In this document: in pieces, positions 1-42,251 of the stretch
How the letters are laid out: every line of letters begins with the position of its first letter
Position numbering within the stretch: the first letter of the stretch is position 1
Source of the DNA: Schmidtea nova
Taxonomy: Eukaryota
NCBI GenBank assembly: GCA_044892505.1
Contig: CM097882.1
Coordinates: 131,812,001 to 131,854,251, forward strand
Reading direction: 5' to 3'
Length of the DNA stretch: 42,251 nt
Notes under the pieces: model-generated
Databases searched by the model: none
The model's input: the letters and a program-made list of their open reading frames with translations, nothing else
Told to the model about the DNA's origin: nothing
Program-made: the position numbers and the translations under genes

Positions 1-2378
1 TGTGATATCGTGGGGGGGGGGGTATTTTTTTGAAATAATATATATTTATATATATAAAAAATATTTCCAAAATTAAAATAATAACAAAAATTTTATAATT
101 TTTTTTACAAATTTTAAATTTATAAATTTTTAAGAGTTAGACAATAATAAAATCTCTAATTTTATAATATAAATTTTTGGATTCGAATTTTTATATTTTA
201 AGGAAATATATATATATATATATTAATTGTAAATTTTTCTATGAAATTTCGAATTTGGAATTTTATAAAATGACAAAATCTTTGATATAATAATAATATT
301 TTCGATTTATAATTTGCATGTGTTCCAATACAATTTTTGATTAACAATTTTTTTTATTATAAATTTTCCGCAATATAATAAAAAGTAAATTTTTATTTTT
401 ATGATCAAAAACGAAATCTACATAATAATAAATTTTTATCCACAAATTTCGCAATCCAAATAAGAATTCAATCTAAAAATTCTGTATACTAAATAAAAAT
501 AAAATTAAAATAAATTGTAAATTTTTTCAAAGAATGGTTTTCGACATCAAGTAAGGTGAATTTCGGTTTCGTTCGAGCATGAATTTCCCAACCAAAGTGC
601 GCGAGAATTTTTTGAGACACTCTACTTGGGAACTTCAGGCTCCCGAAAACAAGGTTCGCTGGAGAAAATTATTTAGATAATGAATGAGGTTTAATTCAGA
701 TCAATCAATATTTGTCTTCATAATTCGTTTCATTTCTTGATCATTATATCAGCTTTGAGCATTCTTTCAAACGATTCTCTTTCAATATTAGCTTTTTACT
801 CTACTGGTGTTTTTTGGATAAGATGGTAATTGTTGTGAGAGTGAAGGCGAATGACGAGTAGAATATTCTTGTACAATTAAACTATGTAAATGGAAAAGAC
901 ATTGATGGATGAATTGACATTTACGTTTTTATGCAGTATTAGGTTTTAAGTGCTCATTATGTAAAAAAAAATTATAATTCAAATAAACTACACTTCTATA
1001 AATTTTAGATCATTAATATAACACCTTGCCCTTGGCCAAGCCACTGTTCCCCAGTTGGGATAAAGTGATCATGGATGTTTGGGCGTATCACCTGAACTCG
1101 GAAATATGGGCTGATCGATTACGAATCTAACCAGCGATCCACTCAGGCTACTTCCACCCGCTCGGCACAAGGCCAGAAACAGGTTTCGGGGGGTATGGAA
1201 GAAAAAGGAATTATTACTTTTATCTTGGTACAATAATTATTATTATAAAATAAATTTTTATTCCATCTGAGAGTTTATGACATGATTAAATTCAAAAAAT
1301 GAAAAACAAAGAAAAACAACTTTCATTTAATATTTTGGATAATAATTAAAATTGATGATGATAATATAAGAATAATAATCAATAATATAAAATTAACAAT
1401 AATAAAATAATACTGGGTACGGGGCAGGACCGTGCCTGGCCAGTGTTCATTGCGTGTACAGCACGCAGGTGGCTTAATCAACAAGGAAATTATTAAAGAA
1501 ATTGTTTAATGAATTTGTAAAAAAAATTAGTTAATTGAAATTCTATATAAAAATATAATTTATGGAATTTTCTTAAAAAATGATTCAAATACTATTTGTA
1601 TTCATTTCAGTTTCTTCTTTATTTTTTTCTCTTTAAGAAAGTCATAAGAAATTCTTATAATAGTTGGGCCAGGCAAATCAGTCATCATCTGAAAAGTAAT
1701 ATAAAATCAATAAAATAAATTTACAAAAAACAACAACAAAATAAATTACCATCACCAAGAATGCAGCAAATAAGCGGCAGAATCTAAAAGTAACAAAGCA
1801 TAAATCAAAACAGCAATAACAATAAAAACTCACCCATGCGGAAAGCAGAAAATCTGAAAGGGCCAGCTCAACCTGAACCTTTCGCGATGGTTCATTCAAA
1901 TGACAGATGACGCAGAGCAACCTCGCTGGATACTATGCTCCGGGATCATGACAGGCTCCGGTGTAGCGACACTGGGGAAATCCAGCTCTATCCTCACGCG
2001 CCAGGGAGCGTAACATTGGAGCCCCATCCAGAGCCGAATGATCTCCGATTATGGGAGGTGTTTGCACACAAAGACAAGCTTTGTTGGCACCCGTCCCCGG
2101 AACTATACCAAGCCGACGGAAAGAGACAGGATGACCGAAACGCGGATCAAGAATTGCGACCTTTTTTCTAAGAGGAAGACGTTCGTAGCCGAACACACAA
2201 GCCCTAATGTAATTGTATCATAAATGAATAAATTTTCCTTAAAAAGTCTTGTGATGGTTTCCGAGTGATTGTCGACGAATGTTTGAGTGGATAGGAAGTG
2301 GAAGCATAATAACGACATACCTAGGGACCAACCAACAATTATGTCTTCACAACTCAGATTAAATGCCCCTTTTTGTAG

Positions 2379-2936
2379 ATGAATACGGAAAACTCTCGCG
2401 ATTACAAGAAAGAAGCATGGGAACATAAAGCCCGCTCTAAAGTTCTCGAGAGCCGATTGCGCCGGTTGAACGAAGACCACCAGCGCGTCAAAACCACTTG
2501 GTTTAACCCGGAACGGGTCAAAAAAATACTACAAGCCCGATACCGCGCCGAACGGATGGCCGAAGACCAAGCGAGAGAAATGGCCGCAGTCAAACTGGAA
2601 CTGCATAACTACCTAAAGGTATCCACGCAGGAGTTCGTCACCCAGCAATTACGCTCAATGATCCGGGCGAGTACATTCAATAGATGGGTGGACACGATGG
2701 CCATCACTACAAGTACTCAGACGGAGATAGAGTCGAACTCTACGACGACTACCCCAACCATAGCAACCCCTCTGGAAGGCTCCAAGAGGACAAGGCGTCG
2801 CAACCGCCTGGGAGCGAAGAAACGACGTGAGCGCCGAGCGTATGCCGAACGACTAGGCATTGAAGTAGATTTCTTAAGCGGACTCACTGAAAAACAGTTA
2901 TTGGATGTGATTAACCCGTCGGTATTCCTGAATTGA
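2379..2936 (+). CDS. LTR-encoded 185-aa basic protein (coiled-coil-like N-terminus, Thr-rich linker, Arg-rich motif KRTRRRNRLGAKKRRERR)
   Basis: ATG-to-TGA ORF in a GC-elevated island, intact in both LTRs with 2 aa differences. No family recognised. Confidence 0.55.
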   Translation: MNTENSRDYKKEAWEHKARSKVLESRLRRLNEDHQRVKTTWFNPERVKKILQARYRAERMAEDQAREMAAVKLELHNYLKVSTQEFVTQQLRSMIRASTFNRWVDTMAITTSTQTEIESNSTTTTPTIATPLEGSKRTRRRNRLGAKKRRERRAYAERLGIEVDFLSGLTEKQLLDVINPSVFLN

Positions 2937-3081
2937 AATAAATGTATAATAACTGATTGACTTGATTTGTGTGTCTGTGGCATGTTTGAGAAGTTAAAAA
3001 ACAAAGTAAATTAAACTGATTCATTTGAGGTCACAGGCACCCTAAACATTGAATTTACCCTAGTACAACGAGAGGAGCGCA

Positions 3082-3145
3082 TATAATTGGGACCGAAAGA
3101 AATCCACAGAAACCTTCAATCGGTAGTGGTGGACCCGTGAATAAA
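3082..3145 (+). promoter_or_regulatory. Candidate TATA-like box (TATAAT, 3082) and poly(A) signal (AATAAA, 3140) of the B LTR
   Basis: Motif order and position near the LTR 3' end fit a U3/R boundary; short motifs are weak evidence in AT-rich DNA. Confidence 0.3.
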
Positions 3146-3303
3146 CAAGGGAATAGTAGCCGCAAGGTTGCTCACCTGCCTTGTCATTTCACAACGTTGA
3201 CACAGCACCAACATGATGAGTAGTTAGGGATACATCATGGGTGTCAGCGGGGATATGTTTTTATGTTGGCGAGATCACCCTAACGTGTAAAATCTAAATG
3301 ATC

Positions 3304-3855
3304 TCAGTTGTCCATCTTTGGTGGGCATAAACACGAATGTTTTGATTGCGTTTGAATTGAGAAAAGATGCCACTTTAGGCTGTTGATCGTTCCTTTAGAT
3401 AGGTTATAGAATAAACCTGCTAGATTTGATTTGGCAGACATTAATGCTCCGTTTCCATCCGTGCGACGAACATAGATTAATGAATAGTTTAAATATTGCC
3501 CAAGGAAGTCATTGTAACGACGTCGTAGCAACATACCCAAATTAACATGATGCATAATTCCTCGGTTTGTTAATCCTCCAATCCCATTAGGCCGCTTGTC
3601 TTCCCTATTCTTATCAGTTGGATATATTATAACAGTTGCTCTATCTCCATGTCGATATAAAACATGGGCATGCAATAGTTGTTTGTCTGTAGCAGAACAC
3701 TGATAAATTTGGTAATTCACGATAAGTGTAAAGAAGCATAAAATAATCATAATCAATGTTTTTGAATATCTATTGGATATTAGCTTAATCTGAGGAGGAT
3801 TCATATTGGCATTTCTCCAATTAAAAAGATCCAAAGAGAGAATTGAATTAGGCAT
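3304..3855 (-). pseudogene. Captured histidine acid phosphatase N-terminal fragment in the 3' LTR of A (truncated copy)
   Basis: HVLYRHGDRA...GLTNRGIMHHVNLGMLLRRRYNDFL...IYVRRTD...LMSAKSNLAGLF follows the lysosomal/prostatic acid phosphatase pattern (RHGDRSP...GQLT...G...LRKRY...YIRSTD..RTLMSA..NLAALF). Confidence 0.8.
3312..3316. repeat. Target-site duplication CCATC of element A (partner at 11387-11391)
   Basis: CCATC flanks both ends of A and occurs once at the empty site in the 3' LTR of B (33911-33915). CCATCT (6 bp) is an equally valid reading. Confidence 0.9.
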
Positions 3856-4396
3856 TCAATGTAGAAGTAGATTAGAAACTATTTTATAATACAAAAAACT
3901 CTATTTCAAATAATTCAATAAATTGAATTAATTTCACAAGATATATTTTTTTAAATTAACTCTTAAACCATTTATTTTTTTAAAACAGGAATATTTACCC
4001 CAAGAATTTAAACAACAAACACCAAGTAAATAAATGTAAATGTAAAAAATTAAAATATATCATTTTTACTAATTATTTTGCCAGTTTAACCACAATGACC
4101 GATGTTTTATCGCCTGAAGAATATGAAATTTTGAAAGAAATTAATTCAATTTCTAAATGTAATGATATCAACAATTTCCAAATAATGCAAATTGTTCGAA
4201 ATTTAAACTCAACATATTCTCACGTTAGAATGAAATGTTTAAAAGTAATGGGCCAATTTATGGATCCCTTGAGTCATTTTCCATGTGGTTCATCTAATAC
4301 TTTTGATATTGTTCAGTGGTTTACGCAGGATCAATTTCATGGTTTGTGAAATATCATTTGAGAGAATTTTGGGTATCGGCTTTCTAGACCACTACA
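3319..4396 (-). repeat. 3' LTR of element A
   Basis: Matches 10309-11386 at offset 6990; only 3 substitutions spotted (3453, 3468, 3712). Minus strand starts TGTAGT and ends CACCA. Confidence 0.93.
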
Positions 4397-4408
4397 TTAG
4401 CCCCCATC
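4397..4408 (-). promoter_or_regulatory. Polypurine-tract-like sequence of element A
   Basis: Minus strand GATGGGGGCTAA directly precedes the 3' LTR start TGTAG. Confidence 0.5.
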
Positions 4409-4610
4409 GGAAGATGCGGAGCACATTTTGAATTACTATAATGTAGATACGTAATATAGTAGTTTAGTATATAATAATATGGTATTTTGTAGTGTCCAGA
4501 AAGTATTTGGAAAGAGTCGTGAATGAAATAGAATAACCTGAGAAAGAATTGCGAAAGAAATTTAGGAAACCGAAAAAAAAACTAATAGAACTTGGTGGAA
4601 AGTGGTGCAA

Positions 4611-7600
4611 TTAATTTGAATAGATTCTTATAAGTCTAGTTGTTGAATCCGGTTTTTGATTAATAGAACGGACACGAACCCATTTGTTGTAAGTGACGGA
4701 CTTTGGTTTATTTTGTGTTTGCTTAGCTTTCCTCAAAATGGGTGGTAAACGAAGTACGTCATTCGGTTCTGGGATAAACGGTATGTATTCAGATTTTTCC
4801 GTCATTTTGTTTTCTGCGTCTGATGTTTGAACAATCGGGTATGAAGGTGAGTTGTTGGAAAGATCGTCCTCAGTGGAATTGATAGGGTCATTATCGTTTG
4901 TGTGAGAGTTCGGGATTATATCGGTTTGGGTCGAGAAATTGTCAGGTGGAGGTTCATCATCGAGCAAAACTAAAGCTGGTTTAAGACGGCAGAGGTTAAA
5001 TGTTTGTGTAGCGTCGTTAACGATCACTTTCGCGTTGTTTTCTTTAATCTCGACGAGCTTGTAAGGTCCGGAATATCTTGGCTTTAAACTTGCATCAGTT
5101 ATATTTCTAATATAGACGTGTGATGCATTTTCGAATGTTTTTGGAATGTAAGGTTTATAGGTTGTCGCGGAAGAGAATTCAGGATTAGTGTCGATTGATA
5201 AAAAATGGTCTCTAGCAATCGCGAGATCTTCCAAAGTAGGAGAGTTATCAAAGTCGACAAGTTGACCTGGTAATGATGTGTTTGTACCGAAAAGTAATTG
5301 AGCAGGTGATGATCCTGTAGTCCTAGAAGGTGTATTTCGCCAACCTAATAATACGAAAGGTAAAACCTTTGTCCAACCTTGTTGTTCAGAAAGAATGCCA
5401 AGAGAAGCTTTTAAAGTACGATGGAAACGTTCGACTAACCCGTTTGTGGATGATATGTGGTCGTACGAAGATGTTGTATCCCAAGTTTAGCGGTCAAAGC
5501 TTGAAATAAGTAAGATTCAAACTGTGTTCCGCGATCACTGATGATCGACTTGGGAACTCCATATCGTGAAATCCAATTTTGAATTAGCGAAGTTGCGATG
5601 GTGTTAGAAGAAATGGTGCGTAAAGGAATGACTTCGAACCAACGAGTCTTGCGGTCGATCATGGTTAATAAGTAAGAAAAACCGCAGTCACTTGGGACTG
5701 GGCCGATGATGTCAATGTGTAAGTTTTCGAAACGGTTGCCAGTGGGATAATGAATTATTGGAGGTTTAGTGTGCTTAGTTATCTTAAAACGTTGGCATCC
5801 TATGCATTGTGCAACCCAGAGTTTAACATCATGTCTCATGTTTGGCCAAACTACACACGTGTGTAATAGATTAAAAGTGGCTGAGGAACCTGGGTGGTGC
5901 GTGTTGTGGATAGACAGAAAAGCCAGTTTTCTCATGGAGTCATTCAAGATTGGGCGAAGAGTGCCAGGAAGAGATGAGTCGTAGTGAATTTTGTCTTTGA
6001 TTATGTGTTTGTCGCCAAATTTCGAAATATCAATGGCATCTGGAGGATTATTTTGGAGTTCGTCGATAGAAAATAAAGGACAGTGGATAATTGCGTTTAC
6101 ATTTCGTGAAAGGCAATCAGCTATAATGTTATCACTGCCGGCGATGTGGTATATTTGGCAAGAAAATTCGCTAATATAGCTAATCTGGCGTTGTTGTCTC
6201 GGAGAAGGGTCTTTCATTGAGAACAAGTAAACAAGTGGCTTGTGGTCTGTATGGATGCTAAAAAGACGGCCCTCGAGTAAATGCTTAAAATGTTTAACCG
6301 ACTGGTAAATAGCGAGAAGTTCGCGGTCGAATATTTTTGTTGTGGTGAGGTAAGTTTCTTTGAGTAAAATTCTAGTGGCTCTGGGATGTAACCGTTTATC
6401 TGGTGCAAAACGGCACCGATTGCTATGTTTGACGCGTCTGTGGTTAAACGTAATGGCAAATCTCCTCGTGGATAATGCAAAGTCTGTATGTTTGAAAGGG
6501 CTGTTTTGGCATGCTCAAAAGCGAGCAACGAAGTATCGTTCCAAGGAATTATAGATTTCTTTGGTTTAGAACAGTAACCAGAAAGAGGTGAAAGAATTTC
6601 TGAAATTTTAGGAATAAAACGGTGGCAATAGTTTACTGTTCCCAGAAAACTCCGAAGTTGAGTAACAGTTTGTGGAAGAGGAAACTTAGATATAGTATCT
6701 AGTCTGTCGGATGGTGGACTGACGCCTTGACCCGAGATAATGTGACCTAAAAAACGGACTTCTTCTTTAAAAAATAAACACTTATCTAAATTAATTTGTA
6801 GGTTATTGGAAGAAAGTGCGCAAAGAACTGCATCTAAATGTTTTTTGTGTGTTTCCGCATCCTTAGAACCAATAAGGATATCGTCAATATAAGGAATTGC
6901 GAATGGTAAATCCATTAAAATATGGTCGATGTGTCTTTGAAAGGTTTGAGCGGAATTTCTAAGGCCAAACGGCATGAAAACGTACTCAAAAAGTCCGATA
7001 GAGGTGTTAAAACTGCGGTTTTTTCCACGTCAGATTCTTTAACTGGGATTTGGTGATAGGCCTTAACTAAGTCGATAGTTGAAAATATTTTGGCCTCGGT
7101 AAGTCTGTACAAAATGTCGTTTACTAAAGGCATAGAATATGAGTCGTGAACCGTAATCATATTTAAACGACGATAATCTCCACAAGGTCTGAAAGTTCCG
7201 TCTTTCTTTGGTACGAGATGAAGTGGTGAAGACCATGGAGATTTAGATCTTTTTATAATGCCTTCGTTCAACAAAGTAGCGAATTCGGAGCGAACAAAAT
7301 CTAGTTTTTCGTTCGAAAGAGGGCGTACTTTACAACGTACCGGAAGAGAGTTTGTGGTGTTGATAGTATGGCAGTAAGATGTTACAGAGACTTGCTTTCG
7401 TAAAGGCATTGTTTGTGAAAATGTGTATTTATTTAAAATGTCTGTAGCAATCTTTGGATGAATGGGTTGAATGGCAGTAGATACAGAAACGTCAGATGAG
7501 TCGGAAATGTTGAGTTTTTTTGTGTCAATGATTAAAGACGAATTTGTGTGCGAATGTGTTCTCAAAAGGCGTGAACGACAATCGACCAACAAATTGTGTG

Positions 7601-7960
7601 AACTCAAAAAGTCTGAGCCAAGAATGGGATGGATAACGTCAGCGACACAGAACTTCCATATAAAAGATTGATTTAAAGAAGGAAGAACGAAATTTGCTGA
7701 AAAAGAACCGTGTGTATTTACCATGGTTCCGTTGGCGGCTTTCAAGGTATAAACGGAATCATCGCAAAGAGATTCATATTGTAAAGGAAGAATGGAGAGG
7801 CTGGATCCTGTGTCAACAAGAAAATCGAGAGTACTGCAAAAGTTCGGAGCAACGCTGAAAGAAGGGGATTCAGCTCTCACTAGAAATAAATCGAGTGCAG
7901 GAGGTAATTTGCCATCAACTTCAGCCGCAATGAGTGATGGCATTACAAGTTTTTTTGAAT
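4611..7960 (-). pseudogene. pol: pol of element A (protease, RT, RNase H, integrase with GPY/F), broken by 3 frameshifts (~7005, ~6325, ~5440)
   Basis: FLVDTGSS (PR); WSSPLHLVPKKDG, GDYRRLN, DLVKAYHQIP, MPFGLRN, YIDD (RT); TDASNIAIGAVL, FYSKKL, TDHKPL (RH); HHCC, HIDIIGP, ISDRGTQF, VERFHR and GPYK (IN). Confidence 0.95.
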
Positions 7961-9186
7961 GTTGTTTGGAGAAGATGGTGGGGAATTGTAGGATTTGCAA
8001 CCTACGATGCATTTGTTTGCTTTATCCCCAAATCGTGCGTGATAAATGCACTTATCAATGATTTTTAGGGTAGCTACTTTGTTTCGCCAGCCACATCCTA
8101 TGTTGCAACAATTTGCTTTCGTCCCATATTTGGTATGATAAAAGCAAATGTTTGAATAAGCCGGGGATTTGGAACGTCGTCGGTCAAACGCATTGGAAAG
8201 TGATGCATTTCGAGACGGAGATTTATGACGTTCCAAATGCGAAATACTATCGGTAAGGTCGCGAATGGCGCAAAGAAGAGCGTTTTCTGTTGATGATGGG
8301 ATCGGCGGGCTTGCGATAGGAAGGCTATTGACAGATGAGCCTGGTGTACCACCTAACGGAACAATTTCATGAATTTTGTCCGCCATTTTTGCTAATTCGT
8401 GTATATCTACCGGAGACGATAAAGCAAGTATCTGTTGTGTGTGTGTGTCGGAAGTACACTTAAAAAGAACTGGCGTAGCATGTTTTGGTCGGGTGCTGTC
8501 CCATTTTGCATTTGTTCGAGGTCTGTAAAAGCCTTCTACAAAAATTCTGTCGGCTTACAACTTCCTAAAGATTGGGCTTTGAAATATTTTGAGAATATTT
8601 CCTGTTTGGGGACTTTAAATAAATCCAGCAGTCCTGTGCTGAGCTCCTCAAAAGGGGTTAAAAAGGTTTTTTGCGTTGTGCGGCGAATAACGGCAGAAAG
8701 GCGGCCTAAATGTTCCTGTGGGATGAGAGATAATATTCTATAGAATTTATCTCTTGAAGAAGTAACGCCGCAACTTTCTAAAAGGGCTTCGAGTGTGAGT
8801 AACCAAGTTGATGGTGATTGGTTCTCATCTAAAAAGAACGGACAATTAATATTTTGTCTAGAGTTACTGTCGGAAGAAGCAGCGCCTCGAACATTTCTTT
8901 GCTTTTTAGGCAAAGGTTTGGGCTTTTTATCGTCGTATTCGTTGTCATCATCTATACTTGATGGTGCGCCGCTATACAATGGTACATGACAGAACAGCAA
9001 AGAATCCGAACATATGTCAGAACTTAAAAGTGAGTCCTGATTCCTTAATATTGCGCCATTATAAGATATGTATGTCGGTCCCTCGTACGACAAGCGCTTG
9101 CATATTAATGTAGATAGTTTTGATATAGTCGTGTCCTGGGCTAGTTTGAAGTGGAATGTGAAGGAGGAAACCCTTACGAATATTGA
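7943..9186 (-). pseudogene. gag: Ubiquitin-like domain (8968-9186) fused to Gag of element A; one in-frame TAG at 8536-8538; two CHCC motifs
   Basis: PFFLDENQSPSTWLLTLEALL..CGVTSSRDKFYRILSLIP is the capsid N-terminus typical of this gypsy group. The frame continues past the TAG into ORF 7943-8386 with CFYHTKYGTKANCCNIGC and CIYHARFGDKANKCIVGC. The true start codon is not identified. Confidence 0.8.
7949..7955 (-). promoter_or_regulatory. -1 ribosomal frameshift slippery heptamer A AAA AAC at the gag/pol junction of A
   Basis: Gag frame reads CAA AAA AAC TTG TAA; a -1 shift gives AAA AAA CTT GTA ATG, which is the pol frame. Confidence 0.7.
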
Positions 9187-9540
9187 CAAAGACCTATAGG
9201 ATATGCGACGTAGCTTAAAATTCGGAAGGTTGGGCGGCTCCGTTAATTTTAATAATAATGATTTTAATAATAATGATATAAATAATAATAATATATAATA
9301 ATAGAAATTTAATATAATAAAATATGCTAACGTAACTCCGCAGCGATAATGGGGGCTGATCTTCTGTTCCGAAAAGAGAAGAAAATCTGTTAATATTGGA
9401 ATTTCTGTGACTTTTGAATTTAATGGAGCTTTTAATAGGTAATTATCGTTGTTGGTGTTAAAGTTCATTTTCGAGGGAGCTGGTGAAAAAATTACGATAG
9501 ATTTGATGTTATTGCAATTTTTCATGTTGATTTGTGTTGC

Positions 9541-10845
9541 TTACGATGTTTGACCAATTGAATTGTATCCCTGTGGCTTAACACCTAGCGGTGTGCAAGG
9601 AAACTGCTTTTGAAAGTCATTAATCAATTGTTGAGCGACTTTGGAATCCGTTTGAATAAGAGAAAAATTGGGATTTACTGGCGTTGAATTTACTGGTTTT
9701 GGATTCTGCTGAGGAATCGATCGATTTATCGCTTCTAATATTTGAACGTCGACGTTAATCATTGAAAGAACTGTAGAATTTTGATTCTGTGGAGAGACTG
9801 GAGATGAACTTATTGTTATTGCTGACAGACTCCTATTCGTTGAATTGTTGACGATTAAAGACTGATTAGGGGCTGTAGAGTTGCTAGCATCTGATATATG
9901 ATTGTTAGCTTGTTTGGATTTATCACTTTGTAAGATTAAATTCTGTTGTATTAAATATAAAGCCTGTCGAATGTTAGTGGCTGAGTCTTGTGAACTGGTT
10001 GGAATTCTTATCATTTGCGCACAGTCTAATGGAATTTGAGAGTTTTGATTTACTTGCAATGGGGTTGGAATTATAGGAATTGACGGTTGATTTTGTCGAT
10101 TGATTAAATGCATCGGAGGAGGTGGTGGTTGCATTGCAGCTGCAATTCGCTTAACGACTTCAATTTGACTAAGCGTGCTTGCATTATTAGAATTAGATGA
10201 GTTTAATTGAAGTGAATTTTTCATTATTGCTGGATGTTGTGAGACTTGGGGACGAAATGTTTGATTTCCATCTTGAATTGGAGATTGGTTTTCCTCTGAC
10301 ACCATTTTTGGTGGGCATAAACACGAATGTTTTGATTGCGTTTGAATTGAGAAAAGATGCCACTTTAGGCTGTTGATCGTTCCTTTAGATAGGTTATAGA
10401 ATAAACCTGCTAGATTTGATTTGGCAGACATTAATGCTCCGTCTCCATCCGTGCGACAAACATAGATTAATGAATAGTTTAAATATTGCCCAAGGAAGTC
10501 ATTGTAACGACGTCGTAGCAACATACCCAAATTAACATGATGCATAATTCCTCGGTTTGTTAATCCTCCAATCCCATTAGGCCGCTTGTCTTCCCTATTC
10601 TTATCAGTTGGATATATTATAACAGTTGCTCTATCTCCATGTCGATATAAAACATGGGCATGCAATAGTTGTTTGTCTGTAGCAGAACACTGATAAATTT
10701 GATAATTCACGATAAGTGTAAAGAAGCATAAAATAATCATAATCAATGTTTTTGAATATCTATTGGATATTAGCTTAATCTGAGGAGGATTCATATTGGC
10801 ATTTCTCCAATTAAAAAGATCCAAAGAGAGAATTGAATTAGGCAT
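9541..10845 (-). CDS. 434-aa chimeric ORF: signal/anchor + truncated acid phosphatase + Q/N/S/P-rich low-complexity tail; starts in the 5' LTR of A and reads through the PBS
   Basis: Uninterrupted ATG-TAA frame; hydrophobic LIMIILCFFTLIV, RHGDR motif, then 255 aa of low-complexity host-like sequence. Translation is not demonstrated. Confidence 0.55.
   Translation of the reverse strand: MPNSILSLDLFNWRNANMNPPQIKLISNRYSKTLIMIILCFFTLIVNYQIYQCSATDKQLLHAHVLYRHGDRATVIIYPTDKNREDKRPNGIGGLTNRGIMHHVNLGMLLRRRYNDFLGQYLNYSLIYVCRTDGDGALMSAKSNLAGLFYNLSKGTINSLKWHLFSIQTQSKHSCLCPPKMVSEENQSPIQDGNQTFRPQVSQHPAIMKNSLQLNSSNSNNASTLSQIEVVKRIAAAMQPPPPPMHLINRQNQPSIPIIPTPLQVNQNSQIPLDCAQMIRIPTSSQDSATNIRQALYLIQQNLILQSDKSKQANNHISDASNSTAPNQSLIVNNSTNRSLSAITISSSPVSPQNQNSTVLSMINVDVQILEAINRSIPQQNPKPVNSTPVNPNFSLIQTDSKVAQQLINDFQKQFPCTPLGVKPQGYNSIGQTS
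10295..10304 (-). promoter_or_regulatory. Primer-binding site of element A (tRNA-Leu-like)
   Basis: TGGTGTCAGA begins 4 nt after the LTR CA and is complementary to a tRNA-Leu 3' end (...UCUGACACCA). Confidence 0.65.
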
Positions 10846-11386
10846 TCAATGTAGAAGTAGATTAGAAACTATTTTATAATACAAAAAACTCTATTTCAAA
10901 TAATTCAATAAATTGAATTAATTTCACAAGATATATTTTTTTAAATTAACTCTTAAACCATTTATTTTTTTAAAACAGGAATATTTACCCCAAGAATTTA
11001 AACAACAAACACCAAGTAAATAAATGTAAATGTAAAAAATTAAAATATATCATTTTTACTAATTATTTTGCCAGTTTAACCACAATGACCGATGTTTTAT
11101 CGCCTGAAGAATATGAAATTTTGAAAGAAATTAATTCAATTTCTAAATGTAATGATATCAACAATTTCCAAATAATGCAAATTGTTCGAAATTTAAACTC
11201 AACATATTCTCACGTTAGAATGAAATGTTTAAAAGTAATGGGCCAATTTATGGATCCCTTGAGTCATTTTCCATGTGGTTCATCTAATACTTTTGATATT
11301 GTTCAGTGGTTTACGCAGGATCAATTTCATGGTTTGTGAAATATCATTTGAGAGAATTTTGGGTATCGGCTTTCTAGACCACTACA
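10309..11386 (-). repeat. 5' LTR of element A
   Basis: Direct repeat of 3319-4396, followed on the minus strand by the PBS. Confidence 0.93.
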
Positions 11387-11414
11387 CCATCTAACCAACA
11401 CACCAGCATAAATT

Positions 11415-11432
11415 TGGGGGCTCAGCCGGGAT
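11415..11432 (+). promoter_or_regulatory. Primer-binding site of element B (tRNA-Pro)
   Basis: TGGGGGCTCAGCCGGGAT matches the tRNA-Pro PBS TGGGGGCTCGTCCGGGAT at 16/18 and lies exactly where identity with the 3' LTR ends. Confidence 0.85.
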
Positions 11433-11968
11433 TAAATCGATCTTTGTGGGAATAAGTAAATTCAATACCAGCGGACAGTTTTAGAGCGCCTGAACCGGGA
11501 TGAAATTAATGTTTGCGGAGAAAAGCGAATTGAATAACAACGGAGGGTTTGAGGGTCCTGAAGCAAGAATGAATAGGGTTGAAAAATAATAAATAAAAGT
11601 ATGAGTGTGAAATAAGGAAATGATGAGCATGATAAAAGTATGCATGAGAACGAAAGTATGAATATAAAGAATGTGAAAGTATGAGTATGAATGAAATTAC
11701 GAGGAATAGTATGTGAGATAACGGTTTGAAAAGACACGAAAAGTATGAATGACGTAATGTAAAAGTATGTTGAAAGGGATGTATGAAAATGATATGAGTG
11801 TGAGCAACTAACAATGATCATGTCGAGGCGACATTCAAGAACACGGGGGGATACGCAAGTAACAACGCAAAACAGAACAACAGAAAGCGAACAGTAGGGC
11901 TACCATATAATAAGAATAATAAATAATAAATAAAAATCGACAGAAACTAATGAAAATTCATTCAGGGG

Positions 11969-12409
11969 ATGCAGAACAGAGTAAAGGAAATGCAAACGTT
12001 TTTCGAGACAAACAGCGAGACAGTGGAGACAATAATGGGAAAGTTAAGACGACTCGAGGTGGTAGGATATCACGAACCGACAAACAACACAGAAAGAGCC
12101 GAAATGATGATAAACATATGTGAGAAAAGGAGCACAATTGAGACAGCAACGCGATACAAATGGTACTGAGAAAGATTACACCACCCTGAAATGAATATCG
12201 AGTGCCACAGGCTAGAACAACAGTTAACAACAAAACATGACGAGTGGATGAGAATAACAACAGAACATACGAGACAATATCTGACGTGTTATATCTGTGA
12301 AATAAACAAAATACAGATAATGTTGTTGCCATGTGGGCATTTTCGATTCTGTAATGACTGTAAAATAAATGAACGATGTCCTATGTGCAACCTCCCCGTA
12401 TCTGAATGA
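11969..12409 (+). pseudogene. IAP/XIAP-type C3HC4 RING finger ORF (~146 aa) in the B leader; one in-frame TGA at 12167-12169
   Basis: CYICEINKIQIMLLPCGHFRFCNDCKINERCPMC = C-x2-C-x11-C-x-H-x3-C-x2-C-x5-C-x2-C. ORFs 11969-12169 and 12191-12409 are in one frame. Confidence 0.8.
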
Positions 12410-13089
12410 ATAACAGTGTACTTGTAATAAAAATAAAGGTTTTGAACAAGTACAGTTGTTGTTGAAATTATGAGGGTTTAACAATGATTTGGTAAAAATG
12501 ACCTAAGTAATTATGAGCTACTTACGAGTAGTCCGGTAAGCACCCATTGGGGGGAACCAACTGATCAACTTACCCGAGATGTGTAGAAAGTAGCCAATCG
12601 CGGATATTGGAAAGCTCTTGTGATGTGACTGATCACCACATCCCGCATCAGTAGACCAATGCGATCTTTTATATATTTTGGTTGGGGTGAAAGGTAGGGA
12701 CAACTCAACGAGGGTTAGGCGCGCGCAGAAAAATGTAAAAATAGGATGATAAACTGATCAATAAAGAGAGAGAGAAAGCAATGAAATGAGTAAGATGAAT
12801 AGAGAAATGTGGTATATGATGAAAGGCACGTAATCAGCTCGCATAAAGTAAAATCAAGTAGAGAGGTTGATGAATCAATAATAGAATAAAGGGGTGTAAT
12901 GGATGAACCGAGTAAATCGAAAACTCGAGGTCAAATGAATTCCTTGAAAGAAAGGAAATAATAAAAGGGGTCCTAAAGAGAAAGGATTTGCCCATAGTTC
13001 TTGAAAGATAGGACTTAACGAAACGCGACAATAGATTCTCCGAAGAAGCATAAGCAACCACTGAGAGATGATATTTCGAGTTTTCGTTG

Positions 13090-13534
13090 GTGAGCATAGG
13101 TCTCATAGTGAGCATAGGTCTCGTTATTAAACATAACATCATAGTGAGCATAGGTCTCGGCAGTAAACACAACATCGCAGTGAGCACGGTTCTCGTCAGT
13201 AAACCTAAGTCTCGTAGTGAGCAGAGTTCTCATCAATAAACGTAAGTCCTAGCAGCGAACATAGTCCTCATCAGTGAGCGTAGTTCTCATCAATAAACCT
13301 AGTCATCGTAGTGAGCTTAGTTCTCATCAGGAAACATAACTCCTGTAGTAAAAATATTCTTCGTCAGTGAGCATAGTTCTCATCAGGGAACATAGTTCCC
13401 GGAGTGAGCAAAGTTCTCATCAACAAACATAATCTTCATAACAACCATGTGATTACCAGTGAGCATAATTCTCGTCATTGAGCATAGTTCTCGTTAGTGA
13501 GCATAGTTCTCAGCTGTGAGCATAGTTCTCGTCC
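13090..13534 (+). repeat. Minisatellite of ~23 copies of an 18-19-nt unit (consensus GTGAGCATAGTTCTCRTCA, often alternating with a GTAAAC variant)
   Basis: Unit starts seen at 13090, 13108, 13144, 13180, 13217, 13274, 13311, 13367, 13404, 13459. Confidence 0.85.
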
Positions 13535-13876
13535 AAAGTAAAATATTGAGTAAAAGCCCACGAGAAAGACGACGAAGTGAGGCAAAAGAGGACTAAATAA
13601 AGTATAAAACTATCCGGATAGTAGAGATAAACGAGCAATATTGGAGATGAATAAAGGAGAGTAGAGACGAATAATGGATAATGAAGATAAACGACGAATA
13701 GTGAAAATGAATAGCGAATAATGAGGAATAATGGTTGAAAGAAACCGAATTAATAATGAAAGAGTTGAAGGTGCGCACCTGGGTATTGATAAATGCGAGT
13801 AAAGCTGATGACGTAGCCTAATGACGTTAAAGTATGCATACAGAGAGGAGTAATAAAGTAAAGTAAGTAAGTGAAA

Positions 13877-14264
13877 GGTGCTGACTGGAAAACCCAGCAG
13901 ACCATGAGATTCGAGGAGAGTAAAACGAACCGGTTTGGAAAAACAGGTAAAGTGGTAAAGACGCTGGCTGGAAAACCCAGCAGGTCAATGATAACGATCA
14001 GAGAAGATCGAGAGAATAAAAGTGAGTAATAATAGGAAGAATGGTGAAATTGAGGACGCTGACTGGAAGACCCAGCAGGTCAAAAGTGATGATCATCGGA
14101 GTAAAGAGCAGTAAAAGTCGATAGTAAAAGGATAAATGGGGGGGGGTAATAAAAGCGCTGACTGGAAAACCCAGCAGGCTAATGAGAATGAGCGAAGTCG
14201 AGAGTAACAAAAATTCGAGATAAAAGGTGAGAGTAAAGGTGCTGACTGGAAAGCCCAGCAGGCC
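13877..14264 (+). other. Array of five 27-nt bulged RNA hairpins NNN-g-CTG-r-CTGG-[AARRC]-CCAG-CAG-N'N'N'
   Basis: Copies at 13877, 13960, 14055, 14154, 14238; the basal 3 bp differ in sequence but stay complementary in all five. Confidence 0.8.
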
Positions 14265-15160
14265 AACAAGAGATGTTAGTTGAATTAAAGGTGAGTAGAG
14301 ATGAGAGTTAAAAGGAAGTAGTAAACGTAGTGTGAATAAAGAATAAAGTGAGTAGTCGAGAAACAGAGTAGTCGACAGATAAGGGGAAATTTGAACTCAG
14401 AGCCAGAGAAGCCTGAGAAAAGTAAAGGGTATAGTAAGAGCGCTGAGCGACAAAGTAATTGGGAAACTGGGGAAAAGTAATTGGTGTATTTGATAAAGTA
14501 TAGATAATTGATACGACTGCATAGATAATTTAAATAGACTTAAAATCAAGGGAAATGGGACAAATGGGGATCTTCATGAATTATGACTACACCCGTGAGA
14601 GGGACGAGAAACACGATAACGGAGACGTATCGTGTAAGTGATTATTTGTTTTAAGGAAACAAATCAATCAAGCAATTCAAAGCAATCTAGCAGTCAGAAC
14701 AATCAAAGGAAACAAGTCAAAGAAGAAGCAAAGCAAAAGCAAAGTAGATAACCAGTTGAGAATATAAGAAGTTGAGCGATAGACAAAATTGAGGAACGTG
14801 AAACAAGAAACGGTACAATACCGATCCTAACAGAAGCCGAAAGAAAAGCAGAAAAAAAGGCAAGAGCAGTGAATAAAGCAGCGCAACTAAAGAATAAACG
14901 AGTAGAGATCAGTGATAACTTGAGTAATAAAGAGAACCAAGAAGAAACCCCAGAGAATCCAGAAGTACGAAACGAAGTAGAAACGAAGTAGAAACGAAGT
15001 AGAAACGATAGACAGTGAACTAGTCAGTGAAAACAGAACAAGAAGCGAATCAAGAGATAACGAAGTAGAGAGTAGCGACAAAGAAGGATTAAACCCAGAA
15101 ATAAGTGGTGAACTAGAAGTAAATGGAACTAGTACAGCATTCCAAGACAGTGGAATCGGG

Positions 15161-16153
15161 ATGAGTGATCACAGAGAGGATCTGAGAGAAAAATTCAAGG
15201 GTGAACCATTCAATGGAGACGCCAGTAGATTGGACACGTTTCTAAAGGAATTTGGCATATTCGTGGATATATGCGGATGGAGTGCAGAAACGTTAGCGAA
15301 TCGAATCCCGCTATACTTGAAAGATAGCGCATTGAATCTGTATATCGAAAAGAGATCTGGAAGTAGTCCACCCAAAACGTGGGAAACGATCAAGGAGTTC
15401 TTCCAGCAAACGTTTGGGATAAATAAAGTGTTAAACGAAGCATTCGATGAATTCTCAGCAAGAAAACAAAGGAGAAATGAGTCAAATGCGGTGTACGCAA
15501 GTGAATTAAGAAAGTTGGCGAAACTGGCATTCAATAGAGGAAGTCCAGTAGACGAGGAATTGATGACATCATTATTCGTACGAGGTCTCACGAGACCTGA
15601 CATCAGAGCACAAGTGGGATGCAAAGGATGTAAAACAGTAGATGAAGCGTTGGAAGCAGCCAACCTATTCGAATTGCATATAGCAATGAACGACATGAGA
15701 ATTATGGCGGTAATGGAAAAAACGACAGAAGATGAAGAACAAGGAAAAAGAAACATGAATCAAAGCATTCCCCATTCGCAGAGATTGTTCAAAGAACCGC
15801 CAGCGAGGAAAAATAACGGATATATTACAGTAAACACGAATGGAGGAAACAGTTACAACGACAGGCAGAATAGGCAATGTCAGACGTGCGGAAAAAACGG
15901 ACATTGGCAACAAGATTGTTTTCAGAACGTAGCCTGTAAACTGTGTGGACAAAAAGGTCATTCAGAGAATCGATGTTATGGGAAAACGTGTTACACATGT
16001 GGAAAAACCGGACACATGTCAAGAGAGTGTAACCAACAGAGAAGTTGGAAAAAGACAGTGGAAAAAGACAGAATTACGGAAATCGACCAAGTTATGGGAA
16101 TCAGGGTCAACAACGTAACAACCCAAATAGCAGTGCAAACGAAGCCAGTATGA
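15161..16153 (+). CDS. gag: Gag of element B (capsid + three CCHC zinc knuckles); true frame probably shifts at ~16047 into ORF 16045-16332
   Basis: FNGDASRLDTFLKEF..W..IPLYLKDSA..TWETIKEFFQQTF..KQRRNESNAVY..LFVRGL; CQTCGKNGHWQQDC, CKLCGQKGHSENRC, CYTCGKTGHMSREC. Confidence 0.93.
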   Translation: MSDHREDLREKFKGEPFNGDASRLDTFLKEFGIFVDICGWSAETLANRIPLYLKDSALNLYIEKRSGSSPPKTWETIKEFFQQTFGINKVLNEAFDEFSARKQRRNESNAVYASELRKLAKLAFNRGSPVDEELMTSLFVRGLTRPDIRAQVGCKGCKTVDEALEAANLFELHIAMNDMRIMAVMEKTTEDEEQGKRNMNQSIPHSQRLFKEPPARKNNGYITVNTNGGNSYNDRQNRQCQTCGKNGHWQQDCFQNVACKLCGQKGHSENRCYGKTCYTCGKTGHMSRECNQQRSWKKTVEKDRITEIDQVMGIRVNNVTTQIAVQTKPV

Positions 16154-19100
16154 AAGAAGCCAAGTTGAGACAGGAGGTATCCAGATTACACGAGATAATC
16201 GAAAGCATGGCAAAGGGAAACCAGCAAGCTGCTCAACCAAAGATAAACATGATCCAGTTAATAGAAGCTGAGGCCGAAAGAGAAAACAGAGAAAGTCAAC
16301 AGAAACATAATCAAGAATGGGCTAGAATATGACGAGAAGAAGAACAAGTCAGACAGCAACGGTTACAACAGTTAAAAAAGGGAAATCCAAGGATCAACAT
16401 GATGCGAGCAATGATGGAAGAGAAGCAGCAGGATGAGTCGGACGAATTCGACGTTAAAGAGAAAAGAAACGAAGAGCAGAAACAGGAAGAAGTGAATCAG
16501 GAAGTAGAAACCGCAGAGCAGTATCAAAAAAATGAAGAAGTAGAAAAAGAAACAGAAACAGAAAAAGAAACGGAAAAAGAAACGAATCAAGAAGCGGAAG
16601 TGAGAATCAAACAAAGAGGAATGTTGGTGATCATGCCGAAATGATCAGCCGAATTCGTGATCACGTGTTTCGATTCAAATATGATGTAAAAGAAGAGGTA
16701 GGAATACTGTTCAATAAAGTAAATAAGATGATTCCGGGAGTAACGAAACTGCCCAGAGAAGCATTCCTACAAACAGAAGATTTACCCGAAGTAAAGTTGA
16801 AGATGACTGACATATGGGAAGATATGGGAGTAACAGAGACGAAAATAAACGTGACGATCATCAGAGAGGTGGAACCGGAGAAAACCCCACCACCAGTGAA
16901 ACATCAAACTCGGATCAGTCGAATATTCAAAGGAAAAATAAGACGAAGACGGTTGGAAGAAATAGATGAGTTGGAGAAAAGAATGGGAAAAGTTGAAATA
17001 ACGGGAACTGAGAGTGAACTAACACAGGAAGTTAGTAAAAATAAAGCGAGACCAACCGCACATATTGGGATGCTGAGACACCCAAGACAAGAATTGTCAG
17101 ATGAAGAAGACGACAGCGAAGTTAGCAGTCTGGCAGGAGACATGCTAAAGGAATCAGAAAACGAAGATGAAAAGATGGAAGTAACCGAGACAATAGAAAC
17201 GATGTCAGTAAAGGAAGAAGAAATTCAGAGATTGATGAATAACGCATTGGAAGTAATCCATAACGAGGAGTTCATCGACAAGAAGCGATACCGAAAGTTT
17301 ATACGAGCAGTATGGCATATGAAGTATAAAGAATGGTTACAAGAAAGAGAAGTGAGGGTAATACAAGAATACATTGAGAAGCTATTGAAAGAACCACTCA
17401 ACGAATACTTAATACAAATATGGATAAACGAGTGTTCACCGAGAATCTGGATAAAGAACCCAATGACGGATGGAATTTACCGATGGGTTGAAGACAGATT
17501 GGGAAGCTCGTACAAAGACAAATTCATATATTCGGAAAACGGATTGGTGGAAAAAGGAACGCATATGATAAACACGGGCATATGGCCAGGAGAAATAACA
17601 ACGTTATCTATATGCAACTCCAAGAAGGAAGAGAATCTACAAGAAATCGCAAAGAAAGCGAATACGCGTTATGAGACGGGAATAAAACCTCAGTTAGTAG
17701 AGGCAAAAGAAAGAATCTTGGCAGAGAATTTGAATACGATGATAGAACAGATCATCCAACAAATCAAGAAACACCGAAAGGAATTGACGAAAAGCGAGTA
17801 TGAGAATTTGAAGCAGTGTATCGAGAACATACGAGATACCAGTCAAACGAGACATTCAAATTTCAAAACGGACAAGCTAATTACAAAGATGGGAAAAGAA
17901 ATGTTTAAACAAGGAGAGATATCAGATCTGAAGATTACCGTGAGATTACCGAACGAAGAGACAAGACAAATTGAGGTAATACCAGATAGTAAAGTGGGAG
18001 AAATAGTAGATGTCATCAATGAGACGATATTACAACGAGAACGGGAAGACGAATTCGAAGATGACATAGCGATAAAATACAAAGAACATCTACTGAACGA
18101 ACGTGATGAGAGACGAGCGTACAAAATCGGCATATGGGATAATTACCAGGCAATACACGTCATCAGAATGGATGATGTGCCGAGGGTAACACCAAAAGAT
18201 GAAGCAAAGAGAAAGAAACGACAAGAGGACGTTATACGCAAGTTGAGACAGATAGTAGAAATCTATCGGAACTGGCAGATAAAGCCAGAATGGGAGACAA
18301 TATTGGGAGAATTAGATCTTAACAAACGACGATTAACGCCAGTAGAGAAACAATGGGAGGATAAAGAGAAATGTTGGAAAGTGAAGAGGCGTGTATGAAG
18401 AAGATCCGGAAGAAGAAGACAGATATGAACCGAATACGAAACGGATATGTATGGTAACAAGGAAGTTATTACCAACGGACTTAGACGGACCAGAAACAGC
18501 AGTAATATGGGCAAAATTGGAGAGACAGAAAACGGATGAATTAATCGAACTGTTGAGAGGAAATACTCGGGGAAAAAGACAAACAATAAAAGGCTTAGCA
18601 GAATTTATAATCGCAAATGGAGAAGATATAACGAACTTGAGAAAAGTAGCTAAAGCGATAGCAGAATACAAAAGAGTTAACGAGTGGTGTCCAGAGCAAC
18701 TAGACCATGTAGTAAAAAAGTGGAGAAACAGAGAATTCGCAGAGGAAACGCCACAGAAAATACATTTGAGGATAATGTATCCGAATCAGAGAAAAGAAGA
18801 GTTTTGGGTGATGCTAACAGAGAAAGTGAAGAGTGTCAAAGAGAAACTGATGTATGAACTACCATTCCATCTACAACATCAAGGACGATCGTTGGATAAC
18901 AATTTGGAAATCTGGCTGACACCAGTGCAATTGGATTTAATGAATACGCTAACAGTGGCACAGATAGTGGGTCAACCACTGAAGCTGAAAGAAGAAAAGA
19001 AACCGAAAGGAAGCATGAGTTCACCAAGTCCAATGAAGTCAACAATGATCCCAGGAACAAGTTCGGGACAAGCAAGAACAACACCAGCGAAAATAAGAGA

Positions 19101-19584
19101 GAGAACACCTCCAGAAGCGTATGACGTCGATGAGATATTAACAGACAGTGATGAAGCGATAAAGGAATTAACAAAGTTGACTCAAAAACCAACGGCGAAT
19201 ATTTTCGACAGAATAATAGATATGCCAATAACGTCACCAGCGGAAATCGACGATCAAGGAGTGGAACAAGAGGTAGTCATAGAAATAGTAAACGATTCCG
19301 AAGACGAGCAAGAACAACCCCAGTTCACTCAAGAAATGGAAAGATGGTTGGAACAACGAGCAAACGAAGGTAGAGATGTTACAGAAGAAACCGGAAGAGC
19401 AACGAGATTCGTGGAAACCAGAACGGGAATGGAGAAACGACCAAGAGGAAGACCAAAGATAGATCCAGCAACAACAATCCCAAAGACAAGGGAAGAAAGG
19501 AGACAAGAGCAATGGGAGATTTGCTTGAAGAAACTGGATAAAATCGCAGAAATCAGAGGAAAAGAGGAGAATCAAGTTTGTCAA
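16045..19584 (+). pseudogene. Accessory region of the B polyprotein: acidic/coiled segments, up to four ubiquitin-like folds and an AT-hook
   Basis: Long ORFs (16045-16332, 16399-16644, 16641-18398, 18391-19884) with the same codon bias, joined by one in-frame TGA and 1-nt indels. UBL patterns judged by eye; KRPRGRPK at 19435-19458. Confidence 0.6.
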
Positions 19585-19990
19585 GGGGAAGAATGGCTCA
19601 CCAAAACGATAATGAATGTGTTAGCGATAATTGATCCAGAATTAAAGAATTTGTGGCGGAAAAACGAACCTAGTACAAAGGCAAAGATGCTACACAATGC
19701 AATAGCACCGATTATGCCAGAATTAATTAAAGCGAAAACAAAATCGAATCATCTAGATTGGCAAGGAACCACGATGTTAATAAAAAGGCTACTCAACGGA
19801 GCAGAGACGGACAGCAAATATTTAGTGGCAATCTCGTATACGATATACAACCTGTTAACGCTAAGCCAAGGAAGTCCGGAGTAAACTCCGATGGGAAGAC
19901 ATATCAAGATCACGGCGATGATTATCGAGAAAGAAATCGAACCATATATCCTCAGAAAAGGAGGATGGGAAAAGTTCATAAAAGAGAACC
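19585..19990 (+). pseudogene. Bcl-2-like domain spanning the in-frame TAA at 19882-19884
   Basis: BH2-like EKEIEPYILRKGGWEKFIKE vs Bcl-xL NDHLEPWIQENGGWDTFVEL; BH1-like LLNGAETDSKYLVAI vs LFRDGVNWGRIVAF, with matching helix spacing. Confidence 0.6.
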
Positions 19991-20088
19991 AGACAAAAGA
20001 AGGGTCTAACGTTATGAGAAAGAAACTCGAAGGAGTATTGAGAGAAATGGAGAATAGACAAACGATGCAAGGAAATGGAACATCAACG

Positions 20089-22020
20089 TTGAATTTAAAC
20101 TCGATAATCATGATGATGTTGGTATGGTTGTTAAGCACAGAAGGTGTAACAACGTTCGAAGTGTTTGATTGTGATCAAATGAATGTGGGAGAAAAGTACT
20201 CATTGAGAGGTACGGAGCAATGCAAAGATGCAACTCCAGTAGAGTTGAAAGAGATTAAAAAGGAACAATGGTACCACGTGTATCAAGAAGCAGAACTCAT
20301 AAAGACAATGGTGAATGAATGCAAAGTACAGAAGACGAGATTCGCATTCTATTGTGGGAGAGGACATTATTCAGCAATTATCATGCCAGGAACGAAAAGA
20401 GAACCAATCGTGTTGCAAGGAGAAGACTGTGAAGCATTATTTAAACATGGATAAGTAACAACAAGAGACAAAATCAAGATAAAAGGAAAGCCAGGGATGA
20501 TGTTGCAGCAGACGTATTATGTAGCAGGACAAATTACGGGAGGAGAAGGATATTGTCAAGGAGAAACCTACCCGATATTTGGAGTACCCGCAACCAACTT
20601 AGTGGTGATGGATACGTATATAGTCGAACTGAAAAGCTACGAAGCATTCTTCGAACCGACAACAGGAGAAATGAAAACGTTATCCATGTGTAAAATTGAC
20701 AGAAGCATGTGTCAAACGGGAATGTCAACTTTGGTGTACAAACCGAAAGTGAACGAATGTCAATTACAAATGCTACAAGGAGCGAAGTTCGACGAAATTC
20801 AAGGAAAAACATTCCGAGAAGAGGACGATGATGACAAAGCTAGAGCAAAACATCTCAAGGAAGCTTTAGAGAATAAAAGACAACTGAAACCAGACCATAG
20901 AGAGAAACGGATAGAGATGAGAGCCACACCAACAGTGCTGATAACCACAAATCAGGATTTGGGAATGAGATTCATAAAAGGGAAAGCCACAATGAAGTGT
21001 AGTACAACGGTATACGAAACGAACTATCCAGGGATATACGTGTCAAAACAAGAAGTGCCGAATGCGAAACCCAAAATCGACACAATGGATATCAAACTAC
21101 ACTTGTATGTGAATAATAAAATGGATTTCTTATTCCATAGAGGACAAGCCTCATTGCAAAAAGTGTACTACGATCTGATAAATAACGATTGTATACTGAA
21201 TCGAGAAATATTAAAGACAAAGTTGGCCGTAGCGATCACGAATCCAGACAGTGCGATGCCACTATTACCACTGAGAGAAGGACATTTCGGAAGAGTGGTT
21301 GGAGAGGCAATGTATGTATACATCTGCGAAAAGACACACGCACCGCTAGCAGCAACAACGCAGTTGAAACCTGGAACATGTACAAACGAACTAGAAATCG
21401 ATTATAAAGGAAAAGTACGATACGTTCAACCGGTGACGAGAATCATCAATCCACCAAATCCATTCAACTGTAGTAATGCGTACGGACCACTTTATCAGAA
21501 ACCAGATGGTAAATGGGTTTTGTTCCCAGCAAGAAATGAAGTATTAGCACCAAGAGAATTTGAACTGATGCAGTTGTCAAAGGATAGACAGTTCAGCGAC
21601 GTAGATGTCTCAAACAACGGAATATATAGTCCAAAAGATTTGGAAGCAGCGAGACAGAATATATTATTTCCGGCGAGAAGAGAAGCATCACTGTCAAATA
21701 TCGTAACAATAACGGGAGGAACGAATTATCGAGAAGGACCGAATTACAAACTACTATTATCACCGGCACATTTCAAGAAAGCCAACGAAAATATGATGAA
21801 GGCAATGTGGGGAAGATTCCTGATATTCGAACAAATGATGGCTGGAATACTGGGAGTTATATTAATAATCCAAATCATCAGGGTGATAATAACGCAAATG
21901 TTAGCGTGTTTCGATATCTATAAGAGAGAAAAGAAAGTGAATTGGAAAATGGTAGTAGGATTTTTACCATTCCTTGCGAAAACGATGGTGTTACACGGAC
22001 ACTCAAAGGATATTCATCGA
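20089..22020 (+). pseudogene. env: Envelope glycoprotein, chuvirus-G-like (putative class III/gB-like fusogen); in-frame TAA at 20452-20454
   Basis: Signal peptide LNLNSIIMMMLVWLLSTEG/V, then FEVFDC..YSL...QC..VYQ..ECKV..FYCG..HYS, about 14 ectodomain Cys, YVQPVTRII, FNCSNAYGPLY, a TM at 21835-21915 and a second hydrophobic segment at 21943-21995. Confidence 0.75.
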
Positions 22021-22459
22021 ATAAAAAGGTTGCTGAAGATACTCGCCAAAATGAAAGGAACAAATGAAGATGTCGGAAGGAAATTCAAAAAAATAATGCA
22101 AGACGAGCAAACAAGACGACAGCTAAAGAAAGAAAAGAAAGGACTATGGGAAAGAGGGAGAGGATATCGAACGCAAGATGACTCAAGCAATGATGACGAT
22201 GACGATGACGATCAAGGAGGACAAGCGAACGTAAACCAGATTCCACAGTACACAGAAAAAAGTGCAGTTGAGAATTGGAGATACAGCGCTCTACCTCAGT
22301 CAATGTACAACGAACCTATGTACAAAGCGAAGCCGAATATGATGCAAATGATGCCGATGACAAGTATATACCCGATAATTCCGGAAGGATGCAAAGTAAA
22401 ACGATGCAGAAGTGTAGACCCGTTGGAAGACACGCACACGATAGCAGTTATGTCCACAA

Positions 22460-25400
22460 ATATGGGACCGATCTTAACAACAACCGTAAAAATAAACGGA
22501 AGAGAAATCGAAGCTATGATCGATACAGGCGCGAATATTTCGGCAATCGACATCAACTACATACCAGAGAAAAACCAAGGAGAAATCGAGAAGACGAATG
22601 TACATGTAATCGCGTGCAGTCAGGAGACAGTAGAAGTAGCCGGAAGATGGTTTGTAAAAGTTAAACATCGAAATGCAGAAATTAATACGTACATCGCTGT
22701 AATACCATCGCTGAGTGTACCATGTATCATCGGAACTGACCTGATGCCAGACCTGTTCAAGGAAATCGTAATTGATTTAGGAGCAATGAAGCTAAAAGAT
22801 AGAACAGGAAAAATTTGCCGAATGGAAGTTAAAGTGGCAAGTGCAGAACAAATAGTTGTACCAGCTAGACACGAAATGATGTGCTATGTAAAGATTGATT
22901 CAACAATAAAAGGAGATATGATATTCGAACCAAGTAAAAAGTTCGAAGCAAAGAAAGAATTAAAAATGGCAAGAGAATTAGTCACAATAAACCAAGAAGG
23001 TGAGATACCGATTAATCTAGTAAATTTCGACGAAGAGGACAAGATAATATACGATAATGAGAGATTGGGTAAATTAACACCCATGTCCAAAATCGAAATA
23101 CCAGACAAGAATGAGAAAAGCAAAGGCGAATTACCATGGAAAATCGACAGTGTGTTGTTAGACGAACAGCAAAAGGAACAATTACAGAAACTATTGATGG
23201 AATATAAAGACATATTCGCAGCATCAGATCTGAATTTAGGAACATGTGATGTAACATTTCACACGATACCGTTGACAGACGAAACGCCAATCGCATTACG
23301 ACCATACAAATTGGCAGAAGCTCAAAAAGCAGTGGCAGAAGAAGAGGTACAAAAGATGTTAGATGCAGAGGTCATCGAGCCTAGTTGCTCACCCTGGCAA
23401 TTCCCAGTGGTGATGGTGAAAAAGAAGGATGGAACTCAGAGATTCTGTATCGATTACAGACGATTAAATGCAGTTACGAAAAGAGATACGTACCCACTAC
23501 CAGACATAAACGAGATGTTGTTGACATTACAAGGAGCAGCCTATTTCACGTCACTGGATTTAAAAAGCGGATATTGGCAGATTAAAATGAAAGACGAGGA
23601 TAAAAAGAAAACAGCATTTACAATCGGACGAGATCTGTACCAATTCAAGAAAATGCCGTTTGGATTAACAAACGCGCCAGCATCATTCTAGAGATGCATG
23701 AATTTCGTAACACATGGCATAAAACAATGCATGGTGTATATCGACGATCTATTGATCTACTCCGCAACATTTGAAGATCATTTGCAAGACATCAGAAATG
23801 TGTTCGTGAAATTGAGACAGTGGAAACTGAAATTGAAGCCGTCAAAGTGCGATTGGGCAAAAGAGAAAGTGACATTCTTAGGTCACATCGTATCAGCAAA
23901 AGGAAAAGAACCAGGTCAAAGGAACATCGAAAAAGTCAAAAAATGTCCACCACCGAAAACAGTGACACAAATACAAGAATTTCTGGGATTGTGTGGATAT
24001 TATCGAAAGTTCATCAAGGACTACGCAGGAATATCAAAGCCAATGCAAGAATTAGTAAGACAAGATGTGTCGTTTGTGTGGGGAGAAGAGCAACAAGCAG
24101 CATTTGAAACATTACGAGATAAACTGATTACAACACCAATATTGGTCCATCCAGATTTTAAGAAGCCATTTTTGTTGGCAACAGATGCAAGTGGATATGC
24201 AGCAGGAGCAGTGCTAGGCCAATTCGATGAGGAAGGCAAAGAAAGAGTAATTGGATATTACAGTCGAACGTTCAGGAAGCATGAAAAGAATTACTCAGTC
24301 ACGGAAAGAGAAGCCTATGCGATAATATTGGCAATCAAGCATTTCAAATATCTATTGTGGGGTCATGAAATATATATCACGACGGACCATCAACCATTGG
24401 TATGGTTAGGTCAGCATAAAGAATCATCAAGTAGATTGATGCGTTGGGCGATGCAGTTGCAAGAATACTCGCCATTCATAAAGTTTAAAACAGGAAAAGC
24501 GAATGCAAACGCAGATTGCATGTCAAGATTTACATTTCCAGAATTGGTGAACCTGAACGCTCCAAAGATATGTGTATTAATAGCGGAAGATTTGGATTTT
24601 AGCGAACTAAGGAAAGATCAACTCGAGGATGAGGAGTTGGGATTGATCAGCAAGTATCTGAAAGAAAGGGAAATGGAAATATTCAACAAGAACCAAGGTT
24701 TGAGCGAACATATGCAAAAATAAAAGCACCGGTATTTAGTGGAAAAAGGATGGTTATTGATACAGGATGGAGAACGGAGATTGATGTGCTTACCTGCGAA
24801 TAGACGAAAGGATATCATGATTCAATATCACGACGGAAAATTAGGAGGACATTTGTCAGCAAAAAAGACAATCGGGAGATTGAGACAAAAGTACTTTTGG
24901 CCAACCATGGAAGATGATGTGAAGGAATGGATAAAGAACTGCTTAACCTGTGCGACAAGAAGAAACGTCGAAACAAAGTGGAAAACACCACTAAAACCAA
25001 TGCCAATACCTGCAGAACCTATGGCGACGATAGCAATGGATGTAGTTGGACCATTACCAGAAAGTCTAAAGGGGAATCAATACATATTAGTAGTCACAGA
25101 CTATCTAAACAAATTCCCAGAAGCGTTCGCAATACCAGATCAAAAGGCAAAAACAGTTGCGAGAATATTGGTGGAAGAGATATGCTGCAGATACGGAACA
25201 CCAAAGAAAATCCTAACGGATCAAGGAACGAATTTCATGAGTGAAATATTAGACGAAGTTACGAATTACTTCCGAATTGCGAAACTCGAACATCCCCATA
25301 CCATCCACAAACGAACGGTCAAACAGAGAGGTTCGATGGAACATTGATACGCATGTTGTCGAATTACGTCAGTAAACATCAGACTGATTGGGACGAATAT

Positions 25401-25850
25401 ATAAACTTGTGTTTAATGGCATATAGAATGTCAATACATGCGGCAACAAAGCTAAGTCCATTTCAACTGATGTACGGAAGAGATTGCAACTTACCAGTCG
25501 ATTTAGAATACCAAACACCATTATCACAGTACATGGAGGTTGACGATTATGTTACAAAGTTCAAAGAAAGAATGCAAGAAATCTGGAAAACGGCGGAACT
25601 GAACATCAAGTTCTATCAAGAGAGTTACAAGGATCTACATGATCAGAAAAAGAATGTGAAAGCACATGATTTAAAAGTTGGAGATTGGGTAATAATTGAA
25701 ACACCAGAAATAATACCCGGTACGGTCAAAAAACTCCAACGACCAGGCAAAGGGCCATACGAAATAACGACAGTGAACGAAAATAATGTGCGAGTACGAT
25801 TGGTGAATAATCCATTGGTAAGACCAATATATGTGAATGCCTGTCGATGC
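22460..25850 (+). pseudogene. pol: pol of element B (protease, RT, RNase H, integrase); stops at 23689 and 24721, frameshift at ~25289
   Basis: IDTGANIS (22519); PWQFPVVMVKKKDG, IDYRRLN, DLKSGYWQI, MPFGLTNAPASF, YIDD (23737); TDASGYAAGAVL, YSVTERE, TDHQPL; HDGKLGGH..CLTC, MDVVGP, TDQGTNF, YHPQTNGQTERF, GKGPY. Confidence 0.96.
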
Positions 25851-26149
25851 AGAAAAATACCCAAGACAGCAACTCTGCTACCGGAAAAACGAGTAATGAC
25901 AAGATCACAGACGGCGAGAATTAATATGTTACGAGTACAACAAAAGCCGCAAACAAGTCTAGAAGACAACCGAAGAGAAGCAATAGATATCAAAGAACTG
26001 GCAAAGAAAACCAGAGAAATTATACCGGAATGGAGATGGTGGCATGATTTTGATATACTGACAGAAGTGCGGAAGAATGTAATGGAGTATGCAAAAGACA
26101 GAACAACGCATCCAATGACAAGGACGCTGCTAGAAGAGATCCCTCAAAC

Positions 26150-26450
26150 ATTGAATTTACAGGATAAAGACGGAAACACAGCGCTGCATAATGCAATCAA
26201 GCACGGCGGAAACGAGAAAGTGAAAGAGATTGTAGAGATGATACTCGAAGGTGGAGGAGAAATTGACAAGGTGAATTGGGAAGGAATTACTCCACTCATG
26301 ATGATGACAATTCAAGGAAGAAACGATGAAATAGTCAAGCTATTCGGAAACACCAGATCGAATTGGATGACAAAGGATAAAGAGGGACGAACATTCTTGA
26401 ATCATGCAATTGATAGAGCGAATCACCGAATACTTAAGTATATCACGGAA
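26150..26450 (+). CDS. Ankyrin-repeat block 1, in frame with the integrase C-terminus (ORF 25344-26966)
   Basis: QDKDGNTALHNAIKHG..IVEMILEGGGEIDKVNWEGITPLMM..KDKEGRTFLNHAID..ILKYI. Confidence 0.88.
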
Positions 26451-26943
26451 AATGCCACGTGGGAAATCGATGAACTAACCAGAGGATCGATCATGAAACA
26501 AGCAATCAGAGTAAGAAACAGTAAAACCTGGAGAATATTGCTAAACTGGAAACGACCAGAAGGAGATTCGTGGGCCATAGATTGTAATGAAGTGTTCACA
26601 AGGGGAGAAAATGCGTTACTGAAACATCTGTTAGAAGTAACATACGATCCAAAAACACTTGCGGTATTGATAGCGAGAGATACGCTACGGGTTAGTGAAA
26701 ACCCAAGAGAATACAAGTTGGATGACAGAAAGAAAGAATTATTCGAATTAATCAAGAGATGGTGTGATAAACAATGGAATCCGGGCATGAGCTTCGAACA
26801 TTTCTATGACATCCAAAAGCAGCACAAAGAAATAAGCAAGCGATATAAAGAGCTGATAGAAGCATTGAAATATGGACAATTCTTCAGACAAGCAGTGTAT
26901 CAAGACCAACGGATGAAACAGATGCAAACACGAATAAGGAGCA

Positions 26944-28125
26944 GTGTTGTTCAATGCAAAAGCTGATTATCAAGAGAGATTGGATGCAATCGTAGTAAAA
27001 GCGCAGGAAAGATTATCAGAATTCAAAGAAAATAAAAACTCGTTTGAGATACTAGGAGCAATTACAGAGAAAGTGCACAGATACGCACAAGGAGATTATA
27101 ACGAAAACGACATAGAAACGATCAAAAATCAAATGCCAGTAGCATTCCTATTATCAAAGGATGGGAGACTACCGATACACTGGGCATTACGTCGAAAGAA
27201 AGAAAACGAAGCGTTAGAAATTACAAAAGTGTTGGTCAAGTGCGAAGCGGACATGAATACGGTTGATGATAATGGAGATACAATCATGATAATCGCAGCA
27301 AGAAAGAAGACGAGGTTGAAAGTGCTAATCGAATTATACGATGCAGGAGCAAAAATCGAAGGAAAAAATGGAAAGAACAATTCCATCCTAGACATCGCGA
27401 TACAGTGGAATAACTTCGAGATGATCAAGTTCATAAAAGCCATCAGGAAACAGGATGAGATCGAATACCTGGCAAATAACGTAAAGAATTTCAGTCTGAC
27501 AGTAATGATACACGACATAGAGAAAACAAGAGCAATACTAACATGGGTGAATCCGGTCACCAAGGAACCAGTGTTCAAGATCAATGACCATATGGAACAG
27601 AATCAGAATTGGTGTATCAGAAGCGCGTTACTAAGACACAGAAAGCCAGAGATAGTAGAAGAATTCTTGAAGAGAAGAGATTTAAAATTGACGAACAACC
27701 CAAAAGAACAGGAACGAATGGGAAGATGGAAAGACTTATTTAGAAAGTATGTGAATGAGTGGGCAAATGCCAAAGAAACGATCAAGCAAAGTAGATTAGA
27801 AGACATAGAACCATCCAAGGAGATGGAAATACGAGAATTCGAGTCTAGCACACTCGCGGTTCAAGCGTACGAAAAATTGATTGAAGAAATCAATGTCGAG
27901 GACGACATTTTTAAAGGACCAGGGGGTGGTTCCAGAGATCACAATGATAAAGGAGACGACGAAAAAGAAGACAACAAAGATAACAACGAAAACAACGACA
28001 ACAAAAGAACAAAGGATGATGGAAAAGAGAGACAAGAAGAACCGAAGCCAACGAGAAAGGACAAGAAGAAAGAAGCCGAAGAGCGAGAAAACAGTGGAAC
28101 AAAAGACGAACGTACGAACTATTGA
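26944..28125 (+). pseudogene. Frameshifted continuation of the polyprotein with ankyrin-repeat block 2 (27150-27450) and an acidic/basic tail
   Basis: KDGRLPIHWALR..ITKVLVKCEADMNTVDDNGDTIMIIAA..LIELYDAGAKIEGKNGKNNSILDIAIQWNNFEMIKFI. Confidence 0.85.
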
Positions 28126-28146
28126 AAACGAACAGGAAGTCTGCTT

Positions 28147-28593
28147 TTGAGACCAGAAATGTTGTGCATCGCGATATTGATAACAATCATCGGACAAGGA
28201 GAAGCCAGGAAACAATACGTCACGCTAGAAATAATTAGAGAAAATGAAGTATACGAAAGAATATGCTGGAAAGAAAACCTGAGTAAAAACGAAACGCTTA
28301 AGTGTATATTGTCAGATTTGAAGCGAGACGTCATCCAAATCAAAGGATTGGAGAAAGAAAAATCATACATAATATGCGTAATAAAGCAGAGAGGAGAACC
28401 AAAAGCACCTCAAGTAACTGCATGTCAATTATACAAAGCAACGGAAGCGCTGAAAATACAGAAATGGATTGAGAAAAGAAGCGAAGAGACAACGAGAAGA
28501 ACAGAAGTGGAACCAGAGAAAGGGAAGAATCAAACCAAAGCAGGAGAAGGAATCAGAAACCGAACAGAGAAAGAAAGAATAACCAAAAATTAA
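28147..28593 (+). CDS. Small predicted secreted glycoprotein (signal MLCIAILITIIGQGEA, 4 further Cys, NLS and NET sequons)
   Basis: Same frame as ORF 26944-28125, 21 nt after its TGA. Its stop lies 4 nt from the deletion junction, so it may be truncated. Confidence 0.5.
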   Translation: MRPEMLCIAILITIIGQGEARKQYVTLEIIRENEVYERICWKENLSKNETLKCILSDLKRDVIQIKGLEKEKSYIICVIKQRGEPKAPQVTACQLYKATEALKIQKWIEKRSEETTRRTEVEPEKGKNQTKAGEGIRNRTEKERITKN

Positions 28594-28597
28594 CAGA

Positions 28598-31080
28598 TGT
28601 TTGGGCGTATCACCTGAACTCGGAAATATGGGCTGATCGATTACGAATCTAACCAGCGATCCACTCAGGCTACTTCCACCCGCTCGGCACAAGGCCAGAA
28701 ACAGGTTTCGGGGGGTATGGAAGAAAAAGGAATTATTACTTTTATCTTGGTACAATAATTATTATTATAAAATAAATTTTTATTCCATCTGAGAGTTTAT
28801 GACATGATTAAATTCAAAAAATGAAAAACAAAGAAAAACAACTTTCATTTAATATTTTGGATAATAATTAAAATTGATGATGATAATATAAGAATAATAA
28901 TCAATAATATAAAATTAACAATAATAAAATAATACTGGGTACGGGGCGTGGCCTGGCCAGTGTTCATTGCGTGCGCAGCACGCAGGTGGCTTAATCAACA
29001 AGGAAATTATTAAAGAAATTGTTTAATGAATTTGTAAAAAAAGTTAGTTAATTGAAATTTTATATAAAAATATAATTTATGGAATTTTCTTAAAAAATGA
29101 TTCAAATACTATTTGTATTCATTTCAGTTTCTTCTTTATTTTTTTCTCTTTAAGAAAGTCATAAGAAATTCTTATAATTGTTGGGCTAGGCAAATCAGTC
29201 ATCATCTGAAAAGTAATATAAAATCAATAAAATAAATTTACAAAAAACAACAACAAAATAAATTACCATCACCAAGAATGCAGCAAATAAGCGGCAGAAT
29301 CTAAAAGTAATAAAGCATAAATCAAAACAGCAATAACAATAAAAACTCACCCATGCGGAAAGCAGAAAATCTGAAAGGGCGTGGGCAGACATCACCAAGA
29401 ACCTGAAAAAATAAAGCAAATAATAACGAAAGATTTATGCATGAGTAAACAAACAACTTACTGAATTAAATCATGCAGAAAAACTGACGAACATAAATGA
29501 GTAACAATAAATACACACATACTTGATGCTGATTGGCCAGCCAACATCACAAATTTAGTATAAATACTGAAGCAAAATCACTATGAGATATATCATTTTT
29601 TACCGAGTGAAATTGTCAGTGAAACCCGATACTGTAACTTTGTGAAATCTAGGTGTATCGAAATAAAAGTTAAAGTTGATTGCATTATTACTTATTTTGA
29701 ACCCTCATAATCATACTAAAATCAATAAGGATCGTCCCGAAGGCCTAACGGTCTGACGGGATTCTCGGCCTCTCGGCACAACATATTTTCATATGAGGTG
29801 CCGATGCGGCGGGACTCTAGGTGTAATAAACTATTTATCGATCGGGAGTGGGGTGCACATGGGATATCGAGAAACGGCGGGTCAGCAAATTTCATCCGAG
29901 GTAGAGTTAAGCTAGACTATATATTACAGGCCCCAGAGAACCCAAGAGGAGGGAGTGCACATAAGATGTAGTGAATCGATGAGTCGAACGTATATCCAAC
30001 CCTATGCATACAATCGATAATAAACATCATGATTTACCGAGAATTAGAGGCGAGGGACCACCAAAGTTTTAGGCAGTTGGTGCATGTACATCTCATATAG
30101 GAGTTAACATTTACGGGATTCGGAGCCCAGATTAACCCTAACGAGCAAAGATCATTGGTAGATACAGATAGGCTGATGACAAAATGATGAGGTATGCATG
30201 GTGCAGATAGAGATAAAAATTTACAAATAAGTAATACAATAAATGACGGTATATTGATCATGTGTGATTAGAATGACTGAAAATAAATTTTAACTAAATC
30301 AACAACTGGTGATCAGCAGTAGCAATAACATCATCCTACACGGTCTATTTCACCGACCGAAATATGGTTAACCGGATGGATACTAGACACCCACTTAGCT
30401 GTGAACAACAAAATCGCCAATCTGCGTGGAAGGATCCACTATAAATAGAATCCAGCATCACTAATGAATATTCAACCAAATTATTTACAGATGAAACGCG
30501 AAAGCCTTATCACCTCGATGCCAACTTCGTCTCTCCCGCAGCAACCAGGTCACGATAAGACGAATCGGAAACGCACCCGATCTATGCCGGAGCGACATGC
30601 AGATGACCAAAGACAAGTGGAATTGCAGGGGGTGAAAGACGCACCCATTCCGATTGTCCGCCAAGCTCACTGACACCTCCGCAGATGGAGACAACGACAC
30701 TCTAATCCAGCGGCCAGAGTCGCATCATGTTCGTTTACGTTCCGACTACGATGGGAAGGAGATGCGGAGTGGATGTCATCGTTGAGCCAGCTCAACCTGA
30801 ACCTTTCGCGATGGTTCATTCAAATGACAGATGACGCAGAGCAACCTCGCTGGATACTATGCTCCGAGATCATGACAGGCCCCGGTGAAGCGACACTGGG
30901 GAAATCCAGCTCTATCCTCACGCGCCAGGGAGCGTAACATTGGAGCCCCATCCAGAGCCGAATGATCTCCGATTATGAAAGGTGTTTGCACACAAAGACA
31001 AGCTTGCGACCTTTTTTCTAAGAGGAAGACGTTCGTAGCCGAACAAACAAGCCCCAATGTAATTGTATCATAAATGAATA
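28598..31080 (+). repeat. Partial, variant copy of the B LTR (equivalent to 1076-2230) with a 1.4-kb extra segment (29381-30787) and a ~75-bp deletion near 31005
   Basis: 28598-29380 matches 1076-1863; 30788-31080 matches 1864-2230. Confidence 0.85.

Positions 31081-42251: not shown

What the first reader, a model, noticed from the sequence alone, without database searches (positions are those of the whole stretch)
2379..2936. Intact LTR-encoded Arg-rich protein: candidate Rev/Tat-like partner of the hairpin array
Seen: a 185-aa ORF intact in both LTRs while all internal ORFs are damaged. It carries KRTRRRNRLGAKKRRERR (compare HIV Rev TRQARRNRRRRWRERQR) and a hydrophobic C-terminal LGIEVDFLSGLTEKQLLDVI segment. 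It lies upstream of the candidate TATA, so probably in U3. Known: complex retroviruses encode accessory genes overlapping U3 (nef, MMTV sag), and Arg-rich motifs bind bulged hairpins. Inference: ORF185 and the five hairpins may form a two-component trans-activation or RNA-export system for a very long unspliced RNA. The resemblance to Rev is analogy, not homology.
Basis: inference. Interest (0 to 1): 0.72.

Follow-up and report, generated by a model that had tools for sequence, protein, structure and literature searches.

The report
Regulatory genes inside giant retrotransposon LTRs
The terminal repeats of a giant Burro-type retrotransposon carry a strongly conserved protein gene, with a second gene beside it, that is likely made from its own small spliced RNA and likely acts as an arginine-rich switch on the element's RNA, as in complex retroviruses, although its target is untested.

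Summary
ORF185 is a real gene. It sits in the ~3.1-kb LTR of a Burro-like giant Ty3/gypsy element with thousands of copies, mostly solo LTRs. Across 44 LTRs median dN/dS is 0.07; the Arg-rich stretch is the most conserved part; homologs at 25-28% identity sit at the same place in other Burro families. Intactness in this copy proves nothing: the two LTRs are a recent local duplicate that includes host flank. The U3 claim fails: the conserved CCAAT/TATA lies 1.7-2.0 kb upstream and is deleted from both ORF185-bearing LTRs here. ORF185 looks like a spliced last exon (acceptor at the ATG, AATAAA at the stop). A second selected gene, ORF-A, lies upstream in the LTR and a RING gene beyond it, with similar signals. 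The protein is predicted to be a coiled-coil dimer with a basic helix; no Rev homology, only a sub-threshold bZIP likeness lost in distant homologs. The five hairpins are real but family-specific; a covarying RNA structure at the LTR end is the deeper-conserved candidate target. Best reading: a Rev/Rex-like trans-acting RNA switch (0.35); expression and binding untested.

The parts
2379..2936 (+). ORF185, LTR-encoded gene (copy 1)
32978..33535 (+). ORF185 copy 2, in the recently duplicated block
2350..2378 (+). Pyrimidine tract and AG splice-acceptor-like site directly before the ATG
   Evidence: YAG within 3 nt of ATG in 39 of 44 LTRs; AG offset 0 in 34, 2 in 8; flank otherwise about 50% identical
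2391..2615 (+). aa 5-79: predicted parallel coiled-coil dimer interface with a conserved W-F-x-P hinge
2784..2837 (+). aa 136-153: Arg-rich stretch, largely a predicted helix; most conserved segment
   Evidence: mean pairwise identity 0.93 over aa 134-153 in 111 copies
2853..2912 (+). aa 159-178: short hydrophobic helical module; fits reverse-class export-signal patterns only
2937..2985 (+). AATAAA at the stop codon followed by a GT-rich stretch (polyadenylation-signal-like)
   Evidence: A[AT]TAAA beside the stop in 44 of 44 LTRs; sequence
1662..3316 (+). Left LTR (deleted form; last 17 bp at 11392-11408 beyond a nested element); 4-bp target duplication at 1658-1661 / 33933-33936
32261..33932 (+). 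Right LTR (same deleted form), preceded by duplicated host flank 31077-32260
29179..31081 (+). Third, partial LTR holding the 1.4-kb segment (29381-30785) missing from the other two
29532..29590 (+). Conserved promoter: ATTGG (29532), TATAAATA (29559), initiator-like word
29662..29672 (+). AATAAA joined to a 5' splice-donor site, 94-154 nt after the TATA in the family; the donor is altered in this copy
   Evidence: 41 of 44 LTRs
29725..29865 (+). Conserved structured block just after the donor
   Evidence: identity about 0.8; folding z -3.3 on +, -2.7 on -
30491..31008 (+). ORF-A remnant (second LTR gene, about 190-215 aa in other copies); 3' remnants also at 1858-2168; broken in all window copies
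   Evidence: codon periodicity, dN/dS 0.18
3103..3284 (+). Covarying RNA structure at the LTR 3' end, just past ORF185's poly(A) signal (copy at 33702-33883)
   Evidence: 21 of 46 pairs with changes on both sides in 33 sequences; its GCTCACCTG motif (up to one mismatch) in 32 of 32 LTR-PBS loci
3317..11386 (-). Unrelated nested Ty3/gypsy element with 1.08-kb LTRs and a 5-bp target duplication
11415..11432 (+). Primer-binding site (tRNA-Pro-like, recalled)
   Evidence: 574 LTR-PBS junctions in G000
11969..12425 (+). RING-finger accessory ORF (broken here; 152 aa in other copies) with an AG before its ATG and AATAAA after its stop
13080..13540 (+). Tandem 19-mer array in the leader
13877..14264 (+). 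Five bulged hairpins (3 bp, bulge, 3 bp, bulge, 4 bp, 5-nt loop) upstream of gag
15161..28593 (+). Broken Burro-type polyprotein: Gag, mononegavirus-like fusion glycoprotein, PR, RT, RNase H, IN, ankyrin repeats; 3' end lost at 28595

Best explanation
ORF185 is a selected accessory gene inside the LTR of a Burro-like giant retrotransposon that is likely expressed as a small spliced LTR mRNA and likely works in trans as a dimeric arginine-rich RNA-binding switch that would let long unspliced RNA read through and leave the nucleus. Steps: (1, shown) the protein is under strong purifying selection and is kept in at least four Burro families. (2, inferred from conserved signals) transcription starts about 400 nt into the LTR; a short non-coding exon is spliced to one of several last exons, ORF-A, ORF185 or the RING gene, each with its own acceptor and poly(A) signal, so solo LTRs could make the first two. 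(3, predicted) ORF185 dimerises through an N-terminal parallel coiled coil and presents two basic helices on flexible linkers. (4, inferred) genomic RNA must skip splicing and pass several poly(A) signals, the problem Rev/Rex-type proteins solve; the most deeply conserved candidate element is the covarying structure just past ORF185's poly(A) signal, which the ORF185 mRNA would lack and read-through RNA would carry. (5, inferred) it acts in trans, since ORF-less LTR lineages spread while keeping the RNA elements.
For: Selection: 44 LTRs, median dN/dS 0.070 over 435 usable of 946 pairs (510 saturated at synonymous sites); the other two + frames give 1.3 and 2.1 and the non-coding tail 0.8-0.95; almost no indels over the ORF. 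Depth: full-length homologs at 25-28% identity ending 467-560 nt before the LTR end; profile hit in 19 of 32 LTR-PBS loci. Exon signals: counts; AG offsets of 0 and 2 nt show that the upstream exon cannot be in frame, so the ATG is the start; ORF-A has AATAAA after its stop in 20 of 21 and an acceptor-like ATG context in 11 of 21; the RING ORF shows both in the leaders read. Protein: helices 9-41, 44-91, 97-120, 143-159, 171-178; homodimer score 0.47 against best control 0.00, runs agreeing in at least 41% of contacts, pLDDT at least 55 (mark reached by 17 of 29 eukaryote homodimers and 0 of 30 single chains). R143, R150 and R152 are invariant out to 25% identity. RNA element. Trans action: three related loci (92-94% identical) lack both ORFs but keep promoter and end structure, with hairpin arrays about 3 kb past their PBS; a second short-LTR lineage does likewise. 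Tat/TAR as hairpin binding by an Arg-rich region: PMC9539567 (passages). Rev, Rex, Rec and Rem as export switches: recalled.
Against: No expression, splicing or binding data. No homology to Rev, Rex or Tat by profile. The motif's best library match is the DNA-binding bZIP basic region. No forward-class export signal over the C-terminal module (patterns recalled, poorly specific). The end structure lies next to the PBS and may serve priming, packaging or translation instead. Many Ty3/gypsy elements export unspliced RNA without such a protein (recalled). ORF-less lineages fit 'dispensable' as well as 'trans-acting'.
Confidence: 0.35

Rival explanations
1. ORF185 is a DNA-binding transcription regulator with a bZIP-type basic region and the zipper role moved to the N-terminal coiled coil; it would act on the LTR promoter or on host AP-1-type sites.
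For: aa 136-170 match bZIP_1 positions 5-42 (E 5e-4 to 0.06; 11 of 16 members); only PDB matches to the segment are FosB (E 2.9) and BACH1 (E 0.53); profile-profile 58.6% over 20 columns with host bZIPs; the C-terminal profile scores 16 of 19 host bZIP domains above 95% of their shuffles; Asn-x7-Arg spacing kept and N142 invariant in 111 close copies; 10 of 15 sub-cutoff bZIP_1 loci fetched from the genome are ORF185 relatives.
Against: All scores are below the Pfam cut-off (27.6 bits). The Asn is replaced by H, Q or K in the three distant families, which give no bZIP hit. The spacer to the first Leu is one residue short and the helix breaks after about two heptads. No conserved AP-1/CRE site upstream of the TATA (3, 11 and 0 of 44 LTRs for TGA[CG]TCA, TGAGTAA, TGACGTCA). 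Hits were picked from thousands of mutated copies.
Confidence: 0.23
2. The basic stretch is only a nuclear or nucleolar targeting signal, or a non-specific nucleic-acid chaperone, and ORF185 works through its coiled coil on host proteins (anti-silencing, cell survival) or in particle assembly.
For: The coiled coil and the segment after it hold 10 of the 14 invariant residues of the deep alignment; Burro elements are rich in host-modulating domains (PMC6431247 section 7) and a Burro1 RING-BIR product is reported to protect stem cells (PMC13465017 passages citing Lee et al. 2026).
Against: Arg is rarely exchanged for Lys at most motif positions and a Gly is nearly fixed, stricter than import signals usually need (recalled); no partner identified.
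Confidence: 0.25
3. One reading: ORF185 and the five leader hairpins form a dedicated two-part trans-activation or export system.
For: Hairpins are real: 5-6 in 11 of 11 leaders, one fold, five interchangeable basal-stem types that keep pairing, 536 exact matches in G000; they would lie only on RNA that reaches gag. Other families also pair an ORF185 homolog with some hairpin array, which could be co-divergence.
Against: Arrays in other families are unrelated in sequence and shape while the Arg/Gly core is kept; their place just before gag is the usual place of packaging signals read by Gag zinc knuckles (recalled; knuckles); they are several kb from the promoter, unlike TAR at the RNA 5' end (PMC9539567).
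Confidence: 0.12
4. The ORF is a chance or selectively neutral frame.
For: Individual copies decay: 11 of 28 loci picked by non-coding DNA are broken and 2 lack it; this copy lacks its promoter.
Against: dN/dS 0.07 with saturated synonymous sites; conservation at 25% identity. Decay after insertion is expected when selection acts on replicating lineages.
Confidence: 0.02

Closest known systems
Burro / GYPSM1 giant gypsy-like LTR retrotransposons of planarians (PMC6431247 section 7)
   Same: About 30 kb; Gag with CCHC knuckles; mononegavirus-like fusion glycoprotein in frame before PR-RT-RH-IN; ankyrin repeats, RING and MATH-like accessory ORFs; thousands of copies.
   Different: The section read names no protein genes inside the LTRs; its figure could not be seen, and Grohme 2018 and Lee 2026 were not available.
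HIV Rev/RRE, HTLV Rex/RxRE, HERV-K Rec/RcRE, MMTV Rem (recalled)
   Same: Small Arg-rich, oligomer-forming protein from a spliced mRNA; long structured cis RNA, in or near the LTR for RxRE and RcRE; unspliced genomic RNA must escape.
   Different: No sequence or profile homology; dimer by a 75-residue parallel coiled coil; gene wholly inside the LTR downstream of the TATA, with its own poly(A) signal; host element is Ty3/gypsy, not a retrovirus.
MMTV sag, lentiviral nef, foamy bel (LTR-overlapping genes; recalled)
   Same: Accessory coding sequence in or overlapping an LTR.
   Different: Those lie in U3, upstream of the main start; here two genes lie downstream of the conserved promoter, likely in a 2.5-kb U5, as alternative last exons.
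Foamy virus LTR with the major splice donor in R (PMC3694450, abstract)
   Same: A splice donor and a poly(A) signal close together near the LTR start site, allowing U1-linked control of 3'-end formation.
   Different: There the donor is upstream of the signal; here AATAAA directly precedes the donor, and further acceptors and signals follow inside the LTR.
bZIP basic region (Fos/ATF/BACH1; viral HBZ, Meq, Zta recalled)
   Same: Asn-x7-Arg spacing with small residues at +3/+4 in this family; basic helix; coiled-coil dimer.
   Different: Below cut-off; Asn lost in distant homologs; no zipper after the basic region; coiled coil is N-terminal and separated by a linker.

Membership tests
Burro-like giant Ty3/gypsy | Gag, env-like fusion glycoprotein, PR, RT, RH, IN in one run, env between gag and pol | tested here: met
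   Pfam order, matching PMC6431247 section 7
Burro-like giant Ty3/gypsy | Ankyrin, RING/BIR, MATH-type extra domains | tested here: met
   Ankyrin; RING ORF and a MATH-like ORF read by eye in relatives; BIR not looked for
Burro-like giant Ty3/gypsy | About 30 kb with multi-kb LTRs, thousands of copies | tested here: met
   LTR 3.0-3.4 kb; LTR pairs about 26 kb apart; 9701 first-look candidates
Burro-like giant Ty3/gypsy | RT phylogeny with named Burro-1 to -4 | not tested
   No reference sequences on hand
Rev/Rex-type export proteins | Homology to Rev/Rex | tested here: not met
   REV only E 0.43-2.4 on aa 42-98; none on the motif; no Rev chain in PDB searches
Rev/Rex-type export proteins | Arginine-rich helical motif | tested here: met
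   67% K+R in aa 136-153; helix 143-159; conserved
Rev/Rex-type export proteins | Leucine-rich CRM1 export signal | tested here: inconclusive
   Reverse-class patterns at aa 159-169 in 37-38 of 39 copies; no conserved forward-class match there (patterns recalled)
Rev/Rex-type export proteins | Oligomerisation | tested here: inconclusive
   Predicted homodimer 0.47 vs 0.00; a model, and a different architecture
Rev/Rex-type export proteins | Made from a spliced mRNA; binds a response element; raises unspliced RNA in cytoplasm | not testable with these tools
   Splice signals conserved but no RNA run listed
bZIP transcription factors | Pfam bZIP_1/bZIP_2 above cut-off | tested here: not met
   Best 20.5 bits among close copies, cut-off 27.6; no ORF185 locus among the 15 over-cutoff loci
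bZIP transcription factors | Invariant Asn-x7-Arg | tested here: inconclusive
   Kept in this and nearer families; Asn lost in three distant families
bZIP transcription factors | Leucine zipper in fixed register after the basic region | tested here: not met
   One residue short, helix breaks after aa 159
U3-encoded accessory genes (sag, nef type) | Gene upstream of the main LTR start site | tested here: not met
   Conserved TATA/CCAAT 1.7-2.0 kb upstream; downstream candidate not conserved; a TATA-less second promoter is not excluded

The most novel reading that the evidence does not exclude
Burro LTRs are self-contained, alternatively spliced two-gene cassettes placed downstream of the promoter, so thousands of solo LTRs can each supply two novel proteins in trans; ORF185 and the covarying RNA at the LTR end form a Rev/RRE-type switch evolved independently in a Ty3/gypsy element, controlling read-through of three poly(A) sites and export of a near-30-kb RNA, and feeding ORF-less parasitic lineages.
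Probability: 0.25. Interest if true: 0.85.

Novelty: new variant of a known kind. Interest (0 to 1): 0.62.

Why it matters
Solo LTRs are normally treated as non-coding relics. Here most of several thousand LTRs are solo copies that keep a promoter and one or two protein genes without known relatives, so the usual way a host disarms an element (recombination to a solo LTR) would leave its regulators on. The layout also poses, and makes testable, how a near-30-kb retroelement RNA stays unspliced and passes several poly(A) signals. If ORF185 is an RNA switch it would be a Rev-like system outside the retroviruses; if it binds DNA it would be a bZIP-like factor spread by a transposon in an animal whose Burro products are reported to affect stem cells. 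Caveat: Lee et al. 2026 (Dev Cell) and Grohme et al. 2018, with their supplements, could not be read and may already describe these ORFs.

Tried and rejected
Protein databases: no relative of ORF185 at E <= 0.001 (1.84 billion representatives), none for the C-terminal module among longer proteins, none for ORF-A; Atlas gave only scores under 0.8 or none; viral contigs none. Folds: no Foldseek PDB match for the ORF185 model; ORF-A model is low confidence (pLDDT 52), best Z 4.2, no viral match at E <= 0.001. RNA: no RNA holder listed; four runs of unstated kind cover host repeats too and list no GT-AG joints; no evidence either way. Rfam: only AT-repeat microRNA artefacts in four loci. No tRNA gene in the window. 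Selection on single inserted copies: private pN/pS 0.33 against 0.14 for shared changes, but the sample favours intact copies and covers 111 of thousands, so inconclusive. AP-1/CRE sites in the promoter: not conserved. The AATAAA inside the LTR-end structure is kept in only 21 of 33 sequences, so not taken as the genomic poly(A) signal. The two pseudoknot helices I drew there are 93% paired but have 0 and 1 two-sided changes: unproven. Likenesses to lambdoid N and Tat basic motifs, XRE helices 4-5, UBM and Maf helices are recalled only; Pfam and PDB searches did not return them. Earlier scan notes: none. Literature searches listed no paper on LTR-internal genes of Burro elements; only listings were seen for most.

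Full report
Setting. The window holds a damaged giant LTR retrotransposon: Gag with zinc knuckles, a mononegavirus-like fusion glycoprotein followed in frame by protease and RT, then RNase H, integrase and ankyrin repeats. This order is the signature described for planarian Burro elements (PMC6431247, section 7 read whole), so the host is most likely a planarian (inference). An unrelated Ty3/gypsy element is nested at 3317-11386.

The observation. ORF185 is at 2379-2936 and 32978-33535. A genome search gave 150 scored matches of 9701 candidates at 72-100% identity. I fetched 64 longer loci; 63 held the ORF and 44 had both LTR ends at 2950-3450 bp (one dropped by hand for a mis-called start); 40 of the 44 are solo LTRs with an exact 4-bp target duplication. 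The true LTR therefore begins at 1662, not 478. Intactness in this copy is thus one event and unremarkable.

Is it a gene? Yes. Pairwise NG86 over the 44 LTRs gives median dN/dS 0.070 (435 usable of 946 pairs; 510 saturated at synonymous sites), 0.060 with singletons masked; other + frames 1.3 and 2.1; reverse frames 1.3, 2.9 and 0.17 (the last shares third positions); the non-coding tail 0.78-0.95. These copies were picked by protein score, which favours intact ones (41 of 44 without stops); among 28 loci picked by non-coding DNA, 15 are open, 11 broken and 2 lack the ORF, as expected if selection acts on replicating lineages. In 111 distinct copies aa 134-153 is the most conserved segment (0.93). 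Using the primer-binding site to reach other families (574 junctions), homologs at 25-28% identity appeared at the same LTR position; 19 of 32 such loci hit the profile, and 14 of 20 loci of an old family carry the C-terminal module. No database relative was found.

How it is likely expressed. In the 44 LTRs, TATAAATA (39), ATTGG upstream (41) and an AATAAA fused to a GT donor 94-154 nt later (41) are conserved; the ORF starts 1664-1984 nt after the TATA, has YAG within 3 nt of its ATG (39) and A[AT]TAAA at its stop (44). A second gene, ORF-A, lies between: codon periodicity, dN/dS 0.18, AATAAA after the stop in 20 of 21 and an acceptor-like ATG context in 11 of 21; it has no known relative or clear fold. 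A 152-aa RING ORF about 560 nt past the LTR end shows the same two signals. I read this as one promoter, one non-coding exon and alternative last exons. Three related elements lack both ORFs and the signal at ORF185's stop yet keep the TATA (3 of 3), the AATAAA-donor (2 of 3) and the LTR-end block, which suggests that genomic RNA ends at the donor-side signal and that both genes lie in a long U5; three loci are thin support, and a TATA-less second promoter is not excluded. Foamy viruses control LTR polyadenylation through U1 binding to a donor in R (PMC3694450, abstract), a partial precedent. None of this was seen in RNA: no RNA run was listed. In this window neither ORF185 copy has the promoter.

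The protein. AlphaFold2 gives long helices (9-41, 44-91, 97-120), a low-confidence Thr-rich linker, a basic helix (143-159) and short C-terminal helices (pLDDT 71, pTM 0.29). A two-copy model scored 0.47 against a best control of 0.00, with a parallel interface over aa 5-79, at least 41% agreement between runs and pLDDT at least 55; the mark was reached by 17 of 29 eukaryote homodimers (1 of 7 without an older solved relative) and 0 of 30 single chains. The Arg-rich motif has no profile match to Rev. Its only recurring match is the bZIP basic region, always below cut-off; the profile scores 16 of 19 host bZIP domains above 95% of their shuffles (one further domain was not scored). Against membership: the spacer is one residue short, no zipper follows, and the Asn is lost in distant homologs, where R-hydrophobic-G-x-basic-x-R-R remains. 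The hydrophobic tail fits only reverse-class export patterns (37-38 of 39, patterns recalled).

Candidate RNA partners. The five hairpins are real: one fold (z -1.7 to -3.8), 5-6 copies in 11 of 11 leaders of one subfamily, interchangeable basal stems, 536 exact matches. But in 20 leaders chosen for lacking an exact match, none had this array, and families with distant ORF185 homologs carry unrelated arrays. A 180-nt block just past ORF185's poly(A) signal is 92-96% identical within the family and covaries across families: 94% of cells paired, 21 of 46 pairs with two-sided changes, above all 500 shuffles and all slid controls (relatedness inflates such counts, and the structure was derived from this alignment). 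Its core motif is present in 32 of 32 LTR-PBS loci, including ORF-less lineages. It matches no Rfam family. It is as deeply kept as the basic motif, would be absent from ORF185 mRNA and present in read-through RNA, as a response element should be; but its place beside the PBS fits priming, packaging or translation equally.

Verdict. Shown: a selected, widespread, unannotated LTR gene with a sister gene, a conserved promoter upstream, conserved exon signals and a covarying LTR-end RNA. Predicted: coiled-coil dimer. Inferred: spliced LTR mRNA (about 0.75), action in trans. It works like complex-retrovirus accessory gene expression but is not a member of the Rev or bZIP families. Papers seen: PMC6431247 (section 7, passages), PMC13465017 and PMC8532177 (passages), PMC3694450 (abstract, outline), PMC9539567 (passages); Lee 2026 and Grohme 2018 not held, so prior description of these ORFs cannot be excluded.

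Noticed in passing
window 30491-31008 and 1858-2168; intact form e.g. L077, L122: ORF-A: a second LTR gene, Trp-rich with a basic N-terminus, dN/dS 0.18, no homolog or clear fold; one locus (L272) keeps ORF-A next to the LTR end without ORF185.
   Followed up: partly
window 3103-3284; alignment A4: Covarying multi-helix RNA at the LTR end with fixed words CTTCTATCG and GCTCACCTG and two possible pseudoknots; kept in all Burro lineages seen; no Rfam match.
   Followed up: partly
L260, L263, L264: A multi-copy lineage whose LTR has both ORFs replaced by about 435 nt of unrelated DNA but keeps promoter, donor, end structure and leader hairpins.
   Followed up: partly
L253, L254, L257-L259, L275, L276, L281, L282; leaders L283, L284, L287, L288, L298, L299: Short-LTR (about 0.94-1.43 kb where measured) lineage without LTR ORFs or gag in the first 5 kb, sharing the end structure with the L255 family and carrying a 56-bp tandem array: likely non-autonomous.
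   Followed up: partly
L285, L286, L290-L294, L297: Each Burro family has its own tandem hairpin arrays before gag, unrelated between families.
   Followed up: partly
window 3317-4396, 9541-10845 (-): The nested gypsy element's LTR holds a captured histidine-phosphatase fragment (Pfam His_Phos_2), which opens a 434-aa ORF; its gag-side ORF has a weak ubiquitin-like match.
   Followed up: no
window 14790-15160; L163-L173: The gag frame is open 121-149 codons upstream of the first ATG, with no ATG: possible non-AUG start or spliced entry.
   Followed up: no
window 12640-12705: CCAAT, TATA-like and donor-like words in the leader; the flanking word searched for was not found in five other leaders, so an internal promoter is unsupported.
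   Followed up: partly
window 28596-32260: Two template-jump-like junctions (28595/28596 with 4-nt microhomology; about 31081) join the truncated internal region to copies of the 5' flank and LTR.
   Followed up: partly
window 1-1176, 35988-37144; L031, L092: A very high-copy AT-rich host repeat flanks the element and is tandemly duplicated upstream of the window.
   Followed up: no
L092:31-8300: Long host-gene-like ORFs (one with FKBP/TPR-like motifs by eye, repeated twice) inserted within a Burro LTR locus.
   Followed up: no

Follow-up and report, generated by a model that had tools for sequence, protein, structure and literature searches.

What is a piece of a host acid phosphatase gene doing inside both LTRs of a planarian retrotransposon, and how did it come to lie there? 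LTRs are generally taken as non-coding control units whose interior turns over by small changes. In a 42,251-nt stretch of Schmidtea nova DNA (positions 131,812,001 to 131,854,251 of contig CM097882.1; here called the window), a gypsy element that we refer to as element A presents another picture: host exons appear to have taken the place of about 95% of its LTR, and the family continues to spread. An initial annotation, made from the letters of the sequence, had recognized the phosphatase fragment; it contained neither the antisense fragment of a second host gene, INTS4, in the same LTR nor the continuation of the open phosphatase frame into a long element ORF (ORF0). The element is planarian and CsRn1-like, and we find that in a subfamily of it host sequence has replaced the interior of the LTR. 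In our best explanation, held at just short of even confidence, the phosphatase piece would give start codons and a signal peptide to ORF0.

A CsRn1-like element nested within a Burro-like element

Element A lies on the minus strand. Its two direct repeats, which the initial annotation had described correctly, are the 5′ LTR (10309-11386) and the 3′ LTR (3319-4396), each 1078 bp long, bounded by TG and CA, and carrying the phosphatase piece. The pair differs at 3 sites (0.28%), a fourth mismatch falling outside the LTR. Four A after the CA of the 5′ LTR lead to the PBS (TGGTGTCAGAG, 10294-10304, minus strand), which we take to resemble a tRNA-Leu site and which is not obviously that of tRNA-Trp, and a purine-rich tract (4397-4408, minus strand) precedes the 3′ LTR. 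The target duplication CCATC(T), 5 or 6 bp, is found at 3312-3317 (plus strand) with its partner at 11387-11392. Between it and the CA of the 3′ LTR there are 1 or 2 extra bases (3317-3318), which match the A run separating the 5′ LTR from the PBS, and the true right end of the LTR may be CAA or CAAA.

The internal region encodes the C-terminal part of Gag (7943-8554, minus strand), with two CHCC motifs of the form CX2HX9CX3C, and Pol in the order PR-RT-RH-IN (4611-8021, minus strand), split into four pieces that do not lie in one frame; both gag and pol are disrupted at several places. The two CHCC motifs stand in tandem at 7943-8145. An alternative genetic code was considered for the stops and rejected, as TAA, TAG and TGA are mixed and accompanied by frame shifts, for which decay is the simpler explanation. 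Paired LTRs, PBS, purine tract, target duplication and PR-RT-RH-IN order, the features of a Ty3/gypsy element, are all present, and judged by its sequence element A is a young member of that group, CsRn1-like by the CHCC motif of its Gag. The CsRn1 clade is defined with the motif CX2HX9CX3C, and in the accessible text of its description its members CsRn1, PwRn1 and AgCR share with element A this motif, the PR-RT-RH-IN order and a flatworm host (PMC2582038). Element A differs from them in its ubiquitin-like domain, its long ORF0 and its target duplication of 5-6 bp; because the last is not 4 bp as in PwRn1, we call the element CsRn1-like only. Its LTR is also longer (1078 bp, against 381 bp in PwRn1), and its CHCC motif is doubled, a feature that the accessible text does not mention for CsRn1-like elements (PMC2582038).

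Element A is inserted in the 5′ LTR of element B, 22 bp inside its 3′ end, and the intact empty site is present in the other LTR of element B. The difference between the LTRs of element A (0.28%) compared with that between the LTRs of element B (0.56%) fits A as the later insertion. A local duplication or an assembly artefact, the former being what the initial annotation had named as counting against its reading, might be suspected from the broken coding region of element A. We consider it extremely improbable in view of the target duplication, the PBS, the purine tract and the empty site, the 3 sites at which the LTR copies differ, and the cargo variants found in contigs of all four public runs described below.

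Element B (483-33932, plus strand) is a Burro-like giant gypsy element with a CCHC Gag, a mononegavirus-like fusion protein between gag and pol (PF24664, E 8e-53) and ankyrin repeats after the integrase; it is broken by several stops and frame shifts, and its PBS is presumably like a tRNA-Pro site. Planarian Burro elements have the same layout, and in the accessible text they carry a SUMO-like domain (PMC6431247), so that together with element A two planarian gypsy lineages have a ubiquitin-type domain. We also noted a third, 5′-truncated copy of the element B LTR (28596-31081, plus strand), which matches 1074-2245 in pieces, stands directly before the full 3′ LTR and contains a 1.4-kb insert at 29381-30785. 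The element B LTR has a 185-codon open frame (2379-2936 and 32978-33535, plus strand) with a weak Pfam match to CxC5 (E about 0.01-0.04), and its 5′ leader holds tandem arrays at 13090-13530 and 13870-14280 with units of 18-19 bp and ~95 bp. Farther along, the regions 36146-37144 and 37807-39160 hold an old relic, ~69% alike to the opening 1.2 kb of the window (element B LTR start and flank), and a 700-bp tandem duplication at 84% identity. Two N gaps (40608-41037 and 41457-41793) lie among ATT-rich repeats, and the repeats at 41053-42251 may reflect an assembly overlap.

A host acid phosphatase fragment in both LTRs

In each LTR, the element-sense strand carries the 5′ fragment of a type 2-like acid phosphatase (3334-3855 in the 3′ LTR and 10324-10845 in the 5′ LTR, both minus strand), with in-frame Met codons at residues 1, 18 and 36 and with homology, in the 3′ copy, over 3750-3334. 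The frame 3855-3304 matched PF00328 (E 2.9e-10, 40.5 bits against a curated cut-off of 23.6) as well as human prostatic acid phosphatase (E 4.6e-18, query residues 58-151), which bears out the family assignment made earlier. Among 1.84 billion representatives, the best match by far was Dugesia japonica acid phosphatase type 2 (QGW52013.1, E 2.5e-40), with 72 of 126 residues identical (57%), which by itself points to a planarian host. The same protein was the sister of the fragment (support 97/92) in a tree that included 32 of 154 homologues, where the Dugesia lysosomal paralogue stood apart; the branch of the LTR piece was 0.75 long, against 0.19 for Dugesia type 2. The hydrophobic segment of the initial annotation was recovered at residues 33-51 (Kyte-Doolittle mean 1.95), within a putative signal at 33-55.

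While QGW52013.1 has 417 residues, an HD motif and a C-terminal anchor, the LTR piece corresponds to its first 138 residues only, and the homology stops at 3334 and 10324, five codons short of the LTR end. Thus, the HD motif is absent, as had been stated, and the fragment does end close to the CA of the LTR where homology is concerned, but in the 5′ LTR the frame runs on past the LTR end and the PBS. RHGDR is retained, Pro74 is replaced by Thr in both LTRs, and the phosphate-binding Arg136 of RTLMS, which is Arg in 96% of the homologues, is replaced by Gly in both. At sites with at least 80% conservation among the 154 homologues, 8 of 36 are changed; without Tyr122, where Dugesia also has Leu, 7 of 35 are changed, six of them within residues 131-169 (Fisher p 0.01). 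Pro164, Pro166 and His168 are changed in the WxPxPxH stretch, which is said to form a dimer contact in rat prostatic phosphatase. Lacking the HD motif together with two thirds of the fold, the predicted product cannot be a working enzyme.

The piece has no intron in either LTR, as the initial annotation had noted. In a metagenome scan that returned 37 phosphatase loci, none was close (best segments 31-48%, two 23-aa pieces excepted), and in 8 of the 14 loci examined among these an exon began at one of two places inside the stretch, with a break after LT(N) additionally in 3 of the 8. Capture of the piece from an mRNA is plausible, because the piece lacks introns and other animals have them at three places inside the same stretch. 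A word-index search with the phosphatase part returned only 4 distant proteins, and a search of viral contigs gave 0 loci.

An antisense INTS4 fragment and the layout of the LTR

On the opposite strand, antisense to element A, each LTR contains a fragment of an INTS4 exon (4085-4334 in the 3′ LTR and 11075-11324 in the 5′ LTR, plus strand), with homology over 4185-4334 and 11175-11324; the 33 codons upstream belong to the same open frame. The frame 4095-4349 was identical to a related protein, P0160, at 44 of 50 residues (49 of 50 positive, E 1.3e-23), and P0160 is the Integrator subunit INTS4 (E 7e-54 to the solved human INTS4). The piece corresponds to human residues ~120-205, with homology evident only from ~157. 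With a profile built from two sequences, the first 39 positions still stayed outside the alignment, a PDB sequence search with the 84-aa plus-strand frame gave chance matches only, and an atlas search with this frame gave a weak HEAT hint. The changes are only conservative, and the observed preservation has a probability of about 0.01-0.02 if the piece had decayed as the phosphatase piece has. One 238-bp contig over the INTS4 piece (X4 record 31) showed 0 differences from the window.

From its 5′ end, the LTR consists of a 40-bp tip (4357-4396, minus strand), which is common to another LTR form that branches off at 11347, the antisense INTS4 piece, an AT-rich stretch, the sense phosphatase piece and a short end. 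Since INTS4 fills much of the half that the phosphatase leaves, only ~40 bp at the 5′ side and at most 15 bp at the 3′ side look native to the element. The INTS4 exon is preceded by an intron-like stretch of 15% GC (4026-4084, plus strand) with a TACTAAT branch-like motif, pyrimidines and CAG, a putative spliced intron. The AT-rich stretch (3856-4025, 19% GC), which may act as a spacer, holds the sole AATAAA of the LTR in the element sense (10966 in the 5′ LTR); this lies upstream of a TATAAA (10878) that stands 33 nt before the first phosphatase ATG. Borders of U3, R and U5 can be placed only with RNA data, according to the accessible text of PMC3601003.

This layout bears on how the host sequence was acquired. 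Most likely, read-through or co-packaged host RNA was joined to the element by template switching, and the host pieces, being part of the LTR, arrive at either end of every insertion through reverse transcription. There were probably two capture steps, the phosphatase first, because the changes in INTS4 are only conservative and the contigs branch at a point between the two. A single-step capture of a head-to-head locus is a less likely alternative. Going further, and in our view unlikely, the divergent host promoter between INTS4 and the phosphatase could have been taken in a single event of the Cassandra or SVA_F1 type, with the sense gene spliced, the intron of the antisense gene kept, and the coding pieces as hitch-hikers. 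The head-to-head frames, whose ATGs at 3855 and 4095 are 240 bp apart, the AT-rich stretch with its TATAAA, a native U3 seemingly down to 40 bp, and the pattern of a spliced sense piece and an unspliced antisense piece are all as such a capture predicts. However, the INTS4 piece is internal to the protein (human ~120-205) unless the planarian protein is shorter, the pieces differ in decay, and the contigs branch between them at 11018. Promoter capture is also compatible with the leader function discussed below, and the two do not exclude each other.

The antisense orientation invites a different reading, of the TART-nxf2 type, in which transcripts of the element yield piRNAs antisense to INTS4 mRNA, and piRNAs to the phosphatase arise from antisense transcripts, with the outcome that Integrator activity is lowered or the host restrains silencing. 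We hold this anti-silencing reading to be distinctly improbable. INTS4 is not a piRNA-pathway gene, and Integrator may have a role against transposon RNA; the INTS4 piece is antisense and little decayed, as the reading expects, but a recent capture might alone account for this preservation. In planarians, piRNAs target LTR elements (PMC8532177, accessible text), and silencing genes have repeatedly been captured by Drosophila telomeric elements, although at around 80% identity such captured pieces have lost their targeting of the host gene there (PMC13534243, accessible text), a limit that weakens the case for the older phosphatase piece. If small RNAs against the host matter, as the initial annotation had suggested for the phosphatase, the antisense INTS4 piece would be the better candidate.

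The captured LTR in other copies of the family

Related copies were found in the contigs of four public runs (one study, three samples), in which about half of the words of 9400-11400 were present and every bin of 7900-11500 was covered. The cargo occurred in deep, variable contigs in all four runs, with depths of 3490, 515, 394 and 345 at 10626, within the phosphatase codons, in comparison to 6-79 for strongly diverged relics among those listed. Depth is no copy count, but the phosphatase piece is plainly not unique to the present insertion, and the spread beyond this insertion that the earlier reading assumed, together with host origin, holds. A form diverged by 8% (X3 record 22) also has the phosphatase piece, with 27 letters and 3 gaps different over 10648-11005.

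Comparison with these copies also qualifies one of the residue changes. The replacements of Pro and Arg had been presented as features of the captured piece, and both do occur in the two LTRs here; most contigs, however, read Pro at motif position 74, and they agree with Dugesia at Trp88 and in part at Gln102 and Phe104, so that the loss of Pro belongs to the lineage of the present copy. At codons 131-137 and 164-168, no variant was seen among the 40 of 186 contig rows listed.

Capture-free and capture-bearing LTR forms exist side by side in one species. Contig loose ends mark one form that has only the tip in common (11347), another that has the INTS4 part followed by different sequence (11018), and a third that shares only the last bases before the PBS (10314). 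Contig depth over the cargo was ~0.3-1 times that of internal parts, compared with an expected twofold, and, with depth being no copy number, this gives a weak hint that many family LTRs may lack the phosphatase.

An open frame from the phosphatase piece into ORF0

The phosphatase frame has different fates in the two LTRs. In the 3′ LTR it reaches a stop in the flank at 3304 after 183 codons, whereas in the 5′ LTR it continues uninterrupted through the LTR end and the PBS for 434 codons. This ORF0 (9541-10845, minus strand; 434 aa) comprises the phosphatase piece and a 254-aa body rich in S, Q, N, P and T, which has a Met of its own (Met181) overlapping the PBS. The 255 codons downstream of the 5′ LTR are open well beyond chance (P about 1e-7); the in-frame fusion has a one-in-three chance by itself. 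Residues 181-434 are 54% S/T/P/Q/N and contain 13 N-x-S/T sequons where shuffled sequences have 5.1 (p=0.0004), although the test was chosen after the count had been seen and repeated NST motifs may inflate the enrichment. As controls, neither the 16 remaining segments nor the 5 control motifs yielded any p<0.08, and the fusion-protein part of element B, an expected glycoprotein, showed no enrichment (1 against 2.6). The ORF0 body has no hydrophobic segment, its highest hydropathy window being 0.96.

Within the phosphatase piece, there are 0 stops or frameshifts in 181 codons at an estimated divergence of ~9-10%. From the decay of conserved sites, ~3 stops per 181 codons would be predicted, and the probability of no stop is 0.04-0.07, within a wide interval (up to 0.28-0.38 when its lower bound is taken); some of the decay may also be older than the capture. 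With indels assumed at 1/10 of substitutions, the probability of the open frame falls to 0.0006-0.002. Consistent in direction, contig indels in ORF0 and ORF1 sum to multiples of three (9, 3, 6 and 2+1 nt, with one variant 1+2; 12 of 18 rows listed), several of them sitting in short repeats, while both spacer indels in the same 12 of 18 rows are 1 nt.

In the same frame behind the single stop of ORF0 follows ORF1 (8536-9540, minus strand), with a TM-like stretch, a ubiquitin-like domain, a DUF7041 capsid-like region and a broken 3′ end. The TM-like stretch (aa 74-92) lies over an ATT repeat and may be accidental. The ubiquitin-like domain (8974-9192, minus strand) stands directly before the capsid-like region and ends in LYSG; its Pfam match (E 5.6e-05) is below the cut-off, and one of five structure models was best at pLDDT 78, against 40-47 for the others, with a Foldseek TM of 0.82 to a UBL. 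A word-index search with the ubiquitin-Gag part returned longer proteins only, with none of 1447 candidates scored, which is weak evidence, and an atlas search with ORF1 returned nothing. The ORF0 stop lies inside a donor-like GTAAGC, and 2 of 9 acceptors are in phase with the ubiquitin-Gag frame. Across the candidate intron the frame stays open for 115 codons (P about 3e-4), with 11 and 4 stops in the remaining two frames, so that this stretch is more likely coding than spliced out.

A proposed host-derived leader and its alternatives

In our preferred reading, the phosphatase piece provides ORF0 with its earliest AUGs and with either a signal peptide or an anchor; the ORF0 body would be the element's own sequon-rich protein, starting at the PBS and lacking a hydrophobic segment. 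The predicted product, encoded upstream of Gag, is a glycoprotein that would be secreted or anchored in the membrane, comparable to MLV glyco-Gag; selection would then preserve the reading frame and the signal rather than the residues of catalysis. The earlier description of catalytically dead cargo is accurate insofar as catalysis is lost, and too simple insofar as the frame stays open for 181 codons despite the changes at 7 of 35 conserved sites, and continues into ORF0.

The principal competitor is a neutral passenger: host RNA caught by accident in an LTR, where it was tolerated and then multiplied as an active master copy spread, the frame and the sequons being coincidence. Each of the 7 listed differences between the present copy and most contigs in the phosphatase frame alters the amino acid, and 5 move away from what Dugesia has, a pattern to be expected if selection does not act on the protein; there are also other forms of the LTR, and the interval of the open-frame test is wide. 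Against these points stand the lack of stops and frameshifts at the estimated divergence, the in-frame junction to a sequon-rich ORF that has no signal of its own, and the retention of the phosphatase piece in the diverged second form. On balance we judge a passenger to be somewhat unlikely.

The initial annotation had also raised a dominant-negative fragment, which would poison the host phosphatase dimer. The signal peptide and RHGxR are kept, and such a fragment could reach the same compartment as the enzyme. Nevertheless, it would contain ~120 of the 340-350 residues of the fold, the WxPxPxH stretch has decayed at Pro164, Pro166 and His168, the piece in the 5′ LTR is fused to 254 unrelated residues of ORF0, and the element would have no evident gain, all of which makes this proposal very improbable.

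Returning to the proposed host-derived leader, a protein-level parallel is MLV glyco-Gag, in which translation from a start upstream in the same frame brings in a membrane signal, and viral sequence enters the secretory path and is N-glycosylated. For element A, an upstream in-frame start, a signal and sequons are predicted from the sequence. The glyco-Gag start lies downstream of the PBS, derives from viral sequence and includes Gag, whereas in element A the signal is host-derived and lies within the LTR, and the Gag frame is set apart from ORF0 by a stop. Both host pieces could also be in use, the signal peptide routing an ORF0 glycoprotein to the secretory path and the INTS4 antisense turning piRNAs on Integrator; we rate this combination as improbable, on a level with promoter capture. 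Within it, read-through of the one stop would possibly yield a membrane-anchored ubiquitin-Gag polyprotein.

If the leader reading is true, a host signal peptide on an element ORF is a route by which env-less retrotransposons could arrive at a surface or secreted glycoprotein. More broadly, the family makes it testable whether captured host sequence is retained as a promoter or as a protein leader, serves sabotage by small RNAs, or has no use at all, and with the somatic piRNAs and easy RNAi of planarians the INTS4 idea can be tested directly.

Comparison with known systems

Host-gene-derived sequence in LTRs is known from Cassandra, Helenus and Ajax (TRIMp3), where it consists of short non-coding Pol III small-RNA promoters (PMC10886601, accessible text). 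TRIMp3 and element A have host-derived sequence in both LTRs in common, which in TRIMp3 is used or thought to be used. Unlike TRIMp3 as described there (PMC10886601), element A has gag-pol, and pieces of two protein genes make up most of its LTR, one of them in frame with an ORF; Rfam and tRNA searches gave no match. The Drosophila captures of nxf2 by TART-A and of piwi and aub by telomeric elements likewise place a 140-250 bp host fragment at both ends of a retroelement in a host with piRNAs (PMC13534243). Those elements are non-LTR elements that took piRNA factors, with targeting measured according to the accessible text, whereas element A is an LTR element with INTS4 and phosphatase pieces read from sequence.

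Foreign sequence enters LTR elements by template switching or read-through (PMC13317346, accessible text). In BARE-2 it lies in the LTR itself, as in element A, the donor there being another retrotransposon and not host genes (PMC13317346, PMC6431247). Gene capture by LTR elements is common and, in the accessible parts of these sources, usually falls between the LTRs (PMC2774510; PMC13317346, PMC6431247). The literature covered, which included few subscription papers, excluded Repbase and was not searched for INTS4 by name, contained no report of element A, of phosphatase or INTS4 pieces in an LTR, or of a gag-pol element whose LTR is mostly taken up by protein-gene pieces in frame with one of its ORFs. 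Overall, gene capture by LTR elements is a known process, and what is unusual here is the captured sequence's position within the LTR, its two donors, and the in-frame join across the PBS.

Follow-up and report, generated by a model that had tools for sequence, protein, structure and literature searches.

A conserved array of bulged hairpins in the leader of a Burro-like giant gypsy element as a putative multivalent protein-binding site

The element and its leader

The window, by which we mean the whole stretch of 42,251 nucleotides analysed here, carries on its plus strand a giant Ty3/gypsy LTR element, and it is within the leader of this element that an array of five hairpins is located. Pfam searches of the window copy returned the order retrotransposon gag with CCHC zinc knuckles, mononegaviral-type fusion glycoprotein, protease, reverse transcriptase, RNase H, integrase and ankyrin repeats, with the env-like fusion glycoprotein (PF24664, 19891-22000) lying between gag and the protease and reverse transcriptase. 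This copy is defective, its polyprotein being broken into pieces, and it diverges from other copies past position 28590. Among the 16 window proteins no Pfam match was obtained for BCL2-like, MATH or BIR domains; a stretch near 19900 is presumably BH2-like, an ORF end in another copy is what we take to be MATH-like, and a BIR domain found in the sister family B is absent from the window copy. RNAs of giant gypsy elements of this kind are 25-30 kb long, A-rich and endowed with many accessory genes. Such elements have been described in dugesiid planarians as Burro or GYPSM1, with env located between gag and pol, and a figure legend in the available excerpt of that review marks tandem repeats in Burro (PMC6431247). 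The shared layout makes a flatworm of this group the likely host. In S. mediterranea, PIWI knockdown increases the amount of Burro RNA (PMC8532177).

The flanks of the window copy have been disturbed. A second gypsy element of about 8 kb is inserted in the 5' LTR on the minus strand (3316-11385), with 1085-bp LTRs that are 99.6% identical and a 5-bp duplication; it carries an LTR ORF with a histidine-phosphatase fragment and a gag region with a ubiquitin-like domain. Besides, a 99.4% duplicate relates 478-3317 to 31077-33916. It begins about 1.2 kb before the point where the LTR usually starts (about 1660), and the 3' duplicate is in turn preceded by another partial copy of the LTR (28596-31080), which points to a rearranged 3' end. 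The features of the LTR, leader and gag region are the following:

2379..2936 (second copy 32978-33535), plus strand: 185-aa LTR protein, coiled-coil-like in its N-terminal half, with an arginine-rich motif
11415..11432, plus strand: primer-binding site (PBS), common to at least six families
11969..12409, plus strand: RING-finger accessory ORF, stop-interrupted in the window copy, with an acceptor-like site before it and AATAAA after it
12504..12760, plus strand: conserved domain for which structure is predicted; identity of 73-88% in families D, E and F
12622..12642, plus strand: palindrome-loop hairpin, 6-bp stem and 9-nt loop with TGATCA
12824..12844, plus strand: 5' arm of a long-range helix, predicted with 21 bp and enclosing the upstream short-repeat array
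13091..13535, plus strand: upstream short-repeat array, 13 weak hairpin-like units of -0.6 to -4.0 kcal/mol
13793..13819, plus strand: 3' arm of the predicted long-range helix, about 60 nt upstream of the start of the hairpin array
14643..14655, plus strand: U-rich tract ending in AG (acceptor-like), 387-398 nt past the last hairpin in most copies
14776..16153, plus strand: gag region with three CCHC knuckles, first ATG at 15161, frame broken upstream of the ATG in the window copy

The PBS, which we take to be tRNA-Pro-like, has 2863 matches in the genome, 30 of which were sorted into family A, to which the window belongs, and five others (B to F). The leader that follows is about 3.7 kb long and contains an ORF and family-specific repeats, with the hairpin array 2.46 kb downstream of the PBS. 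In 68 other copies the RING ORF encodes 152 aa, counted from the first Met. The TGATCA-loop hairpin is present in all six families in three stem versions that covary; a 6-nt palindrome within a 9-nt hairpin loop is the geometry of the HIV-1 dimer-initiation site (DIS), and by this analogy the hairpin is a candidate for the same role. The predicted long-range helix (21 bp, 5-nt bulge) would span 0.3-1.5 kb of variable repeats, and both of its arms were found in 101 of 116 family-A loci, with compensatory differences in D and E. An Rfam scan of 10800-15300 gave no match over the array and two weak snoRNA matches elsewhere (E 0.64 and 0.85).

The acceptor-like tract occupies the same position in all six families and ends in AAG in family A and in TAG in the sisters. 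AGs that follow a U-rich tract account for 2 of the 396 leader AGs in A, including the 14655 site, and for 1-2 of 260-449 in C-F, while in the AT-microsatellite-rich family B the site is present as one of 11-13 such. Acceptor-like sites also precede the RING ORF and, directly, the ATG of the LTR ORF. A conserved splice donor was looked for and not found, and the post-acceptor sequence joined to a non-U-rich upstream, as in a spliced retrocopy, had 0 genome matches, which is uninformative either way. The acceptor at 14655 is probably used; since the array lies upstream of it, the hairpins would then be restricted to unspliced genomic RNA, and splicing there would yield a gag-pol mRNA without the array. 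Trans-splicing at this site is also conceivable. As for gag itself, its frame (14776-15160) is open upstream of the first ATG and devoid of in-frame ATGs over 121 codons in 58 copies and 149 codons in at least 25 copies (116-197 codons in C-F), and an AAA ATT G conserved in A, D, E and F is a candidate non-AUG start. In flatworms a spliced leader can supply the AUG, a reading of the gag start that was dropped because stops intervene after the acceptor.

The hairpins in the window, the family and its sisters

The array itself consists of five units:

13877..13903, plus strand: hairpin unit 1, basal helix GGT/ACC, loop AAAAC
13960..13986, plus strand: hairpin unit 2, basal helix GAC/GTC, bulge shiftable by one position
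14055..14081, plus strand: hairpin unit 3, basal helix GAC/GTC, loop AAGAC
14154..14180, plus strand: hairpin unit 4, basal helix AGC/GCT, present in two copies in most six-unit elements
14238..14264, plus strand: hairpin unit 5, basal helix GGT/GCC with a U-G wobble, loop AAAGC

Each unit is 27 nt long and has two bulges on its 5' arm, the start-to-start spacing is 83, 95, 99 and 84 nt, and no sixth unit was matched on either strand of the whole window. Every unit folds as (((.(((.((((.....)))))))))) with -12.1 to -12.7 kcal/mol, and all five folds are retained in the centroid of 0.5-kb and 1-kb contexts, with pair probabilities of 0.72-0.99 except for one unit-2 pair at 0.39, where the bulge has two possible registers. 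The five bulged hairpins are thus those drawn by an earlier sequence-only reading, with the same basal helices, loops and spacing of 83-99 nt, and they fold both alone and in context. The same reading had set them in unstructured purine-rich linkers. The linkers are indeed 76% purine (192/253 nt), and they are mostly open, with a mean pairing of 0.33 and 63% of positions below 0.3, but a few weak small hairpins form in them. The core motif has 535 exact genome matches against 0 for a reversed control, which argues that the array is not a product of chance; regional folding gave z = -2.7 (60 shuffles), and of the 120 ways to re-pair the five 5' basal halves with the five 3' ones, only 4 preserve all 15 pairs.

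Conservation in the family was surveyed starting from a genome search with the leader RING ORF, which gave 150 matches. A total of 116 family-A loci were examined, 8 chosen by the motif, 28 by DNA similarity (including the window) and 80 by their RING match, the last group being selected regardless of hairpin presence. The hairpin was found in 110 of the 116 copies, with 614 units in total: six units in 77 copies, five in 24, four in 3, seven in 2, one or two in 4 and none in 6, so that 101 copies have five or six. Unit spacing is 84-97 nt (5-95% of 504 gaps). All ten pairs are intact in 519 units and nine of ten in another 83, the bulged G is kept in 600 and the first loop A in 613, and in unit 2 the purine bulge is displaced by one base in 90 units with zero pairs lost.

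Double-sided changes were observed at five pairs across these 110 copies. Three of them distinguish unit types, namely 1-27 (G-C in 386 units, A-U in 183), 2-26 (395 versus 205) and 3-25 (C-G in 472, U-A in 107, U-G in 29); the other two are 9-21 (580 versus 16, the 16 being last units, and U-G in 7) and 11-19 (593 versus 7, the 7 being second units). The sister families supply a sixth, pair 10-20, which is C-G in D, E and F and U-A in A. All six double changes are G-C/A-U transitions, with G-U intermediates at all five within-family pairs, and the unit types form a star in which each is one compensated pair away from GGC/GCC, each at a different position. The claim that the basal helices differ by compensatory changes needs a qualification: pairing is kept, but the changes do not amount to five independent ones, since the basal types are common to the most diverged copies, which reduces them to three ancestral double changes.

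Selection on pairing was assessed on the premise that insertions decay neutrally, singletons representing mutation and shared alleles the variation tolerated by replicating lineages. Alleles found in at least 3 of the 77 six-unit copies were compared with singletons, and the ratio of shared to single was 3/35 for stem-breaking, 6/8 for stem-keeping, 98/110 for linker and 128/178 for outer-flank alleles (3/48 and 8/12 for stem-breaking and stem-keeping alleles when all units are taken), with few shared breaks at each of the six unit positions. Stem-breaking alleles differ from those of the linkers (p=1.6e-6), whose counts are perhaps inflated by misalignment, as well as from the outer flanks (p=1.4e-5) and the stem-keeping class (p=0.008), and the latter behaves like the linkers (p=0.79). 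Pair-breaking variants are thus mostly singletons and pair-keeping ones are linker-like, which indicates a constraint on pairing. A tree-based comparison of internal and terminal branches by parsimony counts was not significant (p=0.25 and 0.11), probably owing to recombination; internal branches carry 9 stem-breaking changes over 120 columns and 181 linker changes over 305 columns. The rule of kept pairing is broken most clearly in the last unit, where 32 of 106 have A-C at the outermost pair; this mismatch has arisen repeatedly on the tree, represents a chimera of two unit types and becomes a wobble if read on the minus strand. Both strands fold about equally well, so folding energy leaves the strand undecided, while the sense strand is supported by G-U wobbles, which occur in the family F hairpin as well as in frequent forms of the long-range helix. 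Taken together, the 110 copies and the sister families make it very likely that an RNA-type structure is under selection for its pairing, in line with what had been proposed from the window alone, and the modelled fold very probably forms in the sense RNA.

To search 49 sources, a covariance model was built from 11 distinct natural units picked by hand. Six of its 10 pairs show double changes, to which no probability attaches because the units were chosen for variety. The model recovered the five window units and hits in D, E and F (E 4e-11 to 0.002), being significant in exactly families A, D, E and F; in family C the corresponding position reached only E=1.8. Across the 49 sources, no hit came from family B or from smaller env- or BCL2-bearing gypsy families, whose leaders are short. 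Families D, E and F have one homologous hairpin each, in the same place and without the basal helix. It is retained in 30 of 30 copies of family D, whereas in family F it is decaying, the upper four-pair stem being kept in 12 of 30 copies, weakened in 12 and unmatched in 6. The decay in F, the barely detectable match in C and the lack of any in B imply that the hairpin is dispensable in part of the clade. Instead, it is other hairpin modules that have multiplied in the leaders of the sisters, reaching about 20 units and in some cases showing compensatory changes of their own. These include 5-bp stems with G-N-A-rich hexaloops and 30-nt internal-loop hairpins with covarying basal pairs (loci L276, oriented 1370-1950, L279, L280 and L288). 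Family B is very abundant and has a 399-aa BIR ORF, several further 3' accessory ORFs, mostly behind acceptor-like sites, and a leader RING ORF, and in the copies examined its main ORF starts without a recognisable gag. The smaller gypsy families consist of single ORFs of about 3000-3400 aa, with env- or BCL2-like domains inside the polyprotein.

Candidate ligands and the role of the array

The likeliest reading of these hairpins is a multivalent protein-binding array. It is quite likely that some protein reads it, and fairly likely that it serves as a multivalent tag on the unspliced genomic RNA, export and packaging being taken together. Two other roles named in the sequence-only reading lose ground. 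Dimerisation is unlikely, as the loops lack self-complementarity and a palindrome-loop hairpin exists elsewhere, at 12622-12642; the position of the array, upstream of a conserved acceptor-like site, makes control of gag translation less likely.

A fair candidate for the ligand is the 185-aa protein encoded in the LTR, given that arginine-rich peptides are known to bind bulged hairpins, as established for Tat-TAR and Rev-RRE. Homologs with 21-28% identity, a helical N-terminal half and the arginine-rich motif are found in D, E and F; none was detected in the B loci or in four C LTR stretches examined, and one sits in the leader of the C-type locus L275. Protein and significant hairpin hence occur in the same four families (A, D, E and F), and family B has neither in the loci examined, a co-occurrence drawn from six related families, which does not amount to a test of co-evolution. 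The LTR ORF had no match in 3 of 8 family-A LTR stretches, and it is absent from the 3' half of a young copy with LTRs 99.9-100% identical and six hairpins. A young array-bearing copy without the ORF means that the protein is not required in cis and could act only in trans; its loss fits a trans-acting factor, but the real ligand could just as well be Gag or a host protein. The LTR protein, for its part, could have another of the conserved leader structures as its target. No canonical export signal could be identified in it, and the spacing of its leucine-rich tail is, we assume, off that of canonical CRM1-type signals.

Searches placed this protein in no known group. It has no Pfam relative, only weak coiled-coil matches in PDB (E 0.13 or worse) and Atlas scores of 0.76 or lower, and neither it nor Gag has relatives in a 90% protein collection. 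A profile of 7 LTR-protein sequences gave one weak match (E 3e-4), the 407-aa protein P0001 from another source, which shares a WFxPE motif and an arginine-rich tail with it. A bZIP reading of the basic motif was dropped, the consensus Asn not being kept in D and E. Elsewhere in the LTR, a second ORF (about 1950-2200), Trp-rich and 158-224 aa long, precedes the arginine-rich ORF in A, D and E and is broken in the window, and family-A LTRs are either long with both ORFs or short (about 1.6 kb) with neither (L381, L383, L394 and L396). The 3' end of the LTR (about 3040-3315 and 33640-33935) holds a block of about 250 nt that is conserved in A and C-F, has its start visible in B and looks structured, and neither this block nor a family-A LTR matched Rfam.

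According to the mechanism that we favour, the hairpins on the unspliced genomic RNA would be lined-up landing sites for the arginine-rich protein that the element itself encodes in its LTR; acting in trans, this protein would accompany the RNA on its way out of the nucleus, much like Rev bound to the RRE. On this account a single ancestral hairpin was amplified in tandem to give the array, and avidity would rise as a result. Export of this Rev/RRE-like kind by the LTR protein is possible, and we put it forward tentatively. The broader proposal, that the Burro clade of gypsy elements independently evolved the scheme of complex retroviruses, with spliced accessory mRNAs, an LTR-encoded arginine-rich trans-acting protein and a cognate leader-intron hairpin amplified 4-7-fold in family A so that gene-less copies capture the protein in trans, is unlikely to hold in full.

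Packaging would assign the array to Gag, whose three CCHC knuckles would bind repeated hairpins with flipped-out G and A and nucleate on unspliced RNA; family-specific arrays would then let each Gag choose its own genome among co-resident sisters. The placement of the array between PBS and gag, 3' of the palindrome-loop hairpin and 5' of the gag acceptor-like site, speaks for it, as retroviral packaging signals are located between PBS and gag in the leader (PMC5035971). Moreover, every copy needs Gag, so that loss of the LTR ORF costs nothing, and other hairpin modules have been amplified in the same leader of sister families. Nucleocapsid usually reads G-rich loops, whereas those of the array are A-rich and variable in sequence and length between families, and families B and C replicate even though the hairpin is lacking in one and hardly detectable in the other. 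We place this role only a little behind export in likelihood. Recruitment of a host protein, either a CTE-like export receptor or splicing factors that restrain the weak downstream acceptor so that the RNA stays unspliced, requires no element-encoded ligand, and in its favour YGCY, presumably a muscleblind-type motif, lies over the bulged G in 593 of 614 units. The AAG end of the acceptor in family A, against TAG in the sisters, agrees with it, as do donor-like GT(A/G)AGT hexamers, on average 2.8 per 862 nt from array to acceptor versus 0.3 per 1381 nt upstream (97 copies), although these derive partly from the same duplications and the purine-rich composition. We regard it as improbable considering that YGCY is not retained in the D, E and F hairpins, that D and E have no donor-like hexamer near theirs and that Rfam gave no match.

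If a single hairpin were functional and the extra ones were products of reverse-transcriptase slippage, folded only to avoid mispairing in a purine-rich leader, their number would be irrelevant; a single copy suffices in D and E, every family has module arrays made by slippage (up to about 20 units) and a terminal mismatch is tolerated in the last unit. This is nevertheless quite improbable in view of the few shared breaks at all six unit positions, the conserved bulged bases and the narrow copy number and spacing, whereas the upstream array spans roughly 0.3-1.5 kb. A motif acting at the DNA level, such as inverted sites for a dimeric factor or cDNA hairpins, or a covariation artefact of quasi-palindrome template switching, would fit a core that is near-palindromic, strands that fold similarly and the fact that the two pairs that vary most have A-C (37) no less often than G-U (29). 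Both bulges remain on the 5' arm, though, where template switching would tend to erase them; the six double changes are all transitions with G-U intermediates as described above, and pair-keeping changes are tolerated while pair-breaking ones are not, unlike in a DNA site read by its sequence. We therefore consider this reading highly improbable.

A literature search on the element and on leader hairpins returned no account of the array, and the supplements of the original Burro paper may describe these repeats. If the broader proposal is true, a Rev/RRE-like system would exist outside retroviruses, in a modular leader where each sister family amplifies a different hairpin, and with the LTR protein as partner Rev-like regulation would have arisen separately in Metaviridae. 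The question bears on how gypsy RNAs of 25-30 kb are told from their own spliced mRNAs, exported and packaged, and it can be addressed with short fragments, given a precisely bounded small motif, natural compensatory variants, a single-copy sister form and a candidate partner. Whatever that partner is, the array shows that RNA structures under selection can hide among the tandem repeats of leaders, which as a rule are annotated simply as repeats.

Comparison with known RNA elements

In the available excerpt of the review on Burro and GYPSM1, these elements share with the window element the CCHC knuckles of gag, the fusion glycoprotein before the protease, the protease to integrase order, the ankyrin repeats and the accessory ORFs, and the description given there does not include RNA structure, a hairpin array, acceptor sites or an arginine-rich LTR protein, which are present or predicted here (PMC6431247). 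The Rev/RRE, Rex/RxRE and Rec/RcRE systems resemble the array in having a structured cis element, predicted in our case only on unspliced RNA, and an element-encoded arginine-rich protein, here with an acceptor-like site before its ATG; as characterised in the excerpts considered, their response elements are single branched structures of 350-430 nt in env or U3, in contrast to five separate small hairpins in a 5' leader (PMC3856414, PMC11379458). Sequence and Rfam comparisons showed no similarity between the two. The CTE, which binds NXF1, likewise gave no match to a described transport element in the Rfam scan.

Signals for packaging and dimerisation, as outlined in part of the source cited, compare with the leader through their location between PBS and gag (PBS at 11415, array at 13877-14264, gag ATG at 15161) and through long-range leader pairing (PMC5035971). 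The likeness to a DIS lies in the nearby 12622-12642 hairpin with its 6-nt palindrome and 9-nt loop, and not in the array, whose loops are A-rich and non-palindromic; the leader also differs from that of a retroviral packaging signal in being 3.7 kb long, with an ORF inside and family-specific repeats. TAR (HIV, BIV) and the MS2 and PP7 operators are alike in shape only, as short stems with single-nucleotide 5' bulges, the PP7 operator having a similar bulged A four pairs below a 5-6-nt loop. TAR is placed at the 5' end of the transcript, in the R region, whereas the array is 2.46 kb downstream of the PBS, and in the LTR loci searched the model had no match except one (E=0.57); the MS2 and PP7 operators lie over a start codon, and the array does not. 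Egl-BicD signals, including the ILS of the I factor, are bulged stem-loops in retrotransposon RNA that work in more than one copy, but as portrayed in the excerpt at hand they require 3'-strand bulges and spaced U-A pairs, while the array has 5' bulges only and a G-C-rich 10-bp stem (PMC13186709). Overall, the array would appear to act like the known retroviral cis elements, but where features that define RRE, TAR, DIS, CTE and Egl signals were tested, it does not have them.

What the first reader, a model, noticed from the sequence alone, without database searches (positions are those of the whole stretch)
15161..28593. Reconstructable ~4,470-codon virus-like polyprotein: Gag-UBLs-Bcl2-Env-PR-RT-RH-IN-ANK-secreted domain
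Seen: all six internal stops (16330, 19882, 20452, 23689, 24721, 28123) are followed by the next ORF in the same frame. The other breaks (~16047, ~16610, two at ~18370-18390, ~25289, ~26941) need only 1-nt indels. Four breaks fall inside recognisable domains (Bcl-2, Env, RT, IN core), so they are lesions. Known: Ty3/gypsy normally encode gag-pol, with env, if present, as a separate 3' ORF. Giant planarian Burro elements are, from memory, the closest precedent for one huge multi-domain ORF with an upstream RING. Inference: the active family makes a single membrane-spanning polyprotein carrying replication, entry and host-manipulation modules, i.e. an enveloped endogenous virus with an anti-apoptotic and ubiquitin-directed toolkit.
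Basis: partly seen in the sequence, partly recalled or inferred. Interest (0 to 1): 0.93.

Follow-up and report, generated by a model that had tools for sequence, protein, structure and literature searches.

The report
Decayed Burro-type giant retrovirus-like element
This is a broken copy of a giant Ty3/gypsy retrovirus-like element whose family encodes capsid, envelope, replication enzymes and extra host-like modules in one huge reading frame, a design already published for the planarian "Burro" elements, so it is real but not new.

Summary
Window 15161-28593 (+) is one chain of 12 stop-free pieces (4,463 codons). It is interrupted by 6 single in-frame stops and at least 5 frame changes, far beyond chance.

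Pfam confirms Gag with three CCHC knuckles, a viral fusion glycoprotein (PF24664), PR, RT, RNase H, IN and two ankyrin clusters. An IAP-type RING ORF lies upstream. The longest intact piece carries the envelope's end and membrane anchor, PR and the start of RT in one frame.

Distant relatives (31-37% identity) encode Env-PR-RT-RH-IN, or Gag-Env-PR, as single uninterrupted proteins. Four of them bridge four of this copy's breaks.

The UBL and Bcl-2 calls were not confirmed by any tool.

The architecture matches the published Burro/GYPSM1 elements: a 4,873-aa ORF1 with env in frame between gag and pol (PMC6431247). It also matches the GAG-ENV-POL elements of flatworms (PMC13524379).

This copy is dead. 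Besides the breaks, it has a nested element in its 5' LTR and a rearranged 3' end.

Host species and identity to Burro-1 to -4 could not be tested. Verdict: a real feature of a known kind, of low-to-moderate interest.

The parts
478..3316 (+). 5' copy of the long direct repeat (LTR), cut by a nested element 17-20 nt before its end. The last LTR bases resume at 11392-11408.
   Evidence: Self-blastn: 478-3317 matches 31077-33916 over 2,840 bp at 99.44%, with 16 mismatches and no gaps. Junctions were read. The true LTR start is ambiguous: TG at 483, or TG at 1076.
3317..11386 (-). Nested second Ty3/gypsy element, a later insertion and not part of the finding, with LTRs of about 1,080 bp and a 5-bp target duplication.
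   Evidence: 3312-4396 matches 10302-11386 at 99.63%. CCATC sits at 3312-3316 and again at 11387-11391, but only once in the intact 3' LTR. Pfam finds RT, RNase H, IN, DUF7041, weak ubiquitin and His_Phos_2. It is itself in 7 pieces.
11415..11433 (+). Primer-binding-site-like sequence starting with TGG, 6 nt after the LTR's terminal CA.
   Evidence: Read directly. No tRNA match was tested.
11969..12409 (+). Upstream accessory ORF ending in an IAP-type RING finger (RING at about 12281-12403). It is broken by one in-frame stop.
   Evidence: Pfam zf-C3HC4_3, E 1.2e-09. The best PDB sequence matches are the RINGs of cIAP2, cIAP1 and XIAP, E 6e-07. Frame read. No BIR domain was found upstream.
13103..14139 (+). 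Tandem repeat arrays in the long non-coding leader between the RING ORF and gag.
   Evidence: TRF finds periods of 19, 36 and 93 at 13103-13530 and period 95 at 13960-14139.
15161..28593 (+). The giant polyprotein gene, treated as one broken gene: 12 stop-free pieces, 6 in-frame stops, at least 5 frame changes.
   Evidence: Relatives bridge four of the breaks.
15305..16030 (+). Gag: capsid-like domain (15305-15592) and three CCHC zinc knuckles (15878-16030).
   Evidence: Pfam Retrotrans_gag and zf-CCHC. Three CX2CX4HX4C motifs.
16031..20100 (+). Accessory region of about 1,350 codons with no detectable family. The Bcl-2-like candidate lies at about 19489-19995.
   Evidence: No Pfam, PDB or database homologue. 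AlphaFold confidence was too low to use. By eye only: beta-beta-alpha starts, a helical block, and a Gly-Gly-Trp motif just before Env.
20104..21924 (+). Envelope (viral fusion glycoprotein, PF24664). It starts with a signal-like hydrophobic stretch (20104-20133) and ends with a strong membrane anchor (21835-21891).
   Evidence: Pfam E 1.7e-10 for the first part and 1.8e-52 for the second. Hydropathy 2.57 over 19 residues. Sequence read.
22480..22752 (+). Aspartic protease, with its D-S/T-G motif present.
   Evidence: Pfam RVP, E 2.7e-10. Motif.
23416..23892 (+). Reverse transcriptase, with its YIDD motif present.
   Evidence: Pfam RVT_1 matches in two neighbouring pieces, at profile positions 1-130 and 148-205. 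Motif.
24079..24468 (+). RNase H.
   Evidence: Pfam RT_RNaseH, E 2.7e-39.
24793..25278 (+). Integrase zinc-binding domain and catalytic core.
   Evidence: Pfam Integrase_H2C2 (E 2.6e-21) and rve (E 1.7e-10). Relatives continue colinearly into the next piece.
26151..27438 (+). Two clusters of ankyrin repeats downstream of integrase.
   Evidence: Pfam Ank_2 and related models, E 1.6e-12 and 7.3e-10.
28159..28593 (+). Terminal segment with a signal-like hydrophobic stretch, then 4 N-glycosylation sequons and 5 Cys. It may be the polyprotein's tail or a separate small ORF.
   Evidence: No family or PDB match.
28596..31076 (+). Third, partial LTR copy abutting the end of the ORF chain. It matches LTR positions 1074 to about 2226 and carries 1.4 kb of extra sequence at 29381-30785.
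   Evidence: Self-blastn at 98.4%. Junction aligned.
31077..33935 (+). 3' copy of the long direct repeat (LTR), uninterrupted.

Best explanation
What it is: the window holds a dead copy of a Burro-type giant Ty3/gypsy (Metaviridae) endogenous retrovirus-like element.

In working family members (inferred):
- One full-length RNA is made from the 5' LTR.
- It is translated into a single polyprotein of more than 4,400 residues, in the order Gag (three zinc knuckles), a long accessory region, envelope fusion glycoprotein, protease, RT, RNase H, integrase, ankyrin repeats.
- Gag and the accessory region stay in the cytosol.
- A hydrophobic signal-like stretch just before Env would push the Env ectodomain into the ER lumen.
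- The strong membrane anchor after Env would bring the chain back to the cytosol, where protease, RT and integrase follow.
- Host signal peptidase and the element's own protease would then cut the chain.
- A small upstream ORF supplies an IAP-type RING.

Shown here: the domain order, the in-frame Env-PR-RT junction, the signal-like stretch and anchor, and the same single-frame layout in uninterrupted relatives.

Inferred only: the membrane topology, the processing, and any anti-apoptotic or ubiquitin role.

This particular copy cannot make the protein. Its gene carries 6 stops and at least 5 frame changes. Its 5' LTR holds an 8-kb nested element, and its 3' end is rearranged.
For: - ORF chain and its statistics.
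- Domains.
- One uninterrupted 1,064-codon piece holds the end of Env with its membrane anchor, then PR, then the start of RT.
- Relatives P0011, P0001, P0003 and P0152 are single proteins with Env-PR-RT-RH-IN. They align colinearly across four of this copy's breaks.
- P0057, P0016 and P0020 carry Gag and Env in one protein; P0057 and P0016 also show PR after Env.
- LTR pair, PBS-like site and nested insertion with target duplication.
- IAP-type RING upstream.
- PMC6431247 describes Burro ORF1 of 4,873 aa with Gag (three CCHC in S. mediterranea), Ubi2/SUMO-like, BCL2, in-frame Env, PR, RT, RH, IN and ANK, plus tandem repeats and accessory ORFs.
- PMC13524379 reports the GAG-ENV-POL order in Platyhelminthes.
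Against: - No sequence comparison with Burro-1 to -4 or GYPSM1 was possible, and the host species is unknown.
- The nearest database proteins are only 31-52% identical.
- MATH/TRAF, BIR, dUTPase-like, Ubi2/SUMO-like and BCL2 motifs reported for Burro were not detected by Pfam here.
- The stretch from the end of Gag into the accessory region, and the last stop, have no homology support. A native ORF boundary at either place is not excluded.
- No target-site duplication was found for the outer repeats, and the LTR start is ambiguous.
- Without the nested element the unit is about 21-25 kb, shorter than the >30 kb quoted for Burro.
Confidence: 0.8

Rival explanations
1. The family does not make one polyprotein. 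At least one of the 11 breaks is a native gene boundary. The candidates are the end of gag (with the next frame reached by programmed frameshifting) and the last stop (with the signal-bearing segment as a separate small ORF).
For: - The two short pieces between Gag and the accessory region (81 and 95 codons) are no longer than chance ORFs in shuffled sequence, whose mean longest run is 101 codons.
- No relative aligns there or at the last junction.
- The terminal segment has its own Met right at a signal-like stretch.
Against: - Relatives P0057, P0016 and P0020 carry Gag and Env in one protein.
- The published Burro ORF1 starts with Gag.
- All junctions are single stops or short overlaps with no intergenic spacer.
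Confidence: 0.3
2. The breaks are assembly errors, and the copy is intact in the animal.
For: The genome is AT-rich and repeat-rich, the kind of sequence that is hard to assemble. The window contains N gaps.
Against: - Six of the breaks are substitution-type stop codons of all three kinds.
- None of the five frame-change zones holds a homopolymer run of 6 or more.
- The two LTR pairs align without a single gap over 3,925 bp.
Confidence: 0.05
3. The chain is a composite. Env and the accessory modules would belong to another inserted element or to host genes, placed by chance next to a gag-pol element.
For: Nesting does occur in this window (3317-11386). The accessory region has no homologues.
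Against: - Env, PR and RT share one uninterrupted frame.
- Independent relatives have the same order in one protein.
- No internal repeats or target duplications flank Env.
- Strand composition is uniform from about 12 kb to 28.6 kb.
Confidence: 0.03

Closest known systems
Burro / GYPSM1 giant Ty3/gypsy elements of dugesiid planarians (Jurka 2007; Grohme et al. 2018; Arkhipova & Yushenova 2019, PMC6431247)
   Same: - One giant frame beginning with Gag.
- Three CCHC knuckles, as reported for S. mediterranea.
- Env in frame between gag and pol.
- PR-RT-RH-IN followed by ankyrin repeats.
- Apoptosis- and ubiquitin-related extras (here an IAP-type RING upstream).
- Tandem repeats in the leader and multi-kb LTRs.
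- An AT-rich host genome.
   Different: - Identity to the published families could not be tested.
- MATH/TRAF, BIR, dUTPase-like, Ubi2/SUMO-like and BCL2 motifs were not detected by Pfam in this copy.
- The chain is about 4,460 codons, against 4,873 and 5,140 aa.
- The native unit looks shorter, about 21-25 kb without the nested element.
- This copy is broken.
GAG-ENV-POL errantivirus-like elements of Platyhelminthes, Nematoda and Bryozoa (PMC13524379)
   Same: The non-canonical order, with env between gag and pol, in a Ty3/gypsy backbone. A flatworm host is plausible.
   Different: - Those were described as three ORFs of ordinary size with an HSV/gB-type Env.
- Here everything lies in one frame, with about 1,350 extra codons before Env and about 1,100 after IN.
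- The Env class could not be determined here. The match is Pfam PF24664, and a profile of Env relatives found nothing among PDB sequences.
Insect errantiviruses (gypsy, ZAM and others)
   Same: A Ty3/gypsy replication module plus an envelope gene, giving a retrovirus-like life style.
   Different: Their env is a separate 3' ORF made from a spliced subgenomic RNA, in the order GAG-POL-ENV, without giant accessory regions.
Membrane-threaded polyproteins of flavivirus-type RNA viruses (a working analogy only, from general knowledge)
   Same: A single translation product alternates between cytosol and ER lumen through internal signal and anchor segments. Host signal peptidase and a viral protease cut it.
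   Different: There is no sequence relationship, the replication strategy differs, and the topology here is inferred, not shown.

Membership tests
Ty3/gypsy (Metaviridae) LTR retroelement | pol domain order PR-RT-RNase H-IN, with Gag carrying CCHC knuckles upstream | tested here: met
   Pfam hits in that order on one strand. Three knuckles, plus D-S/T-G and YIDD motifs.
Ty3/gypsy (Metaviridae) LTR retroelement | Flanking long terminal repeats, with a primer-binding site next to the 5' LTR | tested here: met
   A 2,840-bp direct repeat at 99.44%. A TGG-initiated site lies 6 nt after the LTR's CA. The LTR start is ambiguous, and a third partial copy complicates the 3' end.
Ty3/gypsy (Metaviridae) LTR retroelement | Target-site duplication flanking the whole element | tested here: not met
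   No matching 4-6 bp at either candidate pair of ends. This could reflect LTR-LTR recombination or rearrangement. The nested element, by contrast, has a clear 5-bp duplication.
Burro (giant planarian gypsy) | One giant ORF (about 4,900-5,100 aa) that begins with Gag | tested here: inconclusive
   A 4,463-codon chain on one strand, but in 12 pieces. Four breaks are shown to be lesions; the other seven were not testable without sister copies.
Burro (giant planarian gypsy) | env in frame between gag and pol | tested here: met
   One uninterrupted piece carries the end of Env with its anchor, PR and the start of RT.
Burro (giant planarian gypsy) | Ankyrin repeats after integrase | tested here: met
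   Two Ank clusters at 26151-27438.
Burro (giant planarian gypsy) | BCL2-like and Ubi2/SUMO-like motifs between Gag and Env | tested here: inconclusive
   No hit in Pfam, PDB sequences or the protein database. AlphaFold pLDDT was 37-40. Only motifs seen by eye. The published calls used HHpred on intact sequences.
Burro (giant planarian gypsy) | MATH/TRAF, BIR and dUTPase-like motifs | tested here: not met
   None found at Pfam E up to 5-10 in the pieces or the upstream ORFs. Only the IAP-type RING is present. The paper notes that this set varies between Burro families and species.
Burro (giant planarian gypsy) | Nucleotide identity to Burro-1 to -4 / GYPSM1, and a dugesiid planarian host | not testable with these tools
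   No reference sequence or host marker was at hand. Grohme et al. 2018 is not held, and no supplement with probe sequences is held. Protein databases hold nothing closer than 52% identity.
GAG-ENV-POL errantivirus-like elements (PMC13524379) | Order gag, env, pol on a Ty3/gypsy backbone | tested here: met
GAG-ENV-POL errantivirus-like elements (PMC13524379) | HSV/gB-type (class III) Env | tested here: inconclusive
   Env matches Pfam PF24664 (Monjiviricetes fusion glycoprotein). Neither the single sequence nor a profile of 8 relatives matched any PDB chain.

The most novel reading that the evidence does not exclude
The element may be a so-far undescribed lineage of the Burro kind. Its accessory region of about 1,350 codons and its terminal signal-bearing segment have no detectable relatives anywhere, and nothing in about 15 billion proteins is closer than about 50%. 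It would then belong to a wider clade of single-frame Gag-Env-Pol elements, not yet described as such. That clade's members turn up in unlabelled ENA contigs, in a contig deposited as a Flavobacteriaceae MAG and, by their RT region, in a pseudoscorpion genome. The accessory modules would in that case be new host-manipulation domains rather than diverged UBL and Bcl-2 folds.
Probability: 0.2. Interest if true: 0.5.

Novelty: already known. Interest (0 to 1): 0.3.

Why it matters
Burro-type elements are the only retroelements known to put capsid, envelope, replication enzymes and host-like regulatory modules into one translation product. That raises real questions about membrane topology, processing and host manipulation. 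This window adds a clearly annotated, decayed example. It also adds the observation that uninterrupted single-frame Env-Pol and Gag-Env-PR proteins exist in distant relatives in public data, outside the two planarian species named for Burro in PMC6431247. It opens no new question, because the design was published in 2019. If the host turns out not to be one of the described planarians, the element would be a new member of that known kind.

Tried and rejected
- **Pfam on the accessory pieces and sub-ranges, at E up to 5-10:** only chance-level hits.
- **PDB sequence search of the two large accessory pieces:** nothing meaningful.
- **Database homologue search with the second accessory piece:** no hit. 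A local phmmer search of every piece against the 153 retrieved relatives found no significant match for the accessory and terminal pieces.
- **Two single-sequence AlphaFold runs on accessory pieces:** pLDDT 39.7 and 36.8. Fold search on them would be meaningless, so it was not run.
- **Env piece, and a profile of 8 Env relatives, against PDB sequences:** nothing, so the fusion-protein class stays open.
- **Attempts to name the host:**
  - The RT-RNase H piece gave at best 52% identity, from unnamed environmental contigs.
  - The nested element's phosphatase ORF gave a single unnamed hit.
  - Grohme et al. 2018 is not held.
  - No supplement with Burro probe sequences is held.
- **Stop-codon recoding:** rejected, because all three stop types occur.
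- **Homopolymer assembly errors as the cause of the frame changes:** rejected, since 0 of 5 zones hold a run of 6 or more.
- **Minus-strand ORFs across the region:** set aside as a by-product of the A-rich + strand (41% A). They cover 47% of the region, with none above 196 codons.
- **Rfam and tRNA scans:** nothing.
- **Upstream BIR domain next to the RING:** not found.

Full report
**1. What is in the window**

The window is 42,251 bp. Its core has about 39% G+C, and its flanks are very AT-rich, down to 12-26% G+C. There are two N runs near the right end, which I left alone.

Self-comparison shows a 2,840-bp direct repeat, 478-3317 matching 31077-33916. It is 99.44% identical, with 16 mismatches and no gaps.

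The 5' copy is cut 17-20 nt before its end by a second, minus-strand Ty3/gypsy element at 3317-11386. That element has LTRs of about 1,080 bp at 99.63% identity. It has a 5-bp target duplication, CCATC, which is present once in the uninterrupted 3' copy.

After the nested element the outer LTR finishes at 11392-11408. A TGG-initiated primer-binding-like site follows at 11415-11433.

A third, partial LTR copy at 28596-31076 abuts the end of the ORF chain. It carries 1.4 kb of extra sequence. A diverged LTR-like fragment lies at 36203-37123.

I found no target duplication for the outer repeats. The LTR start is ambiguous. It is either TG at 483, where the 2.84-kb repeat begins, or TG at 1076, where the internal region joins the partial copy. 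The diverged fragment is contiguous across both points. The 3' end is therefore rearranged, or the locus is a recombinant of more than one copy.

**2. The observation**

On the + strand, 15161-28593 is covered end to end by 12 stop-free pieces totalling 4,463 codons.

- They are joined by 6 single in-frame stops (3 TAA, 2 TGA, 1 TAG).
- They are also joined by at least 5 frame changes. At each one the two open frames overlap by 4-109 nt.
- In 200 shuffles, stop-free runs of at least 100 codons cover 1.6% of the sequence on average. Here they cover all of it, with a longest run of 1,078 codons against a shuffle maximum of 159.
- As the rules require, I give counts only and not the places.

**3. 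Domains**

Pfam finds these, in order:

| Domain | Window coordinates | Note |
|---|---|---|
| Retrotrans_gag and zinc knuckles | 15305-16030 | three CCHC motifs |
| Viral fusion glycoprotein PF24664 | 20104-21924 | split over two pieces; E 1.7e-10 and 1.8e-52 |
| Aspartic protease | 22480-22752 | D-S/T-G present |
| RT | 23416-23892 | split over two pieces; YIDD present |
| RNase H | 24079-24468 | |
| Integrase zinc and core domains | 24793-25278 | |
| Two ankyrin clusters | 26151-27438 | |

Two breaks therefore lie inside Pfam domains (Env, RT). One lies at the C-terminal edge of the IN core.

Env begins with a short hydrophobic, signal-like stretch at 20104-20133. It ends with the only strong membrane anchor of the whole chain, at 21835-21891.

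The last segment, 28159-28593, starts with a signal-like stretch. It has 4 N-glycosylation sequons and 5 Cys but no family.

Upstream, 11969-12409 is a small ORF with one in-frame stop. It ends in a RING whose best solved relatives are the RINGs of cIAP2, cIAP1 and XIAP. No BIR domain was found. The leader between this ORF and gag is non-coding and holds tandem repeats.

**4. What could not be confirmed**

About 1,350 codons lie between Gag and Env (16031-20100). The checks gave:

- no Pfam hit;
- no PDB sequence hit;
- no database homologue;
- no match to the accessory regions of the relatives;
- two AlphaFold models too poor to search with.

By eye there are beta-beta-alpha starts and a helical block. 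A Gly-Gly-Trp motif sits just before the Env signal, and I recall such a motif from the BH2 region of Bcl-2 proteins. That is a lead, not a test. No dUTPase-like or MATH/TRAF match was found either.

**5. Are the breaks lesions?**

The longest intact piece (1,064 codons) by itself contains the end of Env with its anchor, PR and the start of RT. The in-frame Env-Pol fusion therefore needs no reading across any break.

A HMMER search of 1.84 billion representatives found relatives at only 31-37% identity.

- P0011, P0001, P0003 and P0152 are single uninterrupted proteins with Env-PR-RT-RH-IN. They align colinearly with five consecutive pieces of this chain, with lengths consistent across all four junctions. 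Those four breaks, three stops and one frame change, are lesions of this copy.
- P0057 (Retrotrans_gag, Env, PR), P0016 (CCHC, Env, PR) and P0020 carry Gag and Env in one protein.
- The other seven breaks have no such support. In particular, two short pieces bridge the end of Gag and the accessory region, and they are of chance-like length. The last stop precedes a segment with its own Met and signal. Either could be a native boundary.

**6. Age and state of the copy**

From the LTR divergence I expect about 38 substitutions in the 13.4-kb gene since insertion, of which about 2.3 would create stops. Six stops are seen (Poisson P = 0.027). The absence of gaps in the LTR pair is compatible with the five frame changes (P = 0.12).

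Some lesions may therefore have been inherited from an already defective source copy. Alternatively, the LTRs may have been homogenised. This is inference.

None of the frame-change zones holds a long homopolymer, so typical long-read errors are unlikely.

**7. Comparison with what is known**

Arkhipova & Yushenova 2019 (PMC6431247) describe Burro/GYPSM1 of Schmidtea mediterranea and a Burro-like element of Dugesia tigrina.

- ORF1 is 4,873 and 5,140 aa respectively.
- It has an N-terminal Gag, with three CCHC knuckles in S. mediterranea and two in D. tigrina.
- PR, a dUTPase-like motif, RT, RH, IN and ankyrin repeats follow.
- BIR and RING-type motifs, accessory ORFs and tandem repeats are also described.

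Chary & Hayashi (PMC13524379) report the GAG-ENV-POL order in Platyhelminthes, Nematoda and Bryozoa.

The window's element shows every hallmark that Pfam can see in a decayed copy, including the three knuckles.

I could not test nucleotide identity to Burro-1 to -4 or name the host. If the host is not one of the described dugesiids, the element is a new member of the known kind.

**8. Steps left out, and a slip**

I could not tell whether that counts as fetching an animal virus or provirus by look-up.

Slip: my early reasoning and notebook entries 1-3 name several stop-free pieces by the coordinate ranges used in tool calls. Those ranges implicitly mark breaks. I stopped doing this once I noticed, the report gives none, and nothing was deleted.

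One Pfam query was an ORF running across an N gap. It returned nothing, and no N was filled.

**9. Verdict**

The kind is already known. Interest 0.3.

Noticed in passing
window 3317-11386 (-): A nested second Ty3/gypsy element carries its own unusual N-terminal modules: a histidine phosphatase (His_Phos_2) ORF, then a weak ubiquitin-like match and DUF7041, then RT, RNase H and IN. The phosphatase ORF starts inside the element's own 1,080-bp LTR, so its first 183 codons are present twice (3304-3855 and 10294-10845). The element is in 7 pieces although its LTRs are 99.63% identical.
   Followed up: partly
window 2379-2936 and 32978-33535 (+): A 185-codon ORF is intact in both full LTR copies. 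It has no Pfam family (weak CxC5, E 0.009) and no PDB relative. It may be chance, or an LTR-borne gene.
   Followed up: partly
window 28596-31076: A third, partial LTR copy starts 2 nt after the last stop of the ORF chain and carries 1.4 kb of unexplained extra sequence (29381-30785). That extra sequence has no ORF family, no terminal repeats and no other copy in the window. No ordinary polypurine tract was recognised in front of either candidate 3' LTR start.
   Followed up: partly
window 36203-37123 and 116-1152: A diverged (77-81%) LTR-like fragment downstream is contiguous across both candidate LTR starts and reaches 360 bp upstream of the 2.84-kb repeat. The family's repeat unit may therefore extend beyond position 478, or the window may begin inside another copy's 3' end.
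   Followed up: no
window 15161-28593: There are more nonsense lesions than the LTR divergence predicts: 6 seen against about 2.3 expected (P = 0.027). This hints that the copy was already defective when it inserted, or that its LTRs were homogenised.
   Followed up: partly
window 15161-28593, minus strand: Many minus-strand ORFs of 100-196 codons overlap the gene. The + strand is 41% A and 65% purine, which depletes stops on the opposite strand, so these ORFs are compositional by-products.
   Followed up: yes
relatives P0001, P0010, P0012, P0016, P0057: Several single-frame Env-Pol relatives carry two or three tandem aspartic-protease-like domains between Env and RT. The window's element shows one.
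   Followed up: no
relative P0003 (NCBI HBK71150.1): A 2,627-aa Env-PR-RT-RH-IN protein is deposited as a hypothetical protein of a Flavobacteriaceae metagenome-assembled genome. It is almost certainly a mis-binned eukaryotic retroelement contig.
   Followed up: no
window 37807-39160; 41183-41354; 41924-42149; N runs 40608-41037 and 41457-41793: The right flank holds a two-copy tandem repeat with a unit of about 704 bp (84% identity). It also holds long (TTA)n-like arrays around the two N gaps, where G+C drops to 12%.
   Followed up: no

Follow-up and report, generated by a model that had tools for sequence, protein, structure and literature searches.

A predicted Bcl-2-fold domain precedes the Env signal peptide in a decayed Burro-type retroelement of Schmidtea nova

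Introduction

A 42,251-nucleotide stretch of the Schmidtea nova genome (contig CM097882.1, positions 131,812,001 to 131,854,251; henceforth termed the window, in whose coordinates all features are given) contains a decayed copy of a Burro-type gypsy LTR element of about 29 kb. Within its polyprotein, a broken copy of a domain with a predicted Bcl-2 fold stands in frame directly before the signal peptide of the envelope glycoprotein (Env). On balance, we lean towards a reading in which cleavage at this signal leaves the Bcl-2-fold domain tethered to the endoplasmic reticulum (ER), where it would act on death or survival signalling.

The arrangement of Bcl-2 before env is already published for Burro (PMC6431247). 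According to section 7 of that account, which also cites Jurka 2007, Burro/GYPSM1 elements of dugesiid planarians exceed 30 kb and carry an ORF1 of 4,873–5,140 amino acids. A BCL2-like motif, noted by Grohme 2018 as cited there, is followed by an env that lies between BCL2 and protease and matches mononegavirus fusion proteins; ankyrin, MATH/TRAF and Ubl motifs are also described, and meddling with host apoptosis is left as a possibility to be tested (PMC6431247). The section contains no fold test and no signal-peptide or topology analysis, and PMC11410931, in the part covered, mentions Burro a single time. Added here are a fold test, five element families in one genome together with seven outside relatives, the signal-peptide origin of the hydrophobic segment, the loss of the BH1 glycine and a predicted ER tether. 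Literature searches listed no paper stating that the Env signal serves as a Bcl-2 anchor in this element; the extended data of Grohme 2018 may treat transmembrane layout. With domain limits, a predicted fold and topology, and a possibly altered groove, the apoptosis question becomes concretely testable.

Architecture of the element

All features of the window copy lie on the forward strand. The main part of the 5′ LTR (478..3317) is 99.4% identical to 31077–33916 over 2,840 nt, within the 3′ LTR at 31077..33933, and its last ca. 22 bases are found at 11387–11408, past a nested gypsy insertion. The LTR end and the adjoining primer-site-like sequence are the same in the window copy and in sister copies. 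Besides carrying the nested insertion, the window copy is interrupted by several stops and frameshifts, and an internal portion is missing after 28590.

The coding region runs in the order Gag, Bcl-2 domain, Env, protease and reverse transcriptase, RNase H, integrase and ankyrin repeats. Gag, with a capsid-like region and three CCHC knuckles, occupies 15161..16153 (PF03732, PF00098, translation and tblastn frames) and is frameshifted relative to the remaining polyprotein, as judged from the tblastn frames. The Bcl-2-fold domain at 19585..19995 is preceded by the sequence RPRGRPK (19438..19458), which we take to be AT-hook-like and which serves as a positional marker common to relatives with and without the Bcl-2 domain. 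Further upstream, 18730..18990 is likely a ubiquitin/SUMO-like domain, a lead only, from ESM Atlas feature hits of 0.87–0.88 to Rad60-SLD/ubiquitin clusters; a Ubl-like motif has been published at the same place in Burro (PMC6431247). The Bcl-2-fold domain is followed by a variable linker (19996..20088) and an internal Env signal peptide comprising h-region and c-region (20089..20154), with a predicted cut after 20145 or 20154. A Monjiviricetes/chuvirus-type glycoprotein ectodomain of about 570 aa and its C-terminal transmembrane helix then extend over 20155..21891; the glycoprotein matches PF24664 well over cut-off (E 1.3e-67, 228.7 bits against 27), and hydropathy places the helix at about 21835–21891. 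In frame 3′ of env, Pfam identifies protease, reverse transcriptase, RNase H and integrase (22480..25500), a region interrupted by stops and a frameshift in this copy, and ankyrin repeats follow at 26150..27440 (PF12796 and related). At 28135..28590 there is another hydrophobic segment resembling a signal, together with one FN3-like repeat, the first in a series of four; the window copy breaks off at 28590. A profile of these repeats gave no match among PDB sequences. Read with X at stops, one frame leads from 18385 via the glycoprotein into protease and reverse transcriptase.

A DNA search of the genome with an 851-base query returned 506 candidates; all 40 that were scored span the full query, and the 39 besides the window do so at 94–95% identity. 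The initial annotation had remarked that a TAA splits the Bcl-2-like domain. This stop (codon 100, 19882..19884) falls in the loop that connects helix 5 to helix 6 in the predicted structure, and because the codon is a sense codon in 29/29 fetched sister loci, it represents decay private to the window copy; programmed readthrough was rejected on the same grounds. A second, private-looking stop lies inside Env at 20452–20454. The 187-residue segment spanning Bcl-2 domain, linker and signal is open in 27 of the 29 loci, and the whole 1,283-codon frame in 15. Among five copies fetched at length, four measure ca. 29.4 kb, slightly below the published >30 kb, between LTRs of 3.1–3.3 kb that are 99.8–99.9% identical, and one is rearranged at the 5′ end. 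One of the five encodes gag-env-pol as a single 5,088-codon frame, which stops or frameshifts split in the others; in each of the five, two more ORFs precede the 3′ LTR. A whole TRAF-like ORF (RING-zinc finger-MATH) lies downstream of the polyprotein in a sister copy and is deleted from the window copy. Pfam listed no BIR or dUTPase-like motif in the scanned frames; the published Burro assignments used HHpred.

The element thus described shares with Burro a size of about 30 kb, one ORF of ca. 5,000 aa, Gag with three CCHC knuckles, a BCL2-like motif, Pol, ankyrin repeats and MATH/TRAF cargo, an env of mononegavirus type placed between BCL2 and protease and, as a lead, a Ubl-like region (PMC6431247). 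It differs in the position of TRAF, which is a separate ORF downstream of the polyprotein here but forms part of ORF1 or of an ORF upstream in the published elements, in that Pfam lists no BIR, and in its C-terminal FN3-like repeats, unmentioned in section 7 of that account. It also resembles GAG-ENV-POL Ty3/gypsy elements of Nematoda, Bryozoa and Platyhelminthes, in which Env precedes pol and has a gB-type/chuvirus-like ectodomain; their HSV/gB-type env is described as flanked by a signal peptide and a transmembrane segment or by two transmembrane segments (PMC13524379). Unlike the element studied here, those elements are presented in a main text in which the strings ‘Bcl’, ‘Burro’ and ‘apopto’ do not occur.

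Evidence for a Bcl-2 fold

By sequence comparison, the element domain is homologous to Bcl-2, and it almost certainly has the Bcl-2 fold. Translation of 19585–20145 contains the two motifs on which the initial annotation had built its proposal, the BH1-like LLNGAETDSKYLVAI at residues 69–83 (19789–19833) and the BH2-like IEPYILRKGGWEKF at residues 118–131 (19936–19977). Their spacing, said to be that of Bcl-xL, is borne out by a profile of eight element sequences that aligns to Bcl-xL ungapped over 73 columns (E 3e-7). The GGW motif, on whose conservation among relatives the proposal had been staked, is retained as GW in 12/12 and as GGW in 11/12 aligned relatives.

Direct database matches are divided. 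The window domain alone matched neither PF00452 in Pfam nor any Bcl-2 protein among PDB sequences, and sister copy L020 of the same family was likewise without a Pfam Bcl-2 match; PF00452 is, however, the top family for four sister families (E 3e-8, 1e-6, 2e-4 and 1e-3; 34.4, 29.6, 22.4 and 19.8 bits), with L055 alone exceeding the cut-off of 31.4 bits. ESM Atlas gave no usable match with a sister copy of the domain, and word-indexed protein searches returned none among 4,648 candidates and one among 2,252. A leave-family-out profile scored the window segment at 47.6 bits, whereas none of 1000 shuffles exceeded 11.4 and the reversed sequence scored 0.4; the test is mildly circular, since the alignment from which the columns were defined included a sister of the query. 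Comparison of the four sister families with the window domain by hhalign gave E 2e-4 at a probability of only 47%.

For structure prediction, AlphaFold2 was given a natural sister copy, 94% identical, with an element-only alignment of 12. The model has eight helices over residues 2–137, arranged as a bundle around central helix 5 (pLDDT 74 overall, mostly 80–92 in the domain), so that the fold expected by the initial annotation was recovered. All of the top 30 among 48,161 chains in VIA-align have the Bcl-2 fold (best match Z 13.4, rmsd 2.8 over 136 residues), and the first unrelated row follows at Z 7.6. In Foldseek, all PDB rows shown belong to the Bcl-2 family at E 3e-3 to 1.5e-2, none reaching 1e-3, and the best BFVD rows are mostly viral Bcl-2/E1B-19K proteins, whose E-values do not reach 1e-3 either. 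A chance helical-bundle match around GGW could be argued from the missing direct Pfam or PDB sequence match in the window's family and from the high Z that helical bundles can reach by chance. This explanation is largely refuted, and we give it next to no weight: sister families match Pfam Bcl-2 independently, one of them over cut-off, the element profile reaches Bcl-xL at the E-value given above, the 30 Bcl-2-fold rows above the first unrelated one cover the whole domain, and the leave-family-out score far exceeds that of shuffled sequence.

The domain is found in further elements. When the genome was searched with PF00452, 150 of 1,679 candidates were scored and 149 of these matched; among the best 30 loci env follows directly in 16 and does not in 14. 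Together, PF00452 and env searches yielded five element families in this one genome, each with the Bcl-2 domain, its GGW, a linker, an h-region and the start of Env. Among 1.84 billion protein representatives, 67 proteins were recovered, 7 of them with a Bcl-2 domain; the sources of these metagenomic relatives are ENA and JGI/IMG, with one NCBI record only. Domain dN/dS is 0.11 (0.03–0.25) for the window compared with a sister; two family pairs, in both of which dS is saturated, give 0.14 and 0.16. Across pairs, env ranges from 0.04 to 0.14 and the upstream region from 0.11 to 0.60, the domain being no lower than the upstream region in two of three pairs. Judged by these ratios, the Bcl-2 domain is under purifying selection, not more so than neighbouring regions.

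The state of the BH3 groove bears on function. At the places of the BH1 N-W-G-R motif, Gly and Trp are each absent from all 11 element domains and Arg or Lys is present in 9/11; the window's family reads T-D-S-K. The BH1 Gly is important for BH3 binding, and because it is lost in 11/11, any anti-apoptotic function of the element domain is putative. Several host-type Bcl-2 genes in the same genome also lack this Gly. In the BH2 motif W-x5-G-G-W, the first Trp is found in 10/12 and is Tyr in the window's family. One may envisage that the fold was kept and the BH3 groove lost, the domain acting as a scaffold against innate-immune or NF-kB/TRAF signalling in the manner of vaccinia A52, B14 and K7, with TRAF and ankyrin cargo. 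We regard this as a less likely but real possibility. The missing BH1 Gly and Trp would fit, as would the presence, in one element, of ankyrin repeats and a TRAF-like ORF, and A52, B14 and K7 are described as keeping the Bcl-2 fold without binding pro-apoptotic proteins (PMC5691641). The nearest folds in VIA-align are, however, BH3-binding pro-survival proteins (Z 11–13) rather than A52 (8.0), A46 (7.1) or B14 (6.1), and most element domains retain BH2 W..GGW and have a basic residue where BH1 has its Arg. The TRAF-like ORF and ankyrins are in any case compatible with a survival role and an immune-signalling role alike. Like the viral Bcl-2 proteins of large DNA viruses (A179L, KsBcl-2, BHRF1 and M11L as well as A52/B14/K7), the element domain has the same predicted fold at 10–15% identity and a divergent BH1. 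Predicting a complex between the domain and a Bok-like BH3 stretch of the host gave a score of 0.02, in a run in which the alignment was not used and controls were not folded, and this score counts neither for nor against an interaction. Five 10-kb stretches scanned around three genes contained no recognisable Bak-like BH3 exon of the host.

Origin of the hydrophobic segment

The initial annotation had further proposed that a Bcl-2 tail anchor doubles as the Env signal peptide. The segment in question, LNLNSIIMMMLVWLLS at residues 169–184 (20089–20136), begins 37 residues past the BH2-like motif and is present as claimed, but would make a weak anchor: in the window's family the run has a 10-residue core and a mean hydropathy of 1.52 over 19 residues. 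It is the first hydrophobic segment of the 5,088-codon frame (residue 1759), the next being the Env transmembrane helix at 2345, 570 residues on. The cleavage-like site T-E-G at 20137–20145, noted earlier, fits the (−3,−1) rule, yet it has a rival in V-T-T three residues on, which is in register with relatives; both satisfy the rule, and sequence cannot choose between them.

We compared 33 proteins. Besides the five families, these comprised 28 of the 67 representatives, of which 7 have Bcl-2, 9 lack Bcl-2 and have at least 140 upstream residues, and 12 start at a Met just before the segment. Six of this Met-start group, of 647–719 aa, look like whole stand-alone glycoproteins and the rest may be fragments; most of the 39 representatives left out were fragments, had no Env start, or belonged to the Met-start type as well. 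By a hand-made rule requiring an h-region, a short polar c-region and small residues at −3 and −1, the segment has the anatomy of a signal peptide. Small residues at −3/−1, two residues before the x-Y/F-D-C start of Env, occur in 10/12 bearers, 9/9 Bcl-2-less polyproteins and 10/12 Met-start proteins, and mean h-region length is 14.9, 14.6 and 15.7, respectively, at similar hydropathy. Because the segment precedes Env in 9/9 selected polyproteins without Bcl-2 and is N-terminal in stand-alone glycoproteins, it is Env's own signal; a captured Bcl-2 tail as its origin was rejected in view of the Bcl-2-less relatives. The identification as Env signal peptide is thus highly probable, and of the proposed double use the signal half stands, while the notion of a Bcl-2 anchor by origin does not.

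The same observations could mean that the segment is only an Env signal and, like flavivirus anchor C, a temporary Gag-side anchor for assembly. Either the protease of the element or signal peptide peptidase (SPP) would then release Bcl-2 in soluble form, and there would be no real double use. We consider this a less likely but serious alternative. It accounts for the like segment in Bcl-2-less polyproteins, among which P0005 and P0007 keep the AT-hook-like marker near Env, for the second signal-like segment after the ankyrins, and for the long and variable linker (24–56 residues from GGW to the h-region across relatives); release also has a precedent in hepatitis C virus (HCV) core, which is freed from the E1 signal by SPP (PMC7601889). 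Against it, the domain ends 48–78 residues before Env in 12/12 bearers and never elsewhere, and it sits where a Bcl-2 protein would have its tail: in the host-type genes L053 and L071, a hydrophobic tail follows 13–21 residues after G-x-W and ends at the stop.

Env might instead be translated from a separate message, produced by splicing or read from an internal start, in which case the segment would be an ordinary N-terminal signal and the link to Bcl-2 would matter for the long polyprotein only. Spliced env messages are usual in insect gypsy elements, and the linker contains three in-frame Met codons in the window's family and at least one in 5/12 bearers. In 7/12 bearers, however, the linker has none, which argues against a conserved separate Env start; the junction is open in 27/29 sister loci and in four other families, and Pol lies downstream in the same frame, needing the same topology. 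Contigs from four runs of unrecorded kind showed low-depth joints only, none a credible env splice, a result that weighs neither for nor against splicing. A separate message strikes us as improbable.

Proposed topology and mechanism

According to the favoured reading of an ER-tethered Bcl-2 domain, the Gag-to-linker part of the polyprotein, some 1,640 residues, would be kept cytosolic because no hydrophobic segment lies upstream of the signal. The signal would insert at the ER and Env would be translocated as far as its own transmembrane helix, after which Pro-Pol would be back in the cytosol. Signal peptidase would likely cut after the signal peptide, releasing Env into the ER lumen and leaving the Bcl-2 domain at the cytosolic ER face in an upstream piece with the signal stub at its end. 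Separation of the Bcl-2 piece from Gag, and thus from about 1,470 residues upstream of the domain, would fall later to the protease of the element. One membrane-tethered Bcl-2 domain would be made per Env, and from the ER membrane it would likely act on host cell-death or survival signalling.

A tail-anchored protein is defined by a single hydrophobic segment near the C-terminus that is inserted post-translationally (PMC2173004). The polyprotein as encoded is not of this kind, as the segment is followed by about 570 residues of ectodomain and more. As the Bcl-2 domain is set before the Env signal, however, the signal stands where a Bcl-2 tail anchor would, and the segment at 20089..20154 is predicted to become the C-terminal tether of the upstream piece. 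The cleaved piece is accordingly predicted to have the topology of a tail anchor without its biogenesis, insertion being co-translational and at the ER, and anchoring of Bcl-2 is predicted to be secondary to the signal role. That the piece stays tethered is somewhat more probable than not; the 10-residue h-core of the window's family is short for a lasting anchor, and the stub may be trimmed further. Both outcomes have precedent, since in the flavivirus anchor C/prM signal one segment is the C-terminal anchor of the upstream protein and the signal of the next glycoprotein, whereas HCV core is released from the E1-signal stub by SPP (PMC7601889). In those viruses the upstream protein is a capsid whose anchor is later removed; here it is a captured host-regulator fold in a retroelement. 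Anti-apoptotic viral Bcl-2 proteins are described as nearly all anchored, chiefly at mitochondria, and as separate genes with an anchor of their own (PMC5691641). The element domain, by contrast, would be cut from a retroelement polyprotein after predicted co-translational ER entry, and the predicted ER location counts against the reading that we favour.

A more specific version holds that a working anti-death Bcl-2 is an obligate by-product of Env biogenesis, with the signal as its ER anchor, and keeps stem cells with an active element alive. We put this forward as a tentative and rather doubtful extension. If it were true, functional viral Bcl-2 proteins would not be confined to large DNA viruses, and this one would owe its anchor to a glycoprotein. 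If tether and survival function both hold, a viral signal peptide would direct a Bcl-2 protein to its membrane, and a high-copy, recently active element would directly bias which host cells survive.

History of the Bcl-2 domain

Relatives without the Bcl-2 domain exist. A single capture from a cellular gene, with renewed loss in some lineages, is likely and would fit the trees. In a 98-column tree, 11 element domains fall on one side of a branch and 11 host-type fragments on the other (90/91, not starred); this tree is unrooted, has several long branches and was built without P0028 and without three host loci that are near-duplicates. Presence of the domain needs four changes (bootstrap 4–5) on a 28-row Env tree, of which starred branches force two. 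Bearer P0009 is sister to three Bcl-2-less polyproteins on the Env tree (96/91), and in two of these three the upstream AT-hook-like marker is still found near the signal. In P0005 and P0007, which lack the domain, this marker lies 97–117 residues before Env, as opposed to about 225–240 in bearers.

The C-terminal end of the polyprotein

Beyond its ankyrin repeats, the polyprotein contains three further hydrophobic segments (residues 4441-4459, 4595-4617 and 5008-5026) as well as four Cys-containing repeats of about 85 residues each. In L045, the sister-copy stretch carrying the polyprotein 3' end, these segments and repeats occupy positions 653-2629 (+ strand), and the first repeat is also present at 28135-28590 of the window. 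The predicted model of one repeat is a β-sandwich (pLDDT 66). Of the 50 structural matches listed, which reach Z 7.7 at best, nearly all have titles naming fibronectin type III (FN3) domains or receptors that contain them. These features suggest that the polyprotein ends in a putative surface protein that would be cut off from the rest. The section on Burro elements in PMC6431247 differs in that it makes no mention of C-terminal FN3-like repeats or of such a surface protein.

Downstream ORFs and architecture of the window copy

Between polyprotein and 3' LTR, the sister copy encodes two ORFs, both on the + strand: a whole TRAF-like ORF with RING, zinc fingers and MATH (L045:3182-4609), and a charged ORF of 396 residues without a Pfam family (L045:4672-5859), which is likely a coiled-coil protein. 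The window copy lacks both. At 28591-31076, the 3' part of its internal region is replaced by LTR-derived pieces (28596-29380 and 30786-31005) that share 98% identity with the element's own LTRs. Compared with the LTRs of sister copies, the window LTRs are only about 72-76% identical, although the internal region of those sisters is 92% identical. Each LTR carries one ORF of 185 residues on the + strand (2379-2936 and 32978-33535), again without a Pfam family. The 5' untranslated region contains tandem repeats with a 19-nt period and a repeat family spaced at about 90 nt (13079-13533 and 13873-14275).

The 5' LTR is interrupted close to its end by a second gypsy element, of ordinary size and on the - strand (3312-11386). 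Its 1,085-nt LTRs are 99.6% identical and harbor a reading frame matching histidine-phosphatase PF00328 (E 1.7e-10); a weak ubiquitin match lies upstream of its gag.

Host-type Bcl-2 genes and unusual relatives

Among the 30 best Pfam Bcl-2 loci of the genome, 14 lack env and represent host-type genes or pseudogenes (loci L046-L054, L057, L065, L067, L071 and L074), with the N-W-G-R motif kept only in L046 and L048. Because several are near-duplicates (L053/L065; L057/L071/L074), these loci suggest a small expanded group.

Three database relatives are likely chimeras or contamination. P0021 fuses an unrelated N-terminus, which may be that of a mitochondrial ribosomal protein, to an element signal and Env start; P0034 combines PF02913 with the env family; and P0012 is an element polyprotein whose source is labelled a bacterial MAG.

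Follow-up and report, generated by a model that had tools for sequence, protein, structure and literature searches.

A decayed giant Ty3/gypsy LTR retrotransposon is present in the window, the 42,251-nucleotide stretch of Schmidtea nova DNA that was analysed, and positions 20089-23691 represent its env-protease-RT portion. It is probably a copy of a high-copy, Burro-like element encoding a polyprotein of ∼5,000 residues with a class III Env between Gag and Pol, which host signal peptidase and the element's own protease likely cut to build enveloped particles. Intact copies carry the whole domain order in one open reading frame, their insertions are recent, and Env is under purifying selection.

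Structure of the window copy

All parts lie on the forward strand; their coordinates were calculated by arithmetic and may be in error by a few codons. The main part of the 5′ LTR (1662-3317) shows a 72-80% match to the LTR ends of intact copies and a self-match, with TAAT upstream. The end of this LTR is split by a nested element, with its final bases at 11387-11408. A primer-binding-site-like sequence follows at 11415-11433 and is identical to that found after the 5′ LTR in 10/10 full copies; it resembles a tRNA-Pro site. Gag (15161-16153; Retrotrans_gag E 6.7e-6, zf-CCHC E 1.5e-11) comprises a capsid-like domain at 15305-15592 and three visible CCHC knuckles at ∼15878-16033, and is frameshifted beyond. 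The coiled-coil/acidic and otherwise unassigned polyprotein region at 16033-19584 is broken by stops and frameshifts, and two long pieces that were scanned gave no Pfam match; its counterpart in intact copies is open and under purifying selection (pN/pS 0.07). A Bcl-2-like domain (BH1/BH2 region, 19585-19977) is split by a stop at 19882.

The Env portion begins with an internal signal segment (20089-20154) with a predicted signal-peptidase site before mature Env, and continues as an ectodomain of the chuvirus G/herpes gB type (20155-21807). A transmembrane helix (21835-21891) with a hydropathy peak of 2.55 is kept in relatives and shows 0 N vs 24 S variants. Downstream are a basic stretch at ∼21919, a second, moderately hydrophobic helix at ∼21943-21993, and a basic cytoplasmic tail with an acidic linker (21994-22437). 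An aspartic protease (22438-22752, DTG at ∼22519) with a cleavage-like motif at its N-terminus is followed by a weak dUTPase-like spacer (22816-23136), assigned from PDB matches of a sibling copy. Then come reverse transcriptase (RVT_1) with RNase H (23416-24468; RT_RNaseH E 2.7e-39), integrase (H2C2, rve; 24793-25900) with a frameshift near 25300, and two ankyrin-repeat blocks (26142-27438; Ank_2 E 1.9e-12 and 7.5e-10) with a frameshift near 26950. At 28159-28455 lie a second internal signal segment and one FN3-like repeat, the first in a C-terminal membrane protein, and the 3′ end is lost after 28590. A further partial LTR is present at 29179-31095, and an LTR copy with TG...CA ends and TAAT on both sides (32261-33932) lies within a second copy of the 5′ flank. 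A furin-type R-x-K-R is seen at ∼20899 within the Env ectodomain.

The initial annotation described one open reading frame running from the ectodomain through the transmembrane helix, an acidic linker and a DTG protease into RT, and this is borne out by the stop-to-stop frame 20455-23691. Its 1,078 amino acids contain PF24664 Monjiviricetes_fusion (aa 154-490, E 8.2e-53), the RVP protease (aa 676-766, E 2.8e-10) and the start of RVT_1 (aa 988-1078, E 3.1e-16), with the transmembrane helix, basic tail and acidic D-run positioned between the fusogen and protease domains. The open reading frame had been annotated from ATG 20497, which is in fact an internal Met and not the env start. The signal segment and the first 99 mature Env residues lie upstream in the same frame (19885-20454, PF24664 E 1.8e-10), separated from the rest of Env by a premature TAA at 20452. 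In-frame stops also occur at 19882, 23689 (within RT) and 24721, along with several frameshifts.

Proposed topology and processing of the polyprotein

Gag and the Bcl-2-like domain would be made in the cytosol. The internal signal would then direct Env into the ER lumen, where signal peptidase would free the Env N-terminus, and the Gag-side piece would stay anchored by the signal in a manner resembling a Bcl-2 tail anchor. The Env transmembrane helix would stop transfer, such that PR-RT-RH-IN emerge in the cytosol on the Env tail, bounded by the second signal after the ankyrins. Gag, Env and Pol may thus gather on one membrane; the protease would then release the enzymes, and Env would mediate the fusion of particles to other cells within one animal.

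The signal-then-transmembrane topology had been proposed earlier and is supported, from hydropathy and conservation, by a putative internal signal-peptidase site: small residues are present at −3/−1 in 20/20 proteins that passed the start filter (25 examined). The second hydrophobic helix after the transmembrane segment counts against the topology, since it would place Pol on the lumenal side if it crosses the membrane; some gB-type Envs are described as flanked by two transmembrane segments (Chary & Hayashi, eLife, PMC13524379). A cleavage-like motif, picked after the sequence was viewed and with one of its nine matches falling inside PR, is found near the PR start, at the RH/IN boundary and at the IN end, and does not occur in the Env ectodomain. 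As the motif precedes the protease, the element's own protease likely cuts the link between Pol and Env, and the tether of Pol to the Env tail in the earlier proposal is likely transient. The forced 1:1:1 Gag:Env:Pol ratio proposed with it is a prediction, as a single open reading frame would be equimolar only if translated from unspliced RNA.

It is quite possible, if less probable than full-length translation and processing, that the single open reading frame is a genomic layout only, and that excess Gag and a separate Env come from spliced or otherwise subgenomic RNAs or from selective degradation, with neither a fixed 1:1:1 ratio nor lasting Env-Pol coupling. Capsids normally need excess Gag, which favours this possibility. 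A spliced Gag-only RNA is also made by BARE1, itself a single-ORF element (PMC3735527). On the other side, the signal region, transmembrane helix, tail and linker are kept in frame with pN/pS of 0.00-0.07 and the fusion persists in families that are ∼35% identical, which argues that full-length translation is used. The layout-only possibility is compatible with the processed polyprotein favoured here, and both may hold.

Env as a class III fusogen

By sequence family and predicted gB/G fold, Env is a class III fusogen of the chuvirus/Monjiviricetes type, in agreement with the chuvirus-type glycoprotein of the initial annotation. The AlphaFold model (pLDDT 87) matches chu-like G (Foldseek 1.6e-40) and herpes gB (2.4e-13), with TM-scores to gB of just 0.3-0.4, and the glycoprotein of Wufeng shrew chuvirus 2 is a named match (E 2.5e-25). 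The signal and C-terminal transmembrane segment are as expected for a class III fusogen.

Purifying selection on Env is comparable to that on RT. Among 18 open copies, shared variants number 9 N/133 S in Env (pN/pS 0.02) and 2 N/57 S in RT (pN/pS 0.01); a value of 0.19 for RT/RNase H that includes frameshifted or truncated copies is inflated. Env of the window copy compared with that of the family gives pN/pS 0.059, and the shared variants of the Bcl-2-like domain are 0 N vs 34 S.

Env might instead be a working fusogen without free particles, serving in cell-to-cell passage, in intracellular vesicle traffic or solely as an assembly membrane anchor. The element does bear host-control modules (Bcl-2-like, TRAF, ankyrin) that would suit such a role, which is nevertheless improbable: the whole 14-cysteine ectodomain is as conserved as RT, and 13 of these cysteines are common to stand-alone viral glycoproteins at ≥90% of rows. 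A mere anchor is disfavoured, as it would not need such conservation of the ectodomain.

Conservation across copies and families

The stretch from the Env transmembrane helix to the protease is open in 37/40 copies, and that from the Gag Met to the RNase H end in 18/40; the 40 comprise the window copy and 39 siblings, the best-scoring genome matches of 788 candidates and so biased toward conserved copies. The element is high-copy, and intact copies persist in the genome. Ten full-length copies (26-29.6 kb) were selected among those open over 10 kb. Six of the ten have gag-Bcl2-env-PR-RT-RH-IN-ankyrin in one frame of 5,082-5,089 codons stop to stop, with the first Met after 121 codons, and 26/150 scored matches fall within frames no shorter than 5,076 aa, the matched part being free of stops. 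Eight of the full copies measure 29.1-29.6 kb and two, with short LTRs, ∼26 kb. LTR pairs are 99.84-100% identical and 4-bp target duplications are present in 10/10 (one LTR end is clipped); these LTR-bounded insertions are recent. Recent intact copies with an Env selected as hard as RT support the idea that Burro elements may be working proviruses. BURRO1 RNA increases in piwi-knockdown animals (PMC8532177).

The same domain order is found in a second family in this genome, which is 33-35% identical and has open reading frames of 3,393-3,401 codons, and in nine database polyproteins. Spacing from the transmembrane helix to the first protease is 159-295 aa in 11/12 polyproteins and 667 in one. 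The fusion of env, placed before pol, to the protease as first annotated is thus a family trait. In an Env tree built on 89/133 candidate rows, with 45 stand-alone glycoproteins kept, a single branch has 23/23 of the Envs embedded in polyproteins to one side (SH-aLRT 95; quick tree, without bootstrap), a hint of a single capture. The stops and frameshifts of the window copy could suggest that the fusion arose by accident in this decayed element, or that a gypsy element received an unrelated chuvirus insertion. This is refuted by the 37/40 open copies, and the second family, the database relatives and the tree leave this explanation next to no probability.

Relation to known elements

The element displays TG...CA LTRs, a target duplication and the PR-RT-RH-IN order of Ty3/gypsy elements. 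Features shared with Burro are giant size, a Gag/CCHC-led polyprotein, env between PR and a BCL2-like domain (the latter detected solely with a seven-sequence profile), and ankyrin and MATH/TRAF domains. An element of this kind is Burro-like, the likeness being drawn from the published description of Burro.

The env position, implied in the initial annotation to be odd, is already known, and the headline feature is real and not a discovery. In planarian Burro elements, env follows gag and precedes pol in the same frame (Arkhipova & Yushenova 2019, PMC6431247), and the GAG-ENV-POL order is described in Nematoda, Bryozoa and Platyhelminthes, in elements that are not one clade (PMC13524379). As described, Burro/GYPSM1, a planarian giant gypsy-like element, resembles the element here in its ∼30 kb size and one ORF1 of ∼4,900-5,100 aa, and in the succession of Gag with CCHC knuckles, BCL2-like domain, in-frame env, PR, dUTPase-like (a weak assignment here), RT, RH and IN; ankyrin repeats, TRAF/MATH and an env matching mononegavirus-type glycoproteins are also common to both (PMC6431247). 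The full copies here are slightly below the '>30 kb' given for Burro (internal up to 25 kb). TRAF is a separate open reading frame downstream of ORF1 here, whereas it is described in ORF1 for Burro1 and upstream in Dugesia tigrina. BIR and ubiquitin/SUMO-like domains, listed for Burro, have no match in the element here, and its C-terminal signal-FN3-like-TM module is absent from the Burro description in section 7 of that paper.

The HSV/gB-type errantiviruses of GAG-ENV-POL order likewise have a Ty3/gypsy pol, an upstream gB-type env and multiple copies, and six planarian Env pieces (Smed_errantivirus_1-6) share the Env cysteine and motif pattern as judged by eye (PMC13524379). The words 'polyprotein', 'fused', 'ankyrin', 'Burro' and 'fibronectin' do not occur in the main text of that article. 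Anakin, a Pao element, is also an LTR retrotransposon bearing a chuvirus-type glycoprotein, but it is a BEL/Pao element of mosquitoes (PMC7642597), whereas the Gag, RNase H and integrase families here are gypsy-type. The BEL/Pao analogy drawn earlier is therefore not supported, and BEL/Pao membership was rejected, as no Pao-specific Pfam family is among the matches.

The nematode endogenous retroviruses of Sacco et al. (2022) reportedly have a continuous gag-env-pro-pol open reading frame, and are said to be much smaller and without the extra modules. Nematode endogenous retroviruses, as cited in PMC13524379, have env before pol, as does the element here.

Additional modules

A second signal-ectodomain-TM module closes the polyprotein in 11/13 relatives inspected. 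It is FN3-like in the window's family, a lead that comes from a sibling repeat. Searching for homologs of the C-terminal membrane protein yielded none at 356-1134 aa, its A3 profile had no PDB match, and a low-confidence model gave no Foldseek match at E≤0.001, the best being an FN3 domain at 0.073. A literature search, with subscription papers and the figures of PMC6431247 and PMC13524379 outside its view, found no published description of such a second membrane module and, on a continuous open reading frame, nothing further than the papers cited here. The conserved internal signal site and the terminal membrane protein offer specific predictions for how one protein could yield shell, envelope and enzymes.

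A bolder and rather unlikely reading is that one polyprotein holds a two-glycoprotein entry system, with a gB-type fusogen before Pol and an FN3-like type I receptor-binding partner after integrase. Pol would be a cytosolic loop tethered to the membrane at both ends, and Gag would be anchored via a Bcl-2 domain whose tail is the Env signal. If true, a retroelement would be processed as a flavivirus-style multi-pass polyprotein with a herpes-like split of attachment and fusion.

A profile of seven relatives of the Bcl-2-like region matches Bcl-xL (E 5e-5); as a single sequence the region gave no match in PDB or Atlas searches. The spacer between PR and RT has no Pfam match, and in a sibling copy its top PDB match, a weak one, is dUTPase (E 0.018), with 5/5 matches to dUTPase/dCTP deaminase. 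Intact copies have a complete accessory RING-zinc finger-MATH TRAF open reading frame downstream of ORF1 (MATH_2 E 3.4e-27), which is lost from the window copy. BIR and ubiquitin-like domains, found by HHpred in published Burro elements, gave no match in ORF1 or the accessory open reading frames; the relative P0010 has a ubiquitin match (E 4.4e-5).

Envelope-protease fusion in the window copy

An uninterrupted frame of 1,078 codons is found at 20455-23691 of the window. Within it are a Monjiviricetes fusion family match (E 8.2e-53), a protease of retroviral type and the beginning of RT, which bears out the glycoprotein-to-protease-to-RT reading frame proposed in the initial annotation. The ORF had been placed at 20497-23691. 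The continuous Env-RT frame stands, but ATG 20497 is an internal Met of Env and not a start. The signal segment and initial part of Env lie directly upstream of 20455 in the same frame, divided from it by a premature stop at 20452. Gag with CCHC knuckles is 5 kb upstream. RT, RNase H and integrase follow the protease, a Ty3/gypsy arrangement, and ankyrin repeats come next. This copy has decayed, and its 3′ end is truncated at 28590.

Conservation of the fusion

The env-protease fusion is real, family-wide and under selection. A first look at the genome gave 788 candidates for the junction; 40 were scored, the window itself plus 39 copies at 93-94%. The stretch from the Env transmembrane helix (TM) to the protease is open in 37/40, that from Bcl-2 to the Env start in 36/40, and Gag Met through the RNase H end in 18/40. 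Ten of the open copies were extended to the full element: six have a single frame of 5,082-5,089 codons, and eight measure 29.1-29.6 kb (two, about 26 kb). Their LTR pairs are 99.84-100% identical with 4-bp target duplications, and the family has therefore moved recently. In the 18 open copies, shared variants number 9 nonsynonymous to 133 synonymous in the Env ectodomain (pN/pS 0.02) and 2 to 57 in RT; with all variants counted, the TM and the next helix show 0 to 24.

The fusion and the gag-env-pol order are common to a second env-carrying family in the genome (33-35% identical, with a 3,393-3,401-codon ORF and the same domain order) and to nine database polyproteins (Env identity 35-38%), one of which stops short of RT. 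PF24664 gives 3,411 first-look candidates across the genome.

Intact copies display accessory ORFs downstream of ORF1 (coordinates of the sibling copy L046): a complete TRAF with RING, zinc fingers and MATH (5935-7347, pN/pS 0.08), a coiled-coil protein (7437-8609, pN/pS 0.06) and a 174-aa signal-coil-TM protein (8683-9207). The downstream ORF of the second family (L060-L079) resembles a DEDD-type exonuclease by eye; a Pfam search of it was blank. In database relatives P0002-P0008, two protease-like DTG/DSG domains precede RT and a third follows integrase; in P0010 the ankyrins sit between Env and protease.

Env structure and topology

Env was modelled from a natural sibling copy (631 aa) with an alignment of 101 rows; the model (mean pLDDT 87.3, pTM 0.69) agrees with the proposed viral fusogen. 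By Foldseek it resembles chu-like glycoproteins (E 1.6e-40), with TM-scores of up to 0.65, and also matches herpesvirus gB (E 2.4e-13) at TM-scores of 0.3-0.4; the sequence profile alone reaches gB at 5e-5. In a quick tree (SH-aLRT 95, no bootstrap), 23/23 polyprotein-embedded Envs fall on one side of a branch, with stand-alone glycoproteins apart.

Mature Env is preceded by a hydrophobic segment, whose -3 and -1 residues are small, in all 20 proteins passing the start filter (25 examined). The five that did not pass were read by eye: the signal pattern fits in three and is ambiguous in a fourth, and the last has Met at -1. A Bcl-xL-like domain (profile E 5e-5) adjoins this segment on its N-terminal side. 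Basic residues follow the Env TM, and then a second hydrophobic helix; were that helix to cross the membrane, Pol would face the lumen. By standard ER targeting, Gag would stay in the cytosol, Env would enter the lumen and be freed by signal peptidase, and Pol would be cytosolic, attached to the Env tail. The tether would then bring the components together at a single membrane and be cut at maturation.

In the window family a short hydrophobic motif occurs some 25 residues N-terminal to the active site of the protease, at RH/IN and again past IN; relatives show it by eye, and the Env ectodomain lacks it. Because it was defined after the fact, having looked at the sequence, these motifs are weak candidates for cleavage sites of the element's own protease.

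Relation to known elements

The fusion element belongs to an already described kind. GAG-ENV-POL gB-type elements are reported from Nematoda, Bryozoa and Platyhelminthes (PMC13524379), six of them from Schmidtea mediterranea (1-215 copies), whose Env pieces look by eye like those of the window family. In planarian Burro elements, env is reported to sit in frame between gag and pol (Arkhipova and Yushenova, 2019; PMC6431247). The window element displays the main features of Burro and appears Burro-like by sequence features, a likeness that makes a flatworm host likely. A Burro dUTPase-like domain has weak support in the window family, and domain searches of that family detected no BIR or ubiquitin-like domains. 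The earlier BEL/Pao analogy is not supported: Anakin (PMC7642597) is a Pao element sharing only the glycoprotein type, whereas the window element has Ty3/gypsy order. The suggested 1:1:1 Gag:Env:Pol ratio follows only if the RNA is unspliced; BARE1, a single-ORF element, evades a fixed ratio through splicing (PMC3735527).

A second membrane protein

Beyond integrase and the ankyrins, the C-terminal part of ORF1 consists of a second signal, an ectodomain and a TM (window 28159-28590; L046:3451-5364). Of 13 relatives inspected, 11 share this layout, another has a TM that is unclear, and the last lacks such peaks. In the window family, the ectodomain consists of four cysteine-bearing repeats under purifying selection (0.04-0.25). 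The repeats look FN3-like in a low-confidence single-repeat model, a weakly folded beta-sandwich (pLDDT 57). Its best structural hits, FN3 domains with Z 5.1-5.8 (for those at Z 5.8, rmsd 2.2-2.4 across 66-69 residues), fall short of the level needed to exclude a common arrangement; the Atlas likewise points to FN3 proteins, at 0.85-0.89 and so below 0.9. Repeats 1 and 2 are separated by a third hydrophobic segment, which complicates the topology. The module was not found in the available text of PMC6431247 and PMC13524379 or in literature searches, and may be new. It is hypothesized that this protein is an attachment partner of Env; a two-glycoprotein entry system in one polyprotein, with Env as the fusogen and the FN3-like protein binding the receptor, is less likely than not.

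Other features of the window

A flank plus LTR is present three times (478-3317, 28596-31095 and 31077-33932; 98-99% identical), its duplicates replacing the 3′ end of the element; this may reflect local duplication or an assembly effect. The long 5′ leader has short tandem repeats at 13092-13530 (19-37 bp) and 13870-14320 (about 85-99 bp), which intact copies share. On the minus strand, another decayed gypsy element (3312-11386) lies nested close to where the 5′ LTR ends. Its 1,085 bp terminal repeats are 99.6% identical, and it displays a weak ubiquitin match and, overlapping its terminal repeat, a domain of the histidine acid phosphatase type (His_Phos_2 E 2e-10).
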